From positions 5,472,001-5,536,000 of the forward strand of contig OZ245046.1 of NCBI GenBank assembly GCA_965224245.1: a stretch of 64,000 nucleotides of DNA. The letters run 5' to 3'. Source of the stretch: Candidatus Eiseniibacteriota bacterium (GTDB taxonomy: Bacteria; Eisenbacteria; RBG-16-71-46; CAZAMP01). The notes under the pieces are model-generated. The model had not been told where the DNA came from and searched no databases. It worked only from the letters and a program-made list of their open reading frames with translations. This document shows, in pieces, positions 1 to 64,000 of the stretch. Position numbers and translations under genes: made by a program. Within the stretch, counting starts at the first letter, position 1. The number at the start of each line of letters is the position of its first letter.

Positions 1-1837
1 CCAGCGCCCGGGCGCGTGCCTGGAGCAGGCGGACCTTCCGGCGGGGCTCCCCCGGCATCCCGACCGACACCGCGTGATCGATGACCCGAACCGCGTCGTC
101 GTAGTGGCTCGCGATCAGGAGGCGCTCGGTCCGCTCGATCTGGAGCTCCTTCCAGAGCTCCGGGTGCGACTCCGGTCCGATCAGCTCGCCGGCCCGCTCC
201 AGGTGGGCGTGCGCCTCGTCGAGCGCGGCCAGACTGACGTACGCCGAGCCCAGCGTCACGTGCATGTCGGCGGCCACGTCGGGCTGATCGACGAACTCGG
301 TCTCGATGCGCCGCGCGCTCGACTCCAGCAGCGAGCGCATCAGCGTCGTGTCCTGTCCGCGTGCGACGTCGGGCGAGATCGAGCGGAGCATCTCCTTCAG
401 GAACCGGCTGATCTCCTCGGACTTTCGTCGCTCGAACTCGGATACGCGCCGGTACTCTTGCGCACGCCTCCGGAGCCGCTCGGCGCGAAGGTACAGCGCG
501 GTGACGGCGATCGTCGCGCCCCCGAGGACGGCCACCGAGGTCGCGCCGAGGAACTGGTTCGTGGTCAGCGTGGTCGCGCCCCCGATGGCCAGCACGACGA
601 CCGCGATCGCGCCGGCGAGCGTACGATTGCGACGGATCCACTTGGCGGCCCGGTACACGGGGGTGCTCGGCCGCGCACTCACGGGGCGGTTCTCGAGGAA
701 GCACTCGATGTCCACGGCGAGCGCCCGCGGGGACGAGTAGCGGCGTGCGGGCTCCTTCTCGAGCGCCTTCATCAGGATCCTGTCGAGATCGCCCCGCACG
801 CGCCGCATCAGCGTGCGGGGCTCCATCGATCGGGCGGCGATGTCCCTGGCCGTGCTCGTCTCGATCGCGCGGCTGGGCAGCGTGGGGGCGACGTTCAGGA
901 CCTCCTCGATCCAGCGCACGACGCCGCCCTCGCGCCAGACGTGGGGGAGCTGCCCGGTCACGAGCTGATAGAGAAGCACGCCGAGCGAGTAGACGTCGGT
1001 CGCGGGGGTGATCGCGTGTCCGCGGAGCTGCTCGGGGCTCGCGTAGTGGGGCGTCATCATCGCGGCCGCCGTCGCGGTCCGGTTCGCGCTCCCCTGGAGG
1101 AGCTTGGCGATCCCGAAGTCGAGGAGCTTCACCACGCCGGCGTCGGTGACGAGGATGTTCGACGGCTTCAGGTCCCGGTGCACGACCTGGTGCGCGTGTG
1201 CGTAGTCGACCGCCTCGCAGACGTCGCGGAAGAGCCGCAGGCGAGCCTCCAGGGACAGCCGGGCGGCGTCGCAGTGCCGATCGATGGCGTCGCCGTCGAC
1301 GTACTCCATGACGATGTACGGCATGCCGTCGGGGGTCTCGCCGCCGTCGAGGAGGCGCGCGATGTGGGGGTGCTCCAGCGTGGCCAGCACCTGACGCTCG
1401 GCGCGGAGTCGACCCGCCAGCGACGTGTCGTCCCGCTCGTGCTGGAGGAGCTTGACCGCGACGCGCTTGTCGAACTGGCGATCGGCGCGCTCGGCACCGT
1501 AGACGACGCTCGTGCCGCCGGTCCCGATGCGGCGCGTCAGGCGATAGGCGCCGAGCATGCGGCCGACCCAGGGGTCGTCCGCCGGGGCGCCCGTGCCCGC
1601 GGGCGGCACCGCCGCGACGGCGGGCTCGTCCAGAGCCGGGGAGCGCGGGATCACGGGTTCGTCCAGGAACGTGCCCGCGTCGTCGTGCGCGGCCAGGAGC
1701 GACTCGAGATCGCGGCACAGCTCGGGCGCCCTCGCGCGCAGCTCGTCGAGCCACCCGCGCCGCGCACCCGGCGCGAGGCTCATGGCGTGCGCGAATGCCG
1801 AGAGGAGCTCGGCCGGGGGGTCGGGGGATGGCGTCAT
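1..1837 (-). CDS. Ser/Thr protein kinase with TM segments and TPR-like C-terminus (3' end runs off the window)
   Basis: Manual minus-strand translation from ATG 1837 (absent from the ORF track because it has no stop in the window): MTPSPDPPAELL...GAYRLTRRIGTGGTSVVY...VAVK...HRDLKPSN...DFGIAK...TPHYASPEQ...GDLDRILMKALEKEPARRY. The frame is open to position 1. Confidence 0.92.
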   Translation of the reverse strand, partial: MTPSPDPPAELLSAFAHAMSLAPGARRGWLDELRARAPELCRDLESLLAAHDDAGTFLDEPVIPRSPALDEPAVAAVPPAGTGAPADDPWVGRMLGAYRLTRRIGTGGTSVVYGAERADRQFDKRVAVKLLQHERDDTSLAGRLRAERQVLATLEHPHIARLLDGGETPDGMPYIVMEYVDGDAIDRHCDAARLSLEARLRLFRDVCEAVDYAHAHQVVHRDLKPSNILVTDAGVVKLLDFGIAKLLQGSANRTATAAAMMTPHYASPEQLRGHAITPATDVYSLGVLLYQLVTGQLPHVWREGGVVRWIEEVLNVAPTLPSRAIETSTARDIAARSMEPRTLMRRVRGDLDRILMKALEKEPARRYSSPRALAVDIECFLENRPVSARPSTPVYRAAKWIRRNRTLAGAIAVVVLAIGGATTLTTNQFLGATSVAVLGGATIAVTALYLRAERLRRRAQEYRRVSEFERRKSEEISRFLKEMLRSISPDVARGQDTTLMRSLLESSARRIETEFVDQPDVAADMHVTLGSAYVSLAALDEAHAHLERAGELIGPESHPELWKELQIERTERLLIASHYDDAVRVIDHAVSVGMPGEPRRKVRLLQARARAL

Positions 1838-1990
1838 GGGCTCTCGTGGGTGAGGTCGACGTCCGGTGAGGATAGAGGGGGAGGCGCGATCGTGTCCACC
1901 GACCGCGCGGCGGCACCCCGGTGCCTCCGTTCCGAACCGCGTGACCGGTACCCCCTGATCCGGCTCGTGTGAGGACACCGCCGTCCCGGC

Positions 1991-3616
1991 CTACCGGCCG
2001 CGGAGATCCAGATAGGACCGGTGGGCCGAATCCACGGAGCTCCCCTCCAGAAGGCTCTTCACCCGATCGGCGAGCAGGCCGCGCACCGCGTACAGATGGT
2101 GGTAGCGCTCGCCGTAGCGCACCAGAAACAGGCGATACCGGCCCGGCGCCGCCACCAGCGCGCGATACACGGCGATCGGCGCGCGCTGGACCGGACTCAG
2201 GCCGTCCAGCGAGAGTCGCGCGAAGTCCGGACGGATCAGCCGTCTCAGGTGCTCGAGGTCGATCTCGTGCACCGGCGCACCGACGCCGACGAGCGGCGTG
2301 AGCGTGTCGGCGGTGTGCACGAGGACGATGTCCGGTCCGAACGCGTCGAGCAGATGCTCGTCCGCGCCGTGGCCCGCCACCTCGGCCGAGTTCAGGCCCA
2401 CGAGATCCAGCGTTCGACATCGCATCCAGAACGGGAGCCGTCCCGCCTCGCTGACCGCGAGAGAAACGTCCGGTCCGAGAGCACGCCGTAGCTCGAACGG
2501 AAACGTGTTGATGTACTGGGGTGTGGTGAGAACCCGGAGCTCCCGGGCGAGCGCCATCGCGTGGCCGAGGCTGACGGTGGTGGCCACCAGCAGGATCGAC
2601 ACGAGCCGACTCGTCGGTGCCGACCCGCGTCGCGCACCGGCCACGAACGCGCCGAACACGAGGAGCAGAAAGGCCGTGGCCGGTCCTTGCAATCGGAACG
2701 CCACGTTCTGCGACGGCGTCGTCACGCCGAGCACGCCGACGAGGAGCGCGAACGGGATCGCAGCTCGTTCCCACCGGCGTCGCGCTTCGGGATCGGCGAG
2801 AACCCAGGCGAGTGCGGCCACGCACACGAGAGCAGCCTGCCCGGCGGCCCAGCTCAGGTTCGAGCGGATCCCGTCCCAGGCCGATCCGTGCAGTCCCTTC
2901 ACGATCAACGGCAACGGCAAGAGCTCGCCGAAGTACGTCGTGCGCCAGATCATGTAGACCACCGCCACGGCTCCACACGCCGCGGTCGCGATCGCGTACC
3001 GTCTCGCGTCGCCGGCTCGACGTGCCGTCAGCAGCCCGAGCACCACGACCGCACCGCCGACGACGACCCCGTCGGGTCGGAAGAGCGCGACCACCAGTGC
3101 GAGCGCCGGGACGAGCACGACCGAGCGTCGGGTCCACCCGAGTAGACGGTCGACGAGAACGAGACACAGGCCACCATAGGCGAGCGTGCTGAATCCGCCG
3201 TAGCTGGCCGCGGCCAGGGGAGAGAGGGCGATCATCGGCGGGAGAATCCACGCGATCGGATCCCGAGCGCGACCGGCGCCGGTGTAGCGGGCGAGGACGA
3301 TCGCACAGGCGTACGCACCGGCGGCGTTCAGCATCGCCGCCGCGATCGCGACGTCGACCCCCAGGGAGACGAGCGCCGTCAGCAGCACCAGCCACAGGAA
3401 GTCGGTCGCTCCCTCGGTGTGCGGTCCCCCGGGATGAAACACGATCCCGTGGCCGTGGGCGGCGTTCTCGGCGTACGTGAACAGGATGTACGCGTCCTCG
3501 TGCGGGTGACCGTCCGAGAGGACGGCGTACCCGATCGCGAACACCATGATCACCGTCACCAGCGCGACGAGGTGGTGGATCGGTGACGGCGTCGGGGTCG
3601 CTCTCCCGGAGGTCAC
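1991..3616 (-). CDS. Polytopic membrane glycosyltransferase, GT-C fold (AftB-like)
   Basis: N-terminal 'HEDAYILFTYAENAAHGHGIVFHPGGPHTEGATDFLW', 'RPDG' motif, many TM helices, C-terminal 'EAGRLPF...LDLVGLNS'. Confidence 0.75.
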   Translation of the reverse strand: MTSGRATPTPSPIHHLVALVTVIMVFAIGYAVLSDGHPHEDAYILFTYAENAAHGHGIVFHPGGPHTEGATDFLWLVLLTALVSLGVDVAIAAAMLNAAGAYACAIVLARYTGAGRARDPIAWILPPMIALSPLAAASYGGFSTLAYGGLCLVLVDRLLGWTRRSVVLVPALALVVALFRPDGVVVGGAVVVLGLLTARRAGDARRYAIATAACGAVAVVYMIWRTTYFGELLPLPLIVKGLHGSAWDGIRSNLSWAAGQAALVCVAALAWVLADPEARRRWERAAIPFALLVGVLGVTTPSQNVAFRLQGPATAFLLLVFGAFVAGARRGSAPTSRLVSILLVATTVSLGHAMALARELRVLTTPQYINTFPFELRRALGPDVSLAVSEAGRLPFWMRCRTLDLVGLNSAEVAGHGADEHLLDAFGPDIVLVHTADTLTPLVGVGAPVHEIDLEHLRRLIRPDFARLSLDGLSPVQRAPIAVYRALVAAPGRYRLFLVRYGERYHHLYAVRGLLADRVKSLLEGSSVDSAHRSYLDLRGR

Positions 3617-5100
3617 CGGTTCGACCTCTCGGGCGGGAGCGCGAGCTCGGTGACGAGCTCGTGCGTTCGTGGGCTCCGGAACGCCGAGCGCGCATCCTCC
3701 TCGAGCGTGAGCTCGGCCACGGTGCGCGACGCGAAGTTCGCGTTCAGGAGACGGCTCGTCAGCGCCTCGGGATCGCGCGCCAGGCTCTCACGGAGCACGA
3801 CGACCCGACGTCCCGACACGAGGGCCTCTCCGATCGCCCGTGCGATGCGGACCGCCTCCTCGCGCGGGGCCGCGACCGCCGGGTCGTGCCGGGGCACGAT
3901 CAGCTCGCGTCGCGTGTAGTAGGCGACGAAGGGTGCCATGCGATCGGCCAGCACGGCGGTCGTCGCCGGCGTCTCGGCGTCGATCCAGCTCGCCAGCGTC
4001 CTGGGGCCGGAGACCCGCGACCGGAGCTGCATCGCTGGCCATGCATCGACGAGCGGGACGATGATCAGACCCAGGACGCCGATCGCGACCGCGGCCGGCC
4101 GGGCGCGCGCCAGCGCGCCGCCGCCCAGCACGTCGGTGAGCCCGCGCGCCACCAGGAGCGAGAGCACGGCGGCGGGCAGCGCGAGCGAGCGCGGAAAGAG
4201 CTCCCCGGCGAGGAACGCGTGCACGAGCGCGACGCCGGTCCACGCGGCGAGGATCCGGAGCATCCGGCCGCCGTGAGCGACCGCGATCGCCGCGAGACCG
4301 AGCCCGATCGGAAGCACCGCGCGGGCGAGATCCCCGGCCCCCGGAGCGAGGTCGTGGAGCGAGGGAAGGCCGGTCGATCCGAACATCGCGCTCGGGCTCG
4401 CTCCCGGCCCGAGCCGTCCACCGAGCATGGCCACGACGGCGGCGACGAACGCGATGGCGAACGCACCGAACGGCCGGGGCGCGGCGGGCTCCCGGACGAG
4501 GAGGACGAGACCCACCGTCGCCGACGCGAGCCACGTCGTGGGGAGCGTCAGCATCGCGCCGGCGGCCAGCGCGGCGGCCAGGAGCCCATGGCGGAGGTGG
4601 ACGTCGGGGGCCATCACCATGCCCAACGCACCGAGCACCAGCGCGATCGCGAGCGAGTGTCCCGACGCGGCGGTGGCCTCGGCGACCAGCAGCGGATTGG
4701 CCCCCACCAGGAGCGCCACCCCCGAAGCGATCGGATGCCCGGCTCCCAGCACCCGCGCCAGCCGGTACGCTGCCAGCACGGCCAGCGAGCCGAACAGCGC
4801 CCCGCTGGCGATGAGCGCTCGCTCGAGGTCCATGCCGAGCGCGCTCGTCAGGCTCGCCACCGCACGGCTCGCGGCCACGAGGAGCGGGCCCGGGTGCGAC
4901 GATGCACCGGCGATCCAGCCGATCGGATCGCCACCGCTGCTCGAGACCACGCGCGAGGCGAGCGCCACCTCGTCGGGGTGCACGAAGCCCGCGTGACCCG
5001 CGGCCAGGTACCCGAGGAGGGTCCCCAGTGTGATCGCGATCGGGACGGCGACGTCGCTGGCGACACGCCGCCCGGGAGTCTCGCTCGCGCCCGTCGCCAA
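3613..5100 (-). CDS. Polytopic membrane protein, probable GT-C (PMT/ArnT-like) glycosyltransferase
   Basis: 'HPDE' acidic motif after TM1, about 11 hydrophobic helices, soluble C-terminal domain; 4-bp overlap with the downstream GT-C gene. Confidence 0.6.
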   Translation of the reverse strand: MATGASETPGRRVASDVAVPIAITLGTLLGYLAAGHAGFVHPDEVALASRVVSSSGGDPIGWIAGASSHPGPLLVAASRAVASLTSALGMDLERALIASGALFGSLAVLAAYRLARVLGAGHPIASGVALLVGANPLLVAEATAASGHSLAIALVLGALGMVMAPDVHLRHGLLAAALAAGAMLTLPTTWLASATVGLVLLVREPAAPRPFGAFAIAFVAAVVAMLGGRLGPGASPSAMFGSTGLPSLHDLAPGAGDLARAVLPIGLGLAAIAVAHGGRMLRILAAWTGVALVHAFLAGELFPRSLALPAAVLSLLVARGLTDVLGGGALARARPAAVAIGVLGLIIVPLVDAWPAMQLRSRVSGPRTLASWIDAETPATTAVLADRMAPFVAYYTRRELIVPRHDPAVAAPREEAVRIARAIGEALVSGRRVVVLRESLARDPEALTSRLLNANFASRTVAELTLEEDARSAFRSPRTHELVTELALPPERSNR

Positions 5101-5422
5101 TCGTCACCTCCGACCCGTGCGTTGCCACCGCGCCGGGCGATGGAAGACCTCGTTCGTGCTGCGCCGCCGACGCAACCGGGAGCACCCGCCGGTCGCAAGG
5201 GGCGTTCCCCGCCCGGTGCGAGCGCTCATACCGAGGATGCCGTCTCCGGTTGGTGATGTCTATAAGTATCTTCATTGCAACACATTGCGGCATTCGCTAC
5301 GGCGACCTACGACAACCGGCGGCCATCCGTGTTCGGTCGGGCGGCCCCGTGCGTCTGACTCCACGACGACGAGATCGAGCGGGCCAGCGGCGAGTTTCGC
5401 CGCCCCGGCATGCCAACGTAAG

Positions 5423-6076
5423 ATGTCAGGAGGTTCACCCATCGCATCCCTAGCCCGGGTCGCGCTCTTGACCGACGACACACGAGATCCCGGCGTCCCG
5501 CCGGTCGAGCGTACGGTTCCGGTTCTGGAATCGTCGCTCCAGCTGATCACGCGTGCCCGTCAGGGCGACTCCGTGGCCGTGGATCGACTCTGCGCGCGCT
5601 ACCTGCCCCGGCTTCGCCGCTGGGCGACCGGGCGGATGCCCAGGAAGTCGCGCGGGCTCCTCGACACCGACGATCTCGTCCAGAACACGCTCCTGCGCAC
5701 CGTCCGTCGCCTCGGGGACTTCGAGACCAGTCACCCGGGTGCGTTCCAGGTCTACGTGCGGCAGGTGCTGATCAATCAGATTCGCGATCTCGGTCGACGC
5801 GGCGCGCGCCGGCCCGACGAGGACGAGCTGATCGAGGAGATCGACGATCCGGGGCCGTCTCCGCTGGAGGCCGCCATCGGATCGGACATGGTCGAGCGCT
5901 ACGAGGCCGCCCTCGCGCGACTCGAGCCCGCCGCGCGAGAAGCCATCGTCGCTCGCGTGGAGATGGGCTGGTCGTACGCGCAGGTGGCCGAGGTACTGGG
6001 GAAACCGTCGGCCGACGCGGCTCGCATGACCGTTGCGCGTGCGCTGTCGCGGCTGGCCGAGGAAATGGACGTGTGA
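5423..6076 (+). CDS. ECF RNA polymerase sigma factor (module 1)
   Basis: Region 2 'LITRARQGD...RYLPRLRRWA...DTDDLVQ' and region 4 'REAIVARVEMGWSYAQVAEVLG...ARMTVARAL'. Start uncertain (ATG 5423 or TTG 5468); the ORF-track 5030 start is over-extended. Confidence 0.9.
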   Translation: MSGGSPIASLARVALLTDDTRDPGVPPVERTVPVLESSLQLITRARQGDSVAVDRLCARYLPRLRRWATGRMPRKSRGLLDTDDLVQNTLLRTVRRLGDFETSHPGAFQVYVRQVLINQIRDLGRRGARRPDEDELIEEIDDPGPSPLEAAIGSDMVERYEAALARLEPAAREAIVARVEMGWSYAQVAEVLGKPSADAARMTVARALSRLAEEMDV

Positions 6077-6079
6077 ACC

Positions 6080-7870
6080 ATGCGTGACGAGGGCTTCCTG
6101 GACGTCGCCGCGACCATCTCCGATGGTGCCGGGATCGAGTGGTCGGTCATCGAGGGACGGGCGCGCTCCGACGACGAGCGCCGGCACCTGCGCCGGCTGC
6201 GTCTGGTCGACGACATCGTCACGTTTCATCGCGTGTGGCAGAGCCAGGTGGACGAGCTCGGCGATCCGATCGACGCGACCTCGCCGGACGCGCCGAGCTA
6301 CGACGCGACGTGGGGCCCGCTGGGTCTCCTGGAGCGGATCGGGCAGGGATCGTTCGGCGTCGTGTATCGCGCGTGGGATCCCAAGCTCGAGCGTGAGGTC
6401 GCGCTGAAGCTCTCGCCCGCCGGCGCCGATCCGGCGCGTGCGGCGACGATCTCCCGCGAGGGACGCCGGCTGGCCCGCGTCGATCACCCCAACGTGGTCA
6501 CGGTGTACGGCGCCGCCGACGACGACGGCCGCGCCGGGATCTGGATGGAGCTGATCGACGGGATCACGCTTCAGGACCAGGTCAAGCGCGACGGACCGAT
6601 GAGCGAGCGCGAGGTGATCGCGATCGGTCAGGACCTGTGCGGCGGGCTCGCCGCGATCCACGGCGCCCGGCTCCTGCATCGCGACATCAAGGCGGCGAAC
6701 GTCATGCGCGAGCGCGGCGGGCGCATCGTGCTGATGGATCTCGGATGCGGCCTGGACACGCCCACCGGGGTGGCGCCGGCCGCCCGTGACGCGCGGAGCA
6801 CGTCGTCGATCTCGGGCACGCCGATGTACATGGCGCCCGAGCTGTTCGACGGCGCCGAGGCGAGCTTCCGGAGCGACGTCTACGGACTCGGCATGCTCCT
6901 GTACTTCCTCGCCACCGGAACGTACCCGGTCGAGGCGATCACGCTGGGTCAGCTCACCGACGCGCTGAAGCGCGGAGAGCAGCGCCGGCTGCGCGACGTG
7001 CGCCCCGATCTGTCGTACACGTTCGTGCAGGTGATCGAGCGCGCGATCGCGCTGGATCCCGCCGGTCGGTACGCGTCGGCCGGCGAGCTGGACGACGCGC
7101 TGGGTCGCGTGCTCTCGTCCGATCTCGATCGATCGGGACGCGCCGCGACGCTCGAGACACCGGCACCCACCGGGTCTCCCGCGCCCACCGATCGTCCTGC
7201 GCGCCGTGGACGGATCGCGACCCTCGCGCTCGCGGCGGCGGTCGTGGCCGCCATCGTGCTCTGGCGATGGGCACCCTGGGCGTCCGGCTACGTCGTCGAC
7301 GCCACGTTCTATCGTCAGCTCCCGTCGGGTGCGGTCGAGGCGCTCGCGATGAACGATCGCGTGCAGCCGAAGGAGCAGTTCCTGATGCGCGCCGAGCTGT
7401 CCGACGAGACATGGGTCTACGTGATCAACCAGGACGATCACGGCGAGTCGTACCTGCTCTTCCCCATGCCGGGGCTCGAGCAGACGAACCCGCTTCCGGC
7501 CGGACGGCACGAGCTGCCCGGCGTGTGGCTCGGCGAATCGATCCGGTGGCAGTTCTCCTCCGCGGGAGGTCGCGAGCGGCTGCTCCTGGTGACCTCGCCG
7601 GAGCCGCTCACCGACTTCGAAGGCGCGCTGGCGGCACTGCCTGCGCCGCGCGCCGACGGCGAGCTCCGCGCCGCGCAGCTCTCGCCCGAGAGCGTGCGCC
7701 GGCTGCGCGGGGCGGGTGCCATCGCGCGCCATGCGCCCGGGGCGGCGAGCGCGCCGCCGGAGATCCTCGAGATGGCCGAGCCGCTGACCGGGCGCGAGCG
7801 CTCGTCGGGGCTGCGGGTCCGCGAGATCGTGCTGGAGAACCCGGTAGATCCGCAGGGAGACGGCCGGTAG
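6080..7870 (+). CDS. Membrane Ser/Thr kinase with C-terminal extracytoplasmic DUF4384-like domain
   Basis: GQGSFG, VALK, HRDIKAAN, DLG and APE motifs; TM 'IATLALAAAVVAAIVLW'; tail 'DRVQPKEQF...WVYVINQDDHGESYLLFP...GRERLLLVTS'; starts 3 bp after the sigma stop. Confidence 0.9.
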   Translation: MRDEGFLDVAATISDGAGIEWSVIEGRARSDDERRHLRRLRLVDDIVTFHRVWQSQVDELGDPIDATSPDAPSYDATWGPLGLLERIGQGSFGVVYRAWDPKLEREVALKLSPAGADPARAATISREGRRLARVDHPNVVTVYGAADDDGRAGIWMELIDGITLQDQVKRDGPMSEREVIAIGQDLCGGLAAIHGARLLHRDIKAANVMRERGGRIVLMDLGCGLDTPTGVAPAARDARSTSSISGTPMYMAPELFDGAEASFRSDVYGLGMLLYFLATGTYPVEAITLGQLTDALKRGEQRRLRDVRPDLSYTFVQVIERAIALDPAGRYASAGELDDALGRVLSSDLDRSGRAATLETPAPTGSPAPTDRPARRGRIATLALAAAVVAAIVLWRWAPWASGYVVDATFYRQLPSGAVEALAMNDRVQPKEQFLMRAELSDETWVYVINQDDHGESYLLFPMPGLEQTNPLPAGRHELPGVWLGESIRWQFSSAGGRERLLLVTSPEPLTDFEGALAALPAPRADGELRAAQLSPESVRRLRGAGAIARHAPGAASAPPEILEMAEPLTGRERSSGLRVREIVLENPVDPQGDGR

Positions 7871-7898
7871 GCCGCTCGCCGGATCGTGTCGGACGGGC

Positions 7899-7907
7899 AT
7901 GGTAGAA
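7899..7907 (+). promoter_or_regulatory. Possible extended -10 sigma70 promoter (TGGTAGAAT)
   Basis: TGn-TAGAAT about 40 bp upstream of ATG 7948. Confidence 0.3.
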
Positions 7908-7947
7908 TCGACCATCCCGCGCAACGACGAAAGGCACGGAACAATTC

Positions 7948-9582
7948 ATGACATCTGGCTTCGCACCTTCATCGGCGATCTGGCGCCCGCGACATCGGCA
8001 ACCCGCGTGGTGGTTCTCGGCCATCGGCGGCGCTCTCGCGCTCGCGTGTCTCGGCGCCACGCCGGTCATCGCCGGGCTCGGCGACACCGGCTCGGCCGGT
8101 ACGCTGCCCGACGACGGGGAGGGCGCCGGCGCGGAGGGGGCCGACCGGGATCCCGACGACACGACGACCGGCGTCTGCGGAACCGTGAACAGAAGCGGCG
8201 GCGAGCCCGGCGCCTGGATCTGGATCGTACCCGACGACGAAGTGGTCCAGACCTCCGAGCTGAAGGGCTCCGAGAAGGAGGATTGCTCCGAGGCGTGCGA
8301 CGTGGCGTTCGGTCGATCGTGCGCATCCTCGCGACTGGGGAGCCCCGTGAACGGGAGCGATCCCGGTGGACGGCGCGGTGCGGACGAGCCCGGCGCCGGC
8401 ATTCTCGAGACGTACCTCCTCGTCGTCGGGTCGTACCAGGACCCGGGCGTTCAGCCCCAGCCCGTCGTGTGGGAGAGCCCGACGTCGGCGCCGCCGTTCA
8501 CCGCGAAGACGCTGGACACGCTCGCCGGCGGCGAAGGCCAGGCGCACGCCGTCGTCAAGGCGGACGACGTCTGGTGGATCGGCGGCGACACGAAGGGACC
8601 GGCGGGCTGTGTCCGCCCCTGCGTGTGGACACGTCAGTGCGAGGACGGGCCCTGGATCCTGACCGTGCTGCCGGTCCCGGCCGGAAGCTGCGAGGCCTCG
8701 GTGCGCGACGTCTTCGACTTCGGACCGGCCGGCGTCGGCGCCGTGGGCTACGCCGACGACGCCAAGGGCGTCAGGATCCCGTTCCTCTGGCGCTACGCCG
8801 CCGGCGCGTGGACCCCCGATCCGCTTCCGGTGCCGGGTGATCTGCCCGGGCGGGCCATCGCGGGATTCTGGCGATCGGGACGAGCTCAGATCGTGGGACA
8901 CGTCGACTGCACGCTGCCGAGCTCGTGCGGGGGGCTCCTCTGGGACTGGACACCCGGCGGAGGGGCCACCGTGACGCCGCTGGATCCGACGCTGGGTCCG
9001 ATCTACCGGCCGACCGACATCCTGCCCTACGGACCGACCTGCGGCGTGATCATCACGGGCACGGTCCTGACCGGCACGGGCATGCTCGCCGAGCGCATTC
9101 CGGTTCTCCAGTACGCGCGGTGCGCCCCCGGCGGCGTCCTCGACCCGGTCGACCTGAACGCGCTCCTCTCGGAGCCGTACGACGGCGTCCTCCGCACGGC
9201 CGACGCGATCACGGCCGGCGGGCACGTGTACGTGACCGGTGACGCCACCACGACCGGCGGGCCGAGCTTCGGCAACGCGTATCTGTGGACGTCCGACGCG
9301 CTACTCGACGCCCCGGACGTCGTGGCGGTGGCGCCACTCATCGCGGCGACTCCCAACCCGGTGCGCCGGAGTGTCCGGCTCACGCTGCCCGAGGGAGCGG
9401 CCGGCGCCGACGTCCGCGTCTTCGACGCCGGCGGGCGCGTCGTGCGCGAGCTCGCCGGAGGCCGCGTCCGCGCCTGGGATCGGACCGATAGCGCTGGCCG
9501 TCGCGTACCCGATGGGGTCTACTTCGTCAGAGCGACCTGGCCGTCCGGCGTCTCGACGGCCAAGCTCGTCGTCGACGACTAG
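7948..9582 (+). CDS. Secreted Cys-containing protein with propeller-like repeats and FlgD-Ig/T9SS-like C-terminal domain
   Basis: Signal-like N-terminus; repeats 'TLDTLAGGEGQAHAV', 'VLPVPAGSCEASVRDV', 'PLPVPGDLPGRAIA'; C-terminus 'PNP...VRVFDAGGRVVR...WDRTDSAGRRVPDGVYFVR'. Confidence 0.75.
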   Translation: MTSGFAPSSAIWRPRHRQPAWWFSAIGGALALACLGATPVIAGLGDTGSAGTLPDDGEGAGAEGADRDPDDTTTGVCGTVNRSGGEPGAWIWIVPDDEVVQTSELKGSEKEDCSEACDVAFGRSCASSRLGSPVNGSDPGGRRGADEPGAGILETYLLVVGSYQDPGVQPQPVVWESPTSAPPFTAKTLDTLAGGEGQAHAVVKADDVWWIGGDTKGPAGCVRPCVWTRQCEDGPWILTVLPVPAGSCEASVRDVFDFGPAGVGAVGYADDAKGVRIPFLWRYAAGAWTPDPLPVPGDLPGRAIAGFWRSGRAQIVGHVDCTLPSSCGGLLWDWTPGGGATVTPLDPTLGPIYRPTDILPYGPTCGVIITGTVLTGTGMLAERIPVLQYARCAPGGVLDPVDLNALLSEPYDGVLRTADAITAGGHVYVTGDATTTGGPSFGNAYLWTSDALLDAPDVVAVAPLIAATPNPVRRSVRLTLPEGAAGADVRVFDAGGRVVRELAGGRVRAWDRTDSAGRRVPDGVYFVRATWPSGVSTAKLVVDD

Positions 9583-9668
9583 GACCCGCCGAGCACGCCC
9601 GACGTCTCACGGGGTCCGCGCGATTCAGGGGGTGGCGTTCGCCGCTCCCGCACCCCCGGGAGCGCTCG

Positions 9669-12600
9669 GTGCCGCGCGACAGAGCCCACTCCGATCGATT
9701 CCCCAGCTTCGACGGCGCGTGCGGGTCATGCGCCGCCTTCGGCGCGGGGCTCCTGGCCCTGGCCACGACCCTCGCCGGGTCGGCGTCGGCCGAGTGCACG
9801 CTGAGCGCGTCCGACGCGGCCCGCGTCACGCAGCTCGAGGATGCGGTCGAGCGCCACGTCACCACGGCACGCTTCGACTCCGCCAGCGTGGCGGCGGAGG
9901 AGATCGAGACGCTGTGGTCGCGGGCCGACGTCGCGGGCATGCCGTGCGGTCCCGCGATCGAGTGGCGCTGGGAGCACGACGCCTACCGGACCGTGGCCGG
10001 GCTGGACGCACCGGACCGCGAGCGGTTCGCCCGCTCGTCCGGGGAGCTGCGACACGCCATCGCGCTCCAGCGCGGGAGTCACACCGACAGCGCCGTCGTC
10101 ATCTTCGAGAGCATCGCGTCGCTCTACTCCCGCACGCTCGGTCCCGGCCATCCGTGGACGGCGCAGGTCGACGGGCGGCTCGCGCTGGCGCTTCACGCCG
10201 ATCGGCGTCCCGACGAGGCGCTGCCCATCGCGTACCGGTACCTCGACGGGCTGGTGTCCGCGTACGGAGAAGAGCACGTGGAGGTCGCGAAGGCGGAGTA
10301 CAACGTCGCCCGCATCGAGCGGGCGCTCGGACACTTTCCCGACGCCGAGGCACTCCTACGGTCGTCGCTGGCCCGGCGCGAGCGACTCTTCGGGGCCGAC
10401 GGCGCCGGTGTCGTGGTGGCGCTGACCGCGCTGGCCGACGTGTTGAAGGAGCTCGGCCGATACGCCGAGGCGGCGCCCCTGGCCCGGCGATCGGTGGCGA
10501 TCCGTCGAGCCGAGTACGGCGACGACCACCCGCGGGTCGCCACCGGGCTCAACGGGCTCGGAACGATCCTGGAGGCGCTCGGCGAGTATCGAGAGGCCGA
10601 GCGCGCGTATCGCGAGGCGCTGGCCATTCGCGAGGCGTCGCTGGCCGCGGAGGATCCCGGCATTGCCTACGTGCTCCGGAATCTCGCGATCACGCTTCAG
10701 CGACAGGGACGGTTCACCGAGGCGGCGGCGCTGCTGGCCCGCTCGATCTCGATCGCGGAGGCGGCCTGGGGACGGGACGACGATCGCGTGGCCCGGCACG
10801 TGCGATCGCTCGCGCTGGTGTACGCGGCGCTCGGCGACCACGAGCGGGCCGAGGCGCTCGATCGTGAGGTGATCGCCACGCTGCGCCGGGCCCTCGGCGA
10901 CGAGCATCCCGAGGTGGCCAAGACGCTCCTGAACCTCGTCGACGCGCTCGTGCCCCAGAGACGACATGCCGAGGCGATGACCGTGCTGGACGAGGCGATC
11001 GAGATCGGACGCCGCCCGAACGCCTCGCGCGTCCATCTCGCGACGAGCCTGATGATGAAGGGTGTGCTCCTCCGGCGCGACCATCGTCTCGACGAAGCCG
11101 AGGTCGCGGTCGAGGAGGCGCTCGGCATCCTGCGCGAGCAGGTGGACGCCGACCATCCGCTGGTGGCGCAGACTCTGGAGTCGCTAGGGGGGCTGGCCCG
11201 CGCTCGCGGTGACTACCGGACCGCGTTGACGTTTCTGACGCAGGCCACCGAGGCGAGGCGCGCGCGGCTCGGTCCCGAGCACCAGCGCGTGGCATCGGGG
11301 CTTCTCGCATCCGCGCTGTGTCATCTCGGGCTCGGCGAGGGCGACGCGGCATACCGGGACGCGGCCGAGGCCGAGGAGGTGGCCCGCGATCATCTCGCGC
11401 TGATGAGCTCGGCGACGTCGGAGGCTCTCGCGCTCGCGTACGCCGACACACGCACGTCGGGGCTGGATCTCATGACGACGCTGGCGGTGGAGCCGGTGAC
11501 CGAGCACGGCGATCCTCCGACCCCGTCGGCCGACATCGCCCGTCAGGCCCGCGTATCCGCGACGTGGGATGCGATCGTCCGCTCGCGAGGACTCGTCGTG
11601 GACGCGATGGCGGCCCGACAGCGGCGCGCGTTCGAGACCGCGTCGGACCGGGTCCGTTCGCTCGTCTCCGAGCTGGCCGATGCGCGCGAGCAGCTGGCCA
11701 ACCTGGCCTTCACGAACGTCGACGAGGTGGAGGAGGATGTGTACCGGCGCTCGCTGGCCGCGGCTCGCTCGCGCCGGCGCGAGGCCGAGGAGGCGCTGAC
11801 GCGCGAGATGGGCGCGGTGCCGGGCGCGGTGGCCGACGTGGGTCTCGCGGACGTCCGCGCGGGGCTCCCGGCCGACGGCGCGCTGGTGGCGTACTGGCGC
11901 TACGAGCGGGCCGATGCGCGGCCGGATGCACCACGTGAGCCGAGGATCGGCGCGTTCGTTCTCGCGGGACCCGATCGCGCCCCGCGCGCGATCGACCTCG
12001 GTCCCGAGCGCGCGATCGACGACGCGGTCCGGGCCTGGCGCGCGACGCTCGTGGACGCCGCCACGCGATCCGACCTCGCCGGCGCCGAGGACGACCACCG
12101 CCGTGCATCGCGACGGCTGGCCGAGCGGATCTGGGATCCGATCCGGCGCGACGTCGCGGACGCCGGACACGTCTTCGTCGTGCCGGACGGCGCCGTGCTG
12201 GTCGTGAACCTCGCGGCGCTGGTCGGTCCCGACGGACGGTACCTCGTCGAGAGCGAGACGCCGCTGACGACGCTGGGCGTCGAGCGGGACCTCGTCGACG
12301 CCCCGGGCGAGAGCGCCGGGGGGCTTCTCCTCGTCGGGGATCCCGACTACGGAGAGGCGCTGGTCACGGTCTCGCCCGGCGGGTCGGCGACGCCCGCCGA
12401 CCGGACGGACGCGCCGGGCTTCGCGCCGCTCCCGGGGACCCGGGTCGAGGTGGAGACGATCGCAGGGCTGTGGGACGCCCCCGAGGATCTGGTCGTGCTG
12501 ACCGGCGCCGACGCCACCGAGGCCGCCTTCAAGCGCGCGGCACCGCGGTTCGGCCTGCTCCACGTGGCGACGCACGGGTTCTTTCTCGATGCCGGGACCA

Positions 12601-13109
12601 CCCGTCGCGAGGGGCTCCGCGGCGCCGGCGAGATCGCCGTCGCGTCCTCGTCGAGCCGCCCTCGGCGCGCGCCACGGAGCCCGCTCCTCCGGTCGGGGCT
12701 CGTCCTGGCCGGCGCGAACGCACGCGGAGAGCGGGACGGCGACGCCGACGACGGCATCCTGACCGCCGAGGAGATCGCCGGGCTCGATCTGGCCCGGGTC
12801 GGGTGCGTGGTGCTGTCGGCGTGCGACACCGGGCTGGGAGAGGTGCGGGCCGGCGAGGGGGTCTTCGGCCTGCGGCGGGCGTTTCGCATCGCCGGCGCGC
12901 ACGGGGTGGTCATGAGCCTGTGGCCGGTGGACGACACGGCGACAGAGGCGTGGATGCGCGCCTGGTATCGCGCCCGGCTCGACGACCGGGTGGGCATGAC
13001 GGAGGCGGTACGGGTCGCGTCACGGTCGGTGATCCGCGATCGCCGCGCGCGGGGGGAGAGCACGCACCCGTTTCTGTGGGGTGCGTTCGTCGGCGTCGGG
13101 CGCGAGTGA
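9669..13109 (+). CDS. TPR-CHAT (caspase-like, clan CD) protease with signal-peptide-like N-terminus
   Basis: Kinesin-light-chain-type TPRs ('GDDHPRVATGLNGLG', 'GDEHPEVAKTLLNL'); catalytic His 'HVATHGF' and Cys 'VLSACDTGLG'; 'SLWPVDD'; 'HPFLWGAFV'; hydrophobic 'FGAGLLALATTLAGSASA'. Confidence 0.93.
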   Translation: MPRDRAHSDRFPSFDGACGSCAAFGAGLLALATTLAGSASAECTLSASDAARVTQLEDAVERHVTTARFDSASVAAEEIETLWSRADVAGMPCGPAIEWRWEHDAYRTVAGLDAPDRERFARSSGELRHAIALQRGSHTDSAVVIFESIASLYSRTLGPGHPWTAQVDGRLALALHADRRPDEALPIAYRYLDGLVSAYGEEHVEVAKAEYNVARIERALGHFPDAEALLRSSLARRERLFGADGAGVVVALTALADVLKELGRYAEAAPLARRSVAIRRAEYGDDHPRVATGLNGLGTILEALGEYREAERAYREALAIREASLAAEDPGIAYVLRNLAITLQRQGRFTEAAALLARSISIAEAAWGRDDDRVARHVRSLALVYAALGDHERAEALDREVIATLRRALGDEHPEVAKTLLNLVDALVPQRRHAEAMTVLDEAIEIGRRPNASRVHLATSLMMKGVLLRRDHRLDEAEVAVEEALGILREQVDADHPLVAQTLESLGGLARARGDYRTALTFLTQATEARRARLGPEHQRVASGLLASALCHLGLGEGDAAYRDAAEAEEVARDHLALMSSATSEALALAYADTRTSGLDLMTTLAVEPVTEHGDPPTPSADIARQARVSATWDAIVRSRGLVVDAMAARQRRAFETASDRVRSLVSELADAREQLANLAFTNVDEVEEDVYRRSLAAARSRRREAEEALTREMGAVPGAVADVGLADVRAGLPADGALVAYWRYERADARPDAPREPRIGAFVLAGPDRAPRAIDLGPERAIDDAVRAWRATLVDAATRSDLAGAEDDHRRASRRLAERIWDPIRRDVADAGHVFVVPDGAVLVVNLAALVGPDGRYLVESETPLTTLGVERDLVDAPGESAGGLLLVGDPDYGEALVTVSPGGSATPADRTDAPGFAPLPGTRVEVETIAGLWDAPEDLVVLTGADATEAAFKRAAPRFGLLHVATHGFFLDAGTTRREGLRGAGEIAVASSSSRPRRAPRSPLLRSGLVLAGANARGERDGDADDGILTAEEIAGLDLARVGCVVLSACDTGLGEVRAGEGVFGLRRAFRIAGAHGVVMSLWPVDDTATEAWMRAWYRARLDDRVGMTEAVRVASRSVIRDRRARGESTHPFLWGAFVGVGRE

Positions 13110-13226
13110 GTCGACGGAGTCCGCCGCGCGAGGCGCCGGCGGGCTCAGCGCACGACGGCCGTCGCCGGTGGCCGCAACACGTCCCACGGGTCCGGGCGCG
13201 TGCGGATGGAGATCGCGCCATCGCGA

Positions 13227-14903
13227 TCAACGTCGGCGCGGTGCGAACGCGTAGCCGATCGACAGCTCCACCCATCGCTCACCGTGCGGCGCGGTGCCGG
13301 CGTGATGAAAGTGGTACGTGCCCGCGACCTCGATCGCCGCGTCGCCGCGTGTCGGCAGGCGAACGCCGGCGCCGGCGTAGAAGCCGGCCTGCGTCGATTC
13401 GCGCGCGATGAGGTCGCCCTCCAGCGCGACGCGATGGCCGGCGCCCCCGGCCCGCACGAACGCCTCGTTCCCGCTCGATGGGAGATCGACGTCGGCGCGA
13501 AGGCCGGCCGAGAACTGCGTCAGGGTGTAGTGCGGGTCGCGATCCTCCTCGGGCTCGGTGTCGACCAGAGCGGAGTAGCGCCCGCTCAGCGCCGCGCGCA
13601 TCAGCGATGTCTCCGCGGAGGCCGGTGAGCCGTCGATCGGGAACCGGGAGCCGACGCGGATGCCGTTGCCGTGGGAGATCCCCACCGACAGGCCGCGAAG
13701 CGGCGTCACCCGCGCGTACGCGACCGAGAACGACGGTGTCGACAGATGACGGGGTCGGGGCCGATCGCCGGAGGCGACGATCTCCAGCCCGAACTTGTTG
13801 ACCGACGACTCGAGGGCGCGTGCTTGTGGGACGCGCGCGTAGTCGAAGCGGAGATCGACCGCGAGAGGCAGGGGCACGACGATCCCCATGCCGTAGGTAT
13901 GATCGAGGATGTCCCCGTCCCGGTCGTGTACGTATCCGAATCGGCCGAACACGATTCCCTCCGCCGACACCTCGTTGCCCCAGTTGCGAATGAAACGCTC
14001 GCGATAGCTGCCGTCCTCGGCCAGGATGATCTGCGGCTGATTGCTGTCGAAGGCGGCCGTCCACGCGAGCGGGCCGGCAACGATCTCCACGGCGACGCCG
14101 TCGCGGCGGATCCGGCCCAGCGGCGAGGCCTGTCCCTCGTCGATGAAGGTGATGCTCTCCTTGCCGTTTCCGAGGAACGTCCGGTTCGTCCAGGCCATGC
14201 CGGCCGACACGCGGAGTGCAGGGGAGGTGAGCGCGGGCGGGCCACCCAGTGGACGCCACACCGGCGTGCGCACGATGAGTCCGTAATCCCACACCCAGGC
14301 GTCGCCCTTGCCCGCTTCGCCGTCCGGTGTGGCCCAGGCCGGCGCGAGATCGACCGTGACCTCCTTGACCGTGACCCCGACCGAGAGCACGTCGCCCGGA
14401 ACGTACGGGATCGACTCGCGCACGGACCGGGGCGCGAGCTCGAGCGGCGTGAGCGCCAGTGTTGCGCCCAGCGCTCGCTCGTACGACTCGAACTCGCCGA
14501 GCTCCTCTTCCTCGTCGCTGATCGCGGTCGAGAGGCCGTAGCTGAGATCGGTCGTCTGGAGCGAGATCGCGACGCCCCGGAGCGGCACGGTCGCGGCCCA
14601 GAATCCGAACGTGACGTCGTGCGCGAGACCGGGAACCAGCACGGTCAGAGGTTCGGTTCCGAACAGGCGCGGCGATCGCACGTTCGTCACCGCGGCGGGG
14701 TTCCACCAGGCGGCGGTGCCGTCCGACGCGATGGCCGATCCGGCCCGTCCCATCCCGTCGTATCGACCACCGGGGGTGATGAGGAGCGACTGGGCGCCCG
14801 CGGTGCTCTGTGCGTACGCGTCGCGGCTGATCATCGACAGCGAGCAAGTGATCAGACCGGTCACCGCGAGCCGGTGCCAACGCGCCGTCGGGAGTCGTGT
14901 CAC
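13227..14903 (-). CDS. PorV/PorQ-family outer-membrane beta-barrel with an extra C-terminal OMP-like barrel
   Basis: Signal peptide then 'AQSLLITPGGRYDGMGRAGSAIASDGTAAWWNPAAV', the typical PorV/FadL-like N-terminus; GTG 14903 preceded by AAGGAGG. Confidence 0.75.
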   Translation of the reverse strand: MTRLPTARWHRLAVTGLITCSLSMISRDAYAQSTAGAQSLLITPGGRYDGMGRAGSAIASDGTAAWWNPAAVTNVRSPRLFGTEPLTVLVPGLAHDVTFGFWAATVPLRGVAISLQTTDLSYGLSTAISDEEEELGEFESYERALGATLALTPLELAPRSVRESIPYVPGDVLSVGVTVKEVTVDLAPAWATPDGEAGKGDAWVWDYGLIVRTPVWRPLGGPPALTSPALRVSAGMAWTNRTFLGNGKESITFIDEGQASPLGRIRRDGVAVEIVAGPLAWTAAFDSNQPQIILAEDGSYRERFIRNWGNEVSAEGIVFGRFGYVHDRDGDILDHTYGMGIVVPLPLAVDLRFDYARVPQARALESSVNKFGLEIVASGDRPRPRHLSTPSFSVAYARVTPLRGLSVGISHGNGIRVGSRFPIDGSPASAETSLMRAALSGRYSALVDTEPEEDRDPHYTLTQFSAGLRADVDLPSSGNEAFVRAGGAGHRVALEGDLIARESTQAGFYAGAGVRLPTRGDAAIEVAGTYHFHHAGTAPHGERWVELSIGYAFAPRRR

Positions 14904-15207
14904 GCCGTCCTCCTTCCGTGGGCTCCGGACGATCGGCCGGCGGGAGGGGGTCATGGAGCCGCCTGGGTGCACCCCGCGCTGGGTCGTGCCTCACCCGCTG
15001 TGGCACGCCCGTGCCTGCATGGGTTTTGTAACCCCCGGTGGACCCGCTGCCAACCGGAGGCCGAACGGGTCACGGACCGGTCACCTACCGCCGCCGGACG
15101 CCGCGGCGAGATTCTCGCGAGGGCCGTGTCGGTGATCGTCCGAAAACGTCGCCCATGGAGATACCCGCGATCGGGGCCCCGCACCCCGGACCTGGAGGAT
15201 CTCCAAG

Positions 15208-17721
15208 ATGCTGTCTCTCAGTCTGTTGCGTGACAAGAAGCGGCCCACGGCGCTGATCGCGTCGCTCGTCGTCTCGGTCGTCCCGGTGGCGATGGCCCCG
15301 GCCGCCCCCGCCGATCCCGCCGCCGCCGCCGCCGGCGGCCGGTACGCCAGCGAGCCCGACTGGATCGAGGTGATCTTCGCGCCCACGTCCCGCGTTCGCC
15401 TGCGGGACGGTGCGCTGCGCGACCTCGGAGAGCCCGCGCTGGCCGGGGTCGGCGTCGTGCTGGCGCAGGTGGATGCGCCGCAGTGGCATCGGCTCACGCA
15501 CCTCGAGGAGTCCGAGATCGATGCGATGCGCGAACGCGGCATCGCGAACACGGGCCGCGACGTCCCCGATCTCAACAACGTCTACCGCCTCCACGTCGGC
15601 TCCGGCGAGGTCTGGGACCTGAGTGCGAAGCTGGAGGCCCTGCCGGGAATCGCGCTGGCACGACCAGTTCCGCTGCCGGTTCCGGCGCCGATACCGCCCG
15701 CGTATGCCCAGGAGTATCGCGCGTCCGGCGCGTGGAGCCCGTCGGGGATGGGGCACGACTACTTCGCGCAGTTCCCGTTCGGCACCGGAGCCGGCGCGCA
15801 CGTGTGTGATCTCGAGTACAACTGGACGTTCACCCACGCCGACGTGTCGAAGCTCGCCGGCTCGCAGATCAACCCGACGTTCGTGCCCTGGGGTGGCGAG
15901 GAGCACGGTACCGCCGTGGCGGGCATGCTCGTGGCCGACGACAACGGCTGGGGCATCACCGGGCTCTGTCCCGATGCGAACTTCTGGACCTGTGGCACCT
16001 ACTACGGGGCCGCGCCCACGTGGAATCCGGCGGGCGCGATCCTGATCGCGAGCGCCTTCCTGCCGCCCGGTGGCGTGATCCTGCTCGAGCAGCAGTGGGA
16101 CTACGACGACCCGACGACGACCGGGCCCGACTACGTCCCGATCGAGTTCTACCTGGACTACTGGCCGTCGGCTCAGACCGCGAACGCCGTCTACCAGGCG
16201 ATCCAGCTGGCGACCGCGAACCTCCAGTACGTCGTCGAGGCGGCAGGGAACGGCAGCTACGACCTGGGCTCCATCGGGGTCGTCGGGGACTCGGGCGCGA
16301 TCATCGTCGGCGCCGGCGGCGGAACGGCGGGGAACGATCGTCAACGGCTCCCGTTCTCCAGCCACGGGTTCCGCGTCAACGTGCAGGGGTGGGGCGAGAA
16401 CGTCGTGACCACCGGCTACGGCACGCTGTGGGAGGAGGGCCTCACCGACGACTACGACTTCACGGCGACGTTCTCGGGGACGTCGAGCGCATCGGCCCAC
16501 GTCGCCGGCGCGGTGACCGTGTACTCGGCGTTCCACACGCCGACGTTCGGGGTGCTCGCGCCGAACACGATGCGCGACCAGCTCATCCTCAACGGGACCG
16601 ACCAGGTCTACGGGCTGCCCGGCTACATCGGACCGCGACCGGATCTGATGCGTCTTCACATGCTGTACGCACCGTATCCGATGCACCTGGGCCGCGACTT
16701 CGGCGACGCGCCGGAGGGCGTCCGGGCCTATCCGCCGACGCCCATCATCGGAGAGTTCCCCACGGTCTTCGGCCCGAGCGTCTCACCGGATGCGATGATG
16801 CACGCGCCTCACCCGGGGATCGCGCTGCACCTGGGGAGCATGATCGACTACGAGTTCGAGGGGAACGGAGGTGTGCCGTACCTCCAGTTCCACGAGGTTG
16901 ACTGGGACGAGTGCGACGACGCGTCGCCGGCGGACGACGGGCTTCTCTTCCCGCGCTCGTTCACGATCGACGGCGGGACGATCGCGCCGTGCACCACGCC
17001 CGACGTGCTCGGTCCGCGGTGCGGGCTCGTGAGCTGGGGCACCGACATCGACGTCGAGATCGTCAACCAGCTCCCCGACCCGGCGTACCTGAACGTGATC
17101 TTCGACTGGAACCAGGACGGGAAGTGGGGAGGCTCCGACAACGGATGCGGCTTTCGCGTGCCCGAGCTGGCCCTGGAGAACGTGCCCATCCCGACGACCG
17201 GAGCCACGCCGGTCCCGCTCTCGCAGCTCGTCCCGGGGCTGCCCCCGATCGCCACCGGCTCGGGGTCGGTGGTCTGGGTCCGGTTCACGTTGACCGACAC
17301 CCCGCTCCCGTTCCCGGCGACGTGGGACGGCGGGCTCGGATCCGGCGGCTGGGGCGTGATGCCCTACGGGGAGACCGAGGACTTCCTCCTGGCGCTCGAC
17401 GAGGAGTCGCTGGCCGTAGGCGATGGCGCGGGCACCGGCGGCGCCGTGCTGGAGATCGCCGGCGCGTTCCCGAACCCGTTCCGGAGCCGGATCGCCATCG
17501 GCTTCTCGCTCGAGTCGGCGACCGCGGTGACGGTCCGCATCTTCGACGTGTCCGGACGGCTGGTGCGCGATCTCGGGGCCGTTCCCCTGGACGCGGGCCC
17601 GCACCGCATCGTCTGGGACGGCCGCGACCAGGGTGCTCGTGACGTGGCGAACGGGCAGTACTTCGCCACGATCCGTGCGGCCGACACCGAGCGCACGGTC
17701 CGCCTTCAGCTCCTTCGCTGA
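15208..17721 (+). CDS. Secreted S8 subtilisin-like serine peptidase with GEVED-like and FlgD-Ig/T9SS-like C-terminal domains
   Basis: Triad D (VCDLE), H (HGTAVAG), S (FSGTSSAS) and oxyanion N (AAGNG); 'DFGDAP...FDWNQDG...GETEDF'; 'FPNPF...WDGRD'; GGAGG RBS. Confidence 0.9.
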   Translation: MLSLSLLRDKKRPTALIASLVVSVVPVAMAPAAPADPAAAAAGGRYASEPDWIEVIFAPTSRVRLRDGALRDLGEPALAGVGVVLAQVDAPQWHRLTHLEESEIDAMRERGIANTGRDVPDLNNVYRLHVGSGEVWDLSAKLEALPGIALARPVPLPVPAPIPPAYAQEYRASGAWSPSGMGHDYFAQFPFGTGAGAHVCDLEYNWTFTHADVSKLAGSQINPTFVPWGGEEHGTAVAGMLVADDNGWGITGLCPDANFWTCGTYYGAAPTWNPAGAILIASAFLPPGGVILLEQQWDYDDPTTTGPDYVPIEFYLDYWPSAQTANAVYQAIQLATANLQYVVEAAGNGSYDLGSIGVVGDSGAIIVGAGGGTAGNDRQRLPFSSHGFRVNVQGWGENVVTTGYGTLWEEGLTDDYDFTATFSGTSSASAHVAGAVTVYSAFHTPTFGVLAPNTMRDQLILNGTDQVYGLPGYIGPRPDLMRLHMLYAPYPMHLGRDFGDAPEGVRAYPPTPIIGEFPTVFGPSVSPDAMMHAPHPGIALHLGSMIDYEFEGNGGVPYLQFHEVDWDECDDASPADDGLLFPRSFTIDGGTIAPCTTPDVLGPRCGLVSWGTDIDVEIVNQLPDPAYLNVIFDWNQDGKWGGSDNGCGFRVPELALENVPIPTTGATPVPLSQLVPGLPPIATGSGSVVWVRFTLTDTPLPFPATWDGGLGSGGWGVMPYGETEDFLLALDEESLAVGDGAGTGGAVLEIAGAFPNPFRSRIAIGFSLESATAVTVRIFDVSGRLVRDLGAVPLDAGPHRIVWDGRDQGARDVANGQYFATIRAADTERTVRLQLLR

Positions 17722-17745
17722 TCGCGGACCGTCACGGCCCACGAG

Positions 17746-17792
17746 GGCGTCGTGCGGGGGAGCCACCGGTCGAGTGGCTCTCGCACGACGCC
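17746..17792 (+). terminator. Long imperfect hairpin after the S8 gene
   Basis: GGCGTCGTGCG..GAGCCAC / GTGGCTC.CGCACGACGCC; no U-tract. Confidence 0.4.
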
Positions 17793-17895
17793 GGCGAGCC
17801 CCCCATCCCTTGCCGAGCCCGGTATCGTGCAACCCGGACCCCAGCGCCTCCGTTGCCCCTCGAGACGTCCACTCCAACGGAAGGATCCCGACGAC

Positions 17896-19674
17896 ATGGC
17901 CACCACGACCCGCGCGCCCCGCGCTCGCCGCCCAGGCTGGATCATCGGGACCGGCGCCTTCCGGTCGACCGTCACGACCGGACTGCTCTCGGTGATCGCG
18001 GGTCTCTCGGTGCTCGCCACGGATATCGTCGCACCCGTGTCGACGGCCGAGGCCTCCGAGCCGCGATCTGCGGACGGCGGCGCCGACGAGCGCCGGGACG
18101 ATCTCGCCGTTCTGGTCGATCGGATCCGGGCGATCCATCCCGATCCGTTCCTCGCCACGCCGGAGGCGGATTTCGACGCCCACGTCGAGGCGCTGGAGGC
18201 TCGCCTCGAGACGCTGACCGACGTCGAGCTGCTCGTGGAGCTTCAGCGCCTGGTGGCGCTTCTTCACGATGGTCACTCCGCGATCAACCTCGGATCGGCG
18301 GGATCCCCGTTCGATCTTCAGTATCCGGTGGTGATCTACCCGTTCGACGACGGCGTGTACGTGACCGGGGCGAACGCGGCGTACGCGCGTCTCGTGGGTG
18401 GACGCGTCGTGCGCATCGGCGACCTCCCGGTGGACGACGCGCTGGCCCGGATCCGCGACGCCGTGAGCGGCGAGAACGAGCTCACGTATCAGGATCGCAC
18501 CCCGAACGCGTTGACGATCCCACCCCTCCTGCACGCGCTCGGCATCTCGCCCGACCCCGACCGCGTCGAGATCGAGGTCGAGACCGGGGACGGCTCCCGG
18601 GTGCGCGAGACCGTCGCCCCGGTCGCCGCGAGCGCCTTCACGTTCGTCGGGCCCGAGGTCGTGGGAGACGACGTCGTGAGGGCACGCACGGCGGAGACGC
18701 CGCTGCATCTCCGCGATCCCCGGCGCACGTTCTGGTACGAGCTCCTCGCGGACGAGAAGCTCCTGTACGTGCAGCTCAACGCCGTGCGAAACGAGGCGGA
18801 CGAGTCGTTGCGCGCGTTCTTCGAGCGCGTGTTTGCGCTCGCCGACGAGGAAGATGTAGAGACGTTCGTCCTGGACATTCGCTATAACCACGGCGGCAAC
18901 AACCAGCTCCTGAGGCCACTGATCCACGGTCTCATTCGCCGGAACGAGACCATCGGACGCCCGGGGCATCTGTACACGATCATCGGCAGGGGGACGTTCT
19001 CGGCCGCGGTCTCCTGCACCGCGTGGCTCGAGGAGCACACGAACGTGCGCTTCGTCGGGGAGCCCACGAGCTCGGGGCCAAACCACTTCGGTGATGCCGA
19101 GTCGTTCACGCTGCCGCACTCCGGCGCCCGTGTGTGGATCTCGGCGTGGCGCTGGCAGACACGCCTACCCTGGGACGATCGTGTCTTCTTCGCTCCGGCC
19201 ATCGCGGCGCCGCCGACGTTCGCGGACTACGTCGCGGGCGTGGACCCGTCGCTGGAGGCGATTCGGCTTGCCGGGCACGCTCCGGCCCTCGGGGACGTCC
19301 TCCGGGCCGCCCTGGAGGAAGACGGCGTCGACGCGGCCCGTGAGCGCTACGTCGCCTACAAGGCCGAGCATCCCGACCGGTGGGGCGTGACGACCGAGGC
19401 CGAGCTGAACGCGCTCGGCTACGCCTTGCTCGAGGACGACGCCGTCGGGGCGGCCGTCGCGGTCTTCACGATGAATGCCGAGACGTATCCGTCGAGTGCG
19501 AACACATGGGACAGCCTGGCCGAGGGTCACCTCCGCGCGGGCGATCGGGCGCGCGCGATCGCGCTGTACGAGAAGGCGCTCCAGGTCGATCCCGGATTCG
19601 AGAACGCGCGCCGCATGCTCGCGGAGCTGACGGGATCGCGATCACACGACGGGGGGGCGCGCGGCGGACACTGA
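17896..19674 (+). CDS. S41-family peptidase with C-terminal TPR
   Basis: 'LVALLHDGHS', PDZ-like segment, 'LDIRYNHGGN', 'TFSAA', 'FVGEPT'; TPR 'NALGY...SANTWDSLAE'; start taken at ATG 17896. Confidence 0.85.
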   Translation: MATTTRAPRARRPGWIIGTGAFRSTVTTGLLSVIAGLSVLATDIVAPVSTAEASEPRSADGGADERRDDLAVLVDRIRAIHPDPFLATPEADFDAHVEALEARLETLTDVELLVELQRLVALLHDGHSAINLGSAGSPFDLQYPVVIYPFDDGVYVTGANAAYARLVGGRVVRIGDLPVDDALARIRDAVSGENELTYQDRTPNALTIPPLLHALGISPDPDRVEIEVETGDGSRVRETVAPVAASAFTFVGPEVVGDDVVRARTAETPLHLRDPRRTFWYELLADEKLLYVQLNAVRNEADESLRAFFERVFALADEEDVETFVLDIRYNHGGNNQLLRPLIHGLIRRNETIGRPGHLYTIIGRGTFSAAVSCTAWLEEHTNVRFVGEPTSSGPNHFGDAESFTLPHSGARVWISAWRWQTRLPWDDRVFFAPAIAAPPTFADYVAGVDPSLEAIRLAGHAPALGDVLRAALEEDGVDAARERYVAYKAEHPDRWGVTTEAELNALGYALLEDDAVGAAVAVFTMNAETYPSSANTWDSLAEGHLRAGDRARAIALYEKALQVDPGFENARRMLAELTGSRSHDGGARGGH

Positions 19675-19698
19675 CGCGTACGTGCAGGCGAGCCGCGG

Positions 19699-20079
19699 CT
19701 ATGCGCGCCCGATCACGCGCAGCGCAACCTGGATGCCGAGCCAGGCGGCCACGAGCGCCCCGACGTTGGCGAGCACGGCGTAGCCCATGCCCCGGATCGG
19801 CGATGCCTCGGACAGGTGCAACACCTCGAGCGTGTAGGTCGAGAACGTCGTCAGTCCGCCGAGGAGCCCCACCGTGATCGCCAGCCGGTGCTCGTCGCGC
19901 ATCGTGAGCTGCTCGACGAACAGCGTGGCCAGCAGCCCGATCGCGAACGAGCCGACGAGGTTCACCAGGAGCGTGCCCCAGGGCAGCACCGCCCCCGGTC
20001 GATTGAAGATCACGTTCATGCCGTACCGGAGGACGGCGCCCACCCCGCCGCCGAGCGCGATCCAGAGGACGTTGGTCAC
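19699..20079 (-). CDS. crcB: Fluoride efflux channel Fluc/CrcB
   Basis: 'GGGVGAVLRY', 'PWGTLLVNLVGSF', 'GLLGGLTTFST'; 126 aa. Confidence 0.93.
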   Translation of the reverse strand: MTNVLWIALGGGVGAVLRYGMNVIFNRPGAVLPWGTLLVNLVGSFAIGLLATLFVEQLTMRDEHRLAITVGLLGGLTTFSTYTLEVLHLSEASPIRGMGYAVLANVGALVAAWLGIQVALRVIGRA

Positions 20080-21272
20080 GATCGCTCACCCGCCGGTGCC
20101 GGGATGGCGTCGTCCCCGATCAGCCCCACCGGCTCGTCAGCCGCGACCTGGGGCATCGCGAAGCGCATGTCGGGGTGGAGCGCGTGCCACGCGAAGCGCA
20201 GCATCGGGATCGCCACGACGGCGGACCGCACGCGATCCGCGCCGGCGTCCACCGGATCGCGGCGAGCCGGCACCACGCGCGTCACGGGTGGATCGTCGGT
20301 GAACGACAGGGTCACGTCGGCGGCGCCGACGCCGACGGTGACGCGGCCGCTCGGGCCGTCCACGCGCTCCCGGATCCACCGGAACGGAACTACGCTGCAG
20401 GTCTCACCGGCGCACAGCACCACGATCGGCGCCTTCTTCGCGAACGCGTCGTCGCCGGGCGCGGCCGAGAGCGGCGCGTCGGGCAGGAGGTCGTTGCCGT
20501 AGTAGTTGCCGTACGGCTCGGTCCGGTACTTCAGCATCATCACGCGGTCGGGGTCGATGACGGTGGTGCCGGGGTGGCGGGAGACCCACGATCCCCAGTG
20601 ATCCACGTCGAACGGGTGCACCGTCAGCTCCGCATCCCGTGCCGCCGCCGGGCCCGCGATCGCCCGCGCGAGGATCTGTCCCCACAGGCTCTCGTCGGCC
20701 TCGCTCTCGCGCCGATCGTACAGGACCAGGTTGGCGTTGTAGACGAGCCCCGAGAAGCCGAGCTCCACCACGTCGCCGTCCAGCCGGCGATCGAACACCA
20801 CGGCGGCGTCGCACTTGGGACTGTACGTGACCGCGATCGGCCAGCCGCCCAGGGTGTCGTTCAGCACCTCGTGCCAGGCGAGCACGCGAAGCGGATACGC
20901 CCGGGCGTGATCGCCGACCGTGACGCCGATCACGCGATCGGTCGAGACCAGGTACTTCGCGCGTCCGGTGATGGGCTTCACGTCGCCGACGCCCCCGGGC
21001 GAGATCAGCGGGGGATAGTCGAGCGGCTGGATGCCGTTGCGCGGCAGCCCGCTCGCCGCGAGCGCGGCCCGATCCACGGTGAGCGTCGAGAGGTCGTAGC
21101 CGTAGGTCTCGACGTTCCGGCCGTCACCCCGGCGTGGCGCGGTGCGCGAGTCGACCACGAGCGAGATCTGCCACCACGCGACGAACGTCGTGATCACGGC
21201 CAGCGGGAAGACGAGCCATCCGCCGCTCCGGATGAAGCCGCCGCGTCGCGGCGAGGCGGTGCCGGTCATCAC
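20076..21272 (-). CDS. DUF3179-family membrane-anchored protein
   Basis: 'RAYPLRVLAWHEVLND...VTYSPKC...SGLVYNANLVLYDR...SLWGQ'. Confidence 0.8.
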   Translation of the reverse strand: MMTGTASPRRGGFIRSGGWLVFPLAVITTFVAWWQISLVVDSRTAPRRGDGRNVETYGYDLSTLTVDRAALAASGLPRNGIQPLDYPPLISPGGVGDVKPITGRAKYLVSTDRVIGVTVGDHARAYPLRVLAWHEVLNDTLGGWPIAVTYSPKCDAAVVFDRRLDGDVVELGFSGLVYNANLVLYDRRESEADESLWGQILARAIAGPAAARDAELTVHPFDVDHWGSWVSRHPGTTVIDPDRVMMLKYRTEPYGNYYGNDLLPDAPLSAAPGDDAFAKKAPIVVLCAGETCSVVPFRWIRERVDGPSGRVTVGVGAADVTLSFTDDPPVTRVVPARRDPVDAGADRVRSAVVAIPMLRFAWHALHPDMRFAMPQVAADEPVGLIGDDAIPAPAGERS

Positions 21273-21276
21273 GCGC

Positions 21277-22317
21277 TCAGGGGCGATCGGTCTGCGAGAT
21301 GACGGTCAGGCGCCCGGCCTTCCACGGCACGAGCCCGGCGCCAGGCCCGCGATCGGCCACCATCAGCGCGAGCAAGATCGGCAGGTAGATGAGGCTCGCG
21401 AAGAAGACGCGCCGGGCCAGGGCCGAGCTGCGCCGGCGGTACAGGCTCCAGCACAGGCGCGCGAACACGATGCCCACCGGCGCCGCGCCCAGCGCGAACC
21501 ACCATCCGGCGATGCCGGTGAGGACGATCGTGGCCGACAGCGGCAACAGCACGATCGCGTACATCAGGATCAGACGCGTGGTCCGGACACCCGAGGGATC
21601 CACGATCGGCAGCATGCGAAAGCCCGCCCCCGCGTACTGGTCGCGATGGAACCAGGCCAGCGACAGGAAGTGCGGGATCTGCCACACGAAGAGCACCAGG
21701 AAGAGCACCCAGGCGCGCATGTCGAGGTGCCCGGTGACCGCCGTCCAGCCCATCATCGGGGGAATGGCGCCGACCACCGCGCCCACCAGCGTGCAGCTCG
21801 GGTCGCGGACCTTCAGCGGCGTGTACACGAACACGTACAGCGCGAGCGTGATGATCGACAGCGTGGCGGTCAGGACGTTCACCAGGGTCGCGAGAACCAC
21901 CGGCCCCGAGACCGCGAGCGTGGTGGCCACGATCAGCGCGTGCATCCGCGTCATCCGGCCCGACGGCAGCGGGCGTCCGGCCGTGCGGGCCATGCGGCGG
22001 TCCAGATCCACCTCCCACCACTGATTCAGGGCATTGGCGCCGGTGGCGGCGAGCCCCGTGCCGAGCAGCGTCCAGAGCAGGCGGACCCAGTCCAGGGCGC
22101 CGGTCGTGGCGACGGCGGATCCCACGAACGTGGTGATGACCACCAGGGCCGACAGCCGGAACTTGGTCAGATCGAAGTAATCCTTTGCCCAGTAGCGCGA
22201 TGCGGCGTTGGTGCGGTGCCGAACGGGGGTCGGAGATGGGATCCCCGGCATCCCGGGCGTCTCCGGCGCGGTGGGCGCCGCGAGGGGCTCCCGGGAGCTG
22301 GGAGTCTGTAACGTCAT
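21277..22317 (-). CDS. cyoE: Heme O synthase (protoheme IX farnesyltransferase)
   Basis: 'LTKFRL', 'NQWWEVDLDRRMARTAGRPLPSGR', 'YTPLK', 'GAIPPMMGW', 'WQIPHF'. Confidence 0.95.
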   Translation of the reverse strand: MTLQTPSSREPLAAPTAPETPGMPGIPSPTPVRHRTNAASRYWAKDYFDLTKFRLSALVVITTFVGSAVATTGALDWVRLLWTLLGTGLAATGANALNQWWEVDLDRRMARTAGRPLPSGRMTRMHALIVATTLAVSGPVVLATLVNVLTATLSIITLALYVFVYTPLKVRDPSCTLVGAVVGAIPPMMGWTAVTGHLDMRAWVLFLVLFVWQIPHFLSLAWFHRDQYAGAGFRMLPIVDPSGVRTTRLILMYAIVLLPLSATIVLTGIAGWWFALGAAPVGIVFARLCWSLYRRRSSALARRVFFASLIYLPILLALMVADRGPGAGLVPWKAGRLTVISQTDRP

Positions 22318-22579
22318 GAGCGACCTCTAGATACAGCGCGCATCGGCCGAGCGGGCGGGGCCCCGCCCGGCCGGCAGGACTCCGTTTCGACAGCGCGGGA
22401 GTATAGCGCAACTCACCGGCCCGCGACATCCGATCCGGACCCCGGCGGACCCGCTTCTCGGCCCCTTTGCGTGCGGTCCCCGGCGCTGTGCTACGCTAAC
22501 TCGCGCCGCGTTCAGGGCCCCTTTCCGGACCCCGCCACGCGTCGACCGACCTGCGAACCCCGTCCAAGGAGGGTTGGCG

Positions 22580-23944
22580 ATGACCGAAGCCACCGCGCGC
22601 GCGCACGCCGCGACGATCCCGGTCGAGCCCCGCTCGCTCTCGACCCCCGCCGCCGGGGGCCGTACATATATGTTGCCCCTCGGATTCGGAACGACGCTCG
22701 GGATGTGGGGCGTCGGGTACCTGAGCCGGCTCTCGCCCGGCCTGGTCCCGTCGTGGATCACGCTCATCCTGATGCTGGGCTGCCTGTTCGGCGGCGGCCT
22801 CGTCGCCGGGCGATACACCGGCCGGGGCTGGCGGGCCGGACTGAACACCGGCGTGGTCGCCGCGCTCCTGAACATGCTCATCCTCGGGAGCCTCGTCTCC
22901 GGAGGCAGCGCGGCGATGATCGCCACGTCGATCGCCGCGTGGCTCGGCGCGTCCCTGATCGTCTCCGCGCTCGTGGCCGCGGCCGGGGGCGCCGTGGGCG
23001 CGCGCTTCCCGGTGGTCCGCGACGCCGGCGTGAACTGGACCGCAGCGTTCGCCGCGGTCGCGGCCACGGTGGCGTTCTCGGTCCTGGTCGTGGGCGGACT
23101 CGTCACCGGCCACGAGGCAGGCCTGGCCGTCGTCGACTGGCCGAATTCCTTCGGTCACAACATGTTCCTGTATCCGCTGTCGCAGATGACGGGCGGCATC
23201 TTCTACGAGCACGCACATCGTCTCTTCGGCTCGTTCGTCGGGCTGACGACGCTCGTCCTGACGATCCACCTCAACATGACCGACCGTCGCCGCTGGCTCC
23301 GCATGCTCGCGGTGGCCGCGCTGGTCGGCGTGATCTCCCAGGGGATCCTCGGTGGGCTCCGCGTGACCGGTCACTTCACGACGAGCCAGTCCCCCGACGT
23401 CGTCTCGCCCAGCATCGTGCTCGCGATCGTGCACGCCGTGTTCGGTCAGGTCGTGTTCGGGCTTCTGGTCTCGATCGCGGTGTTCACGTCGACCGGGTGG
23501 CGGCGCCGCACCGCGGGGCTCGTGCGCGAGTCGGCCCGGACCGATCGGCTGGCCACGTCGGCGCTCGTCGTGGCGCTGGTCGGTCAGCTGATCCTGGGTG
23601 CCGTGCAGCGACACACCGCCGGTGCGCTCGTGGTGCACATCCTGATGGCGACCGTCGTGACCGCGCTCGCCGTGTTCGTGGGCATGCGCGCGTGGGGCAT
23701 GAAGCGGGTGCCGGTCCTGCAGCGACTCGGACCGAAGCTGCTCGGGCTGGTGTCGTTCCAGCTGATGCTGGGCGTGGGCGCGCTCGCGGTCACGTCGATG
23801 CCGGGCTCCGAGGACGGCCCCTGGCTCGGCGACGTCATCGTGACGACGATGCACCAGGCCACCGGAGCCGCGCTGCTGGCGCTGACGGTGATGGTGGTCA
23901 TCTGGACGCATCGGCTCCTGGCACCGCCGGCGCGGGAGTACTGA
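22580..23944 (+). CDS. ctaA: Heme A synthase (COX15/CtaA family) with N-terminal TM extension
   Basis: 'AGLAVVDWP', 'EHAHRLFG', 'QGILGGLRV', and further His residues (HAVFG, VHILMA, HQATG); AAGGAGG 7 nt before ATG 22580. Confidence 0.85.
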   Translation: MTEATARAHAATIPVEPRSLSTPAAGGRTYMLPLGFGTTLGMWGVGYLSRLSPGLVPSWITLILMLGCLFGGGLVAGRYTGRGWRAGLNTGVVAALLNMLILGSLVSGGSAAMIATSIAAWLGASLIVSALVAAAGGAVGARFPVVRDAGVNWTAAFAAVAATVAFSVLVVGGLVTGHEAGLAVVDWPNSFGHNMFLYPLSQMTGGIFYEHAHRLFGSFVGLTTLVLTIHLNMTDRRRWLRMLAVAALVGVISQGILGGLRVTGHFTTSQSPDVVSPSIVLAIVHAVFGQVVFGLLVSIAVFTSTGWRRRTAGLVRESARTDRLATSALVVALVGQLILGAVQRHTAGALVVHILMATVVTALAVFVGMRAWGMKRVPVLQRLGPKLLGLVSFQLMLGVGALAVTSMPGSEDGPWLGDVIVTTMHQATGAALLALTVMVVIWTHRLLAPPAREY

Positions 23945-24318
23945 TGAAGCGCGTGTTCACCGCGCCCGATCCGTCGCTCGTGCATCACGCCAGGAATCTG
24001 CTCGAGTCGGCCGGCATCGTCTCGATCGTGCAGGGCGAGCTACGCGGCGTCGCGTCCGGTGAGCTGCCGCCGATCCAGTGCTGGCCCGAGCTGTGGATCC
24101 TCGAGACCGACGACTACCAGGAAGCCTGTCGCGTGCTCAGAGGGCTCGACGTGCCCGACGGGTCCGGAGAGCCCTGGGAGTGTCACGTCTGCCACGAGAC
24201 GATCGACCCACCGTTCACCGCGTGCTGGCAGTGCGGGACCGAGCGATCCATCGACCGCGATCGCGAGAGCTCGCTCCCGCGAGATGATCCGTCGCTCTCC
24301 GGCAACGCCCGCACGTAG
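23944..24318 (+). CDS. DUF2007-family protein with C-terminal zinc-ribbon
   Basis: 'MKRVF...NLLESAGI...GELP..CWPELW' plus 'WECHVC...FTACWQC'; TGATG overlap with ctaA. Confidence 0.8.
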   Translation: MKRVFTAPDPSLVHHARNLLESAGIVSIVQGELRGVASGELPPIQCWPELWILETDDYQEACRVLRGLDVPDGSGEPWECHVCHETIDPPFTACWQCGTERSIDRDRESSLPRDDPSLSGNART

Positions 24319-24429
24319 GTGGAGGCGCAGGCCATGGACGCGTCCACGTCCGGCGCGGTACGTGCCTCGGCGTCGCCCGCGCGCGGCCTACGTGCGGCTC
24401 GGACGGACGACGACCTTCGGGACTCCCGA

Positions 24430-26637
24430 TCACGCCCGTGCGTAGAGGTCGGATCCCAGGAAGGACTCGACCACCGTGGGGTCGAACAGGGTACCGGCCT
24501 CGGAGGCGATGTACTCGCGGGTCCGGTCCGGTGACCAGCGCCGGCGGTACGGGCGATCGGACGTGAGCGCGTCCCACACGTCCACGACGGCGAAGATCCG
24601 CGCCGCCATCGGGATCTCCTCGCCCCGGAGCCCGCGCGGATAGCCCGATCCGTCCCACCGCTCGTGGTGACAGTACGGAATGTCGATCGCGGGGCGGAGG
24701 TACTCGATCGGCGCGAGCATGTGATAGGCGTACACGGGGTGCAGGCGCATCGTCTTCCACTCGGCGTCGGTCAGCGGGCCGGGCTTGTGGAGGATGCGAT
24801 CGGGGATGCCCATCTTGCCGATGTCGTGCAGCAGCGCGCCGCGCCGCACGTGGATGATGTCGGTGTCGGTCCAGTCGAGGCGCCGGGCCAGCGCGACCGT
24901 GGTCTCGGTGACGCGCCGCGTGTGACCCTCGGTCTCGCGATCGCGAAGATCCAGCGCCCGGGTCCAGCCCTCCAGCGTCTCGTCGTAGGCCACCTGCAGC
25001 CGATCGTCCGACTGGCGTACGCTGGCCATCAGCTCGGCGCGCTCGATCGCCGACACGATCTGTCGGGCGGCGCCGTCGAAGAGGTCGACCCAGCCCGGGT
25101 CGACGTGGTAGGGCGCGCGGTGAAACACCTCGAGCACGCCCTTCAGGTCGGGGCCCGAGAGCATCGGTACGCCGTAGTAGGCCCGGAATCCCTCGTCCGC
25201 CAGCAGCGACGATCGGGGCCAGAGGCCACCGAGGTCGCTCAGCGCGGGAATCTGGAGCTGGCAGCGCGTCTTCGCGATGCGACCGGCCAGTCCCTCGCCG
25301 ATGCGGAGCTGCATGCCCCCGAGCGTGCGCGTGCGGAACCCGATCCCCGACAGGAAGCGGAGCGTGCGCCCGCAGGGCTCGGTGACGAAGAGCGCCGCCG
25401 CATCGGCGCCCACGCGGGTGGCCAGCTCGATCAGCACCGGCCGCACGGTGTCGGCCAGCTCGTCGGTCGGCGTGGTGGGCATCGGGATGGGTGTCCACGC
25501 GACCGGGGGTGGCGGCACGCTGGAGGGTGGCATGGAGAGTCGCGCCGCATCGCCGGCGAAGCGTGCCCGTGCGTACGTGGTGGCGAGCACGTCGGCGACG
25601 GTCCGGAGCGCATCGAGCTCCAGGGACGTCCACCGGCGCTCCCGATGGCGGGACTCGAAGCCCAGCACGCCTGCCAGCTCGTTGCCGAACCGGACCGGCA
25701 CCAGCGCCACCGACCGGGTCTCGCGCGCGCCCTCGCCGTCGCCCGAGGGCGCGGGGATCAGCGCCGACACGGCCTCGCCCCGATCGAGCTGTAGCTGGAA
25801 CAGGCGAAGGAGCCCGGCGTCCACCGACGTCTGCCAGTCCCCGTCGGCGCACCACAGCTGATCGACGGCGAACGACGCACGCGTGCCGCCGGTCGACGCC
25901 CCCGTTCCCCGGTCGCCGACCGGTGCCGCATGAACGGCCGCGTCCACGTCCGCCGCGCGGGCGAGTGCTTCGAGCACGAGCGCGATCCGCTCGCCGTCCG
26001 GATCGTCCGCGGACAGCATCTCGACCGACGACCGGATCGCGGCCAGCAGGCGAGCCGACACGTCGTCGCGGCCATCGACGCCGTTGCTCCGACCCTCTCG
26101 TGGCGACTCGGCCCGCTCACGCGACATGCGTGCGGCGAGGGCACGATCGACGGCGTTCGTCACCGGCGCGGGCGTCGCGCCGGAGACCAGAGTCGGGGAC
26201 GCACCATCGCGCCCGGACGATGCACGCTCGCCGCCGACGCCGGCCGTCATCAGTGCCTCGACCGGCGCGGCGACACGAGCCGAAAGCACGCGCTTCACCG
26301 CCGCGGGGAGCCGGGAGAGATGACGCATTCGTACGAGATCGGCGGCGCCGCCTCGCATCAGATCGACGGCGACGTCCTCGCCGCCGGCCTCGGTGACGAC
26401 GATGAACGGCGTTCCCGGGCGGTGCGCGTTGCGGATCTGGAGCGCGTCGAGCGCATCGAACGAGGGAAGCGAGTAGTTCGAGATGATCACGTCGAAGGGT
26501 CTGGACATGGCGTCCAGGTAGGCGCGCCGGGTGTGCACGCGTCGAGCACGAGGCTCGAATCCACCGCTGGCCAGCGTCGTGACGATGGAGCTCGCAACCG
26601 TGCGGTCATCGTCGACGATCAAGACGCGAAGATGCAT
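24430..26637 (-). CDS. REC-GAF-GAF-HD-GYP cyclic-dinucleotide phosphodiesterase
   Basis: 'LRVLIVDDD' REC domain; two GAF-like segments; 'ETEGHTRRV', 'LLHDIGK', 'HHERWDGSGYP', 'DALTSDRPYR'; start ATG 26637 or TTG 26655. Confidence 0.9.
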   Translation of the reverse strand: MHLRVLIVDDDRTVASSIVTTLASGGFEPRARRVHTRRAYLDAMSRPFDVIISNYSLPSFDALDALQIRNAHRPGTPFIVVTEAGGEDVAVDLMRGGAADLVRMRHLSRLPAAVKRVLSARVAAPVEALMTAGVGGERASSGRDGASPTLVSGATPAPVTNAVDRALAARMSRERAESPREGRSNGVDGRDDVSARLLAAIRSSVEMLSADDPDGERIALVLEALARAADVDAAVHAAPVGDRGTGASTGGTRASFAVDQLWCADGDWQTSVDAGLLRLFQLQLDRGEAVSALIPAPSGDGEGARETRSVALVPVRFGNELAGVLGFESRHRERRWTSLELDALRTVADVLATTYARARFAGDAARLSMPPSSVPPPPVAWTPIPMPTTPTDELADTVRPVLIELATRVGADAAALFVTEPCGRTLRFLSGIGFRTRTLGGMQLRIGEGLAGRIAKTRCQLQIPALSDLGGLWPRSSLLADEGFRAYYGVPMLSGPDLKGVLEVFHRAPYHVDPGWVDLFDGAARQIVSAIERAELMASVRQSDDRLQVAYDETLEGWTRALDLRDRETEGHTRRVTETTVALARRLDWTDTDIIHVRRGALLHDIGKMGIPDRILHKPGPLTDAEWKTMRLHPVYAYHMLAPIEYLRPAIDIPYCHHERWDGSGYPRGLRGEEIPMAARIFAVVDVWDALTSDRPYRRRWSPDRTREYIASEAGTLFDPTVVESFLGSDLYARA

Positions 26638-26746
26638 CGCGCGATGGATCTCCAAGCAGTCCGTGCTAAAGGGATCACAACGGTTCGACTGCGACGAAGC
26701 GTCGAGACGACGAAGAACGCCGAAGTGTAATGACGTCCGTGAGTCG

Positions 26747-26790
26747 ACGGCAACCGTTTACTGGTCACTCTGGAACCACGGCGACCGTTT
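26747..26790. promoter_or_regulatory. Two ACGG-N3-CCGT palindromes 31 bp apart upstream of the HD-GYP gene
   Basis: ACGGCAACCGTTT (26747-26759) and ACGGCGACCGTTT (26778-26790). Confidence 0.4.
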
Positions 26791-27320
26791 GCTCGCGTGC
26801 AGACCGAGGTCGACAATCTATCCCACGTGCGCGACGAAACCGAACACGAAAGCGAGCCGTTCTCGCGCGTCGACGTCGTCACATGCAAGTGCCCGTCGAA
26901 TCGTGCGATCGAGAAAACGCCGGGGGCATCGCGACGTCATCCGAGCGCGCGCTCGCGCGCGAGCGCGCTCGAGGGCCGCGCGCCCGCGGTCTCGGTCACG
27001 CGTCGTGTCGACGAGCCGAACGCCGGCGCTCGCCGGCGGGACCCCACCGGCTCGTCGGCCTGACGGGAGGTGAGTCTGGCAGCGCCGCTCGAGGGGACGG
27101 CGAAGGCGCCATCATGCTCGGACCGTCTTGCCGAGCCCGCGTTCGGTCCGCCTTTCCGCCATGACGACAAACTGTTTCTTGGTTGAAACTTACGACCTTC
27201 TGAACAAATGCGTGGATCTGAGTGTCTGGACGTGCTTATAGTCGGGGTCAGCCGGGCGACTGGTAACTGCTCACGCTGCGACCTGTACTCCGGTACCCTG
27301 CTGTCCTCCGCTGCTTGGTG

Positions 27321-27369
27321 GACGGGCACCTTCGGGTTTTTGGATGGATTTCCGCCGAAGGTGCCCGTC
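27321..27369. repeat. Perfect 15-bp inverted repeat (terminator or RNA stem)
   Basis: GACGGGCACCTTCGG - 19 nt - CCGAAGGTGCCCGTC, about 40 bp past the stop of the NtrC-family gene. Confidence 0.6.
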
Positions 27370-27410
27370 GCCGGGTCGCATCCCACCACCCGCGCCGTCC
27401 CCGGTCTCGA

Positions 27411-28820
<1,410 letters not shown>

Positions 28821-28829
28821 CGGCTCTTC

Positions 28830-30566
28830 TCAGGCACGCAGGTTCCGCGGCAGATGAACGCGCATCACCGTTCCGGCCTCGGGTGCGCTCTCGACGTCGA
28901 TGTGGCCGCCGTGGCGCTCCACGGCGCTCCGGACGATCGCCAGCCCGAGTCCGGTTCCATCGGGGCGGGCGGTGTAGAACGGATCGAAGACGTGAGCGAC
29001 CTCGTCGGGCGACATCCCGCGTCCGGTGTCGCGCACGGTCACGACGGCGACGTCGTCCTCCTCGGGTGCGCCGCCCATGCCGGCGCACCGGCTGCCGATC
29101 GTGACCGTGACGTCGCCGCCAGGGTCGGTGGCCGCCAGCGCGTTGGCAAGGAGATTGTTCCACACGGTGGACAGCGCCGACGGATCGCCGTCGAGCGAGA
29201 TCGGCTCGGTCGCCTCGACCGCGAGGCGGACCCCACGTTGCTGGGCATCGGCCTCGAAGAGTGTGACCGCTGCCCGTACCGATGCCACGAGGTCGATCGA
29301 CTCGGTGTGGAGGGTCTCCGCGCTCGAGAGGACGAGCACGTCGCTCACGAGCTTCTCTAGGCGGTGAAGCTCGCCGGTCACCGACGAGAAGTACCGATCG
29401 AACGCGGCCCGCTCGTCGGTTCCGCCGGGCGGGGCGGTCTTGTCGCGGAGCTGCTGCATCGTGAGCTGGATCGTGTTCAGCGGATTGCGCACCTCGTGGG
29501 CAACGCCGGCGGCCAGACGACCCACCGTGGCCAGGCGCTCGGCCTCGGCGAGCTGTTGCTCGATCGCCTTGGTCTGGCGCAGCCGACCCACCATGCGGTT
29601 GAACGAGGTCGTGAGGCGCCCGATCTCGTCGCGGCGCTCGACGGCGATGTCCACGTCCAGGTCGCCCGACTCGACGCGCTCGAACGAGCGCTCGAGCCGC
29701 CGGAGCGGTCGCGTGAACTGCACCGCCATCAGCCCCGCGCCCACGGCACCCAGCCCCAGGAGCGAGGAGACGAGCCAGACCCCGCGGCGCCGCGATGCCG
29801 CGAGCGCGTCGGTCAGCTCGGCCAGCGGATAGCGGACCTCGAACACCGCGAGCGAATCCTTCTGGCCATAGAAGAACGGCACCTCGAACAGGAACTCGTC
29901 GTGCGTGGTGCGGCGGGGGCCGAAGCGCGCGGTGAGCTCGGCCAGACGCCCGCGCATCGTCGACTCGGCCACGGCGCGGGGAAAGGGCGGGATGAGAGCG
30001 TCGGGCGCCGTCTCGACGTCGACCACGATCTTGCCGGGGCGCAGCGAGTCCGCGAGCGAGCGCCGCTCGTAGCGCGTGGTGATCGTCCGGTCGTCGACCT
30101 CTTGATGCCACACGTGTCCCGGCTGCTCAGACCAGAACAGCGAGTCGCCCTCGTCGGCGAACACGAAGACCTCGGTTCGGATCGAGTCGCATCCGTCGAG
30201 GTCCAGCGGCAGTTCCTCGAGCTCGGCGATGAGCTCCCGCACGCTGTCACGATCGGCGATCGCGTGCGTGACCACGTGCTGCAGGTCGTCGCCGACGTGC
30301 CGGAACCGAACCGTGGCCCGGGTGGCGCTGAACCCGGAATCGGAGGACACGGGTGTCAGCGTATCGAAGAAGCCGCGGTCGTCCTCCATGACGGCGAGCA
30401 TGACGCGCTCGGTCGCCTGGCGCGTGGACAGGTTCACCTCGTCGTTGATGCGCGCGATCCGATCCTCGAGATCGCGCTGCTCGCGCGCGTTCAACAGGAA
30501 CTGGGCCGCCACGACGGCCATGACGAGGAACATCATCATGGCCGCCAGGCGAAGCTTGAGCGTCAT
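28830..30566 (-). CDS. HAMP-domain sensor histidine kinase
   Basis: Two TM helices, HAMP 'RRDEIGRLTTSFNRM', H-box 'AHEVRNPL', 'DTGRG', 'GTGLGL'. Confidence 0.95.
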   Translation of the reverse strand: MTLKLRLAAMMMFLVMAVVAAQFLLNAREQRDLEDRIARINDEVNLSTRQATERVMLAVMEDDRGFFDTLTPVSSDSGFSATRATVRFRHVGDDLQHVVTHAIADRDSVRELIAELEELPLDLDGCDSIRTEVFVFADEGDSLFWSEQPGHVWHQEVDDRTITTRYERRSLADSLRPGKIVVDVETAPDALIPPFPRAVAESTMRGRLAELTARFGPRRTTHDEFLFEVPFFYGQKDSLAVFEVRYPLAELTDALAASRRRGVWLVSSLLGLGAVGAGLMAVQFTRPLRRLERSFERVESGDLDVDIAVERRDEIGRLTTSFNRMVGRLRQTKAIEQQLAEAERLATVGRLAAGVAHEVRNPLNTIQLTMQQLRDKTAPPGGTDERAAFDRYFSSVTGELHRLEKLVSDVLVLSSAETLHTESIDLVASVRAAVTLFEADAQQRGVRLAVEATEPISLDGDPSALSTVWNNLLANALAATDPGGDVTVTIGSRCAGMGGAPEEDDVAVVTVRDTGRGMSPDEVAHVFDPFYTARPDGTGLGLAIVRSAVERHGGHIDVESAPEAGTVMRVHLPRNLRA

Positions 30567-30586
30567 GCCGAACTCACCTCGGCGAG

Positions 30587-31792
30587 TCAGTTGACCTGCG
30601 AGACGCGGAGACGATGCACCAACGGGAAGTCGTCGTCATCGTGCGCGACCGCGTAGAGCTGGCCGTCGCGACCGACCGCGAACCGATCGTAGGACGGCAG
30701 CGAGAATCGCCGGACGTACGTCCCGTCGGCGTTCCACTCGTCGGTGACGATCGTATCATCGTCGCCCTGGGACGTGATGACCCAAATCCGGCCGTCGGGC
30801 CACCCGAGGAGGCCGCGCACGTCGGCGGCGTACTCCGGCAGCATCCTCGCGAGATCCTTCATGTCGAACGTCTGCGTCTCGCCGTCGCCGATCTCCACGC
30901 TGGTCTCCTCACCGCCGACGCCCCCGGCACCGGCCGGCGAGCTCTCGACCGTCTTGGTCACGAACACCATCCGGTGGCCGCCGTCCTCGCCCTCGCCCTT
31001 CGGCTTGGGAAGCTCGAGCTTCTGGCGCTCGAACGCGCGAGCGACGCCCGGTCCGAGCTGCCCGGTGTGCGAGAGCGGCACGAGGCAGTACGCGTCCTCG
31101 CCGGCGATCTGGAAGCCGTCGGCCGCCAGCGTGACACGCGGGGCGACCTCCCGCGAGACCTTGAACACCATGCGATCCGTGACGGCCCCTTCCGGCGGAG
31201 CGACACCCGCCTGCCAGAGCGTCTCGCCCCGTGGGTCGAAGAGCTCGGCCACGGCGGGCCGCCCTTCCTCGTGGGTCAGCAGCAGCGAGCCGTCGTCGGT
31301 CAGCAGCATGCCGCCGACCATGCTGCTGAGGATCTGATCGCGCACGAGGCGGCCGTCGGCCCCGAAGATCGACACGCGCTGCTGGCCCATGTCGAAAACC
31401 GCGACCTCACCGGACGCGTTCACGCTGAGCCTGTTCGGGAGCTGGAATTCGCCCGGGCCCTGTCCCTCGGCGCCGATCGTGCGGAGGTGGCCGCCGTCGG
31501 GACCGAACACCTGCACGTGACCGTTGCCGTTGTCGAGGACGTAGATGTTGCCCTCCGCGTCGGCGTCGACGAGCACCGAGCCCAGCTTCTCGTAGAACTG
31601 CGCCGCATCCGGGGCGTCGCCGCCACCGATGGTGAGCGTCTCGTCGATGCTGTATCCCCCCTCGAACAGGGGAGCGTCGACGACGTCTCCGACCGTGAAC
31701 GGATCCACGACGGGGTTTCGGGCCTCTGCGCCGGCCACCGTCAAGGCGACGCCGGCCGCGATCGTGGTGAACGTACGCATGACTGGGGACAT
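30587..31792 (-). CDS. Secreted 6-bladed beta-propeller (NHL-like) protein
   Basis: Signal peptide; 'DAEGNIYVLD...IGAEGQGPGEFQLP'; AAAGGAG RBS before ATG 31792. Confidence 0.8.
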   Translation of the reverse strand: MSPVMRTFTTIAAGVALTVAGAEARNPVVDPFTVGDVVDAPLFEGGYSIDETLTIGGGDAPDAAQFYEKLGSVLVDADAEGNIYVLDNGNGHVQVFGPDGGHLRTIGAEGQGPGEFQLPNRLSVNASGEVAVFDMGQQRVSIFGADGRLVRDQILSSMVGGMLLTDDGSLLLTHEEGRPAVAELFDPRGETLWQAGVAPPEGAVTDRMVFKVSREVAPRVTLAADGFQIAGEDAYCLVPLSHTGQLGPGVARAFERQKLELPKPKGEGEDGGHRMVFVTKTVESSPAGAGGVGGEETSVEIGDGETQTFDMKDLARMLPEYAADVRGLLGWPDGRIWVITSQGDDDTIVTDEWNADGTYVRRFSLPSYDRFAVGRDGQLYAVAHDDDDFPLVHRLRVSQVN

Positions 31793-31815
31793 TAGATTCT
31801 CCTTTGCGAGCGGGA

Positions 31816-34800
31816 CTACGACGTCGTCGAACGCGACGGCGCCATCGGACGCCGTCGTCGTCGTTGCAACAACACGAACAGGGGCGGAAGACACACGAGC
31901 GTGACGATCGCCGAGGCGATCAGGCCGCCCGTACCCGCCATCGCGAGGGAGCGCCATCCCGCGGTCGCGTTGGGATCGACTCCCCACCCCAGTGGAACCA
32001 GTCCCGCGACGCTGGTCGCGGTCGTCATCAGGATCGGTCGGGCGCGCTCACTCACCGCCAGCGTGATGGCCGCGCGCGCGTCTGGCGCGCGGCGGGCCAG
32101 CCGCCCCGCCCGGTGAACCAGGAGGAGCGCGTTGTTGATCGCGATCCCCGCGAGCAGGATGAGTCCCACGTACGCCGTGCGATCGAACGACGCGCCGGTG
32201 ATCCAGAACACCGACACCACGCCGATGAAGCTGAGCGGCACCGACACGATCGCGACGAACGGCAGGAGCAGGCTCTCGAAGAGCGCCGCGCTGACCATGT
32301 AGACCAGGAGGATCGCCAGCGCGATCGCGAGGTGGATCTCGCGCTCCTCGCGCGACGACAGAAAGACGCCGAGCCCTTCCTCGAGCGTGTAGCCCGGCGG
32401 CAGGGTCGTGTTCTCCACCAGCGTTTGGACGAACTCGTTGCCGATCTTGCGGGGCCCCCGGTACTCGAAACCGACCGAGCGCGAATACTGCTGATTCCGC
32501 CGCCAGATCTCCGACGGCGTCGGGCGCTCCTCGATCTCCAGTACCTCGCCGAGCGGAAACGGCGCGAGGTGGTCGGTGTGGACGAGCGTGCGAACGAGCT
32601 CGGCCGGGGTGAGCGCATCCCGGCCGGCGTAGGCGACCCGTGCTTCCAGCTCCCCGTCGCGCGTACGCAGCGGCCGTCCCGCCAGGTCGCTGGCGATGGC
32701 CGGTCGCACGACGTCCATCAGCTCCGGCATCGAGACGCCCAGCTCGGCGATGCGGGACCGATCCGGAACGGCGGCCAGCTGCACCGCGCCCTCGACGAAG
32801 CTGCCGGTCAGGTTCGCATCCACGTTCTTGATGCGGGCGTTGCGCTCGAGCCGCTCTCCGAGATCCTCGGCCAGGCGGGAGAGCGTCAGATAGTCCGGTC
32901 CCTCCAGCCGGAGCTGATACGTGGGGGAGACGCTGGCGCCTCCGGCGCTGTAGCCGGGACCCCGCCCCTGGACCGACACCTTCACCCCGGAGACGCCGGC
33001 GGCCAGGAGCGTCATCTCGTCCCGCAGAATCTCGGGGATCGCGGTGCGGACGACTCCGGGGTGAAAGCGCATCGTGGTGGTCGCGCTCCGCTCCCGCACG
33101 TACGTCTCGACCTGCGTCACGTAGCCCTTCTCGACGTACTCGTGAGAGAGTGCCTTCTCCTCGAACGCGCGGATGAGCGCGTCGGCCTGCCGGATCTCGC
33201 CCCCCGGCGGAAACTCGATCGAGACCCGGAGCGACGTGTCGGTGTTCGGGGGAAAGATCGATCCGGTGGGGATCTTCTCCTGAAACACCCAGAGGCTGCC
33301 CACGAGCAGCGAGAGCGCTACCCCCACCGGGACGATCGGCCACCGGAGGAGGCCCCGGAGGACGGCGCGGGCGATCACGGACGTTCGGCGCGCCACCGAT
33401 CCCTCGACGTGCGCGAGCGCGCCGGTCGCGCGCAGGGGACGTTCATCCAGCCCCCAGCGTGAGAGGAGCGGGGTCAGCGTCAGCGCAACCCCCATCGACG
33501 CCAGGAGCGACAGGCAGACCGCCAGCACGAACGGGAGGTAGTAGTCCTTGAGGTCTCCCGAGAGGTAGAGGAACGGCATCAGCACGACGGCGGTCGTGAA
33601 CGTCGCGGCCATCAGCGGAAAGAGCACCTCGCGCGTGGCCGCGAGGGTGATCAGCCGATCGCGGAGGAGCCCGGCGAGCCCCCGCCGGGAATCGGCTCCG
33701 GCGCGGCGCCGCAGCGCGACGTTCTCGAGAATCACGATTGCGTTGTCGACCGCCATGCCGAACGCCAGCGCGAGGCCCGAGAGCGTGACGAGGTTCATGC
33801 CGAGCCCGGCCAGACGGAACAGGAGAAACGTCGCCAGGGCCGAGAAGACCACCGACGTCAGCACGACCAGCGGTGCTCGCACGCGCCGGTGGAACGCCAC
33901 CATCACCAGGAAGATCGCGCCGATCGAGAGCAGCGAGCGCTTCACGAGCACGTCGAGCTCGTCCCGGACGCGCTCGGACTGATCGTGGATCGTCTCGATC
34001 GTGACGCCTTCGGGGAGCGAGGAGCGCATGTCGTCCAGCGCCGAGAGCACGTTCTCGGCGACCGAGATCACGTTCGTGCCGGGCTCGCGTTCGAGCACGA
34101 CCTGCACCGAGGGGACGCCGTCGAGCCGCGAGAGCCGGGTCGGCTCCGCCCAGCCGTCACGCACGCGTGCGACGTCGGCGACCCGGATCGGCATCGCCGT
34201 GGTGACGAACGCGTCGGCGATCGCGGCCACGTCGGGCTCGGGGCGCTCGAGCACCGCCGGGAGACGCGCGCCTCCGGATCGGACCGCGCCGAGGGGCACC
34301 GTGCCCCCGACGCGTGCGAGCACCGCGTCCATCTCCGCCGGCGAGATGAGCCCGCGCTCCACGGCGTCGCGGTCCAGACCCACGTGGATCTCTCGCGGCG
34401 TGCCGCCGTACACGTCCGACCCCGCCACGCCGGGGACGGCCAGGAGTCTCGGCAGCACGCGCTCCTCGAGCAGCCGGCGGAGCGACTCGGCCGTGTAGGG
34501 CCCCCAGGCCTGGAAGACGAGGAAGTCCCCGCCCTCCATGCCGCGCGGCAGTGTCCGCTGGATCGCCGGCGGCGCCAGCTCGACCGGAAGCTCGTCCCGG
34601 ATCGCGGCGAGCCGTTCCCGGAGGAACACCTCGGCCAGGTCCAGATCCGTGCCCCGGGAGAACGCCACCTGCACCTGTGACCAGCCCGGCCCGCTGACCG
34701 ACGCGATCTCCTCGACGTCGCGAAGCTGCTCGGCCTCCGCCTCGGTGGGCGCGGTCACCAGCGCCTCCATCTCGGTCGACGAGGCGTTGGGCCAGACGAG

Positions 34801-34944
34801 CGAGACGGTGAGCCGCGGCAGGTCCAGATCCGGCGTCAGCCCGACGGGTAGGTCTCGCAGCGATGCGACGCCGACCAGGAGCAGCGCCACGTACCAGGCG
34901 CCGGTCGCGACGGGACGAGAGAGGGGACCGCCGAGCAGCTTCAT
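31816..34944 (-). CDS. RND efflux permease subunit (AcrB/AcrD/AcrF family)
   Basis: 'RPVAT', 'GMAVDNAIVILEN', 'ERARPILMTT'; 1042 aa. Confidence 0.92.
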   Translation of the reverse strand: MKLLGGPLSRPVATGAWYVALLLVGVASLRDLPVGLTPDLDLPRLTVSLVWPNASSTEMEALVTAPTEAEAEQLRDVEEIASVSGPGWSQVQVAFSRGTDLDLAEVFLRERLAAIRDELPVELAPPAIQRTLPRGMEGGDFLVFQAWGPYTAESLRRLLEERVLPRLLAVPGVAGSDVYGGTPREIHVGLDRDAVERGLISPAEMDAVLARVGGTVPLGAVRSGGARLPAVLERPEPDVAAIADAFVTTAMPIRVADVARVRDGWAEPTRLSRLDGVPSVQVVLEREPGTNVISVAENVLSALDDMRSSLPEGVTIETIHDQSERVRDELDVLVKRSLLSIGAIFLVMVAFHRRVRAPLVVLTSVVFSALATFLLFRLAGLGMNLVTLSGLALAFGMAVDNAIVILENVALRRRAGADSRRGLAGLLRDRLITLAATREVLFPLMAATFTTAVVLMPFLYLSGDLKDYYLPFVLAVCLSLLASMGVALTLTPLLSRWGLDERPLRATGALAHVEGSVARRTSVIARAVLRGLLRWPIVPVGVALSLLVGSLWVFQEKIPTGSIFPPNTDTSLRVSIEFPPGGEIRQADALIRAFEEKALSHEYVEKGYVTQVETYVRERSATTTMRFHPGVVRTAIPEILRDEMTLLAAGVSGVKVSVQGRGPGYSAGGASVSPTYQLRLEGPDYLTLSRLAEDLGERLERNARIKNVDANLTGSFVEGAVQLAAVPDRSRIAELGVSMPELMDVVRPAIASDLAGRPLRTRDGELEARVAYAGRDALTPAELVRTLVHTDHLAPFPLGEVLEIEERPTPSEIWRRNQQYSRSVGFEYRGPRKIGNEFVQTLVENTTLPPGYTLEEGLGVFLSSREEREIHLAIALAILLVYMVSAALFESLLLPFVAIVSVPLSFIGVVSVFWITGASFDRTAYVGLILLAGIAINNALLLVHRAGRLARRAPDARAAITLAVSERARPILMTTATSVAGLVPLGWGVDPNATAGWRSLAMAGTGGLIASAIVTLVCLPPLFVLLQRRRRRPMAPSRSTTS

Positions 34945-37900
34945 CTGGGCTCCCTTCCCGCAAAGCGTCGACCGGTGATCCCCTCGAACAGGACCGGCAC
35001 CACGATCAGCGTCAGCAGCGTCGCCGACGTGAGCCCGCCGATGACCGTGATCGCCAGCGGCGCCCGGAGCTCGGCGCCCCGGCCCACGAGCATCGGTGCC
35101 AGCGCCAGCGCGGTGGTCGCTGTGGTCATCAGGATGGGGCGGTAGCGCCGGCGGCTCGCGATGAGCACCGCCTCGCGCACGGACCGGCCCTCGCCGACGA
35201 GCCGCCGCATCAGGTCGACCTTCAGGATCGCATCGTTCACCACGATGCCGATCAGGATGACCAGCCCCATTCCCGAGATGACGTTCAGCGTGTTGCCGGT
35301 GATCGCGAGCGAGAGACTCACGCCGACCGCGGCCAGCGGCACCGCAGCGAAGATCACCAGCGGCAGCCGCACCGACTCGAACTGGGCGGCGAGGATCAAC
35401 AGCACCAGACCGGCGGACAGCAGAAACGCCCGCGTGATGCCGCCGAGGGTCTCGCGCATGTCAGTATGTGCCCCGCCGAACTCGGCCACGTAGCCGGGCG
35501 GCAGCGCGGCCTCGTCGATGCCCGCCTCCAGCGCATGCACGACCGTGCTCACGTCGCGAAGCGGACCGTCCCAGCGAATGGTGGCGACGCGTGCCTGGTC
35601 CTCACGAATCAGACGCGCCGGCGCCAGCTCGGTGGCCACGTCGAACAGATCGCGCATCGCGTAGGCGCGACCGCCGGTGACGATCGTCTGCTGCTCGAAC
35701 GCGGTGCCGTCGGCCTGGCGCACGACGACGGGGTTCTCCTCGTCGAACCGGCGGATCCGTGTGGCCTCGACCCCGGACGCGGCGGCCTGGATGGCCGCGA
35801 AGGCCTCGCTCTCGGAGATCGCGCGGCGACGGGCGACGTCCTGGTCGAGGCGAAGCCGAAACCGCGGCTCGGACTCGGCGGCGGCCAGTCGCAGCGGGTG
35901 TCCGCGGTCGTGCATCCGGCTCTCCGCGTGCCCGGCGATCGTGGCGGCCAGCGACTCCGCGGTCGCGTGATCGGGTCCGGAGACCCGGCACGTCAGCGTG
36001 GCGTCGCCGGCCGGCACGAGGGCGGCCAGCTCGGGCCGGTCGTTGGCGACGTCGAGCTGCCATCCCGGCGTGCCCGCGAACCGGACGAGCATCGCCTCCA
36101 CGAGAGCGTCGCGTCCGGAGACGGCATCGCCGCGAAGCCGCGCGCGCAGCGTGCCGCGATTGGCCTGGCGATCGCGCTCCGAGGGATCGAACGTGTCGGC
36201 CGCCCCGACCGACGTGAAGACGCGCTCGACGGCGGGCTGGTCGGACAGCCACTCCTCCACCTGGGCCACGGCGGCGTCGGTGGCCGCGACGTCGGTGCCG
36301 GACGGAAGTCGGAGGCGTACCTCGAGGTTCTCGGTCGCGACCGCGGGGAAGGTCTCGCGCGGCAGCGACGCGACGACGAGGACGCTGTAGGCCAGAATCG
36401 CCGCCGTGACCGCCAGCGTGCGCCGTGGACGATCCAGGGCGTATGCCAGCACGCGGTGGTACCGGTCGTAGAGCGGCAGTCGGGCCGCGCGTGAGGTCCC
36501 CGCCGAGAAGCGTCCGGCCAGCATGGGCAGGAGCGTCAGCGCGACCACGAGGCTCACTCCGAGAGAGACCCCCACCGCGATCGCCTGGTCCCTGAACAGC
36601 TCCCCGACCGCGCCGGGCACGAAGGCGAGGGGCGCGAACACGGCGCACGTGGTCAGCGTCGACGCGAGGATGGGGAGCGCCACCTCGCGCGCGCCGTCGC
36701 CGGCGGCGCGGAGCGAGGGCACTCCCGATGCGCGAAGCCGGTGGATGTTCTCCAGACAGATGATTGCGTTGTCCACGAGCATGCCCACACCCAGCGCGAT
36801 TCCGCCCAGCGACATCAGGTTCAGCGACACGCCGAGCACGTCGAGCACAGAGAACGTGGTGACCACGGAGATCGGCAGCGCGAGGATCAGGAACAGCGGC
36901 GATCGGCCGTCGCGCAGAAACGCCAGCAGCACGAGGTAGGCGAGGAGGCTGCCCATCCAGACCGCCTGCCAGACCCCGGCCAGCGACTGCCGGACGAATG
37001 GAGATGCATCGGCCACCACGGCCACGTCGAAGTCGGGGAACTCGGTGGCCACCTCGGCGAGCCGCTCGTGCACGGCGTCGGCCATGCGCACGAGGTTGGC
37101 ACCGGCCTCTCGCGTCAGGAGGATGCCCACGGCGGGGCGTCCATCCAGACGGCTCCAGCCGCGGGGATCCTCGAAGTCGTCCACGACGCGGGCAACGTCG
37201 GCTACCCGGACGATGCGGTCGCCCTTGCGAGCGACCACGACGTCGGCCACGTCGACGGCGTTGCGGAGGCTCGACTCCACGTCCACCGCGAACCGGATCT
37301 CGCGCCGGCGAAGGTAGCCGCCCGGCGTGTCCACGTTCGCCTCGCCGATCGCGGTCACGAGATCGCGCACGCTGAGATCCAGCGTCTCGAGCCGATCGGG
37401 ATCGGGGATCACGCGGATCTCGCGCTCCGGGGCGCCGACGACGGCCGCCCGGGCGACGCCGTCGATCTGCTCCAGGCGCGGGCGCAGCACGTCCTCCGCC
37501 CACTCGGCCGCGTGTGGGAGGTCCTCGGCGGCCAGCGCCAGCACGATTGCGGGTCGGTCCAGATCCGACGCCCCGAGAATCACCGGTCGCTCGACGCCCT
37601 CGGGCAGGTCCCACCGGACCGTGTCGAGCCGCTCGCGCATGCCGAGCGTGACCAGGTCCGCGTCTGCACCCGGGTACAGGCGGCAGGTGATCGACGCCCC
37701 GCCGGGCACGATCTCGGTGTGCGTGCCGCGGACGCCGCGCACCGTGACGAGCACCTCCTCGATCGGTCGCGCAACGCTCTCCTCGATCTCGTCCACACCC
37801 GCGTCGGCGTAGGGGATCCAGACCGTCAGCGCGGCGGGCCGCACCTCGGGCAGGAGCGTCATCTCGAGGCGGGGGAGGGAGACCGCCCCGAGGAGAACCG

Positions 37901-37961
37901 CGGCCAGGAGGAGCATCGTCGTCGCGATCGGTCGCCTCACGGCGAGCTGCGAGAGGTGCAT
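34941..37961 (-). CDS. RND efflux permease subunit (AcrB/AcrD/AcrF family)
   Basis: 'MHLSQLAVRRPIAT', 'GMLVDNAIICLENI', 'RYRPILMTT'; start taken at ATG 37961, just after the MFP stop. Confidence 0.92.
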   Translation of the reverse strand: MHLSQLAVRRPIATTMLLLAAVLLGAVSLPRLEMTLLPEVRPAALTVWIPYADAGVDEIEESVARPIEEVLVTVRGVRGTHTEIVPGGASITCRLYPGADADLVTLGMRERLDTVRWDLPEGVERPVILGASDLDRPAIVLALAAEDLPHAAEWAEDVLRPRLEQIDGVARAAVVGAPEREIRVIPDPDRLETLDLSVRDLVTAIGEANVDTPGGYLRRREIRFAVDVESSLRNAVDVADVVVARKGDRIVRVADVARVVDDFEDPRGWSRLDGRPAVGILLTREAGANLVRMADAVHERLAEVATEFPDFDVAVVADASPFVRQSLAGVWQAVWMGSLLAYLVLLAFLRDGRSPLFLILALPISVVTTFSVLDVLGVSLNLMSLGGIALGVGMLVDNAIICLENIHRLRASGVPSLRAAGDGAREVALPILASTLTTCAVFAPLAFVPGAVGELFRDQAIAVGVSLGVSLVVALTLLPMLAGRFSAGTSRAARLPLYDRYHRVLAYALDRPRRTLAVTAAILAYSVLVVASLPRETFPAVATENLEVRLRLPSGTDVAATDAAVAQVEEWLSDQPAVERVFTSVGAADTFDPSERDRQANRGTLRARLRGDAVSGRDALVEAMLVRFAGTPGWQLDVANDRPELAALVPAGDATLTCRVSGPDHATAESLAATIAGHAESRMHDRGHPLRLAAAESEPRFRLRLDQDVARRRAISESEAFAAIQAAASGVEATRIRRFDEENPVVVRQADGTAFEQQTIVTGGRAYAMRDLFDVATELAPARLIREDQARVATIRWDGPLRDVSTVVHALEAGIDEAALPPGYVAEFGGAHTDMRETLGGITRAFLLSAGLVLLILAAQFESVRLPLVIFAAVPLAAVGVSLSLAITGNTLNVISGMGLVILIGIVVNDAILKVDLMRRLVGEGRSVREAVLIASRRRYRPILMTTATTALALAPMLVGRGAELRAPLAITVIGGLTSATLLTLIVVPVLFEGITGRRFAGREPR

Positions 37962-37966
37962 GACGA

Positions 37967-39169
37967 CTACTTCGCCGCGTCGACGAGCGTCACCTTCACG
38001 GGCGCGCCGTGCGCGATCGTGAAGTGACCGTCGACGAGAACGGTGTCCCCGGGGGCGAGCCCCTCGGTCACCTCGACCTCGTGCTCGTTCTCGAGACCCG
38101 TCGACACGTACTGCCACTCGGCGCGCCCCTTCGACGCCCGGAACACGAGCAGCTTCCGGTCTCGCTCGAGGATCGCGCGGCGTGGCACGGCCAGGCGGTC
38201 CTCGTGTCGCGCGGCCTCGATCTCGACCTCGGCGTACATGCCCGGGCGGATCCTGCCGTCGACGTTCGGCAGCTCGATGTACGCGACGCCGGTGCCGGAC
38301 TCTGGATCGCACTCGGGGCTCAGCGCGGTGACCGTGGCCGTGAACGTGTCGTCCGGAAACGCCGCGAACCGGACGCGTGCGGGGGCGCCCGGCACGAGGT
38401 GTCCGAAGTCGCTCTCCAGCACCTCGGCGGGAATCCGGATCGTGGCGAGATCCACGATGGTCACGACCGGCTCGTTGGGGGAGACGTTCTGTCCCACGAC
38501 GGCGTCCACCGAGGCGACGACACCGTCGAAGGGGGCGCGAAGCCGCGTCGAGGCCAGATCCAGCTCCGCGCGTTCGAGCTGAAGCTGCGCTTCGGTCAGA
38601 CCGGCGCGGTTCGCCGCGGCGTTCGCGCGGGTCAGCGCACCCTCGGAGTCGACCGCGGCGGTGTCCCCCAGGACGCGCATCTGATAGTCGACCTCGGCGT
38701 TCGCCTTGCGTGCGGCAGCCTCGCGTTGCGCCAGCTCGTACGGGCGGGCGTCCAGCGCCAGGAGTTCGTCTCCGCGCCGGACCCGGTCGCCCTCGGTGAC
38801 GCTCACGCTCGCGACGCGCTCGCCCACCCGGGCGGAGAGCTCGACGCGGCGTGGCGCCTCCGCGCGACCGCTCGCACGCACCGACAGGACGAACGGGCCG
38901 AGTGAGACCTCGAAGCCCGCGACGGGAAGAGGACGGGATCGACCGGACGAAGTCTCGCGTGATCCATCCGTCGCACGGTCGGGCGAGTCGGATCCGCCGG
39001 CGGGTTCAGCGCCGGCGTTGCCTTCGTCGGTCCGCGCCGACTCCGCGGCGACCGTCCGCTCCGACAGGAACGAGGCGATCGCGTGCCGCGAAGCCGGATG
39101 TCCGGCGAGACCGGCCCCCAGGGCGAGACCCAGTCCGATGCCGATCCCAAGGCGTGTCTTTGGCGTCAT
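37967..39169 (-). CDS. RND periplasmic adaptor (membrane fusion protein)
   Basis: 'VTEGDRVRRGDELLAL', 'LRAPFDGVV', 'RPGMYAEV', 'GLAPGDTVLVDG'. Confidence 0.92.
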   Translation of the reverse strand: MTPKTRLGIGIGLGLALGAGLAGHPASRHAIASFLSERTVAAESARTDEGNAGAEPAGGSDSPDRATDGSRETSSGRSRPLPVAGFEVSLGPFVLSVRASGRAEAPRRVELSARVGERVASVSVTEGDRVRRGDELLALDARPYELAQREAAARKANAEVDYQMRVLGDTAAVDSEGALTRANAAANRAGLTEAQLQLERAELDLASTRLRAPFDGVVASVDAVVGQNVSPNEPVVTIVDLATIRIPAEVLESDFGHLVPGAPARVRFAAFPDDTFTATVTALSPECDPESGTGVAYIELPNVDGRIRPGMYAEVEIEAARHEDRLAVPRRAILERDRKLLVFRASKGRAEWQYVSTGLENEHEVEVTEGLAPGDTVLVDGHFTIAHGAPVKVTLVDAAK

Positions 39170-39212
39170 GTTGAAGGCCTCTCGGGTTGACGTCGTTCGA
39201 CACGCGTTGATA

Positions 39213-39228
39213 AGCCAGTGTCGTGCCA
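39213..39228 (-). promoter_or_regulatory. Sigma54 (-24/-12) promoter of the RND operon
   Basis: Minus strand TGGCACG-ACAC-TGGCT versus consensus TGGCACG-N4-TTGCW; GG-N10-GC spacing is exact; about 44 bp upstream of the MFP ATG. Confidence 0.7.
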
Positions 39229-39308
39229 TCGAGGTGATTACGGCCGTAAACCTCTATCATGAAATAGAATACAGCCATCGATCGGTGCGCCGCGGTGGCG
39301 GAGTCGTG

Positions 39309-39342
39309 CTCCCCGATTGGGGAGCCGCGTCCCATTTCGGTC
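39309..39342. promoter_or_regulatory. Candidate enhancer (UAS) for the NtrC-family activator
   Basis: Palindrome CTCCCC-GATT-GGGGAG plus related GTCCCATTTCGGTC, about 80-115 bp upstream of the sigma54 site, with an AT-rich spacer between. Confidence 0.4.
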
Positions 39343-39596
39343 CTCGGTGTCGACGGCGTGTGCGTCGCGAACGGCCCGGTGCTCACCGCGAGAAGAGCGC
39401 AACGCCCGGCGTCTCCGTGCACCCAGCCGGTGTCCGGGGCGAGCACGAGCTCTGCGAGGCCCTCGCATCGATCGGGACGTGCGGGGACATTCATCCCAAC
39501 GCCCCGCTCCTCGACCGCGGATGGACGACGAGTGATAGACTTACCCGTGATGTCCCGGACGCCCAACGAGCGCGCCCGGGCTCGCGGGAGGGCGAC

Positions 39597-40640
39597 ATGC
39601 GCACGACGACACGCTCCCGGTCCGCCGTCTCCCCCTGGTGGACGGCGCTGCTCTTGCTGCCAGTCCACGATCTCTGTCACGCCCAGACGCTCCCGTATGC
39701 CCTGTCGGCGACGGTGGAGCCGTACGCGTCGCAGGACGGGTGTGAGCCACGGTACGGATGCGACGGGGAGACCGCGGGCGAAGAGCCCGGCACGTACCTG
39801 TTCGGCGTGAACCTGAACCCCTACGACATGTGGTTCCCGGTGGATGCGGTGCGGCTGACACCGACGTGGCCGAGCGAGTGGACCGTCCTCGACGCGTGGA
39901 GCTGTGGCGGGACCATCGTGTCGGGTGATCCCTCGCTCCCGTCCAGTGCTCTGGAGATCGCACTCGACGCGTGCATACCGCCCACCGACGTGACCGAGCG
40001 GCCGCCGATCCTCCAGCTCCTGATCGACTGCACGGTCCCGGGACGCTTCTCGTTCGATCTGTCTCCGGAGCCCATGCTCCGCACCTGTGAGCTGGAGGGG
40101 TGGATGGAGTATCCACCGGGCATCTGGACCGACGAGTTCTGGTTCACCGATCGGATCGAGATCGGGGACTTCTGCGGGCGACTGGTGTTTCGGCCGTGCG
40201 ACTACTGTGACTCGGGGCACCACCTCGCCGGGTCGTTCCGCACCGATCCGATCGACCGCGTGCTGATGCGCGGCGCAACCCTGACCGACACCGTCCGGGT
40301 GCACGATCGGTTCTGCGGTGGACCCCCCGCCGAGTGCGGCGGCATCCAGTACAGCGATCCGTGCGTACGTTCCCTCCGGGCCGACGAGCCGTGGATCGCC
40401 ATCGAGTCGCTCGACACCGACGAGAGCACGGAGAAGCGCTTCGCGGTCACGCTGACGACCGCGGAGCTGGACGTCGGGTCGTACGAGACCCGCCTGCACC
40501 TGCTGGACACCGGCTGCTGGGACTGCGTGTCCACCTGTCAGGAGCTCCGGCTCGAGGTCACTCCGCCGGTCCCCGTCGAGCCGGGCTCGTGGAGTCGGAT
40601 CAAGTCGACGTATTCCCCTCGTCCGGAGAGCGCACGATGA
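39597..40640 (+). CDS. Secreted Cys-rich hypothetical protein with C-terminal 'PVEPGSWSRIKSTY' tag
   Basis: GGGAGG RBS and ATG 39597; signal-like 'WWTALLLLPV'; many Cys; BACON/Ig-like last domain. Confidence 0.7.
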   Translation: MRTTTRSRSAVSPWWTALLLLPVHDLCHAQTLPYALSATVEPYASQDGCEPRYGCDGETAGEEPGTYLFGVNLNPYDMWFPVDAVRLTPTWPSEWTVLDAWSCGGTIVSGDPSLPSSALEIALDACIPPTDVTERPPILQLLIDCTVPGRFSFDLSPEPMLRTCELEGWMEYPPGIWTDEFWFTDRIEIGDFCGRLVFRPCDYCDSGHHLAGSFRTDPIDRVLMRGATLTDTVRVHDRFCGGPPAECGGIQYSDPCVRSLRADEPWIAIESLDTDESTEKRFAVTLTTAELDVGSYETRLHLLDTGCWDCVSTCQELRLEVTPPVPVEPGSWSRIKSTYSPRPESAR

Positions 40641-40702
40641 TGGTTGCCGGACGCTGATCGCCGTACGGCCGAGGTGGCCCTCATCGACTCGGAAGGCTCG
40701 GG

Positions 40703-43003
40703 ATGCACGGACTCTCGTCGCACTCGCTTCGGGCCGCGCTGGCGTTTCTCGCCGTCCTGCCGGCCACATCCCCGGCGCGAACCTGGTACGTCACCGAGGA
40801 CGGTCTCGGTGACGCTCCCACGATCCAGGCCGCCATCGACTCCGCCGCGACCGGCGACACGATCCGGGTCGGACCCGGCACCTACGACGACTTCGTCTAC
40901 CTCTACAAGGGCGGCGTCCGGCTCCTGAGCGAGGAAGGGGCCGAGAGCACCATTCTCGCCCGGGCGCTCGACGTGTATCCGACCACGCAGGAGCCGATCG
41001 AGATCTCGGGCTTCACGGCCACGGGGAGGCAGTCCCCGGACGGATGGCCGGGCATCTACGTGTACGGCGGCGTCGTGCATCTGCACCACTGCGTCAGCCG
41101 GGGAAACTACGGGAACTTCACGACCGGTGGGATCATCGCCCGGGCCGAAGACCCGGGTGACGAGATCACGATCGAGCACACGCAGGTCTACGACAACGGG
41201 TGGTCGAGCGCCAGCGTGTGGGTGGCCGGCAACGTGCTCTTCGCCCGGAACACGGTTCGTGGCGACGACACGCACAGCATGCGCGTTCTCCCGTCGTCGT
41301 TCGGCGCGCCCGAGATCACGCTCAACATCCTCGCCAACGGTCATCCTGACGGCGGTCCGTTCGACTGCGGCTCCACGTTCGAGGGCGCCGTCGTCACGTG
41401 CAACCTGTTCGGCCCGCCCATGAACCCCGATCGGGACTGCATGGCGGGTCCCGAGAACGGCTTCTTCGCCGATCCGTACTTCTGCGGTCCGATGGCCCGG
41501 AACTACTCCCTGCGGGCCGACTCCCCCGCCCTCGCGAAGCACCATCCGGACGGATACGAGGCGTGCGATGACATCGGCGCGCTCGGCATCGGCTGCCCGG
41601 GCGACGAGGACGGTATCCACGTGGTCGACCCGAGCGGCGCCGGCGACTTCGAGTCGATCGGTGCCGCGGTCGACTACGCCCTGCCGGGCGACACGATCCT
41701 CCTCCGTGACGGCACCTTCACCGGGCCGGGCAACCGAAACCTCGTCGTCGACGAACCGGTCACGATCCGGAGCGAGTCGGGCGATCCGTCCCGGTGCATC
41801 GTCGACTGCGAGGGCACACCGTCGGAGGATCGGTGGGGCTTCTCGTTCCGCGCGCCCATCGTCTTCGAGGGGATCACCGTGCGCAACGCGCTGGTGAAGA
41901 GCCTCACCGGCGGCGGCGCCATCCGCGTCGGCGGCAACTCGGCCGACGGCACCGTGATCCGGCGAGCCCGGTTCGAGGACAACGAGAGCTGGCTGGGCGC
42001 GGCGATCTACGCGGTCCGGAACGGATCCGGCGAGCGCCCGCACGTCACGATCGACGACTGCGTGTTCGAGAGCAACGAAGGCGACATCGCCTCCGGTGGA
42101 ATCGACTTCTTCCAGTTCGACGCCGTGGTCACCGGCTGCCGCTTCACGGGCAACTCCGCGGGGCGGGCCGCCGCGATCGACAGCGAGACGTCCTCGGTCC
42201 TGATCGAGGACTCCGTGTTCGCGGACAACGCCGCCGGCGACTACGGAGGGGCGATCGCCGTTTCTCGGGGCGATCTGACCGCGCGCCGCTGCGTCTTTCG
42301 CCGCAACGACGCCGCGCTCGGCGGTGCGCTGCACGGCGCGGGGGATGCCGTGATCACATTCGAGAACGTCACGCTGGCCGCCAACGCGGCGGCGTCGGCG
42401 TCGGCGTGCGCGCTCGCGGACGCCTCGCTCCGGTTCGATCGCGGAATCGCCTGGGACGGCTGCGCCGGAGACCGCAGCGAGTTCCAGGTTCGGGGCGGCG
42501 CAGCGCTCGAGATCGTGTGCTCGGATCTGGATCCCAAGGGAATCGTGTTCGACCCGCTGTCCACGGTGTCGGTCGACGAGACGAGCTTCACCGCCGACCC
42601 GCGCTTCTGTGTCGCCGCGGTCTGCTCCGGCGTGACCCCGGCGCCCCCGGACCTTGGGCTTCGCGCCGATTCGCCCTGTCTGGCCGAGGCGAGTCCGTGC
42701 GGCGCGCTCGTCGGCGCCCGCGGCGCGTGCATCGCCATCTCCGATGGACGACGGCCCCGCGCGGGGATCGCCTGGCCGTCCCCGTTCCGGGCATCGGTCA
42801 GGATCGCCGGCACCACGCCGCGCGCCGCCGTGCGCGTGTTCGACGCACAGGGTCGCCTCGTGCGCGTGGTCATCGCGGGAGCCGACGGAGTGGCCCGATG
42901 GGACGGCACGGTGACGTCCGGCTCCGTGGTCGGAGCGGGCGTGTACTTCGCGCGCGACACCGGGTCGGCGAGGACGTGGCGGCTGATCCGGGCGGGACAC
43001 TAG
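40703..43003 (+). CDS. Secreted tandem right-handed beta-helix protein with FlgD-Ig/T9SS-like C-terminus
   Basis: 'TIQAAIDSAATGDTIRVGPGTY' and a second 'SIGAAVDYALPGDTILLRDGTF'; FxxN/GGAI repeats; 'VRVFDAQGRLVR...WDG...GVYF'. Confidence 0.85.
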   Translation: MHGLSSHSLRAALAFLAVLPATSPARTWYVTEDGLGDAPTIQAAIDSAATGDTIRVGPGTYDDFVYLYKGGVRLLSEEGAESTILARALDVYPTTQEPIEISGFTATGRQSPDGWPGIYVYGGVVHLHHCVSRGNYGNFTTGGIIARAEDPGDEITIEHTQVYDNGWSSASVWVAGNVLFARNTVRGDDTHSMRVLPSSFGAPEITLNILANGHPDGGPFDCGSTFEGAVVTCNLFGPPMNPDRDCMAGPENGFFADPYFCGPMARNYSLRADSPALAKHHPDGYEACDDIGALGIGCPGDEDGIHVVDPSGAGDFESIGAAVDYALPGDTILLRDGTFTGPGNRNLVVDEPVTIRSESGDPSRCIVDCEGTPSEDRWGFSFRAPIVFEGITVRNALVKSLTGGGAIRVGGNSADGTVIRRARFEDNESWLGAAIYAVRNGSGERPHVTIDDCVFESNEGDIASGGIDFFQFDAVVTGCRFTGNSAGRAAAIDSETSSVLIEDSVFADNAAGDYGGAIAVSRGDLTARRCVFRRNDAALGGALHGAGDAVITFENVTLAANAAASASACALADASLRFDRGIAWDGCAGDRSEFQVRGGAALEIVCSDLDPKGIVFDPLSTVSVDETSFTADPRFCVAAVCSGVTPAPPDLGLRADSPCLAEASPCGALVGARGACIAISDGRRPRAGIAWPSPFRASVRIAGTTPRAAVRVFDAQGRLVRVVIAGADGVARWDGTVTSGSVVGAGVYFARDTGSARTWRLIRAGH

Positions 43004-43040
43004 TGCCCGGCGCGACCGACCGAACGCCGGGCGGCGTCGC

Positions 43041-43772
43041 TCAGAACGTGAGCACGACGCCCAGCTCGTAGGTCGTGATGTCGGTCTCGCTCTCGGACGC
43101 GTCGAACACCGGAACGTCGTTCACGATCGCGATGTCGCCCTCGGTCAGGTACTCCGCGTTCGTTCCCTCGAGGTGGGACACCTTGAAGTCGAGGGACACG
43201 CTCGGAGACTTCTCCGCGGGGTCGCCCTGGTGGACCTGGACGAGGAGACCGCCCCCGCCGCCCCAGAACGAGGCGAAGTCGTCGTAGTTCGTCTCGCGCG
43301 CGATCTGGTCGTCGTCGAAGAAGTCCTTGTCCTCGAGCTTCGACTCGGTCCACAGGTAGCGGAAGCCCACCCGGCCCTCGACGTAGGGCTGGACGATCCC
43401 GGGCACCGCGCGCCACTGGAGGAACAGGCCGACCCCGGCCAGGTTGTTGTTCGTGACCAGGTCGAAGTCCTCGACCAGGGGCAGACGGTAGGTCCGCTTC
43501 TCGCTGCCGTAGATCATGAAGTCGCCGCCGAAGCCGATCGTCAGCGGCGGGACGGGGCGAAACCCGTAGTGCGCGGCCAGACCGAAGCCCGGGTTGTCCA
43601 CCGCATCCCCGAACTCACCGGTCGGAGTACCCAGGAGGAGCCGGATGCCCACCTCGTGGCCGAGCGGTGCCGCGCCCGCACCGCTCCGCGCTCGAGCGTC
43701 AACCGGAAACGTGACGATGAGCAGCGTCAGCGCCGCGGCGATGACGGCGCGCACATACTCGGGCGTCTTCAT
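43041..43772 (-). CDS. Outer-membrane beta-barrel protein
   Basis: Signal peptide, amphipathic strands ('VQPYVEGRVGFRY'), terminal Phe 'YELGVVLTF'; GGAGG RBS before ATG 43772. Confidence 0.75.
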   Translation of the reverse strand: MKTPEYVRAVIAAALTLLIVTFPVDARARSGAGAAPLGHEVGIRLLLGTPTGEFGDAVDNPGFGLAAHYGFRPVPPLTIGFGGDFMIYGSEKRTYRLPLVEDFDLVTNNNLAGVGLFLQWRAVPGIVQPYVEGRVGFRYLWTESKLEDKDFFDDDQIARETNYDDFASFWGGGGGLLVQVHQGDPAEKSPSVSLDFKVSHLEGTNAEYLTEGDIAIVNDVPVFDASESETDITTYELGVVLTF

Positions 43773-44162
43773 TGGTCGTGCCTCCATGGGGAACGGACGG
43801 GTGTCGTGTTGGACGAGCCTCCGGGGGGACGTATGCACTCTTCGTGCCACCGCGGGTTTCTCCGAGGAGGATCGCACCACGCGAGGATCGCGCGAGAAGT
43901 GTGGCACGTGAGCGTGACCCATCCTCACACCTGTGACGACGGTGCGTCAATGCACGCCGTCGACGGCACCGTGGTCGCGGCCGGAAGCGTGCCGTGGTCC
44001 GATCACGAGCCTCCGCATCCGTCGGGTCTCACCCCGACGCGAACGATCGACCCGTCGGTGGTCCGGATGTGCGACAATGTCGCGGGGCCAGCTCCTCTCC
44101 TCGGCACCTCCATCCGATGCCCAGTCGCCCGCAATGCTCGCCAGTCACATTGGAGGTCTCTC

Positions 44163-46007
44163 ATGCGATGCCCCTGGATTGTCTGTGCGCTGTCGATGAC
44201 CACGGCGGTCGCCACGATTGCCTGCGACCTCGATGCAGTCGGCGATCCGATCCAGCCGTCGTCGGATCCCGCGTGGCTCGATGCACTCCGATCCTCACGG
44301 GCACCGTCGGTGGGCATACCCGGGGACGGCGATGCGATCCAGTACGCGCCCGTCGACCCGCTGCCCACCGAACGCTCGCATGGTCTCGGCGGAATGGGGG
44401 CGATGACGCAGCTCCTGATGGATCTCGATGGTGCGTTCGACACCGGGGCGCTGTGGCGGGGCGCCCTCACGTGGACCCAGGCTCATGCGATGACGCAGCC
44501 GACCGGCTACAGCTGGCCGTGGATCGAGAACGACCCGGTCTTCGGTGGACAATCCAGCGCGATCACGGCGACGGTCGCGATGGCCTTCTCCGAGGGCTTC
44601 GTACGCGACGCGACGCCGTCATACGCGCAGTATGCCAACGGCGCGCTGGACTGGGTGGCCAGTCAGGCGGTCGACCTGATGCCGATCATCGGCTCCCCCG
44701 GGTGGATCTGGATCGATCCGTACCCGGCGCCCGAGGACTTCAACCTCGGCTCCTACTCCACCGGCGCGATCGGCCGCGGTGCCGCCGACGTGTACCGGGC
44801 CACCGGGCACGCCACCGCGATGACGGTGGCCACGCAGGCCGCCGAGACGTACCGATCACTGGCCAGGGCCGACGCGACGTCCGGCGGCTGGTACTGGGGG
44901 TTCAAGGGCGGGCCCGGGGTGGTCTACACGGCGTTCTGCAACGGGGCGTCCGGCATCGCGGAGTTCCTGGTCGAGATGTCAGTCACGTTCCCGGCCACGA
45001 CGTGGTACGAGGACTATGCCCGTGGCGCCCTCGCGTGGCTCAGCTCCGTCGGCGTGGTCGACTCCACGGCAACGGTTCAGCCGGCACGCAAGTGGCCGAA
45101 GTCGGTCGACCTGTTCCCGAACACCTACCTGACTCACGCCGGGTGGGGTGCCGCCGGTGTGGGGCGCGCATTTCTGGCCGCGTACCACGCCTACGGAGAC
45201 GCCGCCTATCTCGAGGAGGCGAGGGCAGCCGGCAACTATCTCGTTTCCGAGGCCGTCGAAGCGGGCGAGGGCGTGTACTGGCCGGATCCGGCGCCCACGC
45301 CGACCAACCGCACGACGTGGTGTCGCGGCGAGCTGGGCGTGATGCAATTTCTCGGTGGCCTCTACGACGCGACGGGGGACCTGCGATACCGGTCGTCGTA
45401 CCTCGCCGCGGCGACGTGGCTGCTGAACGCGCAGGTGGCGACCGCACACGGGATGATGTTCCCGTCGGAAGAGGGAGGCGACGAGAACCTGATCGACTTC
45501 GTCTGGGGTTTCTCGGGCCTGGCGAACGAGTTCTACGAGCCGCACAAGAGCGCGGCGTCGCTCGCGCCCGCGCGAACGCTCTACGCTCGGACGTTCTCCT
45601 GGATCAACAACACGAAGATCGCCGAGGACGGCGGCTACGCGTGGCCGCACACGATCGAGGTCGTTCCCGCCGGGGGCCGCACGGCCGACGTCGATCCCGC
45701 CGTCGACACGGCGAGAAGCGGCCGCGCTCGCGAGGTCGACGGGACCATCGTCATCGACGTCCCGCGCGTCTCCTTGCAGATGGAGGATCGCCCGAATGGG
45801 CTCGAGCTGTACGACGCGGGCGGCCGCCGCGTCGTGGTTCTGGGAGCGCCGGAGTCGATCGAGTCGACCCGCGCCCGCTGGCGATGGGACGGGCGTGATG
45901 ATCGCGGACGGCTGGTCCGGCAGGGGGTCTACTTCGCGCACGTGAGCCCTGGCAACGGACCCCGGGCGCGCGATCGTGCGCCGGTGCGCGTGGTCGTGCT
46001 TCGATGA
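44163..46007 (+). CDS. Exported LanC-like (alpha/alpha)6-barrel protein with FlgD-Ig/T9SS-like C-terminus
   Basis: Repeated GxxG loops 'FCNGASGIAEFL', 'AGWGAAGVGRAFL', 'WCRGELGV', 'VWGFSGL'; signal peptide; 'LYDAGGRRV...WDGRDDRGRLVRQGVYF'; GGAGG RBS. Confidence 0.7.
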   Translation: MRCPWIVCALSMTTAVATIACDLDAVGDPIQPSSDPAWLDALRSSRAPSVGIPGDGDAIQYAPVDPLPTERSHGLGGMGAMTQLLMDLDGAFDTGALWRGALTWTQAHAMTQPTGYSWPWIENDPVFGGQSSAITATVAMAFSEGFVRDATPSYAQYANGALDWVASQAVDLMPIIGSPGWIWIDPYPAPEDFNLGSYSTGAIGRGAADVYRATGHATAMTVATQAAETYRSLARADATSGGWYWGFKGGPGVVYTAFCNGASGIAEFLVEMSVTFPATTWYEDYARGALAWLSSVGVVDSTATVQPARKWPKSVDLFPNTYLTHAGWGAAGVGRAFLAAYHAYGDAAYLEEARAAGNYLVSEAVEAGEGVYWPDPAPTPTNRTTWCRGELGVMQFLGGLYDATGDLRYRSSYLAAATWLLNAQVATAHGMMFPSEEGGDENLIDFVWGFSGLANEFYEPHKSAASLAPARTLYARTFSWINNTKIAEDGGYAWPHTIEVVPAGGRTADVDPAVDTARSGRAREVDGTIVIDVPRVSLQMEDRPNGLELYDAGGRRVVVLGAPESIESTRARWRWDGRDDRGRLVRQGVYFAHVSPGNGPRARDRAPVRVVVLR

Positions 46008-46029
46008 CGCCACGGCACGAGTGAAGATC

Positions 46030-46071
46030 GGCGCCGAGCCGGTCTCGCCTGCGGGTGAGTGGCTCGGCGCC
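46030..46071. terminator. Hairpin between convergent genes
   Basis: GGCGCCGAGCC - 20 nt - GGCTCGGCGCC. Confidence 0.45.
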
Positions 46072-46100
46072 TTCTCGGTGCTGTGGCCTCGAGAATCGCC

Positions 46101-48773
46101 TCAGCGGCGAAGCAGCGTCATCGACCGCGTCACGACGTCCCGGCCGTCCACGCCCAGCCGGTAGTAGTACACGCCGCTGGTGACCGGCGTCCCCCGCGCG
46201 TCGCGGCCGTCCCATTGCACGGAGTGTGCTCCGCCCGGCTGCGCATCCGCCACGAGCGTCCGTACGCGCCGGCCCACCACGTCGAACACCGTCAGCTCGA
46301 CGCGGCCGGGTGCCGGCAGCGTGTACGTGATGTGGGCAGCGCTCCGGAACGGGTTCGGCACCGCCGGACCGAGCCTGAGGGCGACCGGCGCGGCGTCGGG
46401 AGCGGAGAGCAGCGCGCACGATCCCACGGCGCCCACGAGCTCGCCGCAGGGACTCGACGCCGGAGCACACGGAGACCCGTCGTCGATGCCGTAGTGCCCC
46501 TCGCTCGTGGGGGCCATCGCGCAGTCGCGCGGATCACAGAACAACGGATCCGCGGAGAACAGCGCACCGGCGGCCACGAACGAGCCGTCGATCACGAAGC
46601 CCGCGAGGCTCGCGTCACAGCACGCCATCGACAGGCTGGCATCGGTCTCGACCCAGACGTCGTCGGCGAGATCGCCGCAGTCGTCCCAGACGATCGTGCG
46701 CTCCACGCTGGCGTCGATCCCACCGACGAGGGCCAGCCCACCCACGGAGCCCGCGTCGCTGCCGGTGTTCGCGGTCACGGTGCATCCGAGCAGGTCGATC
46801 CGTCCGGTGCCCCACGCGCCGAGTCCGCCGACCAGAGTACCGGCATTGCCGCTCAGCACGGTATCGGTGACGAGGAGGTCCGAGTCGAGCGCCGCGATCC
46901 CGGCGACCTGCCCGCTGTTGCCGGCGATCACGCAATCCTCGATCACCAGTGCTCCGTCACGGACGTAGATGCCACCGCCGAGGCCGGTCGCCACGTTGTC
47001 GCGAACGATGCAGCCGCGCAGGGTCGCGGCCCCGCCGTGGCACACGACGCCGGCACCATCCGCGCTGCCGGCCGCCACCGGCGTGGCGCCCCCGCGGAGC
47101 GTGAGCCCCTCGATCACGGTGGCCAGCGTCTCGCCGTCGTCGAGAATGATCACCGGTGACGTCCCTTCCGCGTCGATCGTCGTCACCTGGGGACCCGACG
47201 CCGAACGGAGCACGATGCTCTTTCCGGCGAGGTCGAGGCCGACGTTGCCGGGACCGGTGTAGGTTCCCGGCAGCACCTCGATCGTGTCGCCGTTCGCGGC
47301 GGCGTCGATGGCGGACTGGATGGTCGCGTGGTCGATCGGCACCCGGATCGTCTCGGGCACGGGGACCACGACGCCGATCCGGACGTCGTCGATGTACGGT
47401 GTCTGGTTGCCGTTCAGGTCCGAGCACGGCGAGTAGCCGAAGAACTCGCAGCCGGAGAGCACCTCGATCACGACGCGGACCGAGTCCGTGCCCGCCGGAA
47501 CGTCGAGTGCCCCCGACGAGGGATAGCGCAGCGTCTCACAGTGCTCGTCTCCGAAGTAGTAGCCGGTCGGCTCGTCGGGGAAGATGGACCAGGTCGGATC
47601 CCCGGTGATCGGGCACGTCCAGGGATGGAACTCGAGCCCGACCCGGTATCCGACGCCCTGGTCGAACCCGAGGTCGTCGTAGCGATCCAGCTCGACGAAG
47701 AAGGCCTGGGCATCCTCGAACGGCGATCCCGGTCCCACGTAGGCGGCCGGCGACTGGGCGTGCTCGATCTGTCGATCCGGGTGCGCGGGGCCGGACAGGC
47801 TTCGATCCGACAGCGTCAGGACGTAGTCATTGTCCGGACGGTCGAGGACGCACCCGGATGGGATGGCGGGATCGAGGGTCGTCACGTCGGCCACGTCGAG
47901 GAAGCGGCCGGTCGCGGGCATCGAGTAGAAGACCCAGCCCTCGTCGCCGCTCAGGAAGTCGTCGTTGTCGAAGTGCGAGCCACCTTCCCCCAGGTCCACG
48001 TTGCTGACCACGATGTCGTCGAAGCCGAACGCACCGTTGACGCAGTCGAACCCGTACGCGTGCCACGCGTCGTGCTCGTCGCTGACGACCGGGTCCGAGA
48101 CGAACACGAAGCGAACCGTGAACGGCTCGCCGGCGCTCAGCACGCCGTTCTCCATCAGCGGCAGCGCGTCGCTGGCCGACTCGGTCGGCGAGCCGTGCCC
48201 GGTGCCCTCGAAGACCGAGCCGGTGTACGTCCGGAGCGTGTCGGTCGAGTACGGAGTCTCGACGATCAGGTACGTGAAGTCGAAGCCGTCCTCGCTGTCG
48301 GCGAAGTAGCGGAACTGCGTGCCCGGCGCGACCGGCTGGTCGCCGAGCGTGTAGGTCTTCTCGGCCACCTGGATCCAGAAGTTCCCGTAGCCCTGACCGC
48401 CCTGGTAGCACATCTCCCGGGCAGGGACGTTGTGGATGCCGAACCAGACCGACGCGATGCCCGAGATCACGCCATCCACCGGGTCGGCGATGAAGTCGTC
48501 TCGCGTGTCTCGACCGACGTAGGTCGGGATGTCGGACCGGTCGACGCTCGTCCAGCCCTGAACGGTCCCGTCCTCGAAGTCCCAGACGCCGTCGAGGACC
48601 GGGCTCGCGCCGCCGAGCCAGAGGGTGTCGGTCAGCGCGAAGCGGCCGCCGGGCGACGCCGGAGTCGCGAGCTCGGGAGTCCACCGGTCGACGGGACGCG
48701 CATGGGCCCCTGCGATCACGGTGACCGCGAGCAGCGCCGCGAACAGATTCTCCGGATGGGGACGACTGGACAT
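46101..48773 (-). CDS. Secreted multidomain protein (beta-sandwich domains, beta-helix, FlgD-Ig/T9SS-like CTD)
   Basis: 'WDFEDGTVQGWTSVD', 'DSEDGFDFTY', 'TIQSAIDAAANGDTIEVLPGTY', 'VPNPF...WDGRD...SGVYYYRL'; GGAGG RBS before ATG 48773. Confidence 0.8.
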   Translation of the reverse strand: MSSRPHPENLFAALLAVTVIAGAHARPVDRWTPELATPASPGGRFALTDTLWLGGASPVLDGVWDFEDGTVQGWTSVDRSDIPTYVGRDTRDDFIADPVDGVISGIASVWFGIHNVPAREMCYQGGQGYGNFWIQVAEKTYTLGDQPVAPGTQFRYFADSEDGFDFTYLIVETPYSTDTLRTYTGSVFEGTGHGSPTESASDALPLMENGVLSAGEPFTVRFVFVSDPVVSDEHDAWHAYGFDCVNGAFGFDDIVVSNVDLGEGGSHFDNDDFLSGDEGWVFYSMPATGRFLDVADVTTLDPAIPSGCVLDRPDNDYVLTLSDRSLSGPAHPDRQIEHAQSPAAYVGPGSPFEDAQAFFVELDRYDDLGFDQGVGYRVGLEFHPWTCPITGDPTWSIFPDEPTGYYFGDEHCETLRYPSSGALDVPAGTDSVRVVIEVLSGCEFFGYSPCSDLNGNQTPYIDDVRIGVVVPVPETIRVPIDHATIQSAIDAAANGDTIEVLPGTYTGPGNVGLDLAGKSIVLRSASGPQVTTIDAEGTSPVIILDDGETLATVIEGLTLRGGATPVAAGSADGAGVVCHGGAATLRGCIVRDNVATGLGGGIYVRDGALVIEDCVIAGNSGQVAGIAALDSDLLVTDTVLSGNAGTLVGGLGAWGTGRIDLLGCTVTANTGSDAGSVGGLALVGGIDASVERTIVWDDCGDLADDVWVETDASLSMACCDASLAGFVIDGSFVAAGALFSADPLFCDPRDCAMAPTSEGHYGIDDGSPCAPASSPCGELVGAVGSCALLSAPDAAPVALRLGPAVPNPFRSAAHITYTLPAPGRVELTVFDVVGRRVRTLVADAQPGGAHSVQWDGRDARGTPVTSGVYYYRLGVDGRDVVTRSMTLLRR

Positions 48774-48870
48774 CGAGGACCTCCATGTGACGAGCCGGGT
48801 GGTCGAGCCTGCGGGGCTTTCCTCGTGGTCGCGCGTCGAGCCCGGGTGTGACCGCCGGAGCGGTGGGAGG

Positions 48871-51801
48871 TCAGTCGGGGTCGCCGATGAGGATGAACGG
48901 CGCCCAGTAGTAGGGGTGCGCAAACCGCTGGTGACCCTCGGAGTCACGACGCTCGCGAAGCCAGCGCTTGGCGCGGCGGAGCGCTTCGGCCTTGCCCGGA
49001 GCCCCGTCGTGGTCGGGCGCGCGGCCGAGCCAGATCTCGTAGAAGCGCGTCATGAGGAGCGCGGTCGCGCGATCGTCGACCCGCCACAGGCTGACGAGGA
49101 CGCTACGCGCCCCCGCTTCCAGAAACGCGTGCGCGAAGCTGATCAGTCCCTCGCCCGCGATCTCCGGCCCGACTCCCGTCCGGCACGCACCCAGCGTCAC
49201 GAGATCGGCGTCCAGCTTCCAGTCCCTGGAGATCTCGTCGACGGTCACGACGCCGCGGTGCGCCCGGCGACCGGAGAGAACGGCTTCCAGCGGATCGTCC
49301 AGGTCGTGCTGGGCCAGCACGAGCACGGACCGCTCCGGGAACGTCTCGTCCACGATCGCGTGGGTGGCGAAGTGCAGGACACCGAACGTCCGGAGCGCGT
49401 CCCGTTCGGCCAGCTCGACCAGCGCGCGCTCGGTCGCGGCGGGGCCCACGAGCATCTCGCGACGCGGGAACGACGGCGCAATGAGCGCGATCTCGTCGGC
49501 CGACGCCGCAAGCCTGGGCAGACTGGACCGAAGGCGGGGATCGGGACCGCGCGCGAGGAGCTCCGGGTCGCCGTCCGGCTCCGCGGCGGAGTCCGGTGCC
49601 GGACCGAACGGCGGATCCGCCACCAGAAGTGCCGGACGCTCCGACGGCGCGCGGCCGGTGCGCGCGGTCTCCCGGAGGTGCGTGTGGACCGTGGCCGAGG
49701 GCGTGTACGCGCTCGCCAGCCGGTCGACGAGCGCGGTGCCGTCGGCGTCGACCAGAGCGTCGATCGGCGCGAACGACATGGCGCCCGAGCCCACGATCAC
49801 GATCGACCGCACGCCGTCGAGAGCGTCGCCGAGCGGCTCCAGGCGTTCGGCCCACCACGAGCGTGCGATCGGGGTCGTGGTCGAGTCCGGCGGCCCGAGC
49901 GCCATTCCCGCCTCGTCCTCGATCGCCGCGCGAAGCGGAGACCGTGTCCCGGATCCGTCGCACGGGATGCGTCTCCAGTCGACGTCACCCCGCCGGCGAA
50001 TCACGTAGCTCCATACCTCCGGCGGCTGGTGGCGCGGTCGAACCTCGAGCCAGCCCAGCACGGCCTCGTGCGGACCCAGCGAGGCTTGAACCCGCTCCAG
50101 AGGGAAGGGCCGGTCGATCGACAGCCCGAGGGCGGTCGAGCCCGTGGTCTCGGCGCGGTCGGACATGACCTCCAGGAGCTCGTTCCGGAGCGTTCGCAGC
50201 TGCTCGCGCACGGCCGGATCCTCCCGGTCAGGAGACTCCAGGAGCGCGGCGTGCTGCGTCTCGAGCCGGCGGTGCCGGAGCCGGAGCGCACGATCCCGCT
50301 CTCGTGCATGCTCGGGAACGACCGGGATGCGGCCCCCCAGGAGATGATCGGCGGCAACGCGTCCCACGGCGCGCTCGGCATCGTCCCAGGCCGTGCGCGC
50401 CCTGGCGCGTGATCTCGCACCGCCCTTGCGCAGCGCCAGCGCCGCGAGTCGGGAGTACGGCTCCTGTGCCGTCACCGCCCGCATCACACCGCTGGCGATC
50501 ATGCGGCGTCGCAGCTCGAAGCGAGGCACGTAGGCCGAGAGGACGTCCGTGGCCTCGTCCACTCGGTCCTGAGCCGCGAGCACGTCCGCGAGATCGATCG
50601 CGTTGCGATCCGGGGGACTCGCGCGCCGGTCGCCGAGCTCGAGCGCCTTCCGGAGGTGGGCCTCGGCCCGGGACAGATCCCCTCCACACCAGTGGGCGCG
50701 CGCCAGGACGTAGTGCGCGTGCTCCATCGACGGGTGATCGGGTCCGTACATCTCGAGGTTTCTCTCGAACGCCTCGCGTGCCCAGACCAGCGCCGACGGA
50801 TCGCCGAGCCCGGCGAGCGCGGCCGAGCGGCTGGACAGGCAGGCGGTGACGTGCGGCGACGAGTCGGGGTAGTTGGCGCGAGCGAAGCTCAGCGCCCGCT
50901 CGTACCACGCGTGGCTGGCCTCCCGATCGCCGAGGGCGCCCGTGCAGATCCCGAGGGTCGTCATAACGCGGAGATACGCGTTCGGGAGCTGATCGGGCCG
51001 TTCGTCGAGAACGCGAAAGGCCTCCTCGGCCCACTCTCGACCGCGTCCCCAGTCGCGCAGGGTCGATGCGGTTCCGGCCAGGTGCACGAGCACGCTCGCG
51101 CTGAGATGGCTCTGCCCGTGGAGCCGCCGCGACATCGCCAGCGCGCCCAGCATCGGCGCCGTCGACTCCGCGTAGCGGCCGGCCAGCGCCAGGCAGCTCC
51201 CGAGGTTGCGAAGCGCCAGCACCGTCTGCGGATGATCGCCGTATGCGGCACGCCAGATGCGACTAGCCGCCACGAAGTGATCGATCGCCTCGGCGTGCAG
51301 GCCCCAGTCGCGCAGGATCATGCCGAGGTTGGCCCTGGACTCCGCGATTCCGGGATCGTCGGGATCGAGCGTCGCGAGGCGGGCGTCCAGCGTGCGGCGC
51401 GCGGCGATCTCCGCCTCATCGAAGCGCCCCATGTCGAGGTACGCGTTGGAGAGATAATCGAGCGACGTCAGCACGTCGGGATGGCTGCGCCCGAGCCACC
51501 GCTCACGCACGGCGAGCTGCCGCTCGGCGATCGCGGGCACCTCGGAGAATCGCTGGCGCTCGCAGTGCGATTCGATCAGCGGCGTCAGCGCATCGACCTC
51601 CGCCAGCTCCGCACGCGCACTCGCGGCCAGCGCGAGGATCGTCTCCAGCGTCGACACCAGCTCACGCGCCTCGCGACGCTCGTGCGGCCGGCTCCGGGGA
51701 TCGGACTCCAGCGCGGCGAGTCGTTCACGGGCGAGGCGGAGGGCGGTCTGGTAGTCGCCGTCGGCGCGATGCGCCCGGATCCGGTGCCATCGATCGTCCA
51801 T
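48871..51801 (-). CDS. TPR-CHAT (caspase-like) protease, no signal peptide (module 2)
   Basis: TPRs 'LGRSHPDVLTSLDYLS', 'YGPDHPSM'; His 'LHFATHA'; Cys 'VTLGACRTG'; 'SLWRVDD'; 'HPYYWAPFILIG'. Confidence 0.93.
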   Translation of the reverse strand: MDDRWHRIRAHRADGDYQTALRLARERLAALESDPRSRPHERREARELVSTLETILALAASARAELAEVDALTPLIESHCERQRFSEVPAIAERQLAVRERWLGRSHPDVLTSLDYLSNAYLDMGRFDEAEIAARRTLDARLATLDPDDPGIAESRANLGMILRDWGLHAEAIDHFVAASRIWRAAYGDHPQTVLALRNLGSCLALAGRYAESTAPMLGALAMSRRLHGQSHLSASVLVHLAGTASTLRDWGRGREWAEEAFRVLDERPDQLPNAYLRVMTTLGICTGALGDREASHAWYERALSFARANYPDSSPHVTACLSSRSAALAGLGDPSALVWAREAFERNLEMYGPDHPSMEHAHYVLARAHWCGGDLSRAEAHLRKALELGDRRASPPDRNAIDLADVLAAQDRVDEATDVLSAYVPRFELRRRMIASGVMRAVTAQEPYSRLAALALRKGGARSRARARTAWDDAERAVGRVAADHLLGGRIPVVPEHARERDRALRLRHRRLETQHAALLESPDREDPAVREQLRTLRNELLEVMSDRAETTGSTALGLSIDRPFPLERVQASLGPHEAVLGWLEVRPRHQPPEVWSYVIRRRGDVDWRRIPCDGSGTRSPLRAAIEDEAGMALGPPDSTTTPIARSWWAERLEPLGDALDGVRSIVIVGSGAMSFAPIDALVDADGTALVDRLASAYTPSATVHTHLRETARTGRAPSERPALLVADPPFGPAPDSAAEPDGDPELLARGPDPRLRSSLPRLAASADEIALIAPSFPRREMLVGPAATERALVELAERDALRTFGVLHFATHAIVDETFPERSVLVLAQHDLDDPLEAVLSGRRAHRGVVTVDEISRDWKLDADLVTLGACRTGVGPEIAGEGLISFAHAFLEAGARSVLVSLWRVDDRATALLMTRFYEIWLGRAPDHDGAPGKAEALRRAKRWLRERRDSEGHQRFAHPYYWAPFILIGDPD

Positions 51802-52124
51802 GCGTGGCGCTTCTCCGGGCTGGCGGCCAACCTGAGATCGGCATCCGGCGGGCGCCGGCGCCGGACCCGTACCCATCCATGGTACTGCATCTCCCGCGGC
51901 GAGACGTCGATCGGGACCCGCGCGCGGTCACACCGGGCCACGCGGAGCGACCTCGGAACGTGGCGCCGGCGTGCCGGTCCGGCGCGGTCGCGCACGAGGA
52001 GACCCTTGGAGGTGTCGTGTCGGCGACGATGGCGGTCGCGAGTAGCGGTCCCCGCGATTATGCTCTGAGGGTTGGGCGGCCGGTTGCCGCGCGTACCGAA
52101 CCTCCGACGAACGAGCGACGGACG

Positions 52125-52688
52125 ATGCACGACGCGACCCGAGCGGACAGCACCGGAATCGACTGGGGAGAGATCCGCGCGCTGGCGCGGCGCCGTCTGG
52201 AGGTCCTGATCGACGCGCGCGACCGCGACGACCTCGACGATCTCGTGCAGGAGATCTGCATCCGGTATCTCCGGGTGGCCCGTCGCGAGGGCATCGATGA
52301 TCCCGACGGGCTGGTCATGACGCTGGCCCGACGCACACACGTCGATCACATCCGTCGCGGCCTGCGCATTCGCCGCCGATCCGAGGCGCTCGAGCGCGAG
52401 TACGACGCGGCACCCGTGCCGTCGGCCGCCGGCGTCCCCGATCCGCTGGGAAGCCTCATCGATCGCCTCCCGCTGATCGTGCAGGAGGTGTTCCGCGAGC
52501 ACGGACGCGACGAGTGCGTCGAGCTCCTGAACCTCTTCTGCTCCGGACGACCCTGGAGCCAGGGGGCGGCCGAGCGGGGCGTGGCGCCACCCACACTGCG
52601 GAAGCGATGGTCTCGCTGCCTCGACATCGCGCGCTCGGCGCTGTCCGCCGACCCGTTGCTGGCCGAGCACGTCCGGAGCGGAGGCTGA
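52125..52688 (+). CDS. ECF sigma factor (module 2)
   Basis: 'DDLDDLVQEICIRYL', 'ARRTHVDHIRR', region-4-like 'WSQGAAERGVAPPTLRKRWSRCL'. Confidence 0.75.
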   Translation: MHDATRADSTGIDWGEIRALARRRLEVLIDARDRDDLDDLVQEICIRYLRVARREGIDDPDGLVMTLARRTHVDHIRRGLRIRRRSEALEREYDAAPVPSAAGVPDPLGSLIDRLPLIVQEVFREHGRDECVELLNLFCSGRPWSQGAAERGVAPPTLRKRWSRCLDIARSALSADPLLAEHVRSGG

Positions 52689-52691
52689 CCC

Positions 52692-53516
52692 ATGGACGAG
52701 CATGCGGTGACGGAACGCCTCCTCGTGGCCTATCGCCTCGGGCTGCTCGACGATGCGTCGCGTGAGGCCGTGTGTGACCACCTGGCCACGTGCGACGCCT
52801 GCTCCGAGCTCGAGACCGAGATCGCCACACGCCTGGGCGAGGACGCCACCGTCGACCGGCACGTGAGCCCGACGATGCTGGTCGGCTGGCCGATGGCGGT
52901 GATCTCGCTGACCGGCCTCGAGCGGCGTGCCGTGTCGGCGCACCTACGGCGGTGTGCCGACTGCCGGGACGATCTCCGGCGTCTGGGATACGATCCCGTG
53001 CTGTCGGACGCGTCCGCCCTCGAGGTGGCGGCCACCTCACGCGAGCCGGGATGGCTCGCGCGCGCGGTGAACGCGGTCGCGGCGTTGCCGCTGTCTCCGC
53101 TTCCGGTCAACCCGTCGCGCGGTGCGGCCGGTGACGAGGCCGAGGCGGCGATGTGGCGGGGACTCGACCGGTACCGATCGGGCGACTACGCGGCGGCCGT
53201 GCGCGAGCTCGCCGCCGCGGGAGACGCCGCGCACGACCGGCCGGAGGTGCGACTCTACGAGGGGTCGGCGCGGCTCCTGTGCGGTGATCTCGCCGGGGCG
53301 CGCTCGGCGCTCACGGCCGGGGCGTCCGGGGCGCTCGAGGGATCGCGCGTCGAGCGAGAGATCGGCTGGCTTCTCGCGATGGTGCAGATCGCGTCCGGCC
53401 GGTTCGAGGCGGCCGCGGACCAGCTGCGATCGTTGACCGGGTCCGGGGACCGGGCCCAGGAGGCGCGCGAGACGCTGGACGCGCTCGTCGGGCTGAGGCT
53501 GGTGTCCGAGGCATGA
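52692..53516 (+). CDS. Anti-sigma factor with two zf-HC2 motifs and C-terminal TPR
   Basis: 'HLATCDAC' and 'HLRRCADC'; TPR-like 'GLDRYRSGDYAAAVREL...RLYEGSARLLCGD'; 3 bp after the sigma stop; no clear TM helix. Confidence 0.8.
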   Translation: MDEHAVTERLLVAYRLGLLDDASREAVCDHLATCDACSELETEIATRLGEDATVDRHVSPTMLVGWPMAVISLTGLERRAVSAHLRRCADCRDDLRRLGYDPVLSDASALEVAATSREPGWLARAVNAVAALPLSPLPVNPSRGAAGDEAEAAMWRGLDRYRSGDYAAAVRELAAAGDAAHDRPEVRLYEGSARLLCGDLAGARSALTAGASGALEGSRVEREIGWLLAMVQIASGRFEAAADQLRSLTGSGDRAQEARETLDALVGLRLVSEA

Positions 53517-53598
53517 GACGTGCCGGCGAGTCACTCGACGTATTTCTGGACCGGTTCCGTCCGTCCACCGGGTGTACCCCGAGCCCGTAGGAGGAGCC

Positions 53599-55497
53599 AT
53601 GACGCGTCGAGTCCTCGCTGCCGCCACGCTGTGCATCGTCTGCGGATCCGCCGACGCCGCCACGATCGTCTCGACGACGACGGGCGGACCCTGGGACGAC
53701 GGCGCCACCTGGGTGGGCGGGGTCGTACCCGGTGCGGATGACGACGTCGTCCTGGCCGGTCCGGTCCAGGTAACCGCCACCCGGGCGTGTGCCGGCCTGG
53801 ACGTCCTCTCGACCGGGCTCCTGACCACCTCCACCGCCGGCGTGGCGCGGCTCGACGTCTCGGGATCGGTCTCCAACGAGGGCACGATCGAGGATACGTT
53901 TCCGCTCACGCTCTCGATCGGCGGCGACCTCGCGCAGCACGGGGTGCTCGCGAACGACGAGACCGTGTTCACCGGGGTCATCGACCACCACGTCGCGGCG
54001 TCGACGGACGTCGAGTGCGATCTGACGCTGGACGACGCGGCCACCGGTGACGTGCGGGTCGACACGCCGCTCCGGACCCTCGCGGACGTGGATCTCGGCA
54101 GTGGACGGATGGTGCTCGGTACCGACTGCCCGCTCACGCTGGGTCAGTCCGGGCTCTCGGGCACGCTCGTCGCGGACGGCAACGAGGTGCGGTTCGAGTC
54201 GTGGTCGTACCTTCTGGCGTGCACGATCGAGGATGCGGTTCTGGTGGGCACCGCCACGGTCACGCATGGCGTCACGTTCACCGGGACGGTCACCGTGATG
54301 GACCTTCTCCAGAACTCACCCTCGGCCGGGGGCTCGATCGTCACGATCGACGGCGACCTGATCAACCGCGGCGACATCCTGCGAACCGACTACAGCTTCG
54401 TGATGTTCCTGTCGGGCGACCTCGAGACCGACGGGCTGATCGCGATCAGTCAGATCGAGATGGACGACGCAGCCGAGCACCGAGTGCGCATGGGTCCCGA
54501 CGGCCAGGTCGACGCGAACGTGTTCCTGCCGGAGTTCGGCGCCGGGACCCTGATCACCGAGACCGACGTGCACTTCTCGGACGGCGTGTCCCTCGGTCTC
54601 GGCGGGACGCTGGTCCTCGCGCCGTCGACGACGCTGCGGCTGACCGGGTCGGGATCGATCAGCGGCGGCGCGCTCCTGGCCAACGGGAGCACGATCCGGA
54701 TGGACGGGCCGGGTGTGCTCTTCGCGACCTCGATGGATCACGTCGTGCTCGACGGATCGGTCAGCATCGTGGGGACGACCACGGTCACCGGCGGGCTCAC
54801 GGTCACGGGCTCGCTACGGCCGCGGCCGGGCAACCCGGCGGACCTGGCGATCGACGGCACGTTCCTCAACGAAGGGGACGTGCACGACGACGGCGCGGCC
54901 CTCACCATCACCGCCTCCGGTGATCTGCTGAACCGGGGCATCATGTCGAACGCACGGGTGACGCTGGCCGGTGACGTGGACCAGCGCGTGGAGACCGGCA
55001 TCGGGATCGGCGTGCCGGAGTTCGTGCTCGATTCGCGCCTCGATGCGACGACGTACCAGTGGTTCCGAAACGGCTTGCCGCTTGCGGGCGAGACGCTCTC
55101 CACGCTCACCTTCGCCACCGTGGGCGTGGCCGAGCACGGGACCTATCACTGCGAGGGTGACGGCGGCGTGCTCTCGCGTCTCTTCGTCATCGCCGAGGGC
55201 ATCAGCGTCGACGTTCCGTCCGTTCACGGGCCGGCGCTCGAGGTGCTCGGACCGGCGCGTCCCAATCCGTTCCGTCCCGTGACGACCATCACGTTCGAGC
55301 TGGCGCGGTCCGGCCCGGTCCGGCTGGCCGTGTACGACGTGATGGGTCGCGAGATCTCGGTTCTGGTCGAGGACCGACTCGGGGCCGGTCCGCACCGAGC
55401 CACCTGGCGGCCGGGCGATGCGGCTCCGGGCGTCTACTTCTTCCGGCTGGCCGCCGCCGGGGTCGAGCGGACCCGGCGGGGCGTGCTGATCGAGTGA
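53599..55497 (+). CDS. Secreted beta-helix/Ig protein with G8-like N-terminus and T9SS-like CTD
   Basis: 'STTTGGPWDDGATWVGGVVPGADDDVVL', Ig 'TYQWFRNG...GTYHC', 'RPNPF...VYDVMGREI...GVYFFRL'; AGGAGG RBS. Confidence 0.8.
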   Translation: MTRRVLAAATLCIVCGSADAATIVSTTTGGPWDDGATWVGGVVPGADDDVVLAGPVQVTATRACAGLDVLSTGLLTTSTAGVARLDVSGSVSNEGTIEDTFPLTLSIGGDLAQHGVLANDETVFTGVIDHHVAASTDVECDLTLDDAATGDVRVDTPLRTLADVDLGSGRMVLGTDCPLTLGQSGLSGTLVADGNEVRFESWSYLLACTIEDAVLVGTATVTHGVTFTGTVTVMDLLQNSPSAGGSIVTIDGDLINRGDILRTDYSFVMFLSGDLETDGLIAISQIEMDDAAEHRVRMGPDGQVDANVFLPEFGAGTLITETDVHFSDGVSLGLGGTLVLAPSTTLRLTGSGSISGGALLANGSTIRMDGPGVLFATSMDHVVLDGSVSIVGTTTVTGGLTVTGSLRPRPGNPADLAIDGTFLNEGDVHDDGAALTITASGDLLNRGIMSNARVTLAGDVDQRVETGIGIGVPEFVLDSRLDATTYQWFRNGLPLAGETLSTLTFATVGVAEHGTYHCEGDGGVLSRLFVIAEGISVDVPSVHGPALEVLGPARPNPFRPVTTITFELARSGPVRLAVYDVMGREISVLVEDRLGAGPHRATWRPGDAAPGVYFFRLAAAGVERTRRGVLIE

Positions 55498-55532
55498 CTC
55501 GGGCCCCGGCATGCGTGATCGCATCCCCGCTA

Positions 55533-55577
55533 CCGACCCCGCCGACCCCGCCGACGCCGCCGACGCCGCCGACGCCG
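55533..55577. repeat. 9-bp tandem repeat CCGAC(C/G)CCG x5
   Basis: Visible directly between two convergent genes. Confidence 0.7.
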
Positions 55578-55594
55578 CTCGCGTGACCGACGGA

Positions 55595-56038
55595 CTACCC
55601 CGATGCGAAGAGGGCGCGCCCGACGGGCGTCAGGCGGTAGCCGCTCGGATACTCGAGGTCGAGGAATCCCCTCTCGGCGAGGCGCTGGCAGTAGTGCTCG
55701 ACGCGGCTGGTCGGCGCGCCGAGAGCGGTGCCGAGCTGCGATGCGGTGATGCCGGCCACGCCGTCTCCATCCACGCCCCCCGAAACCGACTGCGGCGCCG
55801 CGACCGGCACCGGGGCCGGCACGGCCTCGGGATCCGGGTCCGCCACCCGGTGCAGGATGTCCCTCTCGAGGTCGCTCAGGCTCGCGGAGGCCAGTCGGCG
55901 CGCGCCGGCGAGCAGCACTCCCCCCAGTGGATCGGTCCTGGCATCGTGGCGCACGAGCGCGCGGAGCGTCAGGATCGACAGGGAGAGAGCGCCGGCCGCG
56001 ATGGGGCCGGCACGACGTGCGAGAGCCCGGAGATGCAT
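55595..56038 (-). CDS. Small protein with N-terminal hydrophobic segment and C-terminal winged-HTH-like domain
   Basis: 'LSDLERDIL...ITASQLGTALGAPTSRVEHYCQRLAERGFL...YRLTPVGRAL' resembles a MarR-type wHTH. Confidence 0.5.
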   Translation of the reverse strand: MHLRALARRAGPIAAGALSLSILTLRALVRHDARTDPLGGVLLAGARRLASASLSDLERDILHRVADPDPEAVPAPVPVAAPQSVSGGVDGDGVAGITASQLGTALGAPTSRVEHYCQRLAERGFLDLEYPSGYRLTPVGRALFASG

Positions 56039-56169
56039 CCGGGAATCATACCGTGAGAGCCGGGGCGCGGTGTGGGCCGGCATCGGTCCCGGACCTGCCC
56101 CGGACGTCGTTTGGTCGATGTCGGCCGTGTCCTCGGCCCCCGGTCCGGTGGACCGGTGGCGCCGGGGCC

Positions 56170-56197
56170 GTAACCTCCGGGACACGTCACCCGTCTA
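56170..56197 (+). promoter_or_regulatory. ECF-type promoter GTAACC-N16-CGTCTA
   Basis: Classic AAC(-35)/CGT(-10) ECF architecture about 30 bp upstream of ATG 56229. Confidence 0.5.
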
Positions 56198-56228
56198 CCC
56201 TGGCGAGTGCACGATCCGGGGAGGAACC

Positions 56229-57077
56229 ATGCGCACCAGTCAGCTCGCCGTCGGCTCGATCCTGATCGCGGCCACCGTATCGGTCGCGTCCGTTGCACGG
56301 CCCGCGGGGGAGTCGGAGCCGGCGGAGCCGCTCGCCGTCGTCCCGTGGACGCCGTATCTGGGCAAGCTCCACACGATCACGGTCGCGATCGGAGACACCG
56401 ACGCACCGTTTCTGTTCGACACCGGAGGCGGCGCGACGTGTATCACCCCCGAGCTCGCCGGCGAGATCGGCTGCGAGCCCTACGGGCAGGCATCGGGCTT
56501 TCGTCTCAGCGGCGAGCGGGTGACCTTTCAGTGGTGCGACGACGCCGTGCTCACGGTCGCCGGCGTTCCCCTGTCGGTGGAGCTGTCGGTCTTCGACATC
56601 ATGTCGCTGCTCGGCGACGCACCCCCTCTCGGGGGGCTGGTCTCGGTGCACACGTTCGCCCGGCAGCCCTTCACGATCGACTTCGACGGGACGCAGCTCA
56701 TCCTCGAATCGGAGGCGAGCCTCCGAGCTCGCATCGAGGACCTCCAGCCGCTCTCCGCCCGGTTCGCCCACCAGGCGGGAGGGGCGAGCCTGGATCCGTT
56801 CATCGAGGTACGGGCCGAGACCGGGACGCTCTGGCTCGAGCTGGACTCCGGCAATCTGGGGCGCACGATCCTCGCCCCGCACACGGCCCAGCAGCTGGGC
56901 CTGGCGACCACCGAGGATCAGGTGGTGGCGCTCGACATCATGGGACTCGGACCCGTGCCACTCCAGGTGCGTTTCCTCGACGGGTGCATCTACGACGGCG
57001 TGGTGGGGGTCGAGTTCTTCCAGGGACGGCTCGTCACGATCGATGCCACCCGTGGGGAGATCTGGGCCGGCCGATAG
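56229..57077 (+). CDS. Secreted two-domain retropepsin-like aspartyl protease
   Basis: 'FLFDTGGG' and 'LELDSGN', 'DGVVGVEFF'; signal peptide; GGAGG RBS. Confidence 0.85.
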   Translation: MRTSQLAVGSILIAATVSVASVARPAGESEPAEPLAVVPWTPYLGKLHTITVAIGDTDAPFLFDTGGGATCITPELAGEIGCEPYGQASGFRLSGERVTFQWCDDAVLTVAGVPLSVELSVFDIMSLLGDAPPLGGLVSVHTFARQPFTIDFDGTQLILESEASLRARIEDLQPLSARFAHQAGGASLDPFIEVRAETGTLWLELDSGNLGRTILAPHTAQQLGLATTEDQVVALDIMGLGPVPLQVRFLDGCIYDGVVGVEFFQGRLVTIDATRGEIWAGR

Positions 57078-57165
57078 CGCGGGACCCTGGCTCGGAACGC
57101 CGGCTCGTGTATCCTCCGAGGATGTGCGAGGAAGCTCCGAACCGACCACCGGCGCGGCGCGACGC

Positions 57166-59466
57166 ATGACCCCCACCCGCGTCGCCATGCTCTCGGCGCT
57201 CGCGCTGATGGCGCACCAGGTCGGCGGCAAGGCCGTCCGGGACGCGCTCTATCTATCCGAGTTCGCGGTGACGACGCTGCCCCGGATGCTCGTCCTGGCC
57301 TCGGCGCTGTCGATCGCGGGAGCGCTGGTCTCGGCGCGCCTCCTCACGCGGCTCGGACCGGCACGCCTCATCGGCCGACTGTTCGTGGGCAGCGCGCTCC
57401 TGTCGATCGCCGAGTGGTCGGCGTACCCGGTGGCGCCGGGGCCGGTCACGGTGACGGTGTTCCTGCACGTCGCCGCGCTCGGATCGTTGCTGATCTCGGG
57501 GTTCTGGGCGGCCTTCGGCGAGGCCTTCGATCCTCGCACCGTGCGGCGCACGGTGGGCAGCGTCGCCGCGGCGGCGACGCTGGGTGGCGTCCTCGGCGGC
57601 GCCGTGGCCGAGCGCGTGGGGACGACGTTCGGAATCGCGGCCGTGTTGCCGGTGCTGGCGGTGATGCACGTGGCCTGCGCGTGGCTCACGAGTCGTCTTC
57701 CGCTGCCTGAGGTATCCGACGCCGAGCCGGTCGTCTCCGCAGACGACCGCCGGGCGGACGGTGACGGGGCGGGTCCGGAGACCGGCGTTCGCACCCTCCG
57801 CTCCACACCGTACCTCCGCGACCTCGCGGCCGTGGTCGTGCTCACGGCTGTCGTGGGCACGCTGGTCGACTACGTCTTCAAGGCCCGCGCGACGCTGGCG
57901 TTCACCGACGGACGAGAGCTCGTGCGCTTCTTCGCGATCTTCTACACCGGCGTCTCGGTGCTGACGTTTCTCGTGCAGTCGATCGCCGGCCGCCGTGCCC
58001 TCGAGCGCGTCGGCCTCACGGTGACGATGGCGTCGCTTCCGGCGGTCGTCGGGCTCGGCGCGGCCGGTGCGCTGATCGTCCCCACGCTGGCCGGCGCGAC
58101 GTGGCTGCGTGCGTCCGAGCAGGTCCTGCGTAGCTCGCTGTATCGCGGTGGGTACGAGCTTCTGTTCACGCCCCTCGCGCCGCGCCAGAAGCGCGGCATC
58201 AAGTCCATCGTGGATGTCGCGTTCGATCGGCTGGGCGACGTCGTCGGCGCGGCGCTGGTGGCGCTGGTTCTCCTCGCGTTGCCGGCCGGCTCCTTGCCCG
58301 TGCTGCTCGTCCTGTCGCTGGTGGCCGCGGCGCTCGGGCTGTGGATCGTCCGGCGGCTGGGTCGCGGATACGTGACCGAGCTGGAGAAGAGCCTCCTCCG
58401 AAACCGGGTCTCGCTGGACGAGGAGGACGTCCTGGACCGCACGACGCGCACCACGCTGATGACGGTGCGCGGGCTGCGCATCGTGGCGACCGGTCCCTCG
58501 GGCCGCGATCCGGGTCCGCCCGCGCCGGCGGCGCCGGCGGTCGCGAGTGACGCGGCGCGTGACGACCCGGACCCCGCGCCGGCGGAGGACGACGACGAGC
58601 CGCGACTGCGCGATCTCCGGTCCCGGAACGCCGATCGCGTGGTCGCCGCGCTCGCGCGGTCCGAGCCCCCATCGGCCGCGGAGGTGGGCGAGATGATCGC
58701 GCTCCTCGCATGGGATGCCGTGTCGCAGGCCGCGATCGATGCACTGCGCCGGAGTGGAGACGAGGCGGTCGAGCCGCTCGCCGCTGCGCTCGTGGATCCC
58801 GAACAGCACTTCGCCGTCCGTCGCCGCGTCCCCCGGGCCATGGCCGGCCGTTCGGGGCCTCGGGTGATCGACGCCTTGACCCGGGGACTCGAGGACCGTC
58901 GGTTCGAGGTGCGCTACCAGTGTGGACTGGCGCTGGCCCGCATCCGGCGGGATCGTCCGGACCGGGCTGCGCTCACCCCCGGCGCCGTGTTCGCCGTGGT
59001 CGCGCGGGAAGCTCGGGCCAGCGCGAGCGTGTGGCGAGGGCAGCGTCTGCTGGATGACGCGGGCGGCGAGAGCGACTGGAGTCGGTTCGGCAGCGCCGAG
59101 GTGGATCGCGTGATCCGGGAGCGATCCACCCGGAGCCTCGAGCACGTGTTCACGCTGCTGTCGCTCGTGCTGCCGCGCGAGCCGTTGCGCGTGGCGTACT
59201 GTGCGCTCCACGACGACGATGCGGTGCTCCGCGGGACCGCGCTCGAGTACCTCGAGAGCACGTTGCCCAGGGAGATCTGCGAGGTGCTGTGGCCTCACCT
59301 CGAGGCCGACCTGCACGCCCGTCCCGCGCCGCTCCCCGGCGAGGATCGCGACGCGGCGCTCGAGCGACTGCTCCGGTCGAACCGATCGATCATGGCGCGG
59401 CTGGAGGAGGCGGCGCAGTCCCCCCGGCCCGACCTCTCATCCGAACGAGACGCGTTCGACGCGTAG
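57166..59466 (+). CDS. Npt1/Npt2 (TLC)-like nucleotide transporter with C-terminal HEAT repeats
   Basis: 'KAVRDALYLS', 'TLVDYVFK', 'YELLFTPL...KSIVDVAFDRLGD'; HEAT-like helical C-terminus. Confidence 0.8.
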   Translation: MTPTRVAMLSALALMAHQVGGKAVRDALYLSEFAVTTLPRMLVLASALSIAGALVSARLLTRLGPARLIGRLFVGSALLSIAEWSAYPVAPGPVTVTVFLHVAALGSLLISGFWAAFGEAFDPRTVRRTVGSVAAAATLGGVLGGAVAERVGTTFGIAAVLPVLAVMHVACAWLTSRLPLPEVSDAEPVVSADDRRADGDGAGPETGVRTLRSTPYLRDLAAVVVLTAVVGTLVDYVFKARATLAFTDGRELVRFFAIFYTGVSVLTFLVQSIAGRRALERVGLTVTMASLPAVVGLGAAGALIVPTLAGATWLRASEQVLRSSLYRGGYELLFTPLAPRQKRGIKSIVDVAFDRLGDVVGAALVALVLLALPAGSLPVLLVLSLVAAALGLWIVRRLGRGYVTELEKSLLRNRVSLDEEDVLDRTTRTTLMTVRGLRIVATGPSGRDPGPPAPAAPAVASDAARDDPDPAPAEDDDEPRLRDLRSRNADRVVAALARSEPPSAAEVGEMIALLAWDAVSQAAIDALRRSGDEAVEPLAAALVDPEQHFAVRRRVPRAMAGRSGPRVIDALTRGLEDRRFEVRYQCGLALARIRRDRPDRAALTPGAVFAVVAREARASASVWRGQRLLDDAGGESDWSRFGSAEVDRVIRERSTRSLEHVFTLLSLVLPREPLRVAYCALHDDDAVLRGTALEYLESTLPREICEVLWPHLEADLHARPAPLPGEDRDAALERLLRSNRSIMARLEEAAQSPRPDLSSERDAFDA

Positions 59467-59628
59467 ATTCGTCCACCGGCCCCCGGGTTGGAGATGCGAC
59501 GCGCAGGACGGCACCGTCCCTTCTATAATCATCAATTCGCTACGTAGTCAGATTTTGGCAATATCCAGTTGCCGAATTCTGATCATATCGCCCATGATGT
59601 CGATCAATTGGCACGGAGGCGCGTCATA

Positions 59629-62271
59629 ATGGAGCGAAGTCTATGGGTCGTCGTCATTCTCGTTTCCGTGTCATGGATCGCATCGCACGTCACCCGCGAG
59701 CCCGAGGGCTTTGACGTGGAGTACACGGTCACGCCGATCAGCCCTACCACACTTCGAGTAACCGCGGGGTACCGCTCCGACAGACCTTCGATGCTGACCG
59801 TGGGGTCGATTCGCGACGATCGACATTGCCCCGTCACGAATCTCACGGCCGGCTCTCACGACCGCGACGTTCAGCTCGATCGACATCGCGAGCTGGTTCC
59901 TGCGACGACGATTCACATCGTTCCCAGAACCCGATACGACATTCGCGCCGATGAACCCAGGGTCACGCTTTCGTACGACGTGGCACCCTCGCCCTTTCGC
60001 ACGGGCGGACGATGTGCGACGAGGCTGGCGTACGCAGTCCTGGACTCGGACTTCGTGGTGCTGCCGTTCTCGTCCTTCGCGTTGGCACCACCCGACGATC
60101 TCGTTCGGCGCGTGCATGTCCGTGGCGCGCGTGACTGGCAATGCATTCTCGACGACGCAGAGAACGCCAACCGATCAAGAGCACGATGGGCAGATCGTCT
60201 CTTCGGCGAGTCGCTCGTCGCTCTGAGTCGCGTCGAGCCGGTGGCCCTCGCCGGTGCGGTTCGACTGCTCGTGTCGAGTCATTACGATCGGAGACACCGA
60301 GGACGGATTCTGGCTCTTCTCCGGCAGGTCTGGTCCGCTCTCGAACACGATCTCGGACCCCCGCCGTCCTCGCTCGAGATCATCGTCGTCGCCGATCCCA
60401 CGAAGGGACCGTACGGTCTCGGGACGGTTCCCGGTGGCGCGCTCGTGCTGTCACACGATGCCTCGTCTTCGGGCGGGACACGAGCGAACGTCGCGGACCT
60501 GGTCGAGCGATGGCTGGGTTTCGGCCACGACACGCTGGTCGATCCCAATCGACGCGATGCGTGGTGGGAAGTCGGATACGCGGGAATCGTGGCGGAGCGC
60601 GCCACGGAGGGCCTGGGGCTGATCGGATACGGCGACGAGCGTCTGCTCTCCCTGTTCTCGGCCGCGGATGATGTCGCGCTGTCGGATGCGGGCATGCTCG
60701 GCCGTCCCGAGCTGAGGCAGACTCCGGCCTTTCGCCGTTCCTTCCGGCGAAAGGCAGCATGCGCCGTTCTTCTGCTCGAGTGGGAGCTCCGGATTCGCGG
60801 TCTCTCCTCGCTGCGTGAGCTCTGGACGGTATCCAGGACGATGGGTCTGCGGCCAGCCGTCGCGCGGCTGGCGCCAAGCCTCGATCGTGCGTTTCTCCTG
60901 CCCTGGATCGATCGCTACAACCCGATGGCACGTCGGTTCCCGCTCATCGACGACGCGCCGAAGCCGAGCGTTCGGGCGCGGCCACCAGCGACCGCAGACC
61001 TCGACACGTTGCGCCTCATCGTCACCGGGAACACCGACGGGTACCTCGAGACGTGTGGCTGCAAGCTGAACATGTCGGGGGGGGTTGCCCGCCGGGCCAC
61101 GGTGGTCTCTCGACTTCGACACGAGCATTCCGACGCGCTTCTGCTCGATGTCGGTGGCTTCCTGCCAGACCCGGAACTCGTGGGTGAACCGACCGATCAG
61201 AGTCGGCGTGACCTGGCTTTCTACGTCTCGGAGCTCGCAGAGGCCGACTACGATGCCGTCGTCCTGTCCGAGCGTGAGCTCGAGTGGAGCGAGCTGGACC
61301 GGAAGCTTCTCTCGGGAGCCGACGCACCGTTCGTGACGACGGGAGAGGCAGCGCTCGGAGATCACGTTCCCTCGATCCGATGGTGTGAGGCGGGCGATCT
61401 GACGGTTGCCGTCATCGGTCATGCGAGCGGCTGGCCCGAACGACCCTGGATCGGATCACCCGACTCGGACGGTGTGCTGGCCGACGCGGTCCGGTCGGCG
61501 TCGCGTTCCAGCGCGGATCTGGCCGTTCTGGCGGGTGACCTCGCGATCGACCCACCCACTGCTTGGGCGCTGGACCCGAGACCTGATGTGGTCCTGACCC
61601 GGCGCACCGGAGCGACGATGTCGCCGGAAGCCGAACGTGGGCAGTACGCGACCGTCCGAGACGGGACGGCCATCGTCCCGTGCGTGTCGGGCGTCTTCGG
61701 CGTGATGTTCGTCGAGGTGTATCACTCGCGCGATGATGGTGTCGTCGGCGCTACGGCGCGGGTGATGACGCTCGACCAGACCGTTCCCGCGGATCCGGAG
61801 GTACGCTCCCGAATCGATGAGTTCCATCGAGCGACGTTGCCGGACGACTCCTTGCAGGATCACATGCTCTTCGACTGGGATCCCGACGTCCGGTCGGGCC
61901 GCTACGTTGGCGTCTCCGCCTGCGAGGAGTGCCACGTCTCCGAGACTGAGCAATGGCGCACCACCGGCCACTCGCGCGCGATGCAGACGCTCGTGGCCAG
62001 GCAACGAGACACCCACCCCGACTGTGTGCCGTGTCACGTGACTGGCCTGGGCCGGTCCGGCGGCTTTCGGCTGGGTTCCGCCCGGCATCCACTGGCCGAC
62101 GTCCAGTGCGAGACGTGTCACGGCCCTGGTGCCGCACACGTGCAGCATCCGACGAACGCCAACATCCGGCTGACACCAACGAAGGGAGTCTGTGTCGAGT
62201 GCCACAATCCGGACCACTCCGACTTCTTCGACGCGCGATACGAACAGGCATTCCAGCGTATCTCGCACTGA
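59629..62271 (+). CDS. Exported fusion: degenerate M61-like domain, metallophosphoesterase-like domain and tetraheme c554-like cytochrome
   Basis: 'TGNTDGYLETCGC...GGVARRAT...LLLDVGG'; four CXXCH motifs (CEECH 61921, CVPCH 62023, CETCH 62107, CVECH 62191); GGAGG RBS. Confidence 0.75.
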   Translation: MERSLWVVVILVSVSWIASHVTREPEGFDVEYTVTPISPTTLRVTAGYRSDRPSMLTVGSIRDDRHCPVTNLTAGSHDRDVQLDRHRELVPATTIHIVPRTRYDIRADEPRVTLSYDVAPSPFRTGGRCATRLAYAVLDSDFVVLPFSSFALAPPDDLVRRVHVRGARDWQCILDDAENANRSRARWADRLFGESLVALSRVEPVALAGAVRLLVSSHYDRRHRGRILALLRQVWSALEHDLGPPPSSLEIIVVADPTKGPYGLGTVPGGALVLSHDASSSGGTRANVADLVERWLGFGHDTLVDPNRRDAWWEVGYAGIVAERATEGLGLIGYGDERLLSLFSAADDVALSDAGMLGRPELRQTPAFRRSFRRKAACAVLLLEWELRIRGLSSLRELWTVSRTMGLRPAVARLAPSLDRAFLLPWIDRYNPMARRFPLIDDAPKPSVRARPPATADLDTLRLIVTGNTDGYLETCGCKLNMSGGVARRATVVSRLRHEHSDALLLDVGGFLPDPELVGEPTDQSRRDLAFYVSELAEADYDAVVLSERELEWSELDRKLLSGADAPFVTTGEAALGDHVPSIRWCEAGDLTVAVIGHASGWPERPWIGSPDSDGVLADAVRSASRSSADLAVLAGDLAIDPPTAWALDPRPDVVLTRRTGATMSPEAERGQYATVRDGTAIVPCVSGVFGVMFVEVYHSRDDGVVGATARVMTLDQTVPADPEVRSRIDEFHRATLPDDSLQDHMLFDWDPDVRSGRYVGVSACEECHVSETEQWRTTGHSRAMQTLVARQRDTHPDCVPCHVTGLGRSGGFRLGSARHPLADVQCETCHGPGAAHVQHPTNANIRLTPTKGVCVECHNPDHSDFFDARYEQAFQRISH

Positions 62272-62933
62272 CCATCGTGTGCAGCTGCGACGGCGCTGGC
62301 GGTCGGACGTCGGACGCCGACAGATCGGTAGTCGTGGCGGGGCTCGTCGACCCGGCCGAGTACGAGCGCTTCGCGGCGACCGCGTCGCAGCCCGCGTCCG
62401 GTGCGTTTGCCCGGATCGCTACGGCCGAGCGCCGGCTGATGGAGGACCCGCTGGCGGCACGGACGCTCCCGCGGCTCTGCGAAGAGATGGAGCGCGTCGG
62501 CGCAGGAAGCCGGCAAGCACTCGATGTGCTGCTCCTATGGATGCACGAGAATCTGGGCACGAACGAGCGCGAGGAGCAGGCGGCTCGCGCCGCGGTCGAG
62601 TCGATCCTTCGCGGGGCACGAGGCGATCGCACCGGCCTCCACGGGAGCCCGACCATGACTGAGTTCATGCAGGCCGCCGGGGCGTTCGACGTTCGACTCG
62701 ACTCGCTTCTTCGGGTAACCGAGCCGTCGCTCGGGGACCAGATCGACGAGAGCCTTCGGCGACGCGTCCTCGGTCTCGTCCTCCAGCATCGCAACTTCCG
62801 CTTCGATTCGAGAGGGCACGTGAGGTTCGTACCTCAGGCAATGAGTATCCCAACACGTGACAGATCCCTGCCGGCCGATGTGATCCGGGACGGGGATGGT
62901 CGAGAAGGTCCAAACGAGAGGAGTGTGGAATGA
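62199..62933 (+). CDS. Putative lipoprotein, hypothetical
   Basis: GTG 62199 after AAGGGAG; 'LRLLRRAIRTGIPAYLALTIVCSC' lipobox-like; overlaps the upstream gene by 73 bp; ATGA-coupled to the next gene. Confidence 0.45.
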   Translation: MPQSGPLRLLRRAIRTGIPAYLALTIVCSCDGAGGRTSDADRSVVVAGLVDPAEYERFAATASQPASGAFARIATAERRLMEDPLAARTLPRLCEEMERVGAGSRQALDVLLLWMHENLGTNEREEQAARAAVESILRGARGDRTGLHGSPTMTEFMQAAGAFDVRLDSLLRVTEPSLGDQIDESLRRRVLGLVLQHRNFRFDSRGHVRFVPQAMSIPTRDRSLPADVIRDGDGREGPNERSVE

Positions 62934-63166
62934 CCGGTTGGTTGCTTCGAAGTCTCGGTGTTTCGGCCGTCGTCCTGGCTCTGGCGGTATCGTCGAACAC
63001 GCTGCCGACGCGTGTCGTCTATGCCACGCCCGAGGTGCCGACGTGCGCGAACAACAAATGCGTTTCGGTCACCAGCTGCCAGCCGAACAACGGAACGGCA
63101 TGTGACGTGCAGTACGTTCCCGAGTCGAGTCGGGTCGAGTGCCTGGGTACGACGACGTGCGGGTGA
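62930..63166 (+). CDS. Small secreted 6-Cys peptide (78 aa)
   Basis: GAGGAG RBS; signal peptide ending VYA; mature part C-x4-C-x5-C-x7-C-x12-C-x5-C-G. Confidence 0.7.
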   Translation: MTGWLLRSLGVSAVVLALAVSSNTLPTRVVYATPEVPTCANNKCVSVTSCQPNNGTACDVQYVPESSRVECLGTTTCG

Positions 63167-63293
63167 GTCGTACTCGAGCCGACTGATCACACGCGCCATC
63201 AGGACATGCGTCGCGGAGCCGGGGCGAGACCGCCTCTGGCTTCGGCTCCGCGACGAGACACATCGATCGGCACGATTCCACCCTGGAGGTACC

Positions 63294-64000
63294 TTGAGCG
63301 TTCGACGCACCGTCCTCTGCGGAGCTGCCGTTCTCGCGGCGCTGTCCGTTCCTCGAGCGACGTTCGCCGAGGACGTCCGAGCCGAGCTCCTCTACACGAT
63401 CACCGACGAGACGGACGACTACCTCATGTGGTCTCCCACCGACATCATGCTGGATCTGCACGGGACGCTCTACGTCCTCGATGGACGCCTCCGATGCATC
63501 TTCGTATTCCGTGAGGGTGGGTTCACGCGGCGCTTTGGACGCCGTGGCGAGGGGCCCGGAGAGCTACAGAACCCCACGGGTCTGTTCCGCTGGGGAGGCG
63601 ACATCGGTGTGCTGGACTTCGCCCCGGCGACCGTGCATCGGTTCACCCGAGAAGGGGTCCACATCACGAGCCGGCGCATCGAGGATCCGTCGGGTCGACG
63701 GGTTCGCCCGGCGGAGATCCGGAGCGCGGGGCATGATCTCGTTCTGCGGGGCTCGATCAACGGTCCCGGACCCGGTGGCAAGCAGACGTCCACTTCCTTC
63801 CTGGCCCTGCTCGGCGCCGACGGTCACGTCGGCGCGCGCTTCGCGGAGATGGAGTCCACGTTCGATCTCAATCACCTCGTCATCGACGAGGCGCGCGTGC
63901 TGGCGTACACGTTGTGGGCGTGTGAGCGGGGTCCCACGGTGTTGCTCTCCGAGGACCCGAGCCGAAGCGTCGTCAGGAGACTGCGGCCGGGCGGTGTCGA
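63294..64000 (+). CDS. Secreted 6-bladed beta-propeller protein (runs off the window)
   Basis: Manual translation from TTG 63294 (GGAGG RBS): MSVRRTVLCGAAVLAALSVPRATFA-EDVR...GTLYVLD...FGRRGEGPGELQNP; absent from the ORF track. Confidence 0.75.
   Translation, partial: MSVRRTVLCGAAVLAALSVPRATFAEDVRAELLYTITDETDDYLMWSPTDIMLDLHGTLYVLDGRLRCIFVFREGGFTRRFGRRGEGPGELQNPTGLFRWGGDIGVLDFAPATVHRFTREGVHITSRRIEDPSGRRVRPAEIRSAGHDLVLRGSINGPGPGGKQTSTSFLALLGADGHVGARFAEMESTFDLNHLVIDEARVLAYTLWACERGPTVLLSEDPSRSVVRRLRPGGV

Follow-up and report, generated by a model that had tools for sequence, protein, structure and literature searches.

A three-gene module of ECF sigma factor, DUF4384 kinase and TPR-CHAT protease with a loop motif common to kinase and protease

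In the 64,000-nucleotide stretch of Candidatus Eiseniibacteriota DNA analysed here (the window), an ECF sigma factor, a DUF4384 Ser/Thr kinase and a TPR-CHAT protease form a conserved core of three genes, not four as an initial annotation had it. The new element is a motif, LRG[IV]GG[LV], which the outer domain of the kinase carries in a loop predicted to be flexible and which is mirrored in a loop beside the catalytic His of the protease, with variants that match within modules. We propose that the protease recognizes this copy of its own site in the kinase and probably cuts after the Arg, gating phosphorylation of the sigma factor; we put the probability of the whole mechanism at about 0.5.

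Gene content and recurrence of the module

Four co-oriented ORFs lie between 5423 and 13109 (Table 1), with the kinase ORF beginning 3 bases past the sigma stop; both points agree with the initial annotation. The sigma reading frame is open from 5030, and the ATG at 5423 is a candidate start.

Table 1. Coordinates of genes, domains and motifs at the locus, in window positions
Feature	Position	Strand	Evidence
ECF sigma factor, 217 aa from ATG at 5423	5423..6076	+	Sigma70_r2, r4_2 and Sigma70_ECF matches
Membrane Ser/Thr kinase, 596 aa	6080..7870	+	Pkinase 135 bits
Kinase N-terminal extension, ~75 aa, without Pfam family	6080..6304	+	Conserved W21, L40
Kinase catalytic domain, residues 84-332	6329..7075	+	Pfam PF00069
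Kinase TM span, residues ~377-397, approximate	7208..7270	+	Hydrophobic run after RPARRGR
Predicted extracytoplasmic DUF4384 beta-sandwich and C-terminal tail, kinase residues 400-596	7277..7867	+	AlphaFold2 model
Kinase loop motif RLRGAGAIA, residues 541-549	7700..7726	+	Translation; R543, G544 invariant
Predicted exported protein with FlgD_ig / T9SS-type C-terminal sorting domain	7948..9582	+	FlgD_ig, TIGR04183 matches
Predicted exported TPR-CHAT protease, 1146 aa	9669..13109	+	TPR_12 253 bits, CHAT 208.6 bits
Signal-peptide-like N-terminus of TPR-CHAT, ~43 residues ending ...AGSASA	9669..9797	+	Hydropathy
Catalytic His969 of TPR-CHAT	12573..12575	+	HVATHG
Protease loop motif GLRGAGEIA, residues 982-990	12612..12638	+	Translation; mirrors kinase motif
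Catalytic Cys1052 of TPR-CHAT	12822..12824	+	LSAC

The order sigma, DUF4384 kinase, TPR-CHAT occurs three times in this genome (the window, L001 and L002), and a fourth sigma-kinase pair (L004) stands without a CHAT gene. Seven further sigma-kinase(DUF4384) loci are spread over five more genomes of this class: a CHAT gene directly adjoins the pair at four (L008-L011), two have CHAT matches of uncertain kind (L012, L013) and the contig of the last (L014) ends 1 kb past the kinase. The trio is also found under several phylum-level labels. Among 80 related kinase loci in other genomes, the DUF4384 outer domain is present in 22 and absent from 58; a CHAT gene lies nearby at 11/22 of the former and 0/58 of the latter (Fisher p = 6.7e-8, counting kin that are not independent). 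The sigma gene adjoins the kinase at 18/22 and 50/58 loci respectively. At the other 11 DUF4384 loci no CHAT was seen within the available DNA, and at least five of them end at a contig edge. This neighbourhood survey of DUF4384-kinase homologues bears out the proposed conservation of the cluster for sigma factor, kinase and TPR-CHAT, but not for the fourth, cargo gene.

The same linkage bears on another view, in which the sigma/kinase pair is the entire sensor and the TPR-CHAT, whether an effector or an envelope protease with a housekeeping role, is a co-regulated output without action on the kinase. ECF sigmas commonly drive adjoining genes, half of the DUF4384 kinases have no CHAT nearby, and the motif also occurs in CHATs that lack a kinase neighbour (L005). 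Moreover, when metagenome loci of this CHAT subfamily were collected from the CHAT side, the kinase outer-domain signature was present at only 13/80, although many of these contigs are short and the signature pattern recovers 24/33 known positives. However, this view leaves unexplained why CHAT genes are linked to DUF4384 kinases only, and why an invariant kinase loop motif copies the protease loop and co-varies with it. We consider it unlikely.

The gene between kinase and protease was listed in the initial annotation as secreted cargo of the system. Its product scores over the cut-off for FlgD_ig (27.9 bits) and for the T9SS domain Por_Secre_tail TIGR04183 (26.9 bits, cut-off 23), and its Atlas neighbours are FlgD_ig/Por_Secre_tail proteins. 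With a SprA_N match (80.7 bits) at another place in this genome, both a sorting domain and a SprA-like gene are in place, as in type A cargo of the T9SS. Membership in the module did not hold up, however. No homologue of the N-terminal part was found in other modules, and FlgD_ig genes are so common (453 matches on the main contig) that their adjacency to CHAT genes is no more than chance: 9 of the 16 CHAT genes in this genome lie near one, compared with 6.4 (sd 2.0) at random, and at least 9 came up in 303 of 2000 random draws. The gene is, judging from these searches, probably a bystander. We accordingly give very little credence to the idea that secreted proteins of the T9SS type (FlgD_ig), this one among them, are matured or trimmed by the TPR-CHAT, with the kinase just regulating that step. 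FlgD_ig genes beside several CHATs (window, L003, L006 and L010), a FlgD_ig ORF that separates kinase from CHAT in L029 and the SprA-like gene would suit it; the chance-level adjacency, the missing homologues beyond the sorting domain and the absence of this product from the top three matches to the CHAT loop do not.

Predicted topology of kinase and protease

Residues K110, D202, N207 and D220 of the kinase are invariant in an alignment of 11 relatives. In the N-terminal extension, W21 is invariant in the same alignment and nearly invariant among 41 representatives, as is L40. An HMM of this extension also matches sigma-linked kinases without DUF4384, and we suggest that it is a candidate sigma-docking piece. 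The kinase contains one hydrophobic span, which follows RPARRGR and, judged from translation, is aligned in 11/11 kinases, in keeping with the single TM helix assigned previously. The match to DUF4384 (PF14326) reaches 25.1 bits by hmmscan, just below the Pfam cut-off of 27, and 29.6 bits by six-frame search; two paralogous kinases of the same genome score 43.5 and 53.7 bits, above the cut-off. A profile of the outer domain (A3) matches 812 clusters at E ≤ 1e-30, and 18/18 sequences hand-picked from the top 150 matches for a Pfam scan combine Pkinase with DUF4384 over its cut-off. The AlphaFold2 model of the outer domain (32 sequences, mean pLDDT 80.4) places the sandwich at ecto residues 7-107; residues 142-158 form a loop of pLDDT <50, and the last strand (180-187) has pLDDT ~93.

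The protease belongs to the CHAT family (PF12770, clan CD; cut-off 24 bits). Its His/Cys dyad is intact, as had been claimed: His969 lies in HxATHG and Cys1052 in LSAC, and the dyad is invariant in sets of 12 and 20 aligned CHATs. The protein begins with a charged, then a hydrophobic, then a small-residue stretch (hydropathy maximum at residues 21-32), which fits its earlier description as signal-like. By the same hydropathy scan, 19/20 CHAT ORFs begin with the charged-then-hydrophobic pattern; the ORF call of the exception, L011, starts too far upstream, and its trimmed form has the same pattern. Protease and kinase outer domain are both predicted to lie outside the cytoplasm, export of the protease being predicted from hydropathy. 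A model of the C-terminal 569 aa of the protease (mean pLDDT 82.5) has as its closest solved folds in Foldseek Csx29 (8eey_B, 2e-12), DdvA (8rot_A, 9e-10) and separase.

The mirrored loop motif and a proposed mechanism

Arg984 of the protease is placed 15 residues past catalytic His969 and is nearly invariant (R407 of A4, 20 aligned CHATs), while R543 and G544 of the kinase do not vary among 41 representatives, each drawn from a different cluster at 50% identity. Both copies of the motif fall in loops of pLDDT <50 beside well-folded cores. We compared the last 115 residues of each kinase with the 60 residues after the HxATHG of each CHAT by their best ungapped 9-mer, which was the R-[GS]-x-G-G motif in 14/17 kinase/CHAT pairs. 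The mean score of cognate pairs was 31.3, against 26.2 (sd 0.95) for shuffled pairings, of which 0/20,000 reached the observed value; shuffled kinase tails scored 21.3 (sd 3.3). Variants specific to a module are common to both of its partners: RGAG.IA in the window, RSIGGL in L001, GIGG[ML]APAP in L009, RLRGVGGV in L029 and RGIGGAV in L019. The orphan kinase L004 matches best with the two orphan CHATs of its own genome, L006 (score 40) and L005 (score 37). Replication with metagenome loci found from the CHAT side gave the motif in both partners of 11/11 distinct pairs; the two residues after the Arg match in 5/11 against ~2.5 expected, a modest excess from a hand count. Taken overall, the outer domain of the kinase and the CHAT co-diverge weakly (Mantel r = 0.30, reached by 347/10,000 permutations).

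A protease that cuts or binds the outer domain of the kinase would be expected to share a co-varying motif with it, and because the motif is mirrored and co-varies within the cluster, the protease probably does one or the other. The conservation of the Arg, together with clan-CD precedent, leads us to infer that it occupies P1, which makes Arg543-Gly544 of the kinase the candidate scissile bond. The motif could instead be a docking peptide used in reversible-binding signalling, where the TPR groove or the active-site cleft would hold the protease's own loop in self-inhibition and the kinase loop would compete for the site. TPR domains typically bind short linear peptides, both motif copies are in flexible loops, and the conserved, co-varying residues lie mainly past the Arg. 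We regard docking as possible but doubtful: no member examined departs from the His/Cys dyad, which argues for catalysis, and the protease Arg sits at the position of self-cleavage in PmC11/clostripain.

In the mechanism based on cleavage, the TPR part of the protease would sense a signal, whereupon the protease would process its own loop. It would then recognize the matching loop of the cognate kinase and most likely cut after Arg543, which would detach the last sandwich strand and alter kinase activity. Such a cut might either switch the kinase on or, as feedback, switch it off. The kinase would in turn control the sigma factor by phosphorylation, an invariant Thr being located inside the acidic motif of region 2.2. 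In 20 aligned family members this region carries an invariant D-T-x-D-L-V-Q, within which D81-T82-x-D84 is conserved in 20/20 (T82 and D84 invariant, D81 in at least 90%). The two Asp of the DAED site are therefore kept, with Thr in the 'A' position, and the sigma factor may not need phosphorylation in the way that ECF43 sigmas do.

Comparison with known systems

Control of ECF43 sigmas by a neighbouring Hanks-type kinase is established (PMC13147305, PMC8999054), for example for EcfP/PknT of Vibrio parahaemolyticus and EcfK/PknS of Xanthomonas citri. As described there, the window resembles these systems in that an ECF sigma gene directly precedes the gene of a single-pass receptor Ser/Thr kinase and an anti-sigma gene is lacking, in that the kinase has an N-terminal extension ahead of its catalytic domain, like PknS, and in the Thr within region 2.2. 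However, ECF43 sigmas have lost the acidic motif (consensus QTTA; STTA in EcfP in the same sources), a loss that was not found in any of the 20 aligned sigmas. We do not file the window sigma as ECF43 because both Asp residues are kept; its best NCBIfam match is TIGR02984, at 85 bits below the cut-off of 183.75. ECF59-62, 217, 267 and 283 are other kinase-linked groups named in PMC7826278. The kinase outer domain is DUF4384 in the window and TPR in the ECF43 systems as these accounts describe them, and nothing there corresponds to the third gene, a predicted exported TPR-CHAT whose motif the kinase mirrors.

Type III-E Craspase comprises Cas7-11, the TPR-CHAT protease Csx29, its substrate Csx30, Csx31 and RpoE, and DUF4384 accounts for one group of the C-terminal domains in Csx30 (bioRxiv 10.1101/2022.08.17.504292). 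Csx29 is the best structural match of the window protease, and in Craspase the TPR-CHAT cuts a sigma-binding regulator, comparable to the cut proposed here. In the window, by contrast, the carrier of DUF4384 is a kinase, both partners have a predicted extracytoplasmic location, and neither Cas7-11 nor any other cas-like Pfam family was found in the 32 ORFs scanned, in line with the earlier statement that the window holds no cas genes; activation cannot be RNA-guided.

These parallels raise the question of the input signal. The module might serve as an alarm against phages or predators, comparable to DdvA or Craspase, its TPR-CHAT sensing an invader-derived molecule and its sigma factor activating defence genes, which is compatible with the proposed mechanism. 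The closest solved folds, Csx29 and DdvA, point this way, as do the control of a CBASS/CRISPR island by DdvA-DdvS and the response of EcfK/PknS to amoeba contact (PMC11506125 and PMC13147305 respectively). Yet PADLOC returned only generic kinase-domain matches for 14 window proteins, no cas-like Pfam family turned up in the 32 window ORFs scanned, and 16 CHAT genes with three trios fit general envelope sensing equally well, so that an alarm function appears quite improbable.

The loop itself has its precedent in family C11. In PmC11 (dyad His133/Cys179), full activity requires self-cleavage at Lys147, which lies in the loop following the His strand; Arg190 of clostripain aligns with Lys147. 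In both, a basic loop residue ~14 past the catalytic His marks a self-processing site that relieves self-inhibition, the loop blocking the active site until it is cut after this Lys or Arg (PMC4850288). The window CHAT shares the caspase-like His/Cys dyad and has its nearly invariant Arg at +15, in a loop of pLDDT <50. PmC11 and clostripain differ from it in their family, C11 in place of CHAT, and in having no TPR part and no known partner that copies the site.

A further comparison is with DdvS/DdvA of Myxococcus xanthus, an ECF sigma with a transmembrane zinc anti-sigma that bears a periplasmic TPR-CHAT; its authors propose that signalling starts when the CHAT cuts a flexible linker loop (PMC11506125). 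Both systems couple a TPR-CHAT to an ECF sigma, and the window protease, with its fold match to 8rot_A, is likewise predicted to be outside the cytoplasm from its signal-like N-terminus. The single DdvA-type polypeptide (zinc anti-sigma, TM and TPR-CHAT) is not what the window encodes, zf-HC2 being absent from both kinase and CHAT. Unlike DdvA, the window protease is a separate, predicted exported protein, its membrane partner is a kinase and not an anti-sigma, and the proposed cut would fall in a partner that carries a copy of the protease loop.

Gene content of the cluster

The initial annotation described 5423-13109 as four co-oriented genes, and this description held. The four ORFs have codon bias of the coding type (G+C of the region ∼71%), only 3 bases separate the sigma and kinase genes, the kinase carries a DUF4384 region in addition to its single hydrophobic span, and the TPR-CHAT protein combines an intact CHAT His/Cys pair with a signal-like N-terminus. 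K110, D202, N207 and D220 of the kinase catalytic domain are all intact. Likewise, none of the 32 window ORFs scanned with Pfam matched a cas-like family. PADLOC, run on 14 window proteins, returned kinase-domain matches only (such as PD-T4-6, mad6 and PglW), of a kind that any Hanks kinase yields; the genome holds 85 kinase hits. The N-terminal extension of the kinase matched no Pfam family and is also retained in sigma-linked kinases without DUF4384; it may be a sigma-docking piece. A scan of 5000-13400 for promoters and terminators found neither, nor any terminator-like site within the cluster. A short A+T-rich stretch precedes the sigma gene, against a genomic G+C of 71%, and is a likely promoter area. 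The adjoining divergent operon encodes a further kinase, with TPRs, and two proteins without a Pfam family.

Features of the window and of related loci (G000:C1 is the main contig of the same genome; gene positions at L003 are those within the locus)
Feature	Position	Strand	Description
Divergent operon	2-5100	-	adjoins the cluster
Kinase with TPRs	2-1978	-	runs off the window; 957 aa in the genome
Operon protein	1991-3616	-	no Pfam family
Operon protein	3613-5100	-	no Pfam family
A+T-rich stretch	5258-5300		in 323-base divergent intergenic region
ECF sigma	5423-6076	+	Sigma70_r2, r4_2 and ECF matches; best NCBIfam TIGR02984, under the model's cut-off
Hanks-type kinase	6080-7870	+	596 aa; DUF4384 region
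Kinase N-terminal extension	6080-6304	+	∼75 aa; W21 and L40 nearly invariant
Exported protein	7948-9582	+	FlgD_ig/T9SS-type sorting domain, from domain matches
TPR-CHAT	9669-13109	+	1146 aa; invariant HxATHG His and LSAC Cys
FlgD_ig beta-helix protein	46101-48947	-	follows second TPR-CHAT
Second TPR-CHAT	48871-51876	-	dyad intact; no post-His insert
ECF sigma	about 52000-52690	+	r2 match about 52173-52358
zf-HC2 anti-sigma	52692-53516	+	
SprA_N match	G000:C1:2013543-2014778	-	T9SS translocon; in 2363-aa open frame
L003	G000:C1:3943000-3954500		
L003 TPR-CHAT	651-4046	-	
L003 FG-GAP/FlgD_ig protein	4142-8326	-	
L003 membrane protein	8395-9303	-	302 aa; anti-sigma-like N-terminus, DUF4384 outer domain
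L003 sigma	9362-10063	-	
L004	G000:C1:5272500-5278000		sigma-kinase(DUF4384), no CHAT; VGGLTPSAG
L006	G000:C1:5816500-5824000		CHAT, no kinase; VSGLTPSAG

One part of the earlier description fell away. The product of 7948-9582 had been counted in the system as secreted cargo; we reject it, since it has only the sorting domain in common with genes of the other modules and the proximity of CHAT to FlgD_ig genes is not above chance. About 453 FlgD_ig-like C-terminal domains were found on the main contig, and these, together with the SprA_N match, imply a very large T9SS-type secretome.

Recurrence of the trio and linkage of CHAT genes

The order sigma, kinase(DUF4384), TPR-CHAT (the trio) occurs three times in the 6.9 Mb genome, which has 16 CHAT and 6 DUF4384 matches: in the window and at two further loci, L001 and L002, where no gene lies between kinase and CHAT. 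A fourth sigma-kinase(DUF4384) pair, L004, is without CHAT. Genomes of other families in the same class contributed seven more pairs, four of them directly adjoined by CHAT (L008, L009, L011 and, divergently, L010); two have CHAT matches of uncertain kind (L012, L013) and one is at a contig end (L014). Labels of the trio-bearing loci in the kinase-alignment scan include Acidobacteriota, Candidatus Eisenbacteria/Eiseniibacteriota, Polarisedimenticolia and Dokdonella. Clustering of DUF4384-kinase homologues with sigma and CHAT genes, a survey of which the initial annotation had proposed, recurs in the same genome, in relatives and under several phylum-level labels.

Scanning the kinase alignment against one genome per species gave 80 loci, 22 with a DUF4384 outer domain and 58 with another. 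A CHAT gene was present at 11 of the 22 vs none of the 58 (Fisher p = 6.7e-8; kin are not independent), while sigma adjoins the kinase at a similar rate in both groups (18/22 and 50/58). Of the 11 CHAT genes, four are adjacent downstream; three share the strand of the kinase at a distance of ∼1.9 kb, two of them downstream of it and one upstream; the remainder lie upstream or are encoded on the other strand. From the other side, a metagenome scan with the CHAT alignment yielded 80 loci with a member of this CHAT subfamily, 13 of which carry the outer-domain signature, a back-translated pattern that finds 24/33 known positives and 0/58 loci without the domain. The association is thus strong seen from the kinase and partial seen from the protease. 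The outer-domain profile matched 812 clusters at E ≤ 1e-30, and all 18 hand-picked top matches were kinases with DUF4384. TPR repeats lie between the kinase domain and DUF4384 in 6 of these 18 (P0008, P0019, P0077, P0088, P0093, P0129).

Linkage of CHAT to sigma genes extends beyond the trio. Twelve of the 16 CHAT genes of the genome are < 10 kb from a Sigma70_r2 match, 10 via matches over the Pfam cut-off and 2 via sub-threshold matches only, where chance predicts ∼2.3 (hand count). The majority of these CHATs come from subfamilies that lack the insert discussed below, and they adjoin anti-sigma-like genes; exported TPR-CHATs thus seem to accompany the ECF systems of this genome regularly as a third partner. 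The second TPR-CHAT of the window, divergent from an ECF sigma and zf-HC2 anti-sigma pair, looks like an unfused DdvA-like arrangement. At L003 the trio idea takes a form with a DUF4384 anti-sigma; the membrane protein of this locus carries VRGTGG just past the TM span.

A motif mirrored in kinase and protease

The kinase alignment has the motif L-R-G-[IV]-G-G-[LV] in the tail past the DUF4384 core, and the CHAT alignment has the same motif in an insert right after the catalytic His. In the window the two read RLRGAGAIA (kinase) and GLRGAGEIA (CHAT). Variants are matched within modules: RSIGGL in both L001 partners, GIGG[ML]APAP in the same-class locus L009, and RGIGGAV and RLRGVGGV at two other loci (L019 and L029 respectively). 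R543 and G544 are strictly conserved in 41 kinases drawn from different 50%-identity clusters, L542 and G546 almost strictly.

When the best ungapped 9-mer match of the kinase's C-terminal 115 residues to the 60 that come after HxATHG was sought without bias, the mirrored motif came up in 14 of 17 kinase/CHAT pairs (L012, L013 and a further locus, L023, were excluded because their CHAT ORFs lack HxATHG). Cognate pairs scored 31.3 on average vs 26.2 (sd 0.95) for shuffled pairings, none of 20 000 shuffles reaching the observed value; shuffled kinase tails scored 21.3 (sd 3.3). Whole-domain co-divergence of kinase and CHAT is weak (mirror-tree, Mantel r = 0.30), so close kinship does not account for the motif match. 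In a replication set of 11 distinct new metagenome pairs, from which L155 was left out as a locus that stops short of the motif, both partners carried it in all 11, and the two residues past the Arg were identical in 5 vs ∼2.5 expected (hand count). The orphan L004 kinase is matched best by the two CHATs of its genome that lack a neighbouring kinase gene, at scores of 40 and 37. From their motifs, the L004 kinase and the L006 CHAT are predicted to act as a pair in trans.

The outer domain of the kinase (residues 400-596) was modelled as a beta-sandwich with pLDDT above 90; the motif lies in a low-confidence loop after the sandwich, which a last strand then rejoins. Foldseek against the PDB gave no match at E ≤ 0.001 for this model, only generic Ig-like sandwiches. 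In the model of the CHAT C-terminal region (pLDDT 82.5), confidence is low in the post-His insert and the post-Cys loop. Among solved folds it is matched best by Csx29, DdvA and separase; gingipain R ranks lower. A profile of the region against PDB sequences gave 0 matches. Complex prediction of this region (569 aa) with the outer domain (197 aa) scored 0.00 in two runs, with controls not folded, and is neutral on binding.

Proposed mechanism and relation to known systems

The motif Arg of the protease is 15 residues past the catalytic His. PmC11, with a His133/Cys179 dyad, lifts its self-inhibition by cutting itself at Lys147, in a loop past the His strand; Arg190 of clostripain falls at the aligned position (PMC4850288). 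Our data fit a protease whose own processing loop is copied in the outer domain of the kinase and which recognizes that copy; cleavage after the Arg is the most economical reading. Such a cut would sever the sandwich from its last strand, with an effect on the activity of the kinase, whose next target would be the sigma factor, with its invariant Thr within a retained D-T-x-D. For Xanthomonas PknS, phosphorylation in cells is reported for truncated forms that have lost the periplasmic domain and not for the full-length protein (PMC13147305), so it is plausible for such a kinase to be switched on when its outer domain is lost. Cleavage may just as well provide negative feedback. DUF4384 also forms the end of some Csx30 proteins, substrates of the TPR-CHAT Csx29 that bind RpoE (bioRxiv 10.1101/2022.08.17.504292), a hint that clan-CD proteases may generally have DUF4384 as a partner.

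The boldest reading, to which we give a probability of roughly one in three, is a bacterial receptor kinase gated by a protease. The exported caspase-like protein would be a zymogen, shut by its post-His loop, that cuts itself when triggered through its TPRs and next, at the identical motif, cuts the DUF4384 outer domain of its cognate kinase. The kinase would in turn phosphorylate the ECF sigma and thereby switch it. Variants of the motif would serve as addresses against cross-talk among several parallel trios in one cell, and DUF4384 would be a general receiver for clan-CD proteases, common to some Csx30, DUF4384 anti-sigma factors and orthocaspases. If true, proteolysis, Ser/Thr phosphorylation and sigma switching would be linked in one trans-membrane pathway.

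Kinase control of ECF sigma factors is known; to our knowledge, what the outer domains of such kinases sense is mostly unknown, and we know of almost no substrates for CHAT or caspase-like bacterial proteases outside CRISPR loci. The module suggests a function for DUF4384 and names a testable substrate with candidate cleavage sites (kinase Arg543/Gly544, protease Arg984/Gly985) in a family of at least 812 sequence clusters. The matched motif variants of paralogous trios offer a handle for a simple specificity swap.

We found no description of a sigma-kinase(DUF4384)-TPR-CHAT trio in the literature; supplementary neighbourhood tables (PMC7826278; the ECF43 survey of Iyer et al., 2020) may list it. 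As proposed, the trio would combine the working of an ECF43 pair with that of a periplasmic TPR-CHAT of the DdvA kind, but it is a member of neither group: the window sigma retains the acidic motif missing from ECF43, and the protease, unlike DdvA, is not fused to an anti-sigma. It differs from the CRISPR-type CHAT systems in that no cas-like family was found among the window ORFs scanned.

Follow-up and report, generated by a model that had tools for sequence, protein, structure and literature searches.

The window, the whole stretch of 64,000 nucleotides that was analysed, carries on its forward strand a gene unit with the order ECF sigma factor, kinase and CHAT protein, in which a FlgD_ig gene may stand between the last two:

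5522–6076, + strand, ECF sigma factor gene, adjoining the kinase gene on its 5' side (Pfam Sigma70_r2, Sigma70_r4_2 and Sigma70_ECF)
6080–7870, + strand, receptor Ser/Thr kinase of 596 residues (translation; Pfam Pkinase and DUF4384)
7948–9582, + strand, secreted 544-residue protein with a FlgD_ig-like C-terminal domain, an inserted gene and optional operon member
9669–13109, + strand, putatively exported TPR-CHAT protease of 1146 residues (Pfam CHAT and TPR_12; start codon uncertain)

The start of the sigma factor gene is uncertain, with an open frame running from 5030; the gene aligns with sigma factor genes upstream of paralogous kinases, and this genome has three kinase-linked sigma factors whose region 2.2 has the sequence DTDDLVQ or DTNDLVQ. 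FlgD_ig proteins occupy the equivalent position at loci L004, L101 and L121. The kinase is composed of a kinase domain (residues 84–332), a transmembrane segment at about residues 378–400, an extracytoplasmic DUF4384 domain (residues 432–509) and a tail. It is a Hanks-type kinase by its Pkinase score (135.4 bits versus a cut-off of 31.7), and the catalytic motifs HRDIKAAN, DLG and APE are readable in its translation. DUF4384 (PF14326) scores 25.1 bits in an hmmscan of the protein, where the cut-off is 27, and 29.6 bits, above the cut-off, in the genome search, which places the domain in the family; paralogues of the kinase score 38.8–58 bits. The TPR-CHAT protein joins a signal-peptide-like N-terminus to TPR_12 repeats (253 bits) and a CHAT domain (PF12770; residues 812–1144; 208.6 bits versus a cut-off of 24), a member of the clan CD caspase-fold family; Peptidase_C14 gave no match in the genome search. 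All 47 aligned CHAT domains retain the catalytic His and Cys, so that the enzymes look active, to judge from their sequences. The following features lie within the kinase and CHAT genes:

7703–7726, + strand, kinase tail motif LRGAGAIA (residues 542–549, including R543-G544), a local variant of L-R-G-[IV]-G-G-[LVM]
7811–7837, + strand, conserved C-terminal strand LRVREIVLE of the kinase (family consensus GVWVRQxxLENP; conserved ends)
12573–12575, + strand, codon of the catalytic His969 (HVATHG), invariant in 47 of 47 CHAT domains
12585–12680, + strand, subfamily-specific loop insert, predicted to be disordered (residues 973–1004), directly past the catalytic His-Gly
12615–12638, + strand, CHAT loop motif LRGAGEIA (residues 983–990, including R984-G985), from translation and a kinase-derived matrix
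12822–12824, + strand, codon of the catalytic Cys1052 (LSACDTG), invariant in 47 of 47 CHAT domains

The original prediction had paired the tail motif with the loop motif as a shared candidate cleavage site, noting that the latter falls between the catalytic His (HVATHG) and Cys (SACDTG) and that seven of eight residues agree while the codons differ. Translation reproduces both copies, the positions of the His and Cys codons bracket the loop copy, and an identical codon is used at just two of the seven identical residues. The tail copy lies past the transmembrane segment and DUF4384, 48–55 residues before the kinase C-terminus; the loop copy lies 15 residues past the catalytic His, which the motif follows by 13–17 residues in these proteases. 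The spacing between His and Cys is 83 in the window CHAT protein versus 40–59 in distant CHAT paralogues, which lack the insert. Indeed, the insert is restricted to this CHAT subfamily and is missing from CHAT paralogues unlinked to these kinases.

The caveat that L, R, G and A are common residues in high-GC proteomes held for the single pair. An ungapped 7-of-8 match arose in 43 of 400 shuffles of the kinase and CHAT proteins, and the CHAT protein finds such a match in 270 of the genome's 4469 other long ORFs (among ORFs of 450–750 residues, in 72 of 1043), so that the match of the window pair alone is not significant. In a pseudo-proteome of 4470 ORFs, LRGAG itself is not enriched (12 observed, 16 expected), and LRGAG.IA occurs in just these two ORFs (2 observed, 0.08 expected). 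The caveat failed for the motif of the family, which background frequency does not explain: comparative evidence across relatives shows both copies to belong to a single conserved motif, and on the alignments they are somewhat diverged versions of the family-wide consensus L-R-G-[IV]-G-G-[LVM]. The original prediction had overlooked that RG[IV]GG[LVM] is much commoner than the form found in the window.

Conservation and co-variation in orthologous pairs, on which the original prediction had let its case depend, are both seen, and conservation extends to paralogous pairs. Of 98 kinase tails, 94 have the motif at a fixed position, as do 50 of the 55 CHAT loops of their partners; conservation reaches at least 90% for R543 and G544 across 88 ectodomains and for R984 across 47 CHAT domains. 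A global library of 1.84 billion proteins yielded at least 812 clusters (50% identity) at E ≤ 1e-30, and among the 150 best representatives, 133 have an exact RG[IVLM]G 40–59 residues before the C-terminus and the remaining 17 show one-residue variants of the motif. Moreover, when whole CHAT proteins of about 1000 residues were searched with a matrix derived solely from kinase tails, the best match fell 12–17 residues after His-Gly in 45 of 55, and LRGAGEIA is the top match of this matrix within the window CHAT protein. For these counts, 2 of 57 CHAT ORFs, in which no HxxxHG could be recognised, and 3 of 98 kinase matches, which lacked a gap-free motif window, were left out, and CHAT ORFs with their best matrix match outside the loop were excluded from pairing. 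When the pseudo-proteome was scanned with the matrix, the top three matches were two kinases and one CHAT protein. Further high matches in the genome, such as a 663-residue ORF (C1:1679796) and a 1176-residue ORF without HxxxHG (C1:5644432), look like chance or unrelated conserved motifs. Among 206 genomes of the class, tallied by hand and including the unpublished G083, 75 hold both kinase and CHAT, 8 the kinase only, 29 the CHAT only and 94 neither, which puts the kinase family in 83 of them.

Residues following the Arg track between partners. In 42 pairs, 215 of 420 residues at R+1 to R+10 are identical, versus 153 ± 7 after re-pairing, the observed value being reached in 0 of 20,000 re-pairings; with one representative per 55% cluster, 93–100 identities compare with 67–69 after re-pairing (reached in 0 of 5000). 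The signal is carried by positions +2, +4, +5, +7 and +8. Rare kinase states are matched in the kinase's own CHAT in 6 of 18 cases, where 0.49 are expected (P 1.2e-5): Ala at +2 in the window, Ser at +1 in L001, Leu at +4 in L067 and L077, Glu at +4 in L106 and Met at +2 in L097. Partner matches reach +8 in L106, L091, L127 and L071, and an orphan kinase (L003) and an orphan CHAT (L006) of this genome have 8 of 10 residues in common. Within genomes, a kinase is strictly best matched to its neighbouring CHAT in just 9 of 14 cases. An independent-pairs test on a motif-masked kinase tree found just 2–3 supported pairs per trait and no significance, and in a sister-swap test, 11 of 21 cases came out better, 6 came out worse and 4 were tied (sign p 0.17, Wilcoxon p 0.039). 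Partner tracking thus appears strong by naive permutation and the rare-state test and weak to modest by phylogeny-aware tests. The view that no recent DNA duplication lies behind the likeness stands: identical residues share the same codon at similar rates in partners (134/282) and non-partners (4000/8794), which rules out gene conversion or recent DNA copying.

An AF2 model of the CHAT domain (pLDDT 84.9) found in Foldseek, as its best match, Csx29 (7y9x_B, E 2.7e-11), and in addition DdvA (8rot_A, E 1.1e-10, 20% identity), separase (5fc2_B, E 8.6e-7) and gingipain R (E 8.1e-5). A profile of the 47 CHAT domains had 0 matches among PDB sequences at E ≤ 0.01; fold search alone tied the domain to solved CHAT enzymes. 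The CHAT loop is modelled as coil, with pLDDT 51–69 over the block and below 50 at RGAG; in the kinase ectodomain model, a region with pLDDT below 50 begins at the tail motif. Both copies are thus predicted to lie in disordered segments. LRVREIVLE forms a strand (residues 179–187 of the ectodomain model; block pLDDT 91), and this last strand of the kinase is predicted to pack back onto the ectodomain/DUF4384. A fold search with the ectodomain returned 0 matches at E ≤ 0.001, just generic Ig-like sandwiches. Complex prediction for kinase and CHAT scored 0.42 (runs of 0.42, 0.00 and 0.46), the best of three controls scoring 0.01, with a run agreement of at least 6% of contacts and a partner pLDDT of at least 69, and gave no interface. 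Of 80 solved complexes, 58 reach the mark for such scores, as do 2 of 110 mismatched pairs, and among those reaching it, scores of 0.60 or below belong to 7 of the 80 solved complexes and to both mismatches; the prediction lends weak support to kinase-CHAT binding.

The reading that we favour, if by no means firmly, is that the Arg and its small neighbour form a cleavage or pseudosubstrate site of the CHAT enzyme, as in separase. The invariant Arg followed by a small residue, the predicted disorder of both segments and the Arg-specific fold relatives separase and gingipain R fit cleavage between R and G. Tail and loop would both bind at a single site, the substrate cleft of CHAT, where Arg would occupy P1 and Gly, Ser or Ala would occupy P1'. 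The loop of the protease itself might serve as a built-in substrate or pseudosubstrate, that is, as a zymogen plug or autocleavage site, and the kinase tail as a substrate in trans. In the kinase, a disordered linker would begin at the motif, some 50 residues short of the C-terminus, and tie the last β-strand to the ectodomain; cutting this linker may uncouple this strand and alter kinase output to the sigma factor, presumably by way of sigma factor phosphorylation. The residues past the Arg would then serve as an address by which paralogous systems are kept separate. Several findings count against cleavage. For roughly half of the kinases, no CHAT lies within 9 kb, and the neighbours of these kinases are often housekeeping genes. 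The tracking residues are on the prime side, position −1 does not track between partners (10/42 versus 8.3), and the non-prime sides, which caspase-type enzymes usually read, are unlike: [ED]-R-L-R in kinases and G-[TLS]-R in loops. The weak phylogeny-aware tests, the count of just 9 of 14 kinases strictly best matched to their neighbouring CHAT, and the complex run at 0.00 count against it too.

Since co-variation falls on the C-terminal side of the Arg, a shared docking site fits it as well as a cleavage site does. Tail and loop might be alternative ligands of a non-catalytic pocket, on the TPR array or DUF4384, the loop mimicking the tail so that competition leads to partner switching. TPR arrays bind short linear peptides, and tracking that is limited to R+2 to R+8, with none at −1, is what a docking peptide would show; likewise, the model seats the last strand of the tail on DUF4384, and the complex prediction weakly favours binding (score 0.42, one run at 0.00) while giving no site. 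However, the insert directly follows the catalytic His, with a constant spacing of 12–17 residues in 45 of 55 proteins, the invariance of His and Cys (47/47) makes the enzymes look active, and within the clan, an invariant Arg with a small residue after it is the signature of a protease site, as documented for separase in the parts of PMC10317155 drawn on here. We regard docking without cleavage as a possible but rather unlikely account.

Two independent structural elements, Gly-rich hinges or turns that serve the folding or flexibility of each protein and resemble each other through the shared ancestry of the operon lineage, would suit the weak phylogeny-aware tests and the Gly-rich consensus at order-disorder boundaries. 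However, such elements would not be expected to show rare derived states in both partners (6/18 versus 0.49 expected) or partner matches that extend to +8 (L106, L091, L127 and L071), nor would a kinase-derived matrix find the loop in 45 of 55 proteins of about 1000 residues; the insert is, moreover, missing from CHAT paralogues unlinked to these kinases. This explanation strikes us as improbable. A chance match of common L, R, G and A in a high-GC proteome accords with the frequency of 7-of-8 matches (43/400 shuffles, 270/4469 ORFs) and the lack of LRGAG enrichment, but is refuted by the fixed-position counts (94/98 tails, 50/55 loops), the global representatives (150/150, counting the 17 one-residue variants) and matrix placement in 45 of 55 CHAT proteins, along with the rare-state matching (6/18 versus 0.49).

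A bolder reading goes further, although we consider it speculative and more likely wrong than right by a good measure. Each paralogous CHAT would bear its cognate kinase's address (+2, +4, +5, +7 and +8) in the loop by its catalytic His, as a self-encoded specificity key that insulates parallel protease/kinase/sigma pathways, comparable to the specificity residues of two-component systems. Cleavage between R and G would unmask the same N-terminus, G-[IV]-G-G-[LVM], on both proteins, and these ends might be tethered ligands that compete for one pocket, like caspase-9 and Smac at XIAP. The N-termini of caspase-9 and Smac compete for XIAP.

Separase, the model for the favoured reading, is eukaryotic and cytoplasmic or nuclear, unlike the system here, and its insert is not known to lie between the catalytic His and Cys. 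In the parts of PMC10317155 drawn on here, separase is described as having an invariant P1 Arg and autocleavage sites in its own disordered insert, the fragments staying attached; its own loop AIL3 binds the substrate-motif site, and securin is a pseudosubstrate. Its motif, (S/D/E)xExxR, is read on the non-prime side (same source), whereas tracking here is on the prime side.

Another close system is DdvA of Myxococcus xanthus, which works with DdvS and which the relevant parts of PMC11506125 describe as a transmembrane anti-sigma factor with a periplasmic TPR-CHAT region and proposed self-cleavage. In both systems, an extracytoplasmic TPR-CHAT is tied to an ECF sigma factor, and the signalling step proposed for DdvA, a CHAT cut of a flexible membrane-adjacent linker, resembles the one proposed here (PMC11506125). 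However, the protease here is a separate, putatively exported protein without a zinc anti-sigma domain, and in the membrane it is partnered by a Hanks-type kinase with DUF4384 instead of an anti-sigma factor; the window CHAT protein holds a signal-peptide-like N-terminus, TPR and CHAT only, and is not a DdvA-type fusion of zinc anti-sigma domain, transmembrane segment and periplasmic TPR-CHAT. The His-Cys spacing is 83, with the motif-bearing insert, versus 45 in DdvA (H862 and C907), and a candidate cleavage site is defined here, whereas the site in DdvA was not found, as far as the cited parts of PMC11506125 go.

In the craspase of type III-E CRISPR, the TPR-CHAT protein Csx29 likewise makes its cut in a flexible linker, that of Csx30, a partner controlling an ECF-type sigma factor, RpoE; Csx30 binds the sigma factor and, in one group, ends in DUF4384, according to the sections of bioRxiv 10.1101/2022.08.17.504292 cited here. 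The same sections describe craspase, unlike the present system, as cytoplasmic, RNA-activated and bound to Cas7-11, and report neither a kinase nor a common motif in the protease itself; in the window, the genes between sigma factor and CHAT encode the kinase and the FlgD_ig protein. Craspase CHAT enzymes cut after Met or Leu, not Arg, which counts against the favoured reading (PMC11506125 and bioRxiv 10.1101/2022.08.17.504292, in the parts drawn on). The ECF43 pairs EcfP/PknT and EcfK/PknS share with the present unit an ECF sigma gene that adjoins a transmembrane Ser/Thr kinase without a canonical anti-sigma factor; ECF43 proteins lack the DAED motif, whereas region 2.2 of the present sigma factors is still acidic (DTDD or DTND), so that the ECF43 hallmark, loss of acidic DAED in region 2.2, is absent from this genome's three kinase-linked sigma factors, and the cited portions of PMC8999054 and PMC7826278 describe no protease partner or DUF4384 tail motif for ECF43.

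A literature search found no paper on the motif or the three-gene unit; table S7 of PMC11506125 and figures S13–S14 of the Csx30 preprint could bear on them. In the literature, no substrate or cleavage site is known for bacterial extracytoplasmic CHAT proteases, DdvA being the only characterised case, for which neither signal nor site was found according to the cited parts of PMC11506125, and what triggers the sensor domains of ECF-linked receptor kinases is an open question in the field. The kinase/CHAT family offers a defined, conserved and partner-specific candidate site in both enzyme and substrate, which can be tested directly. At stake is the possible switching of a bacterial receptor kinase by a caspase-like protease. 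If such switching occurs, the logic of separase, a protease bearing its own substrate motif, would extend to bacterial envelope signalling, and the triad of CHAT, DUF4384 and ECF sigma factor of type III-E CRISPR would be linked to a much larger non-CRISPR family.

The original prediction placed a shared LRGAGxIA motif, with a candidate cleavage site after its Arg, in the tail of a kinase and in a loop of a CHAT domain. Translation confirmed both copies, the latter lying between the catalytic His and Cys, in the following arrangement:

5522-6076, ECF sigma gene, upstream of the kinase gene
6080-7870, receptor Ser/Thr kinase of 596 aa: Pkinase at aa 84-332 (135 bits), hydrophobic stretch near aa 378-400, DUF4384 at aa 432-509
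7703-7726, kinase tail motif LRGAGAIA, residues 542-549 of the kinase
7948-9582, secreted protein with a FlgD_ig-like end, encoded between the kinase and CHAT genes
9669-13109, TPR-CHAT protein of 1146 aa: N-terminus resembling a signal peptide, then TPR_12 repeats, then CHAT at aa 812-1144 (208.6 bits)
12573-12575, codon of the catalytic His
12615-12638, CHAT loop motif LRGAGEIA, residues 983-990 of the TPR-CHAT protein
12822-12824, codon of the catalytic Cys

Judging from the transmembrane segment of the kinase and the N-termini of the proteins, both motif copies are probably extracytoplasmic. As had been claimed, they differ in codons, sharing the same codon at only two of the seven identical residues. 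About 80 residues preceding the kinase domain (6080-6330) are conserved among the paralogous kinases (AATISDGxxIxW...) and could be the sigma-contacting part. Secreted proteins ending in a FlgD_ig-like domain recur beside kinases or between kinase and CHAT genes (7948-9582; L004:4145-8326 in the same genome; L101:4150-7074 and L121:6615-8930 in other genomes); the remainder of these proteins forms FG-GAP or DUF5122 propellers or has no assigned domain.

Taken alone, the match within the window pair is not beyond chance. Shuffling the two proteins produced a 7-of-8 ungapped match in 43 of 400 trials, and 270 of the remaining 4469 ORFs (72 of the 1043 with comparable length) matched the CHAT protein equally well. 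In a pseudo-proteome of 4470 long GC3-rich ORFs (1,934,366 residues; genome GC content 68.6%), LRGAG was seen 12 times with 16 expected and LRG[AV]G 18 times with 28 expected. The sole hint within the single genome is that LRGAG.IA is restricted to the kinase and CHAT ORFs (2 seen, 0.08 expected in the pseudo-proteome).

The same genome encodes three further kinases with such a tail, along with six CHATs closely paralogous to that of the motif pair; among these genes are two more operons with directly adjacent sigma, kinase and CHAT genes (L001 and L002). At the aligned motif, the paralogous kinases have RLRGIGGLS, HRGVGGLT and RRSIGGLG, and the paralogous CHAT loops TRSIGGLS, TRGLGGLT, RRGIGGVA and RRAVSGLT; common to both partners are RSIGGL in the L001 pair, RGIGG in the L002 pair and RGAGxIA in the window pair. 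An orphan kinase (L003:3726-6173) and an orphan CHAT (L006:533-3967), about 540 kb apart, both carry RxVxGLTPSAG, with 8 of 10 identities after the Arg, compared with 1-5 between the L003 kinase and other CHATs of the genome, which suggests that they are partners despite their separate location. In a fourth operon (L004), the DUF4384 protein lacks both kinase and tail motif, and a good motif is likewise missing from the CHAT loop. Distant CHAT paralogues of the genome, including a second TPR-CHAT gene of the window (48874-51876, minus strand) divergent from genes for an ECF sigma factor (51804-52685) and a zf-HC2 anti-sigma factor (52692-53513), have neither loop insert nor RG motif in the His-to-Cys stretch, and their His-Cys spacing is 40-59, as opposed to 83 in the motif-bearing CHAT of the window. 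A sixth DUF4384 match in the genome does not belong to the kinase family and falls within an open frame of 691 aa (G000:C1:2406975-2407133, minus strand). A search of this genome for Peptidase_C14 gave no match.

Searched with a tail profile, 18 of 41 related genomes contained the family; at class level, 83 of the 206 genomes did so at E<=1e-20, a count that takes in the unpublished genome G083. A stop-to-stop ORF scan of 93 loci from other genomes, the window and L001-L007 (101 sources, G083 loci left out) yielded 98 kinase tails and 57 CHAT ORFs. R-[GSAH]-[IVLMAT]-[GAST] was present 35-75 residues from the C-terminus in 94 of the 98 tails, and R-[GSA]-[IVLMA]-[GAST] 9-24 residues past His-Gly in 50 of the 55 CHAT ORFs with a recognizable His motif. 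The motif is thus conserved in orthologous kinase/CHAT sets; background frequency, proposed as the null, could account for the single pair but not for this family-wide recurrence. Across the aligned sequences, conservation reaches 90% or more at kinase R543 and G544 (88 ectodomains) and at CHAT R984 (47 CHAT domains), and H969 and C1052 are invariant in the CHAT domains. When a 10-column matrix derived from kinase tails only was run along complete CHAT ORFs, 45 of 55 had their highest-scoring position 12-17 residues past His-Gly; applied to the entire pseudo-proteome, the matrix ranked two kinases and one CHAT in the first three places. An ectodomain profile, run against a library of 1.84 billion representatives, retrieved 812 proteins at E<=1e-30; among the best 150 matches, 133 had an exact RG[IVLM]G within the last 95 residues, the other 17 being one-residue variants, and the Arg lay 40-59 residues from the end (median 50). 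The closest named relatives are MAGs labelled Krumholzibacteriia and Eisenbacteria, and a further MAG (L136) pairs LRGVGGVSP with LRGVGGVEP. By a hand tally over the 206 genomes, G083 included, whose relatedness makes them non-independent, 75 had both kinase and CHAT subfamily, 8 the kinase only, 29 the CHAT only and 94 neither.

Partner tracking was assessed in 42 kinase/CHAT pairs within one locus (CHAT downstream on the same strand in 35, upstream in 3, on the opposite strand in 4). From R+1 to R+10, partners shared 215 of 420 residues, compared with 153±7 after re-pairing, and 0 of 20,000 permutations reached 215; when each 55%-identity cluster (20 in all) contributed a single pair, 93-100 stood against 67-69±4.5 (0 of 5000). 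Tracking was seen at +2 (32/42, 16.5 expected), +4 (28/42, 22.0), +5 (24/42, 11.8), +7 (13/42, 5.2) and +8 (13/42, 3.9), while position -1 gave no signal (10/42, 8.3). Examples, kinase then CHAT, are RGVGELADAP/RGVGELADAA (L106), RGIGGMAPAP/RGIGGMAPAG (L091) and LRGVGGMVPM/LRGVGGMVPL (L071). Codon identity at identical residues was alike in partners (134/282) and non-partners (4000/8794), indicating that the likeness is maintained at the protein level. The co-variation looked for following the original prediction is evident in the re-pairing permutations, which ignore phylogeny, but weaker once phylogeny is corrected for: with CHATs swapped between 21 sister systems, the true partner did better in 11 and worse in 6, the other 4 being ties (sign test, p 0.17; Wilcoxon test, p 0.039), and an independent-pairs test had 2-3 supported pairs and no power. 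The own-neighbour CHAT was strictly best for 9 of 14 kinases from five genomes. More robust is a test of rare derived states, defined as those that no more than 2 of the 42 kinases show at +1 to +5: the own CHAT matched 6 of 18 such states where 0.49 would be expected (P 1.2e-5), and these six amount to five events, as two come from sisters. We are highly confident that the RG motif is genuine and functionally coupled.

In the CHAT domain model (pLDDT 84.9), which resembles Csx29, DdvA, separase and gingipain R in a fold search, a coil (183-214, aa 973-1004) directly follows the His strand, and pLDDT falls below 50 exactly at RGAG. The ectodomain model (pLDDT 81.1), a beta-sandwich matching no solved fold at E<=0.001, has a helix terminating at R-G, pLDDT below 50 over 145-172 and a confident last strand (179-187, LRVREIVLE) that packs back. 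Two Cys, the first preceding the loop Arg by about 8 residues and the second lying some 70 residues upstream, ahead of F..LP.T..E, occur together in 31 of 47 CHAT domains, singly in 1 and not at all in 15, including the window copy (12039-13106); the pair suggests a disulfide, consistent with export of CHAT. A predicted complex of CHAT domain and ectodomain scored 0.42 (runs 0.42, 0.00 and 0.46; best of three controls 0.01), with run agreement of at least 6% of contacts and partner pLDDT of at least 69. Among solved complexes, 58 of 80 attained the mark for this score, as did 2 of 110 mismatches; at <=0.60, only 7 of the 80 but both mismatches did. The prediction weakly supports binding, at no specified site.

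Our preferred reading makes the motif a CHAT substrate or pseudosubstrate in which Arg occupies P1 and a small residue P1'. The protease's own loop would then act as plug or autocleavage site and the kinase tail as substrate in trans; tail cleavage would release the tether of the last strand and change kinase output to the sigma factor. In separase, the P1 Arg is invariant, the enzyme's insert contains autocleavage sites, with the resulting fragments remaining attached, and one of its loops occupies the place of the substrate motif (PMC10317155). Csx29 cleaves Csx30 in its linker; Csx30 binds an ECF-type sigma factor, and one Csx30 group has DUF4384 at its end (bioRxiv 10.1101/2022.08.17.504292). 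With such precedents, we regard a cleavage site as plausible and lean slightly towards it. A shared motif serving docking alone seems unlikely to us, yet this model stays alive because the tracking residues are located on the prime side.

The literature further describes DdvA as a fused anti-sigma-TPR-CHAT protein with proposed, unproven self-cleavage (PMC11506125), ECF43 sigma factors as switched by adjoining kinases (PMC8999054, PMC7826278) and ECF54 sigma factors as having CHAT neighbours. The kinase-linked sigma factors of this genome retain an acidic region 2.2 with a Thr (DTDD). The region reads DTDDLVQ or DTNDLVQ in the three of them (5522-6076; L001:981-1559; L002:6140-6772), and its conserved Thr is a possible phosphorylation target. 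A literature search covering main texts found no paper on the sigma/kinase/CHAT three-gene unit or its motif; the unit would be a new form of protease-controlled ECF signalling.
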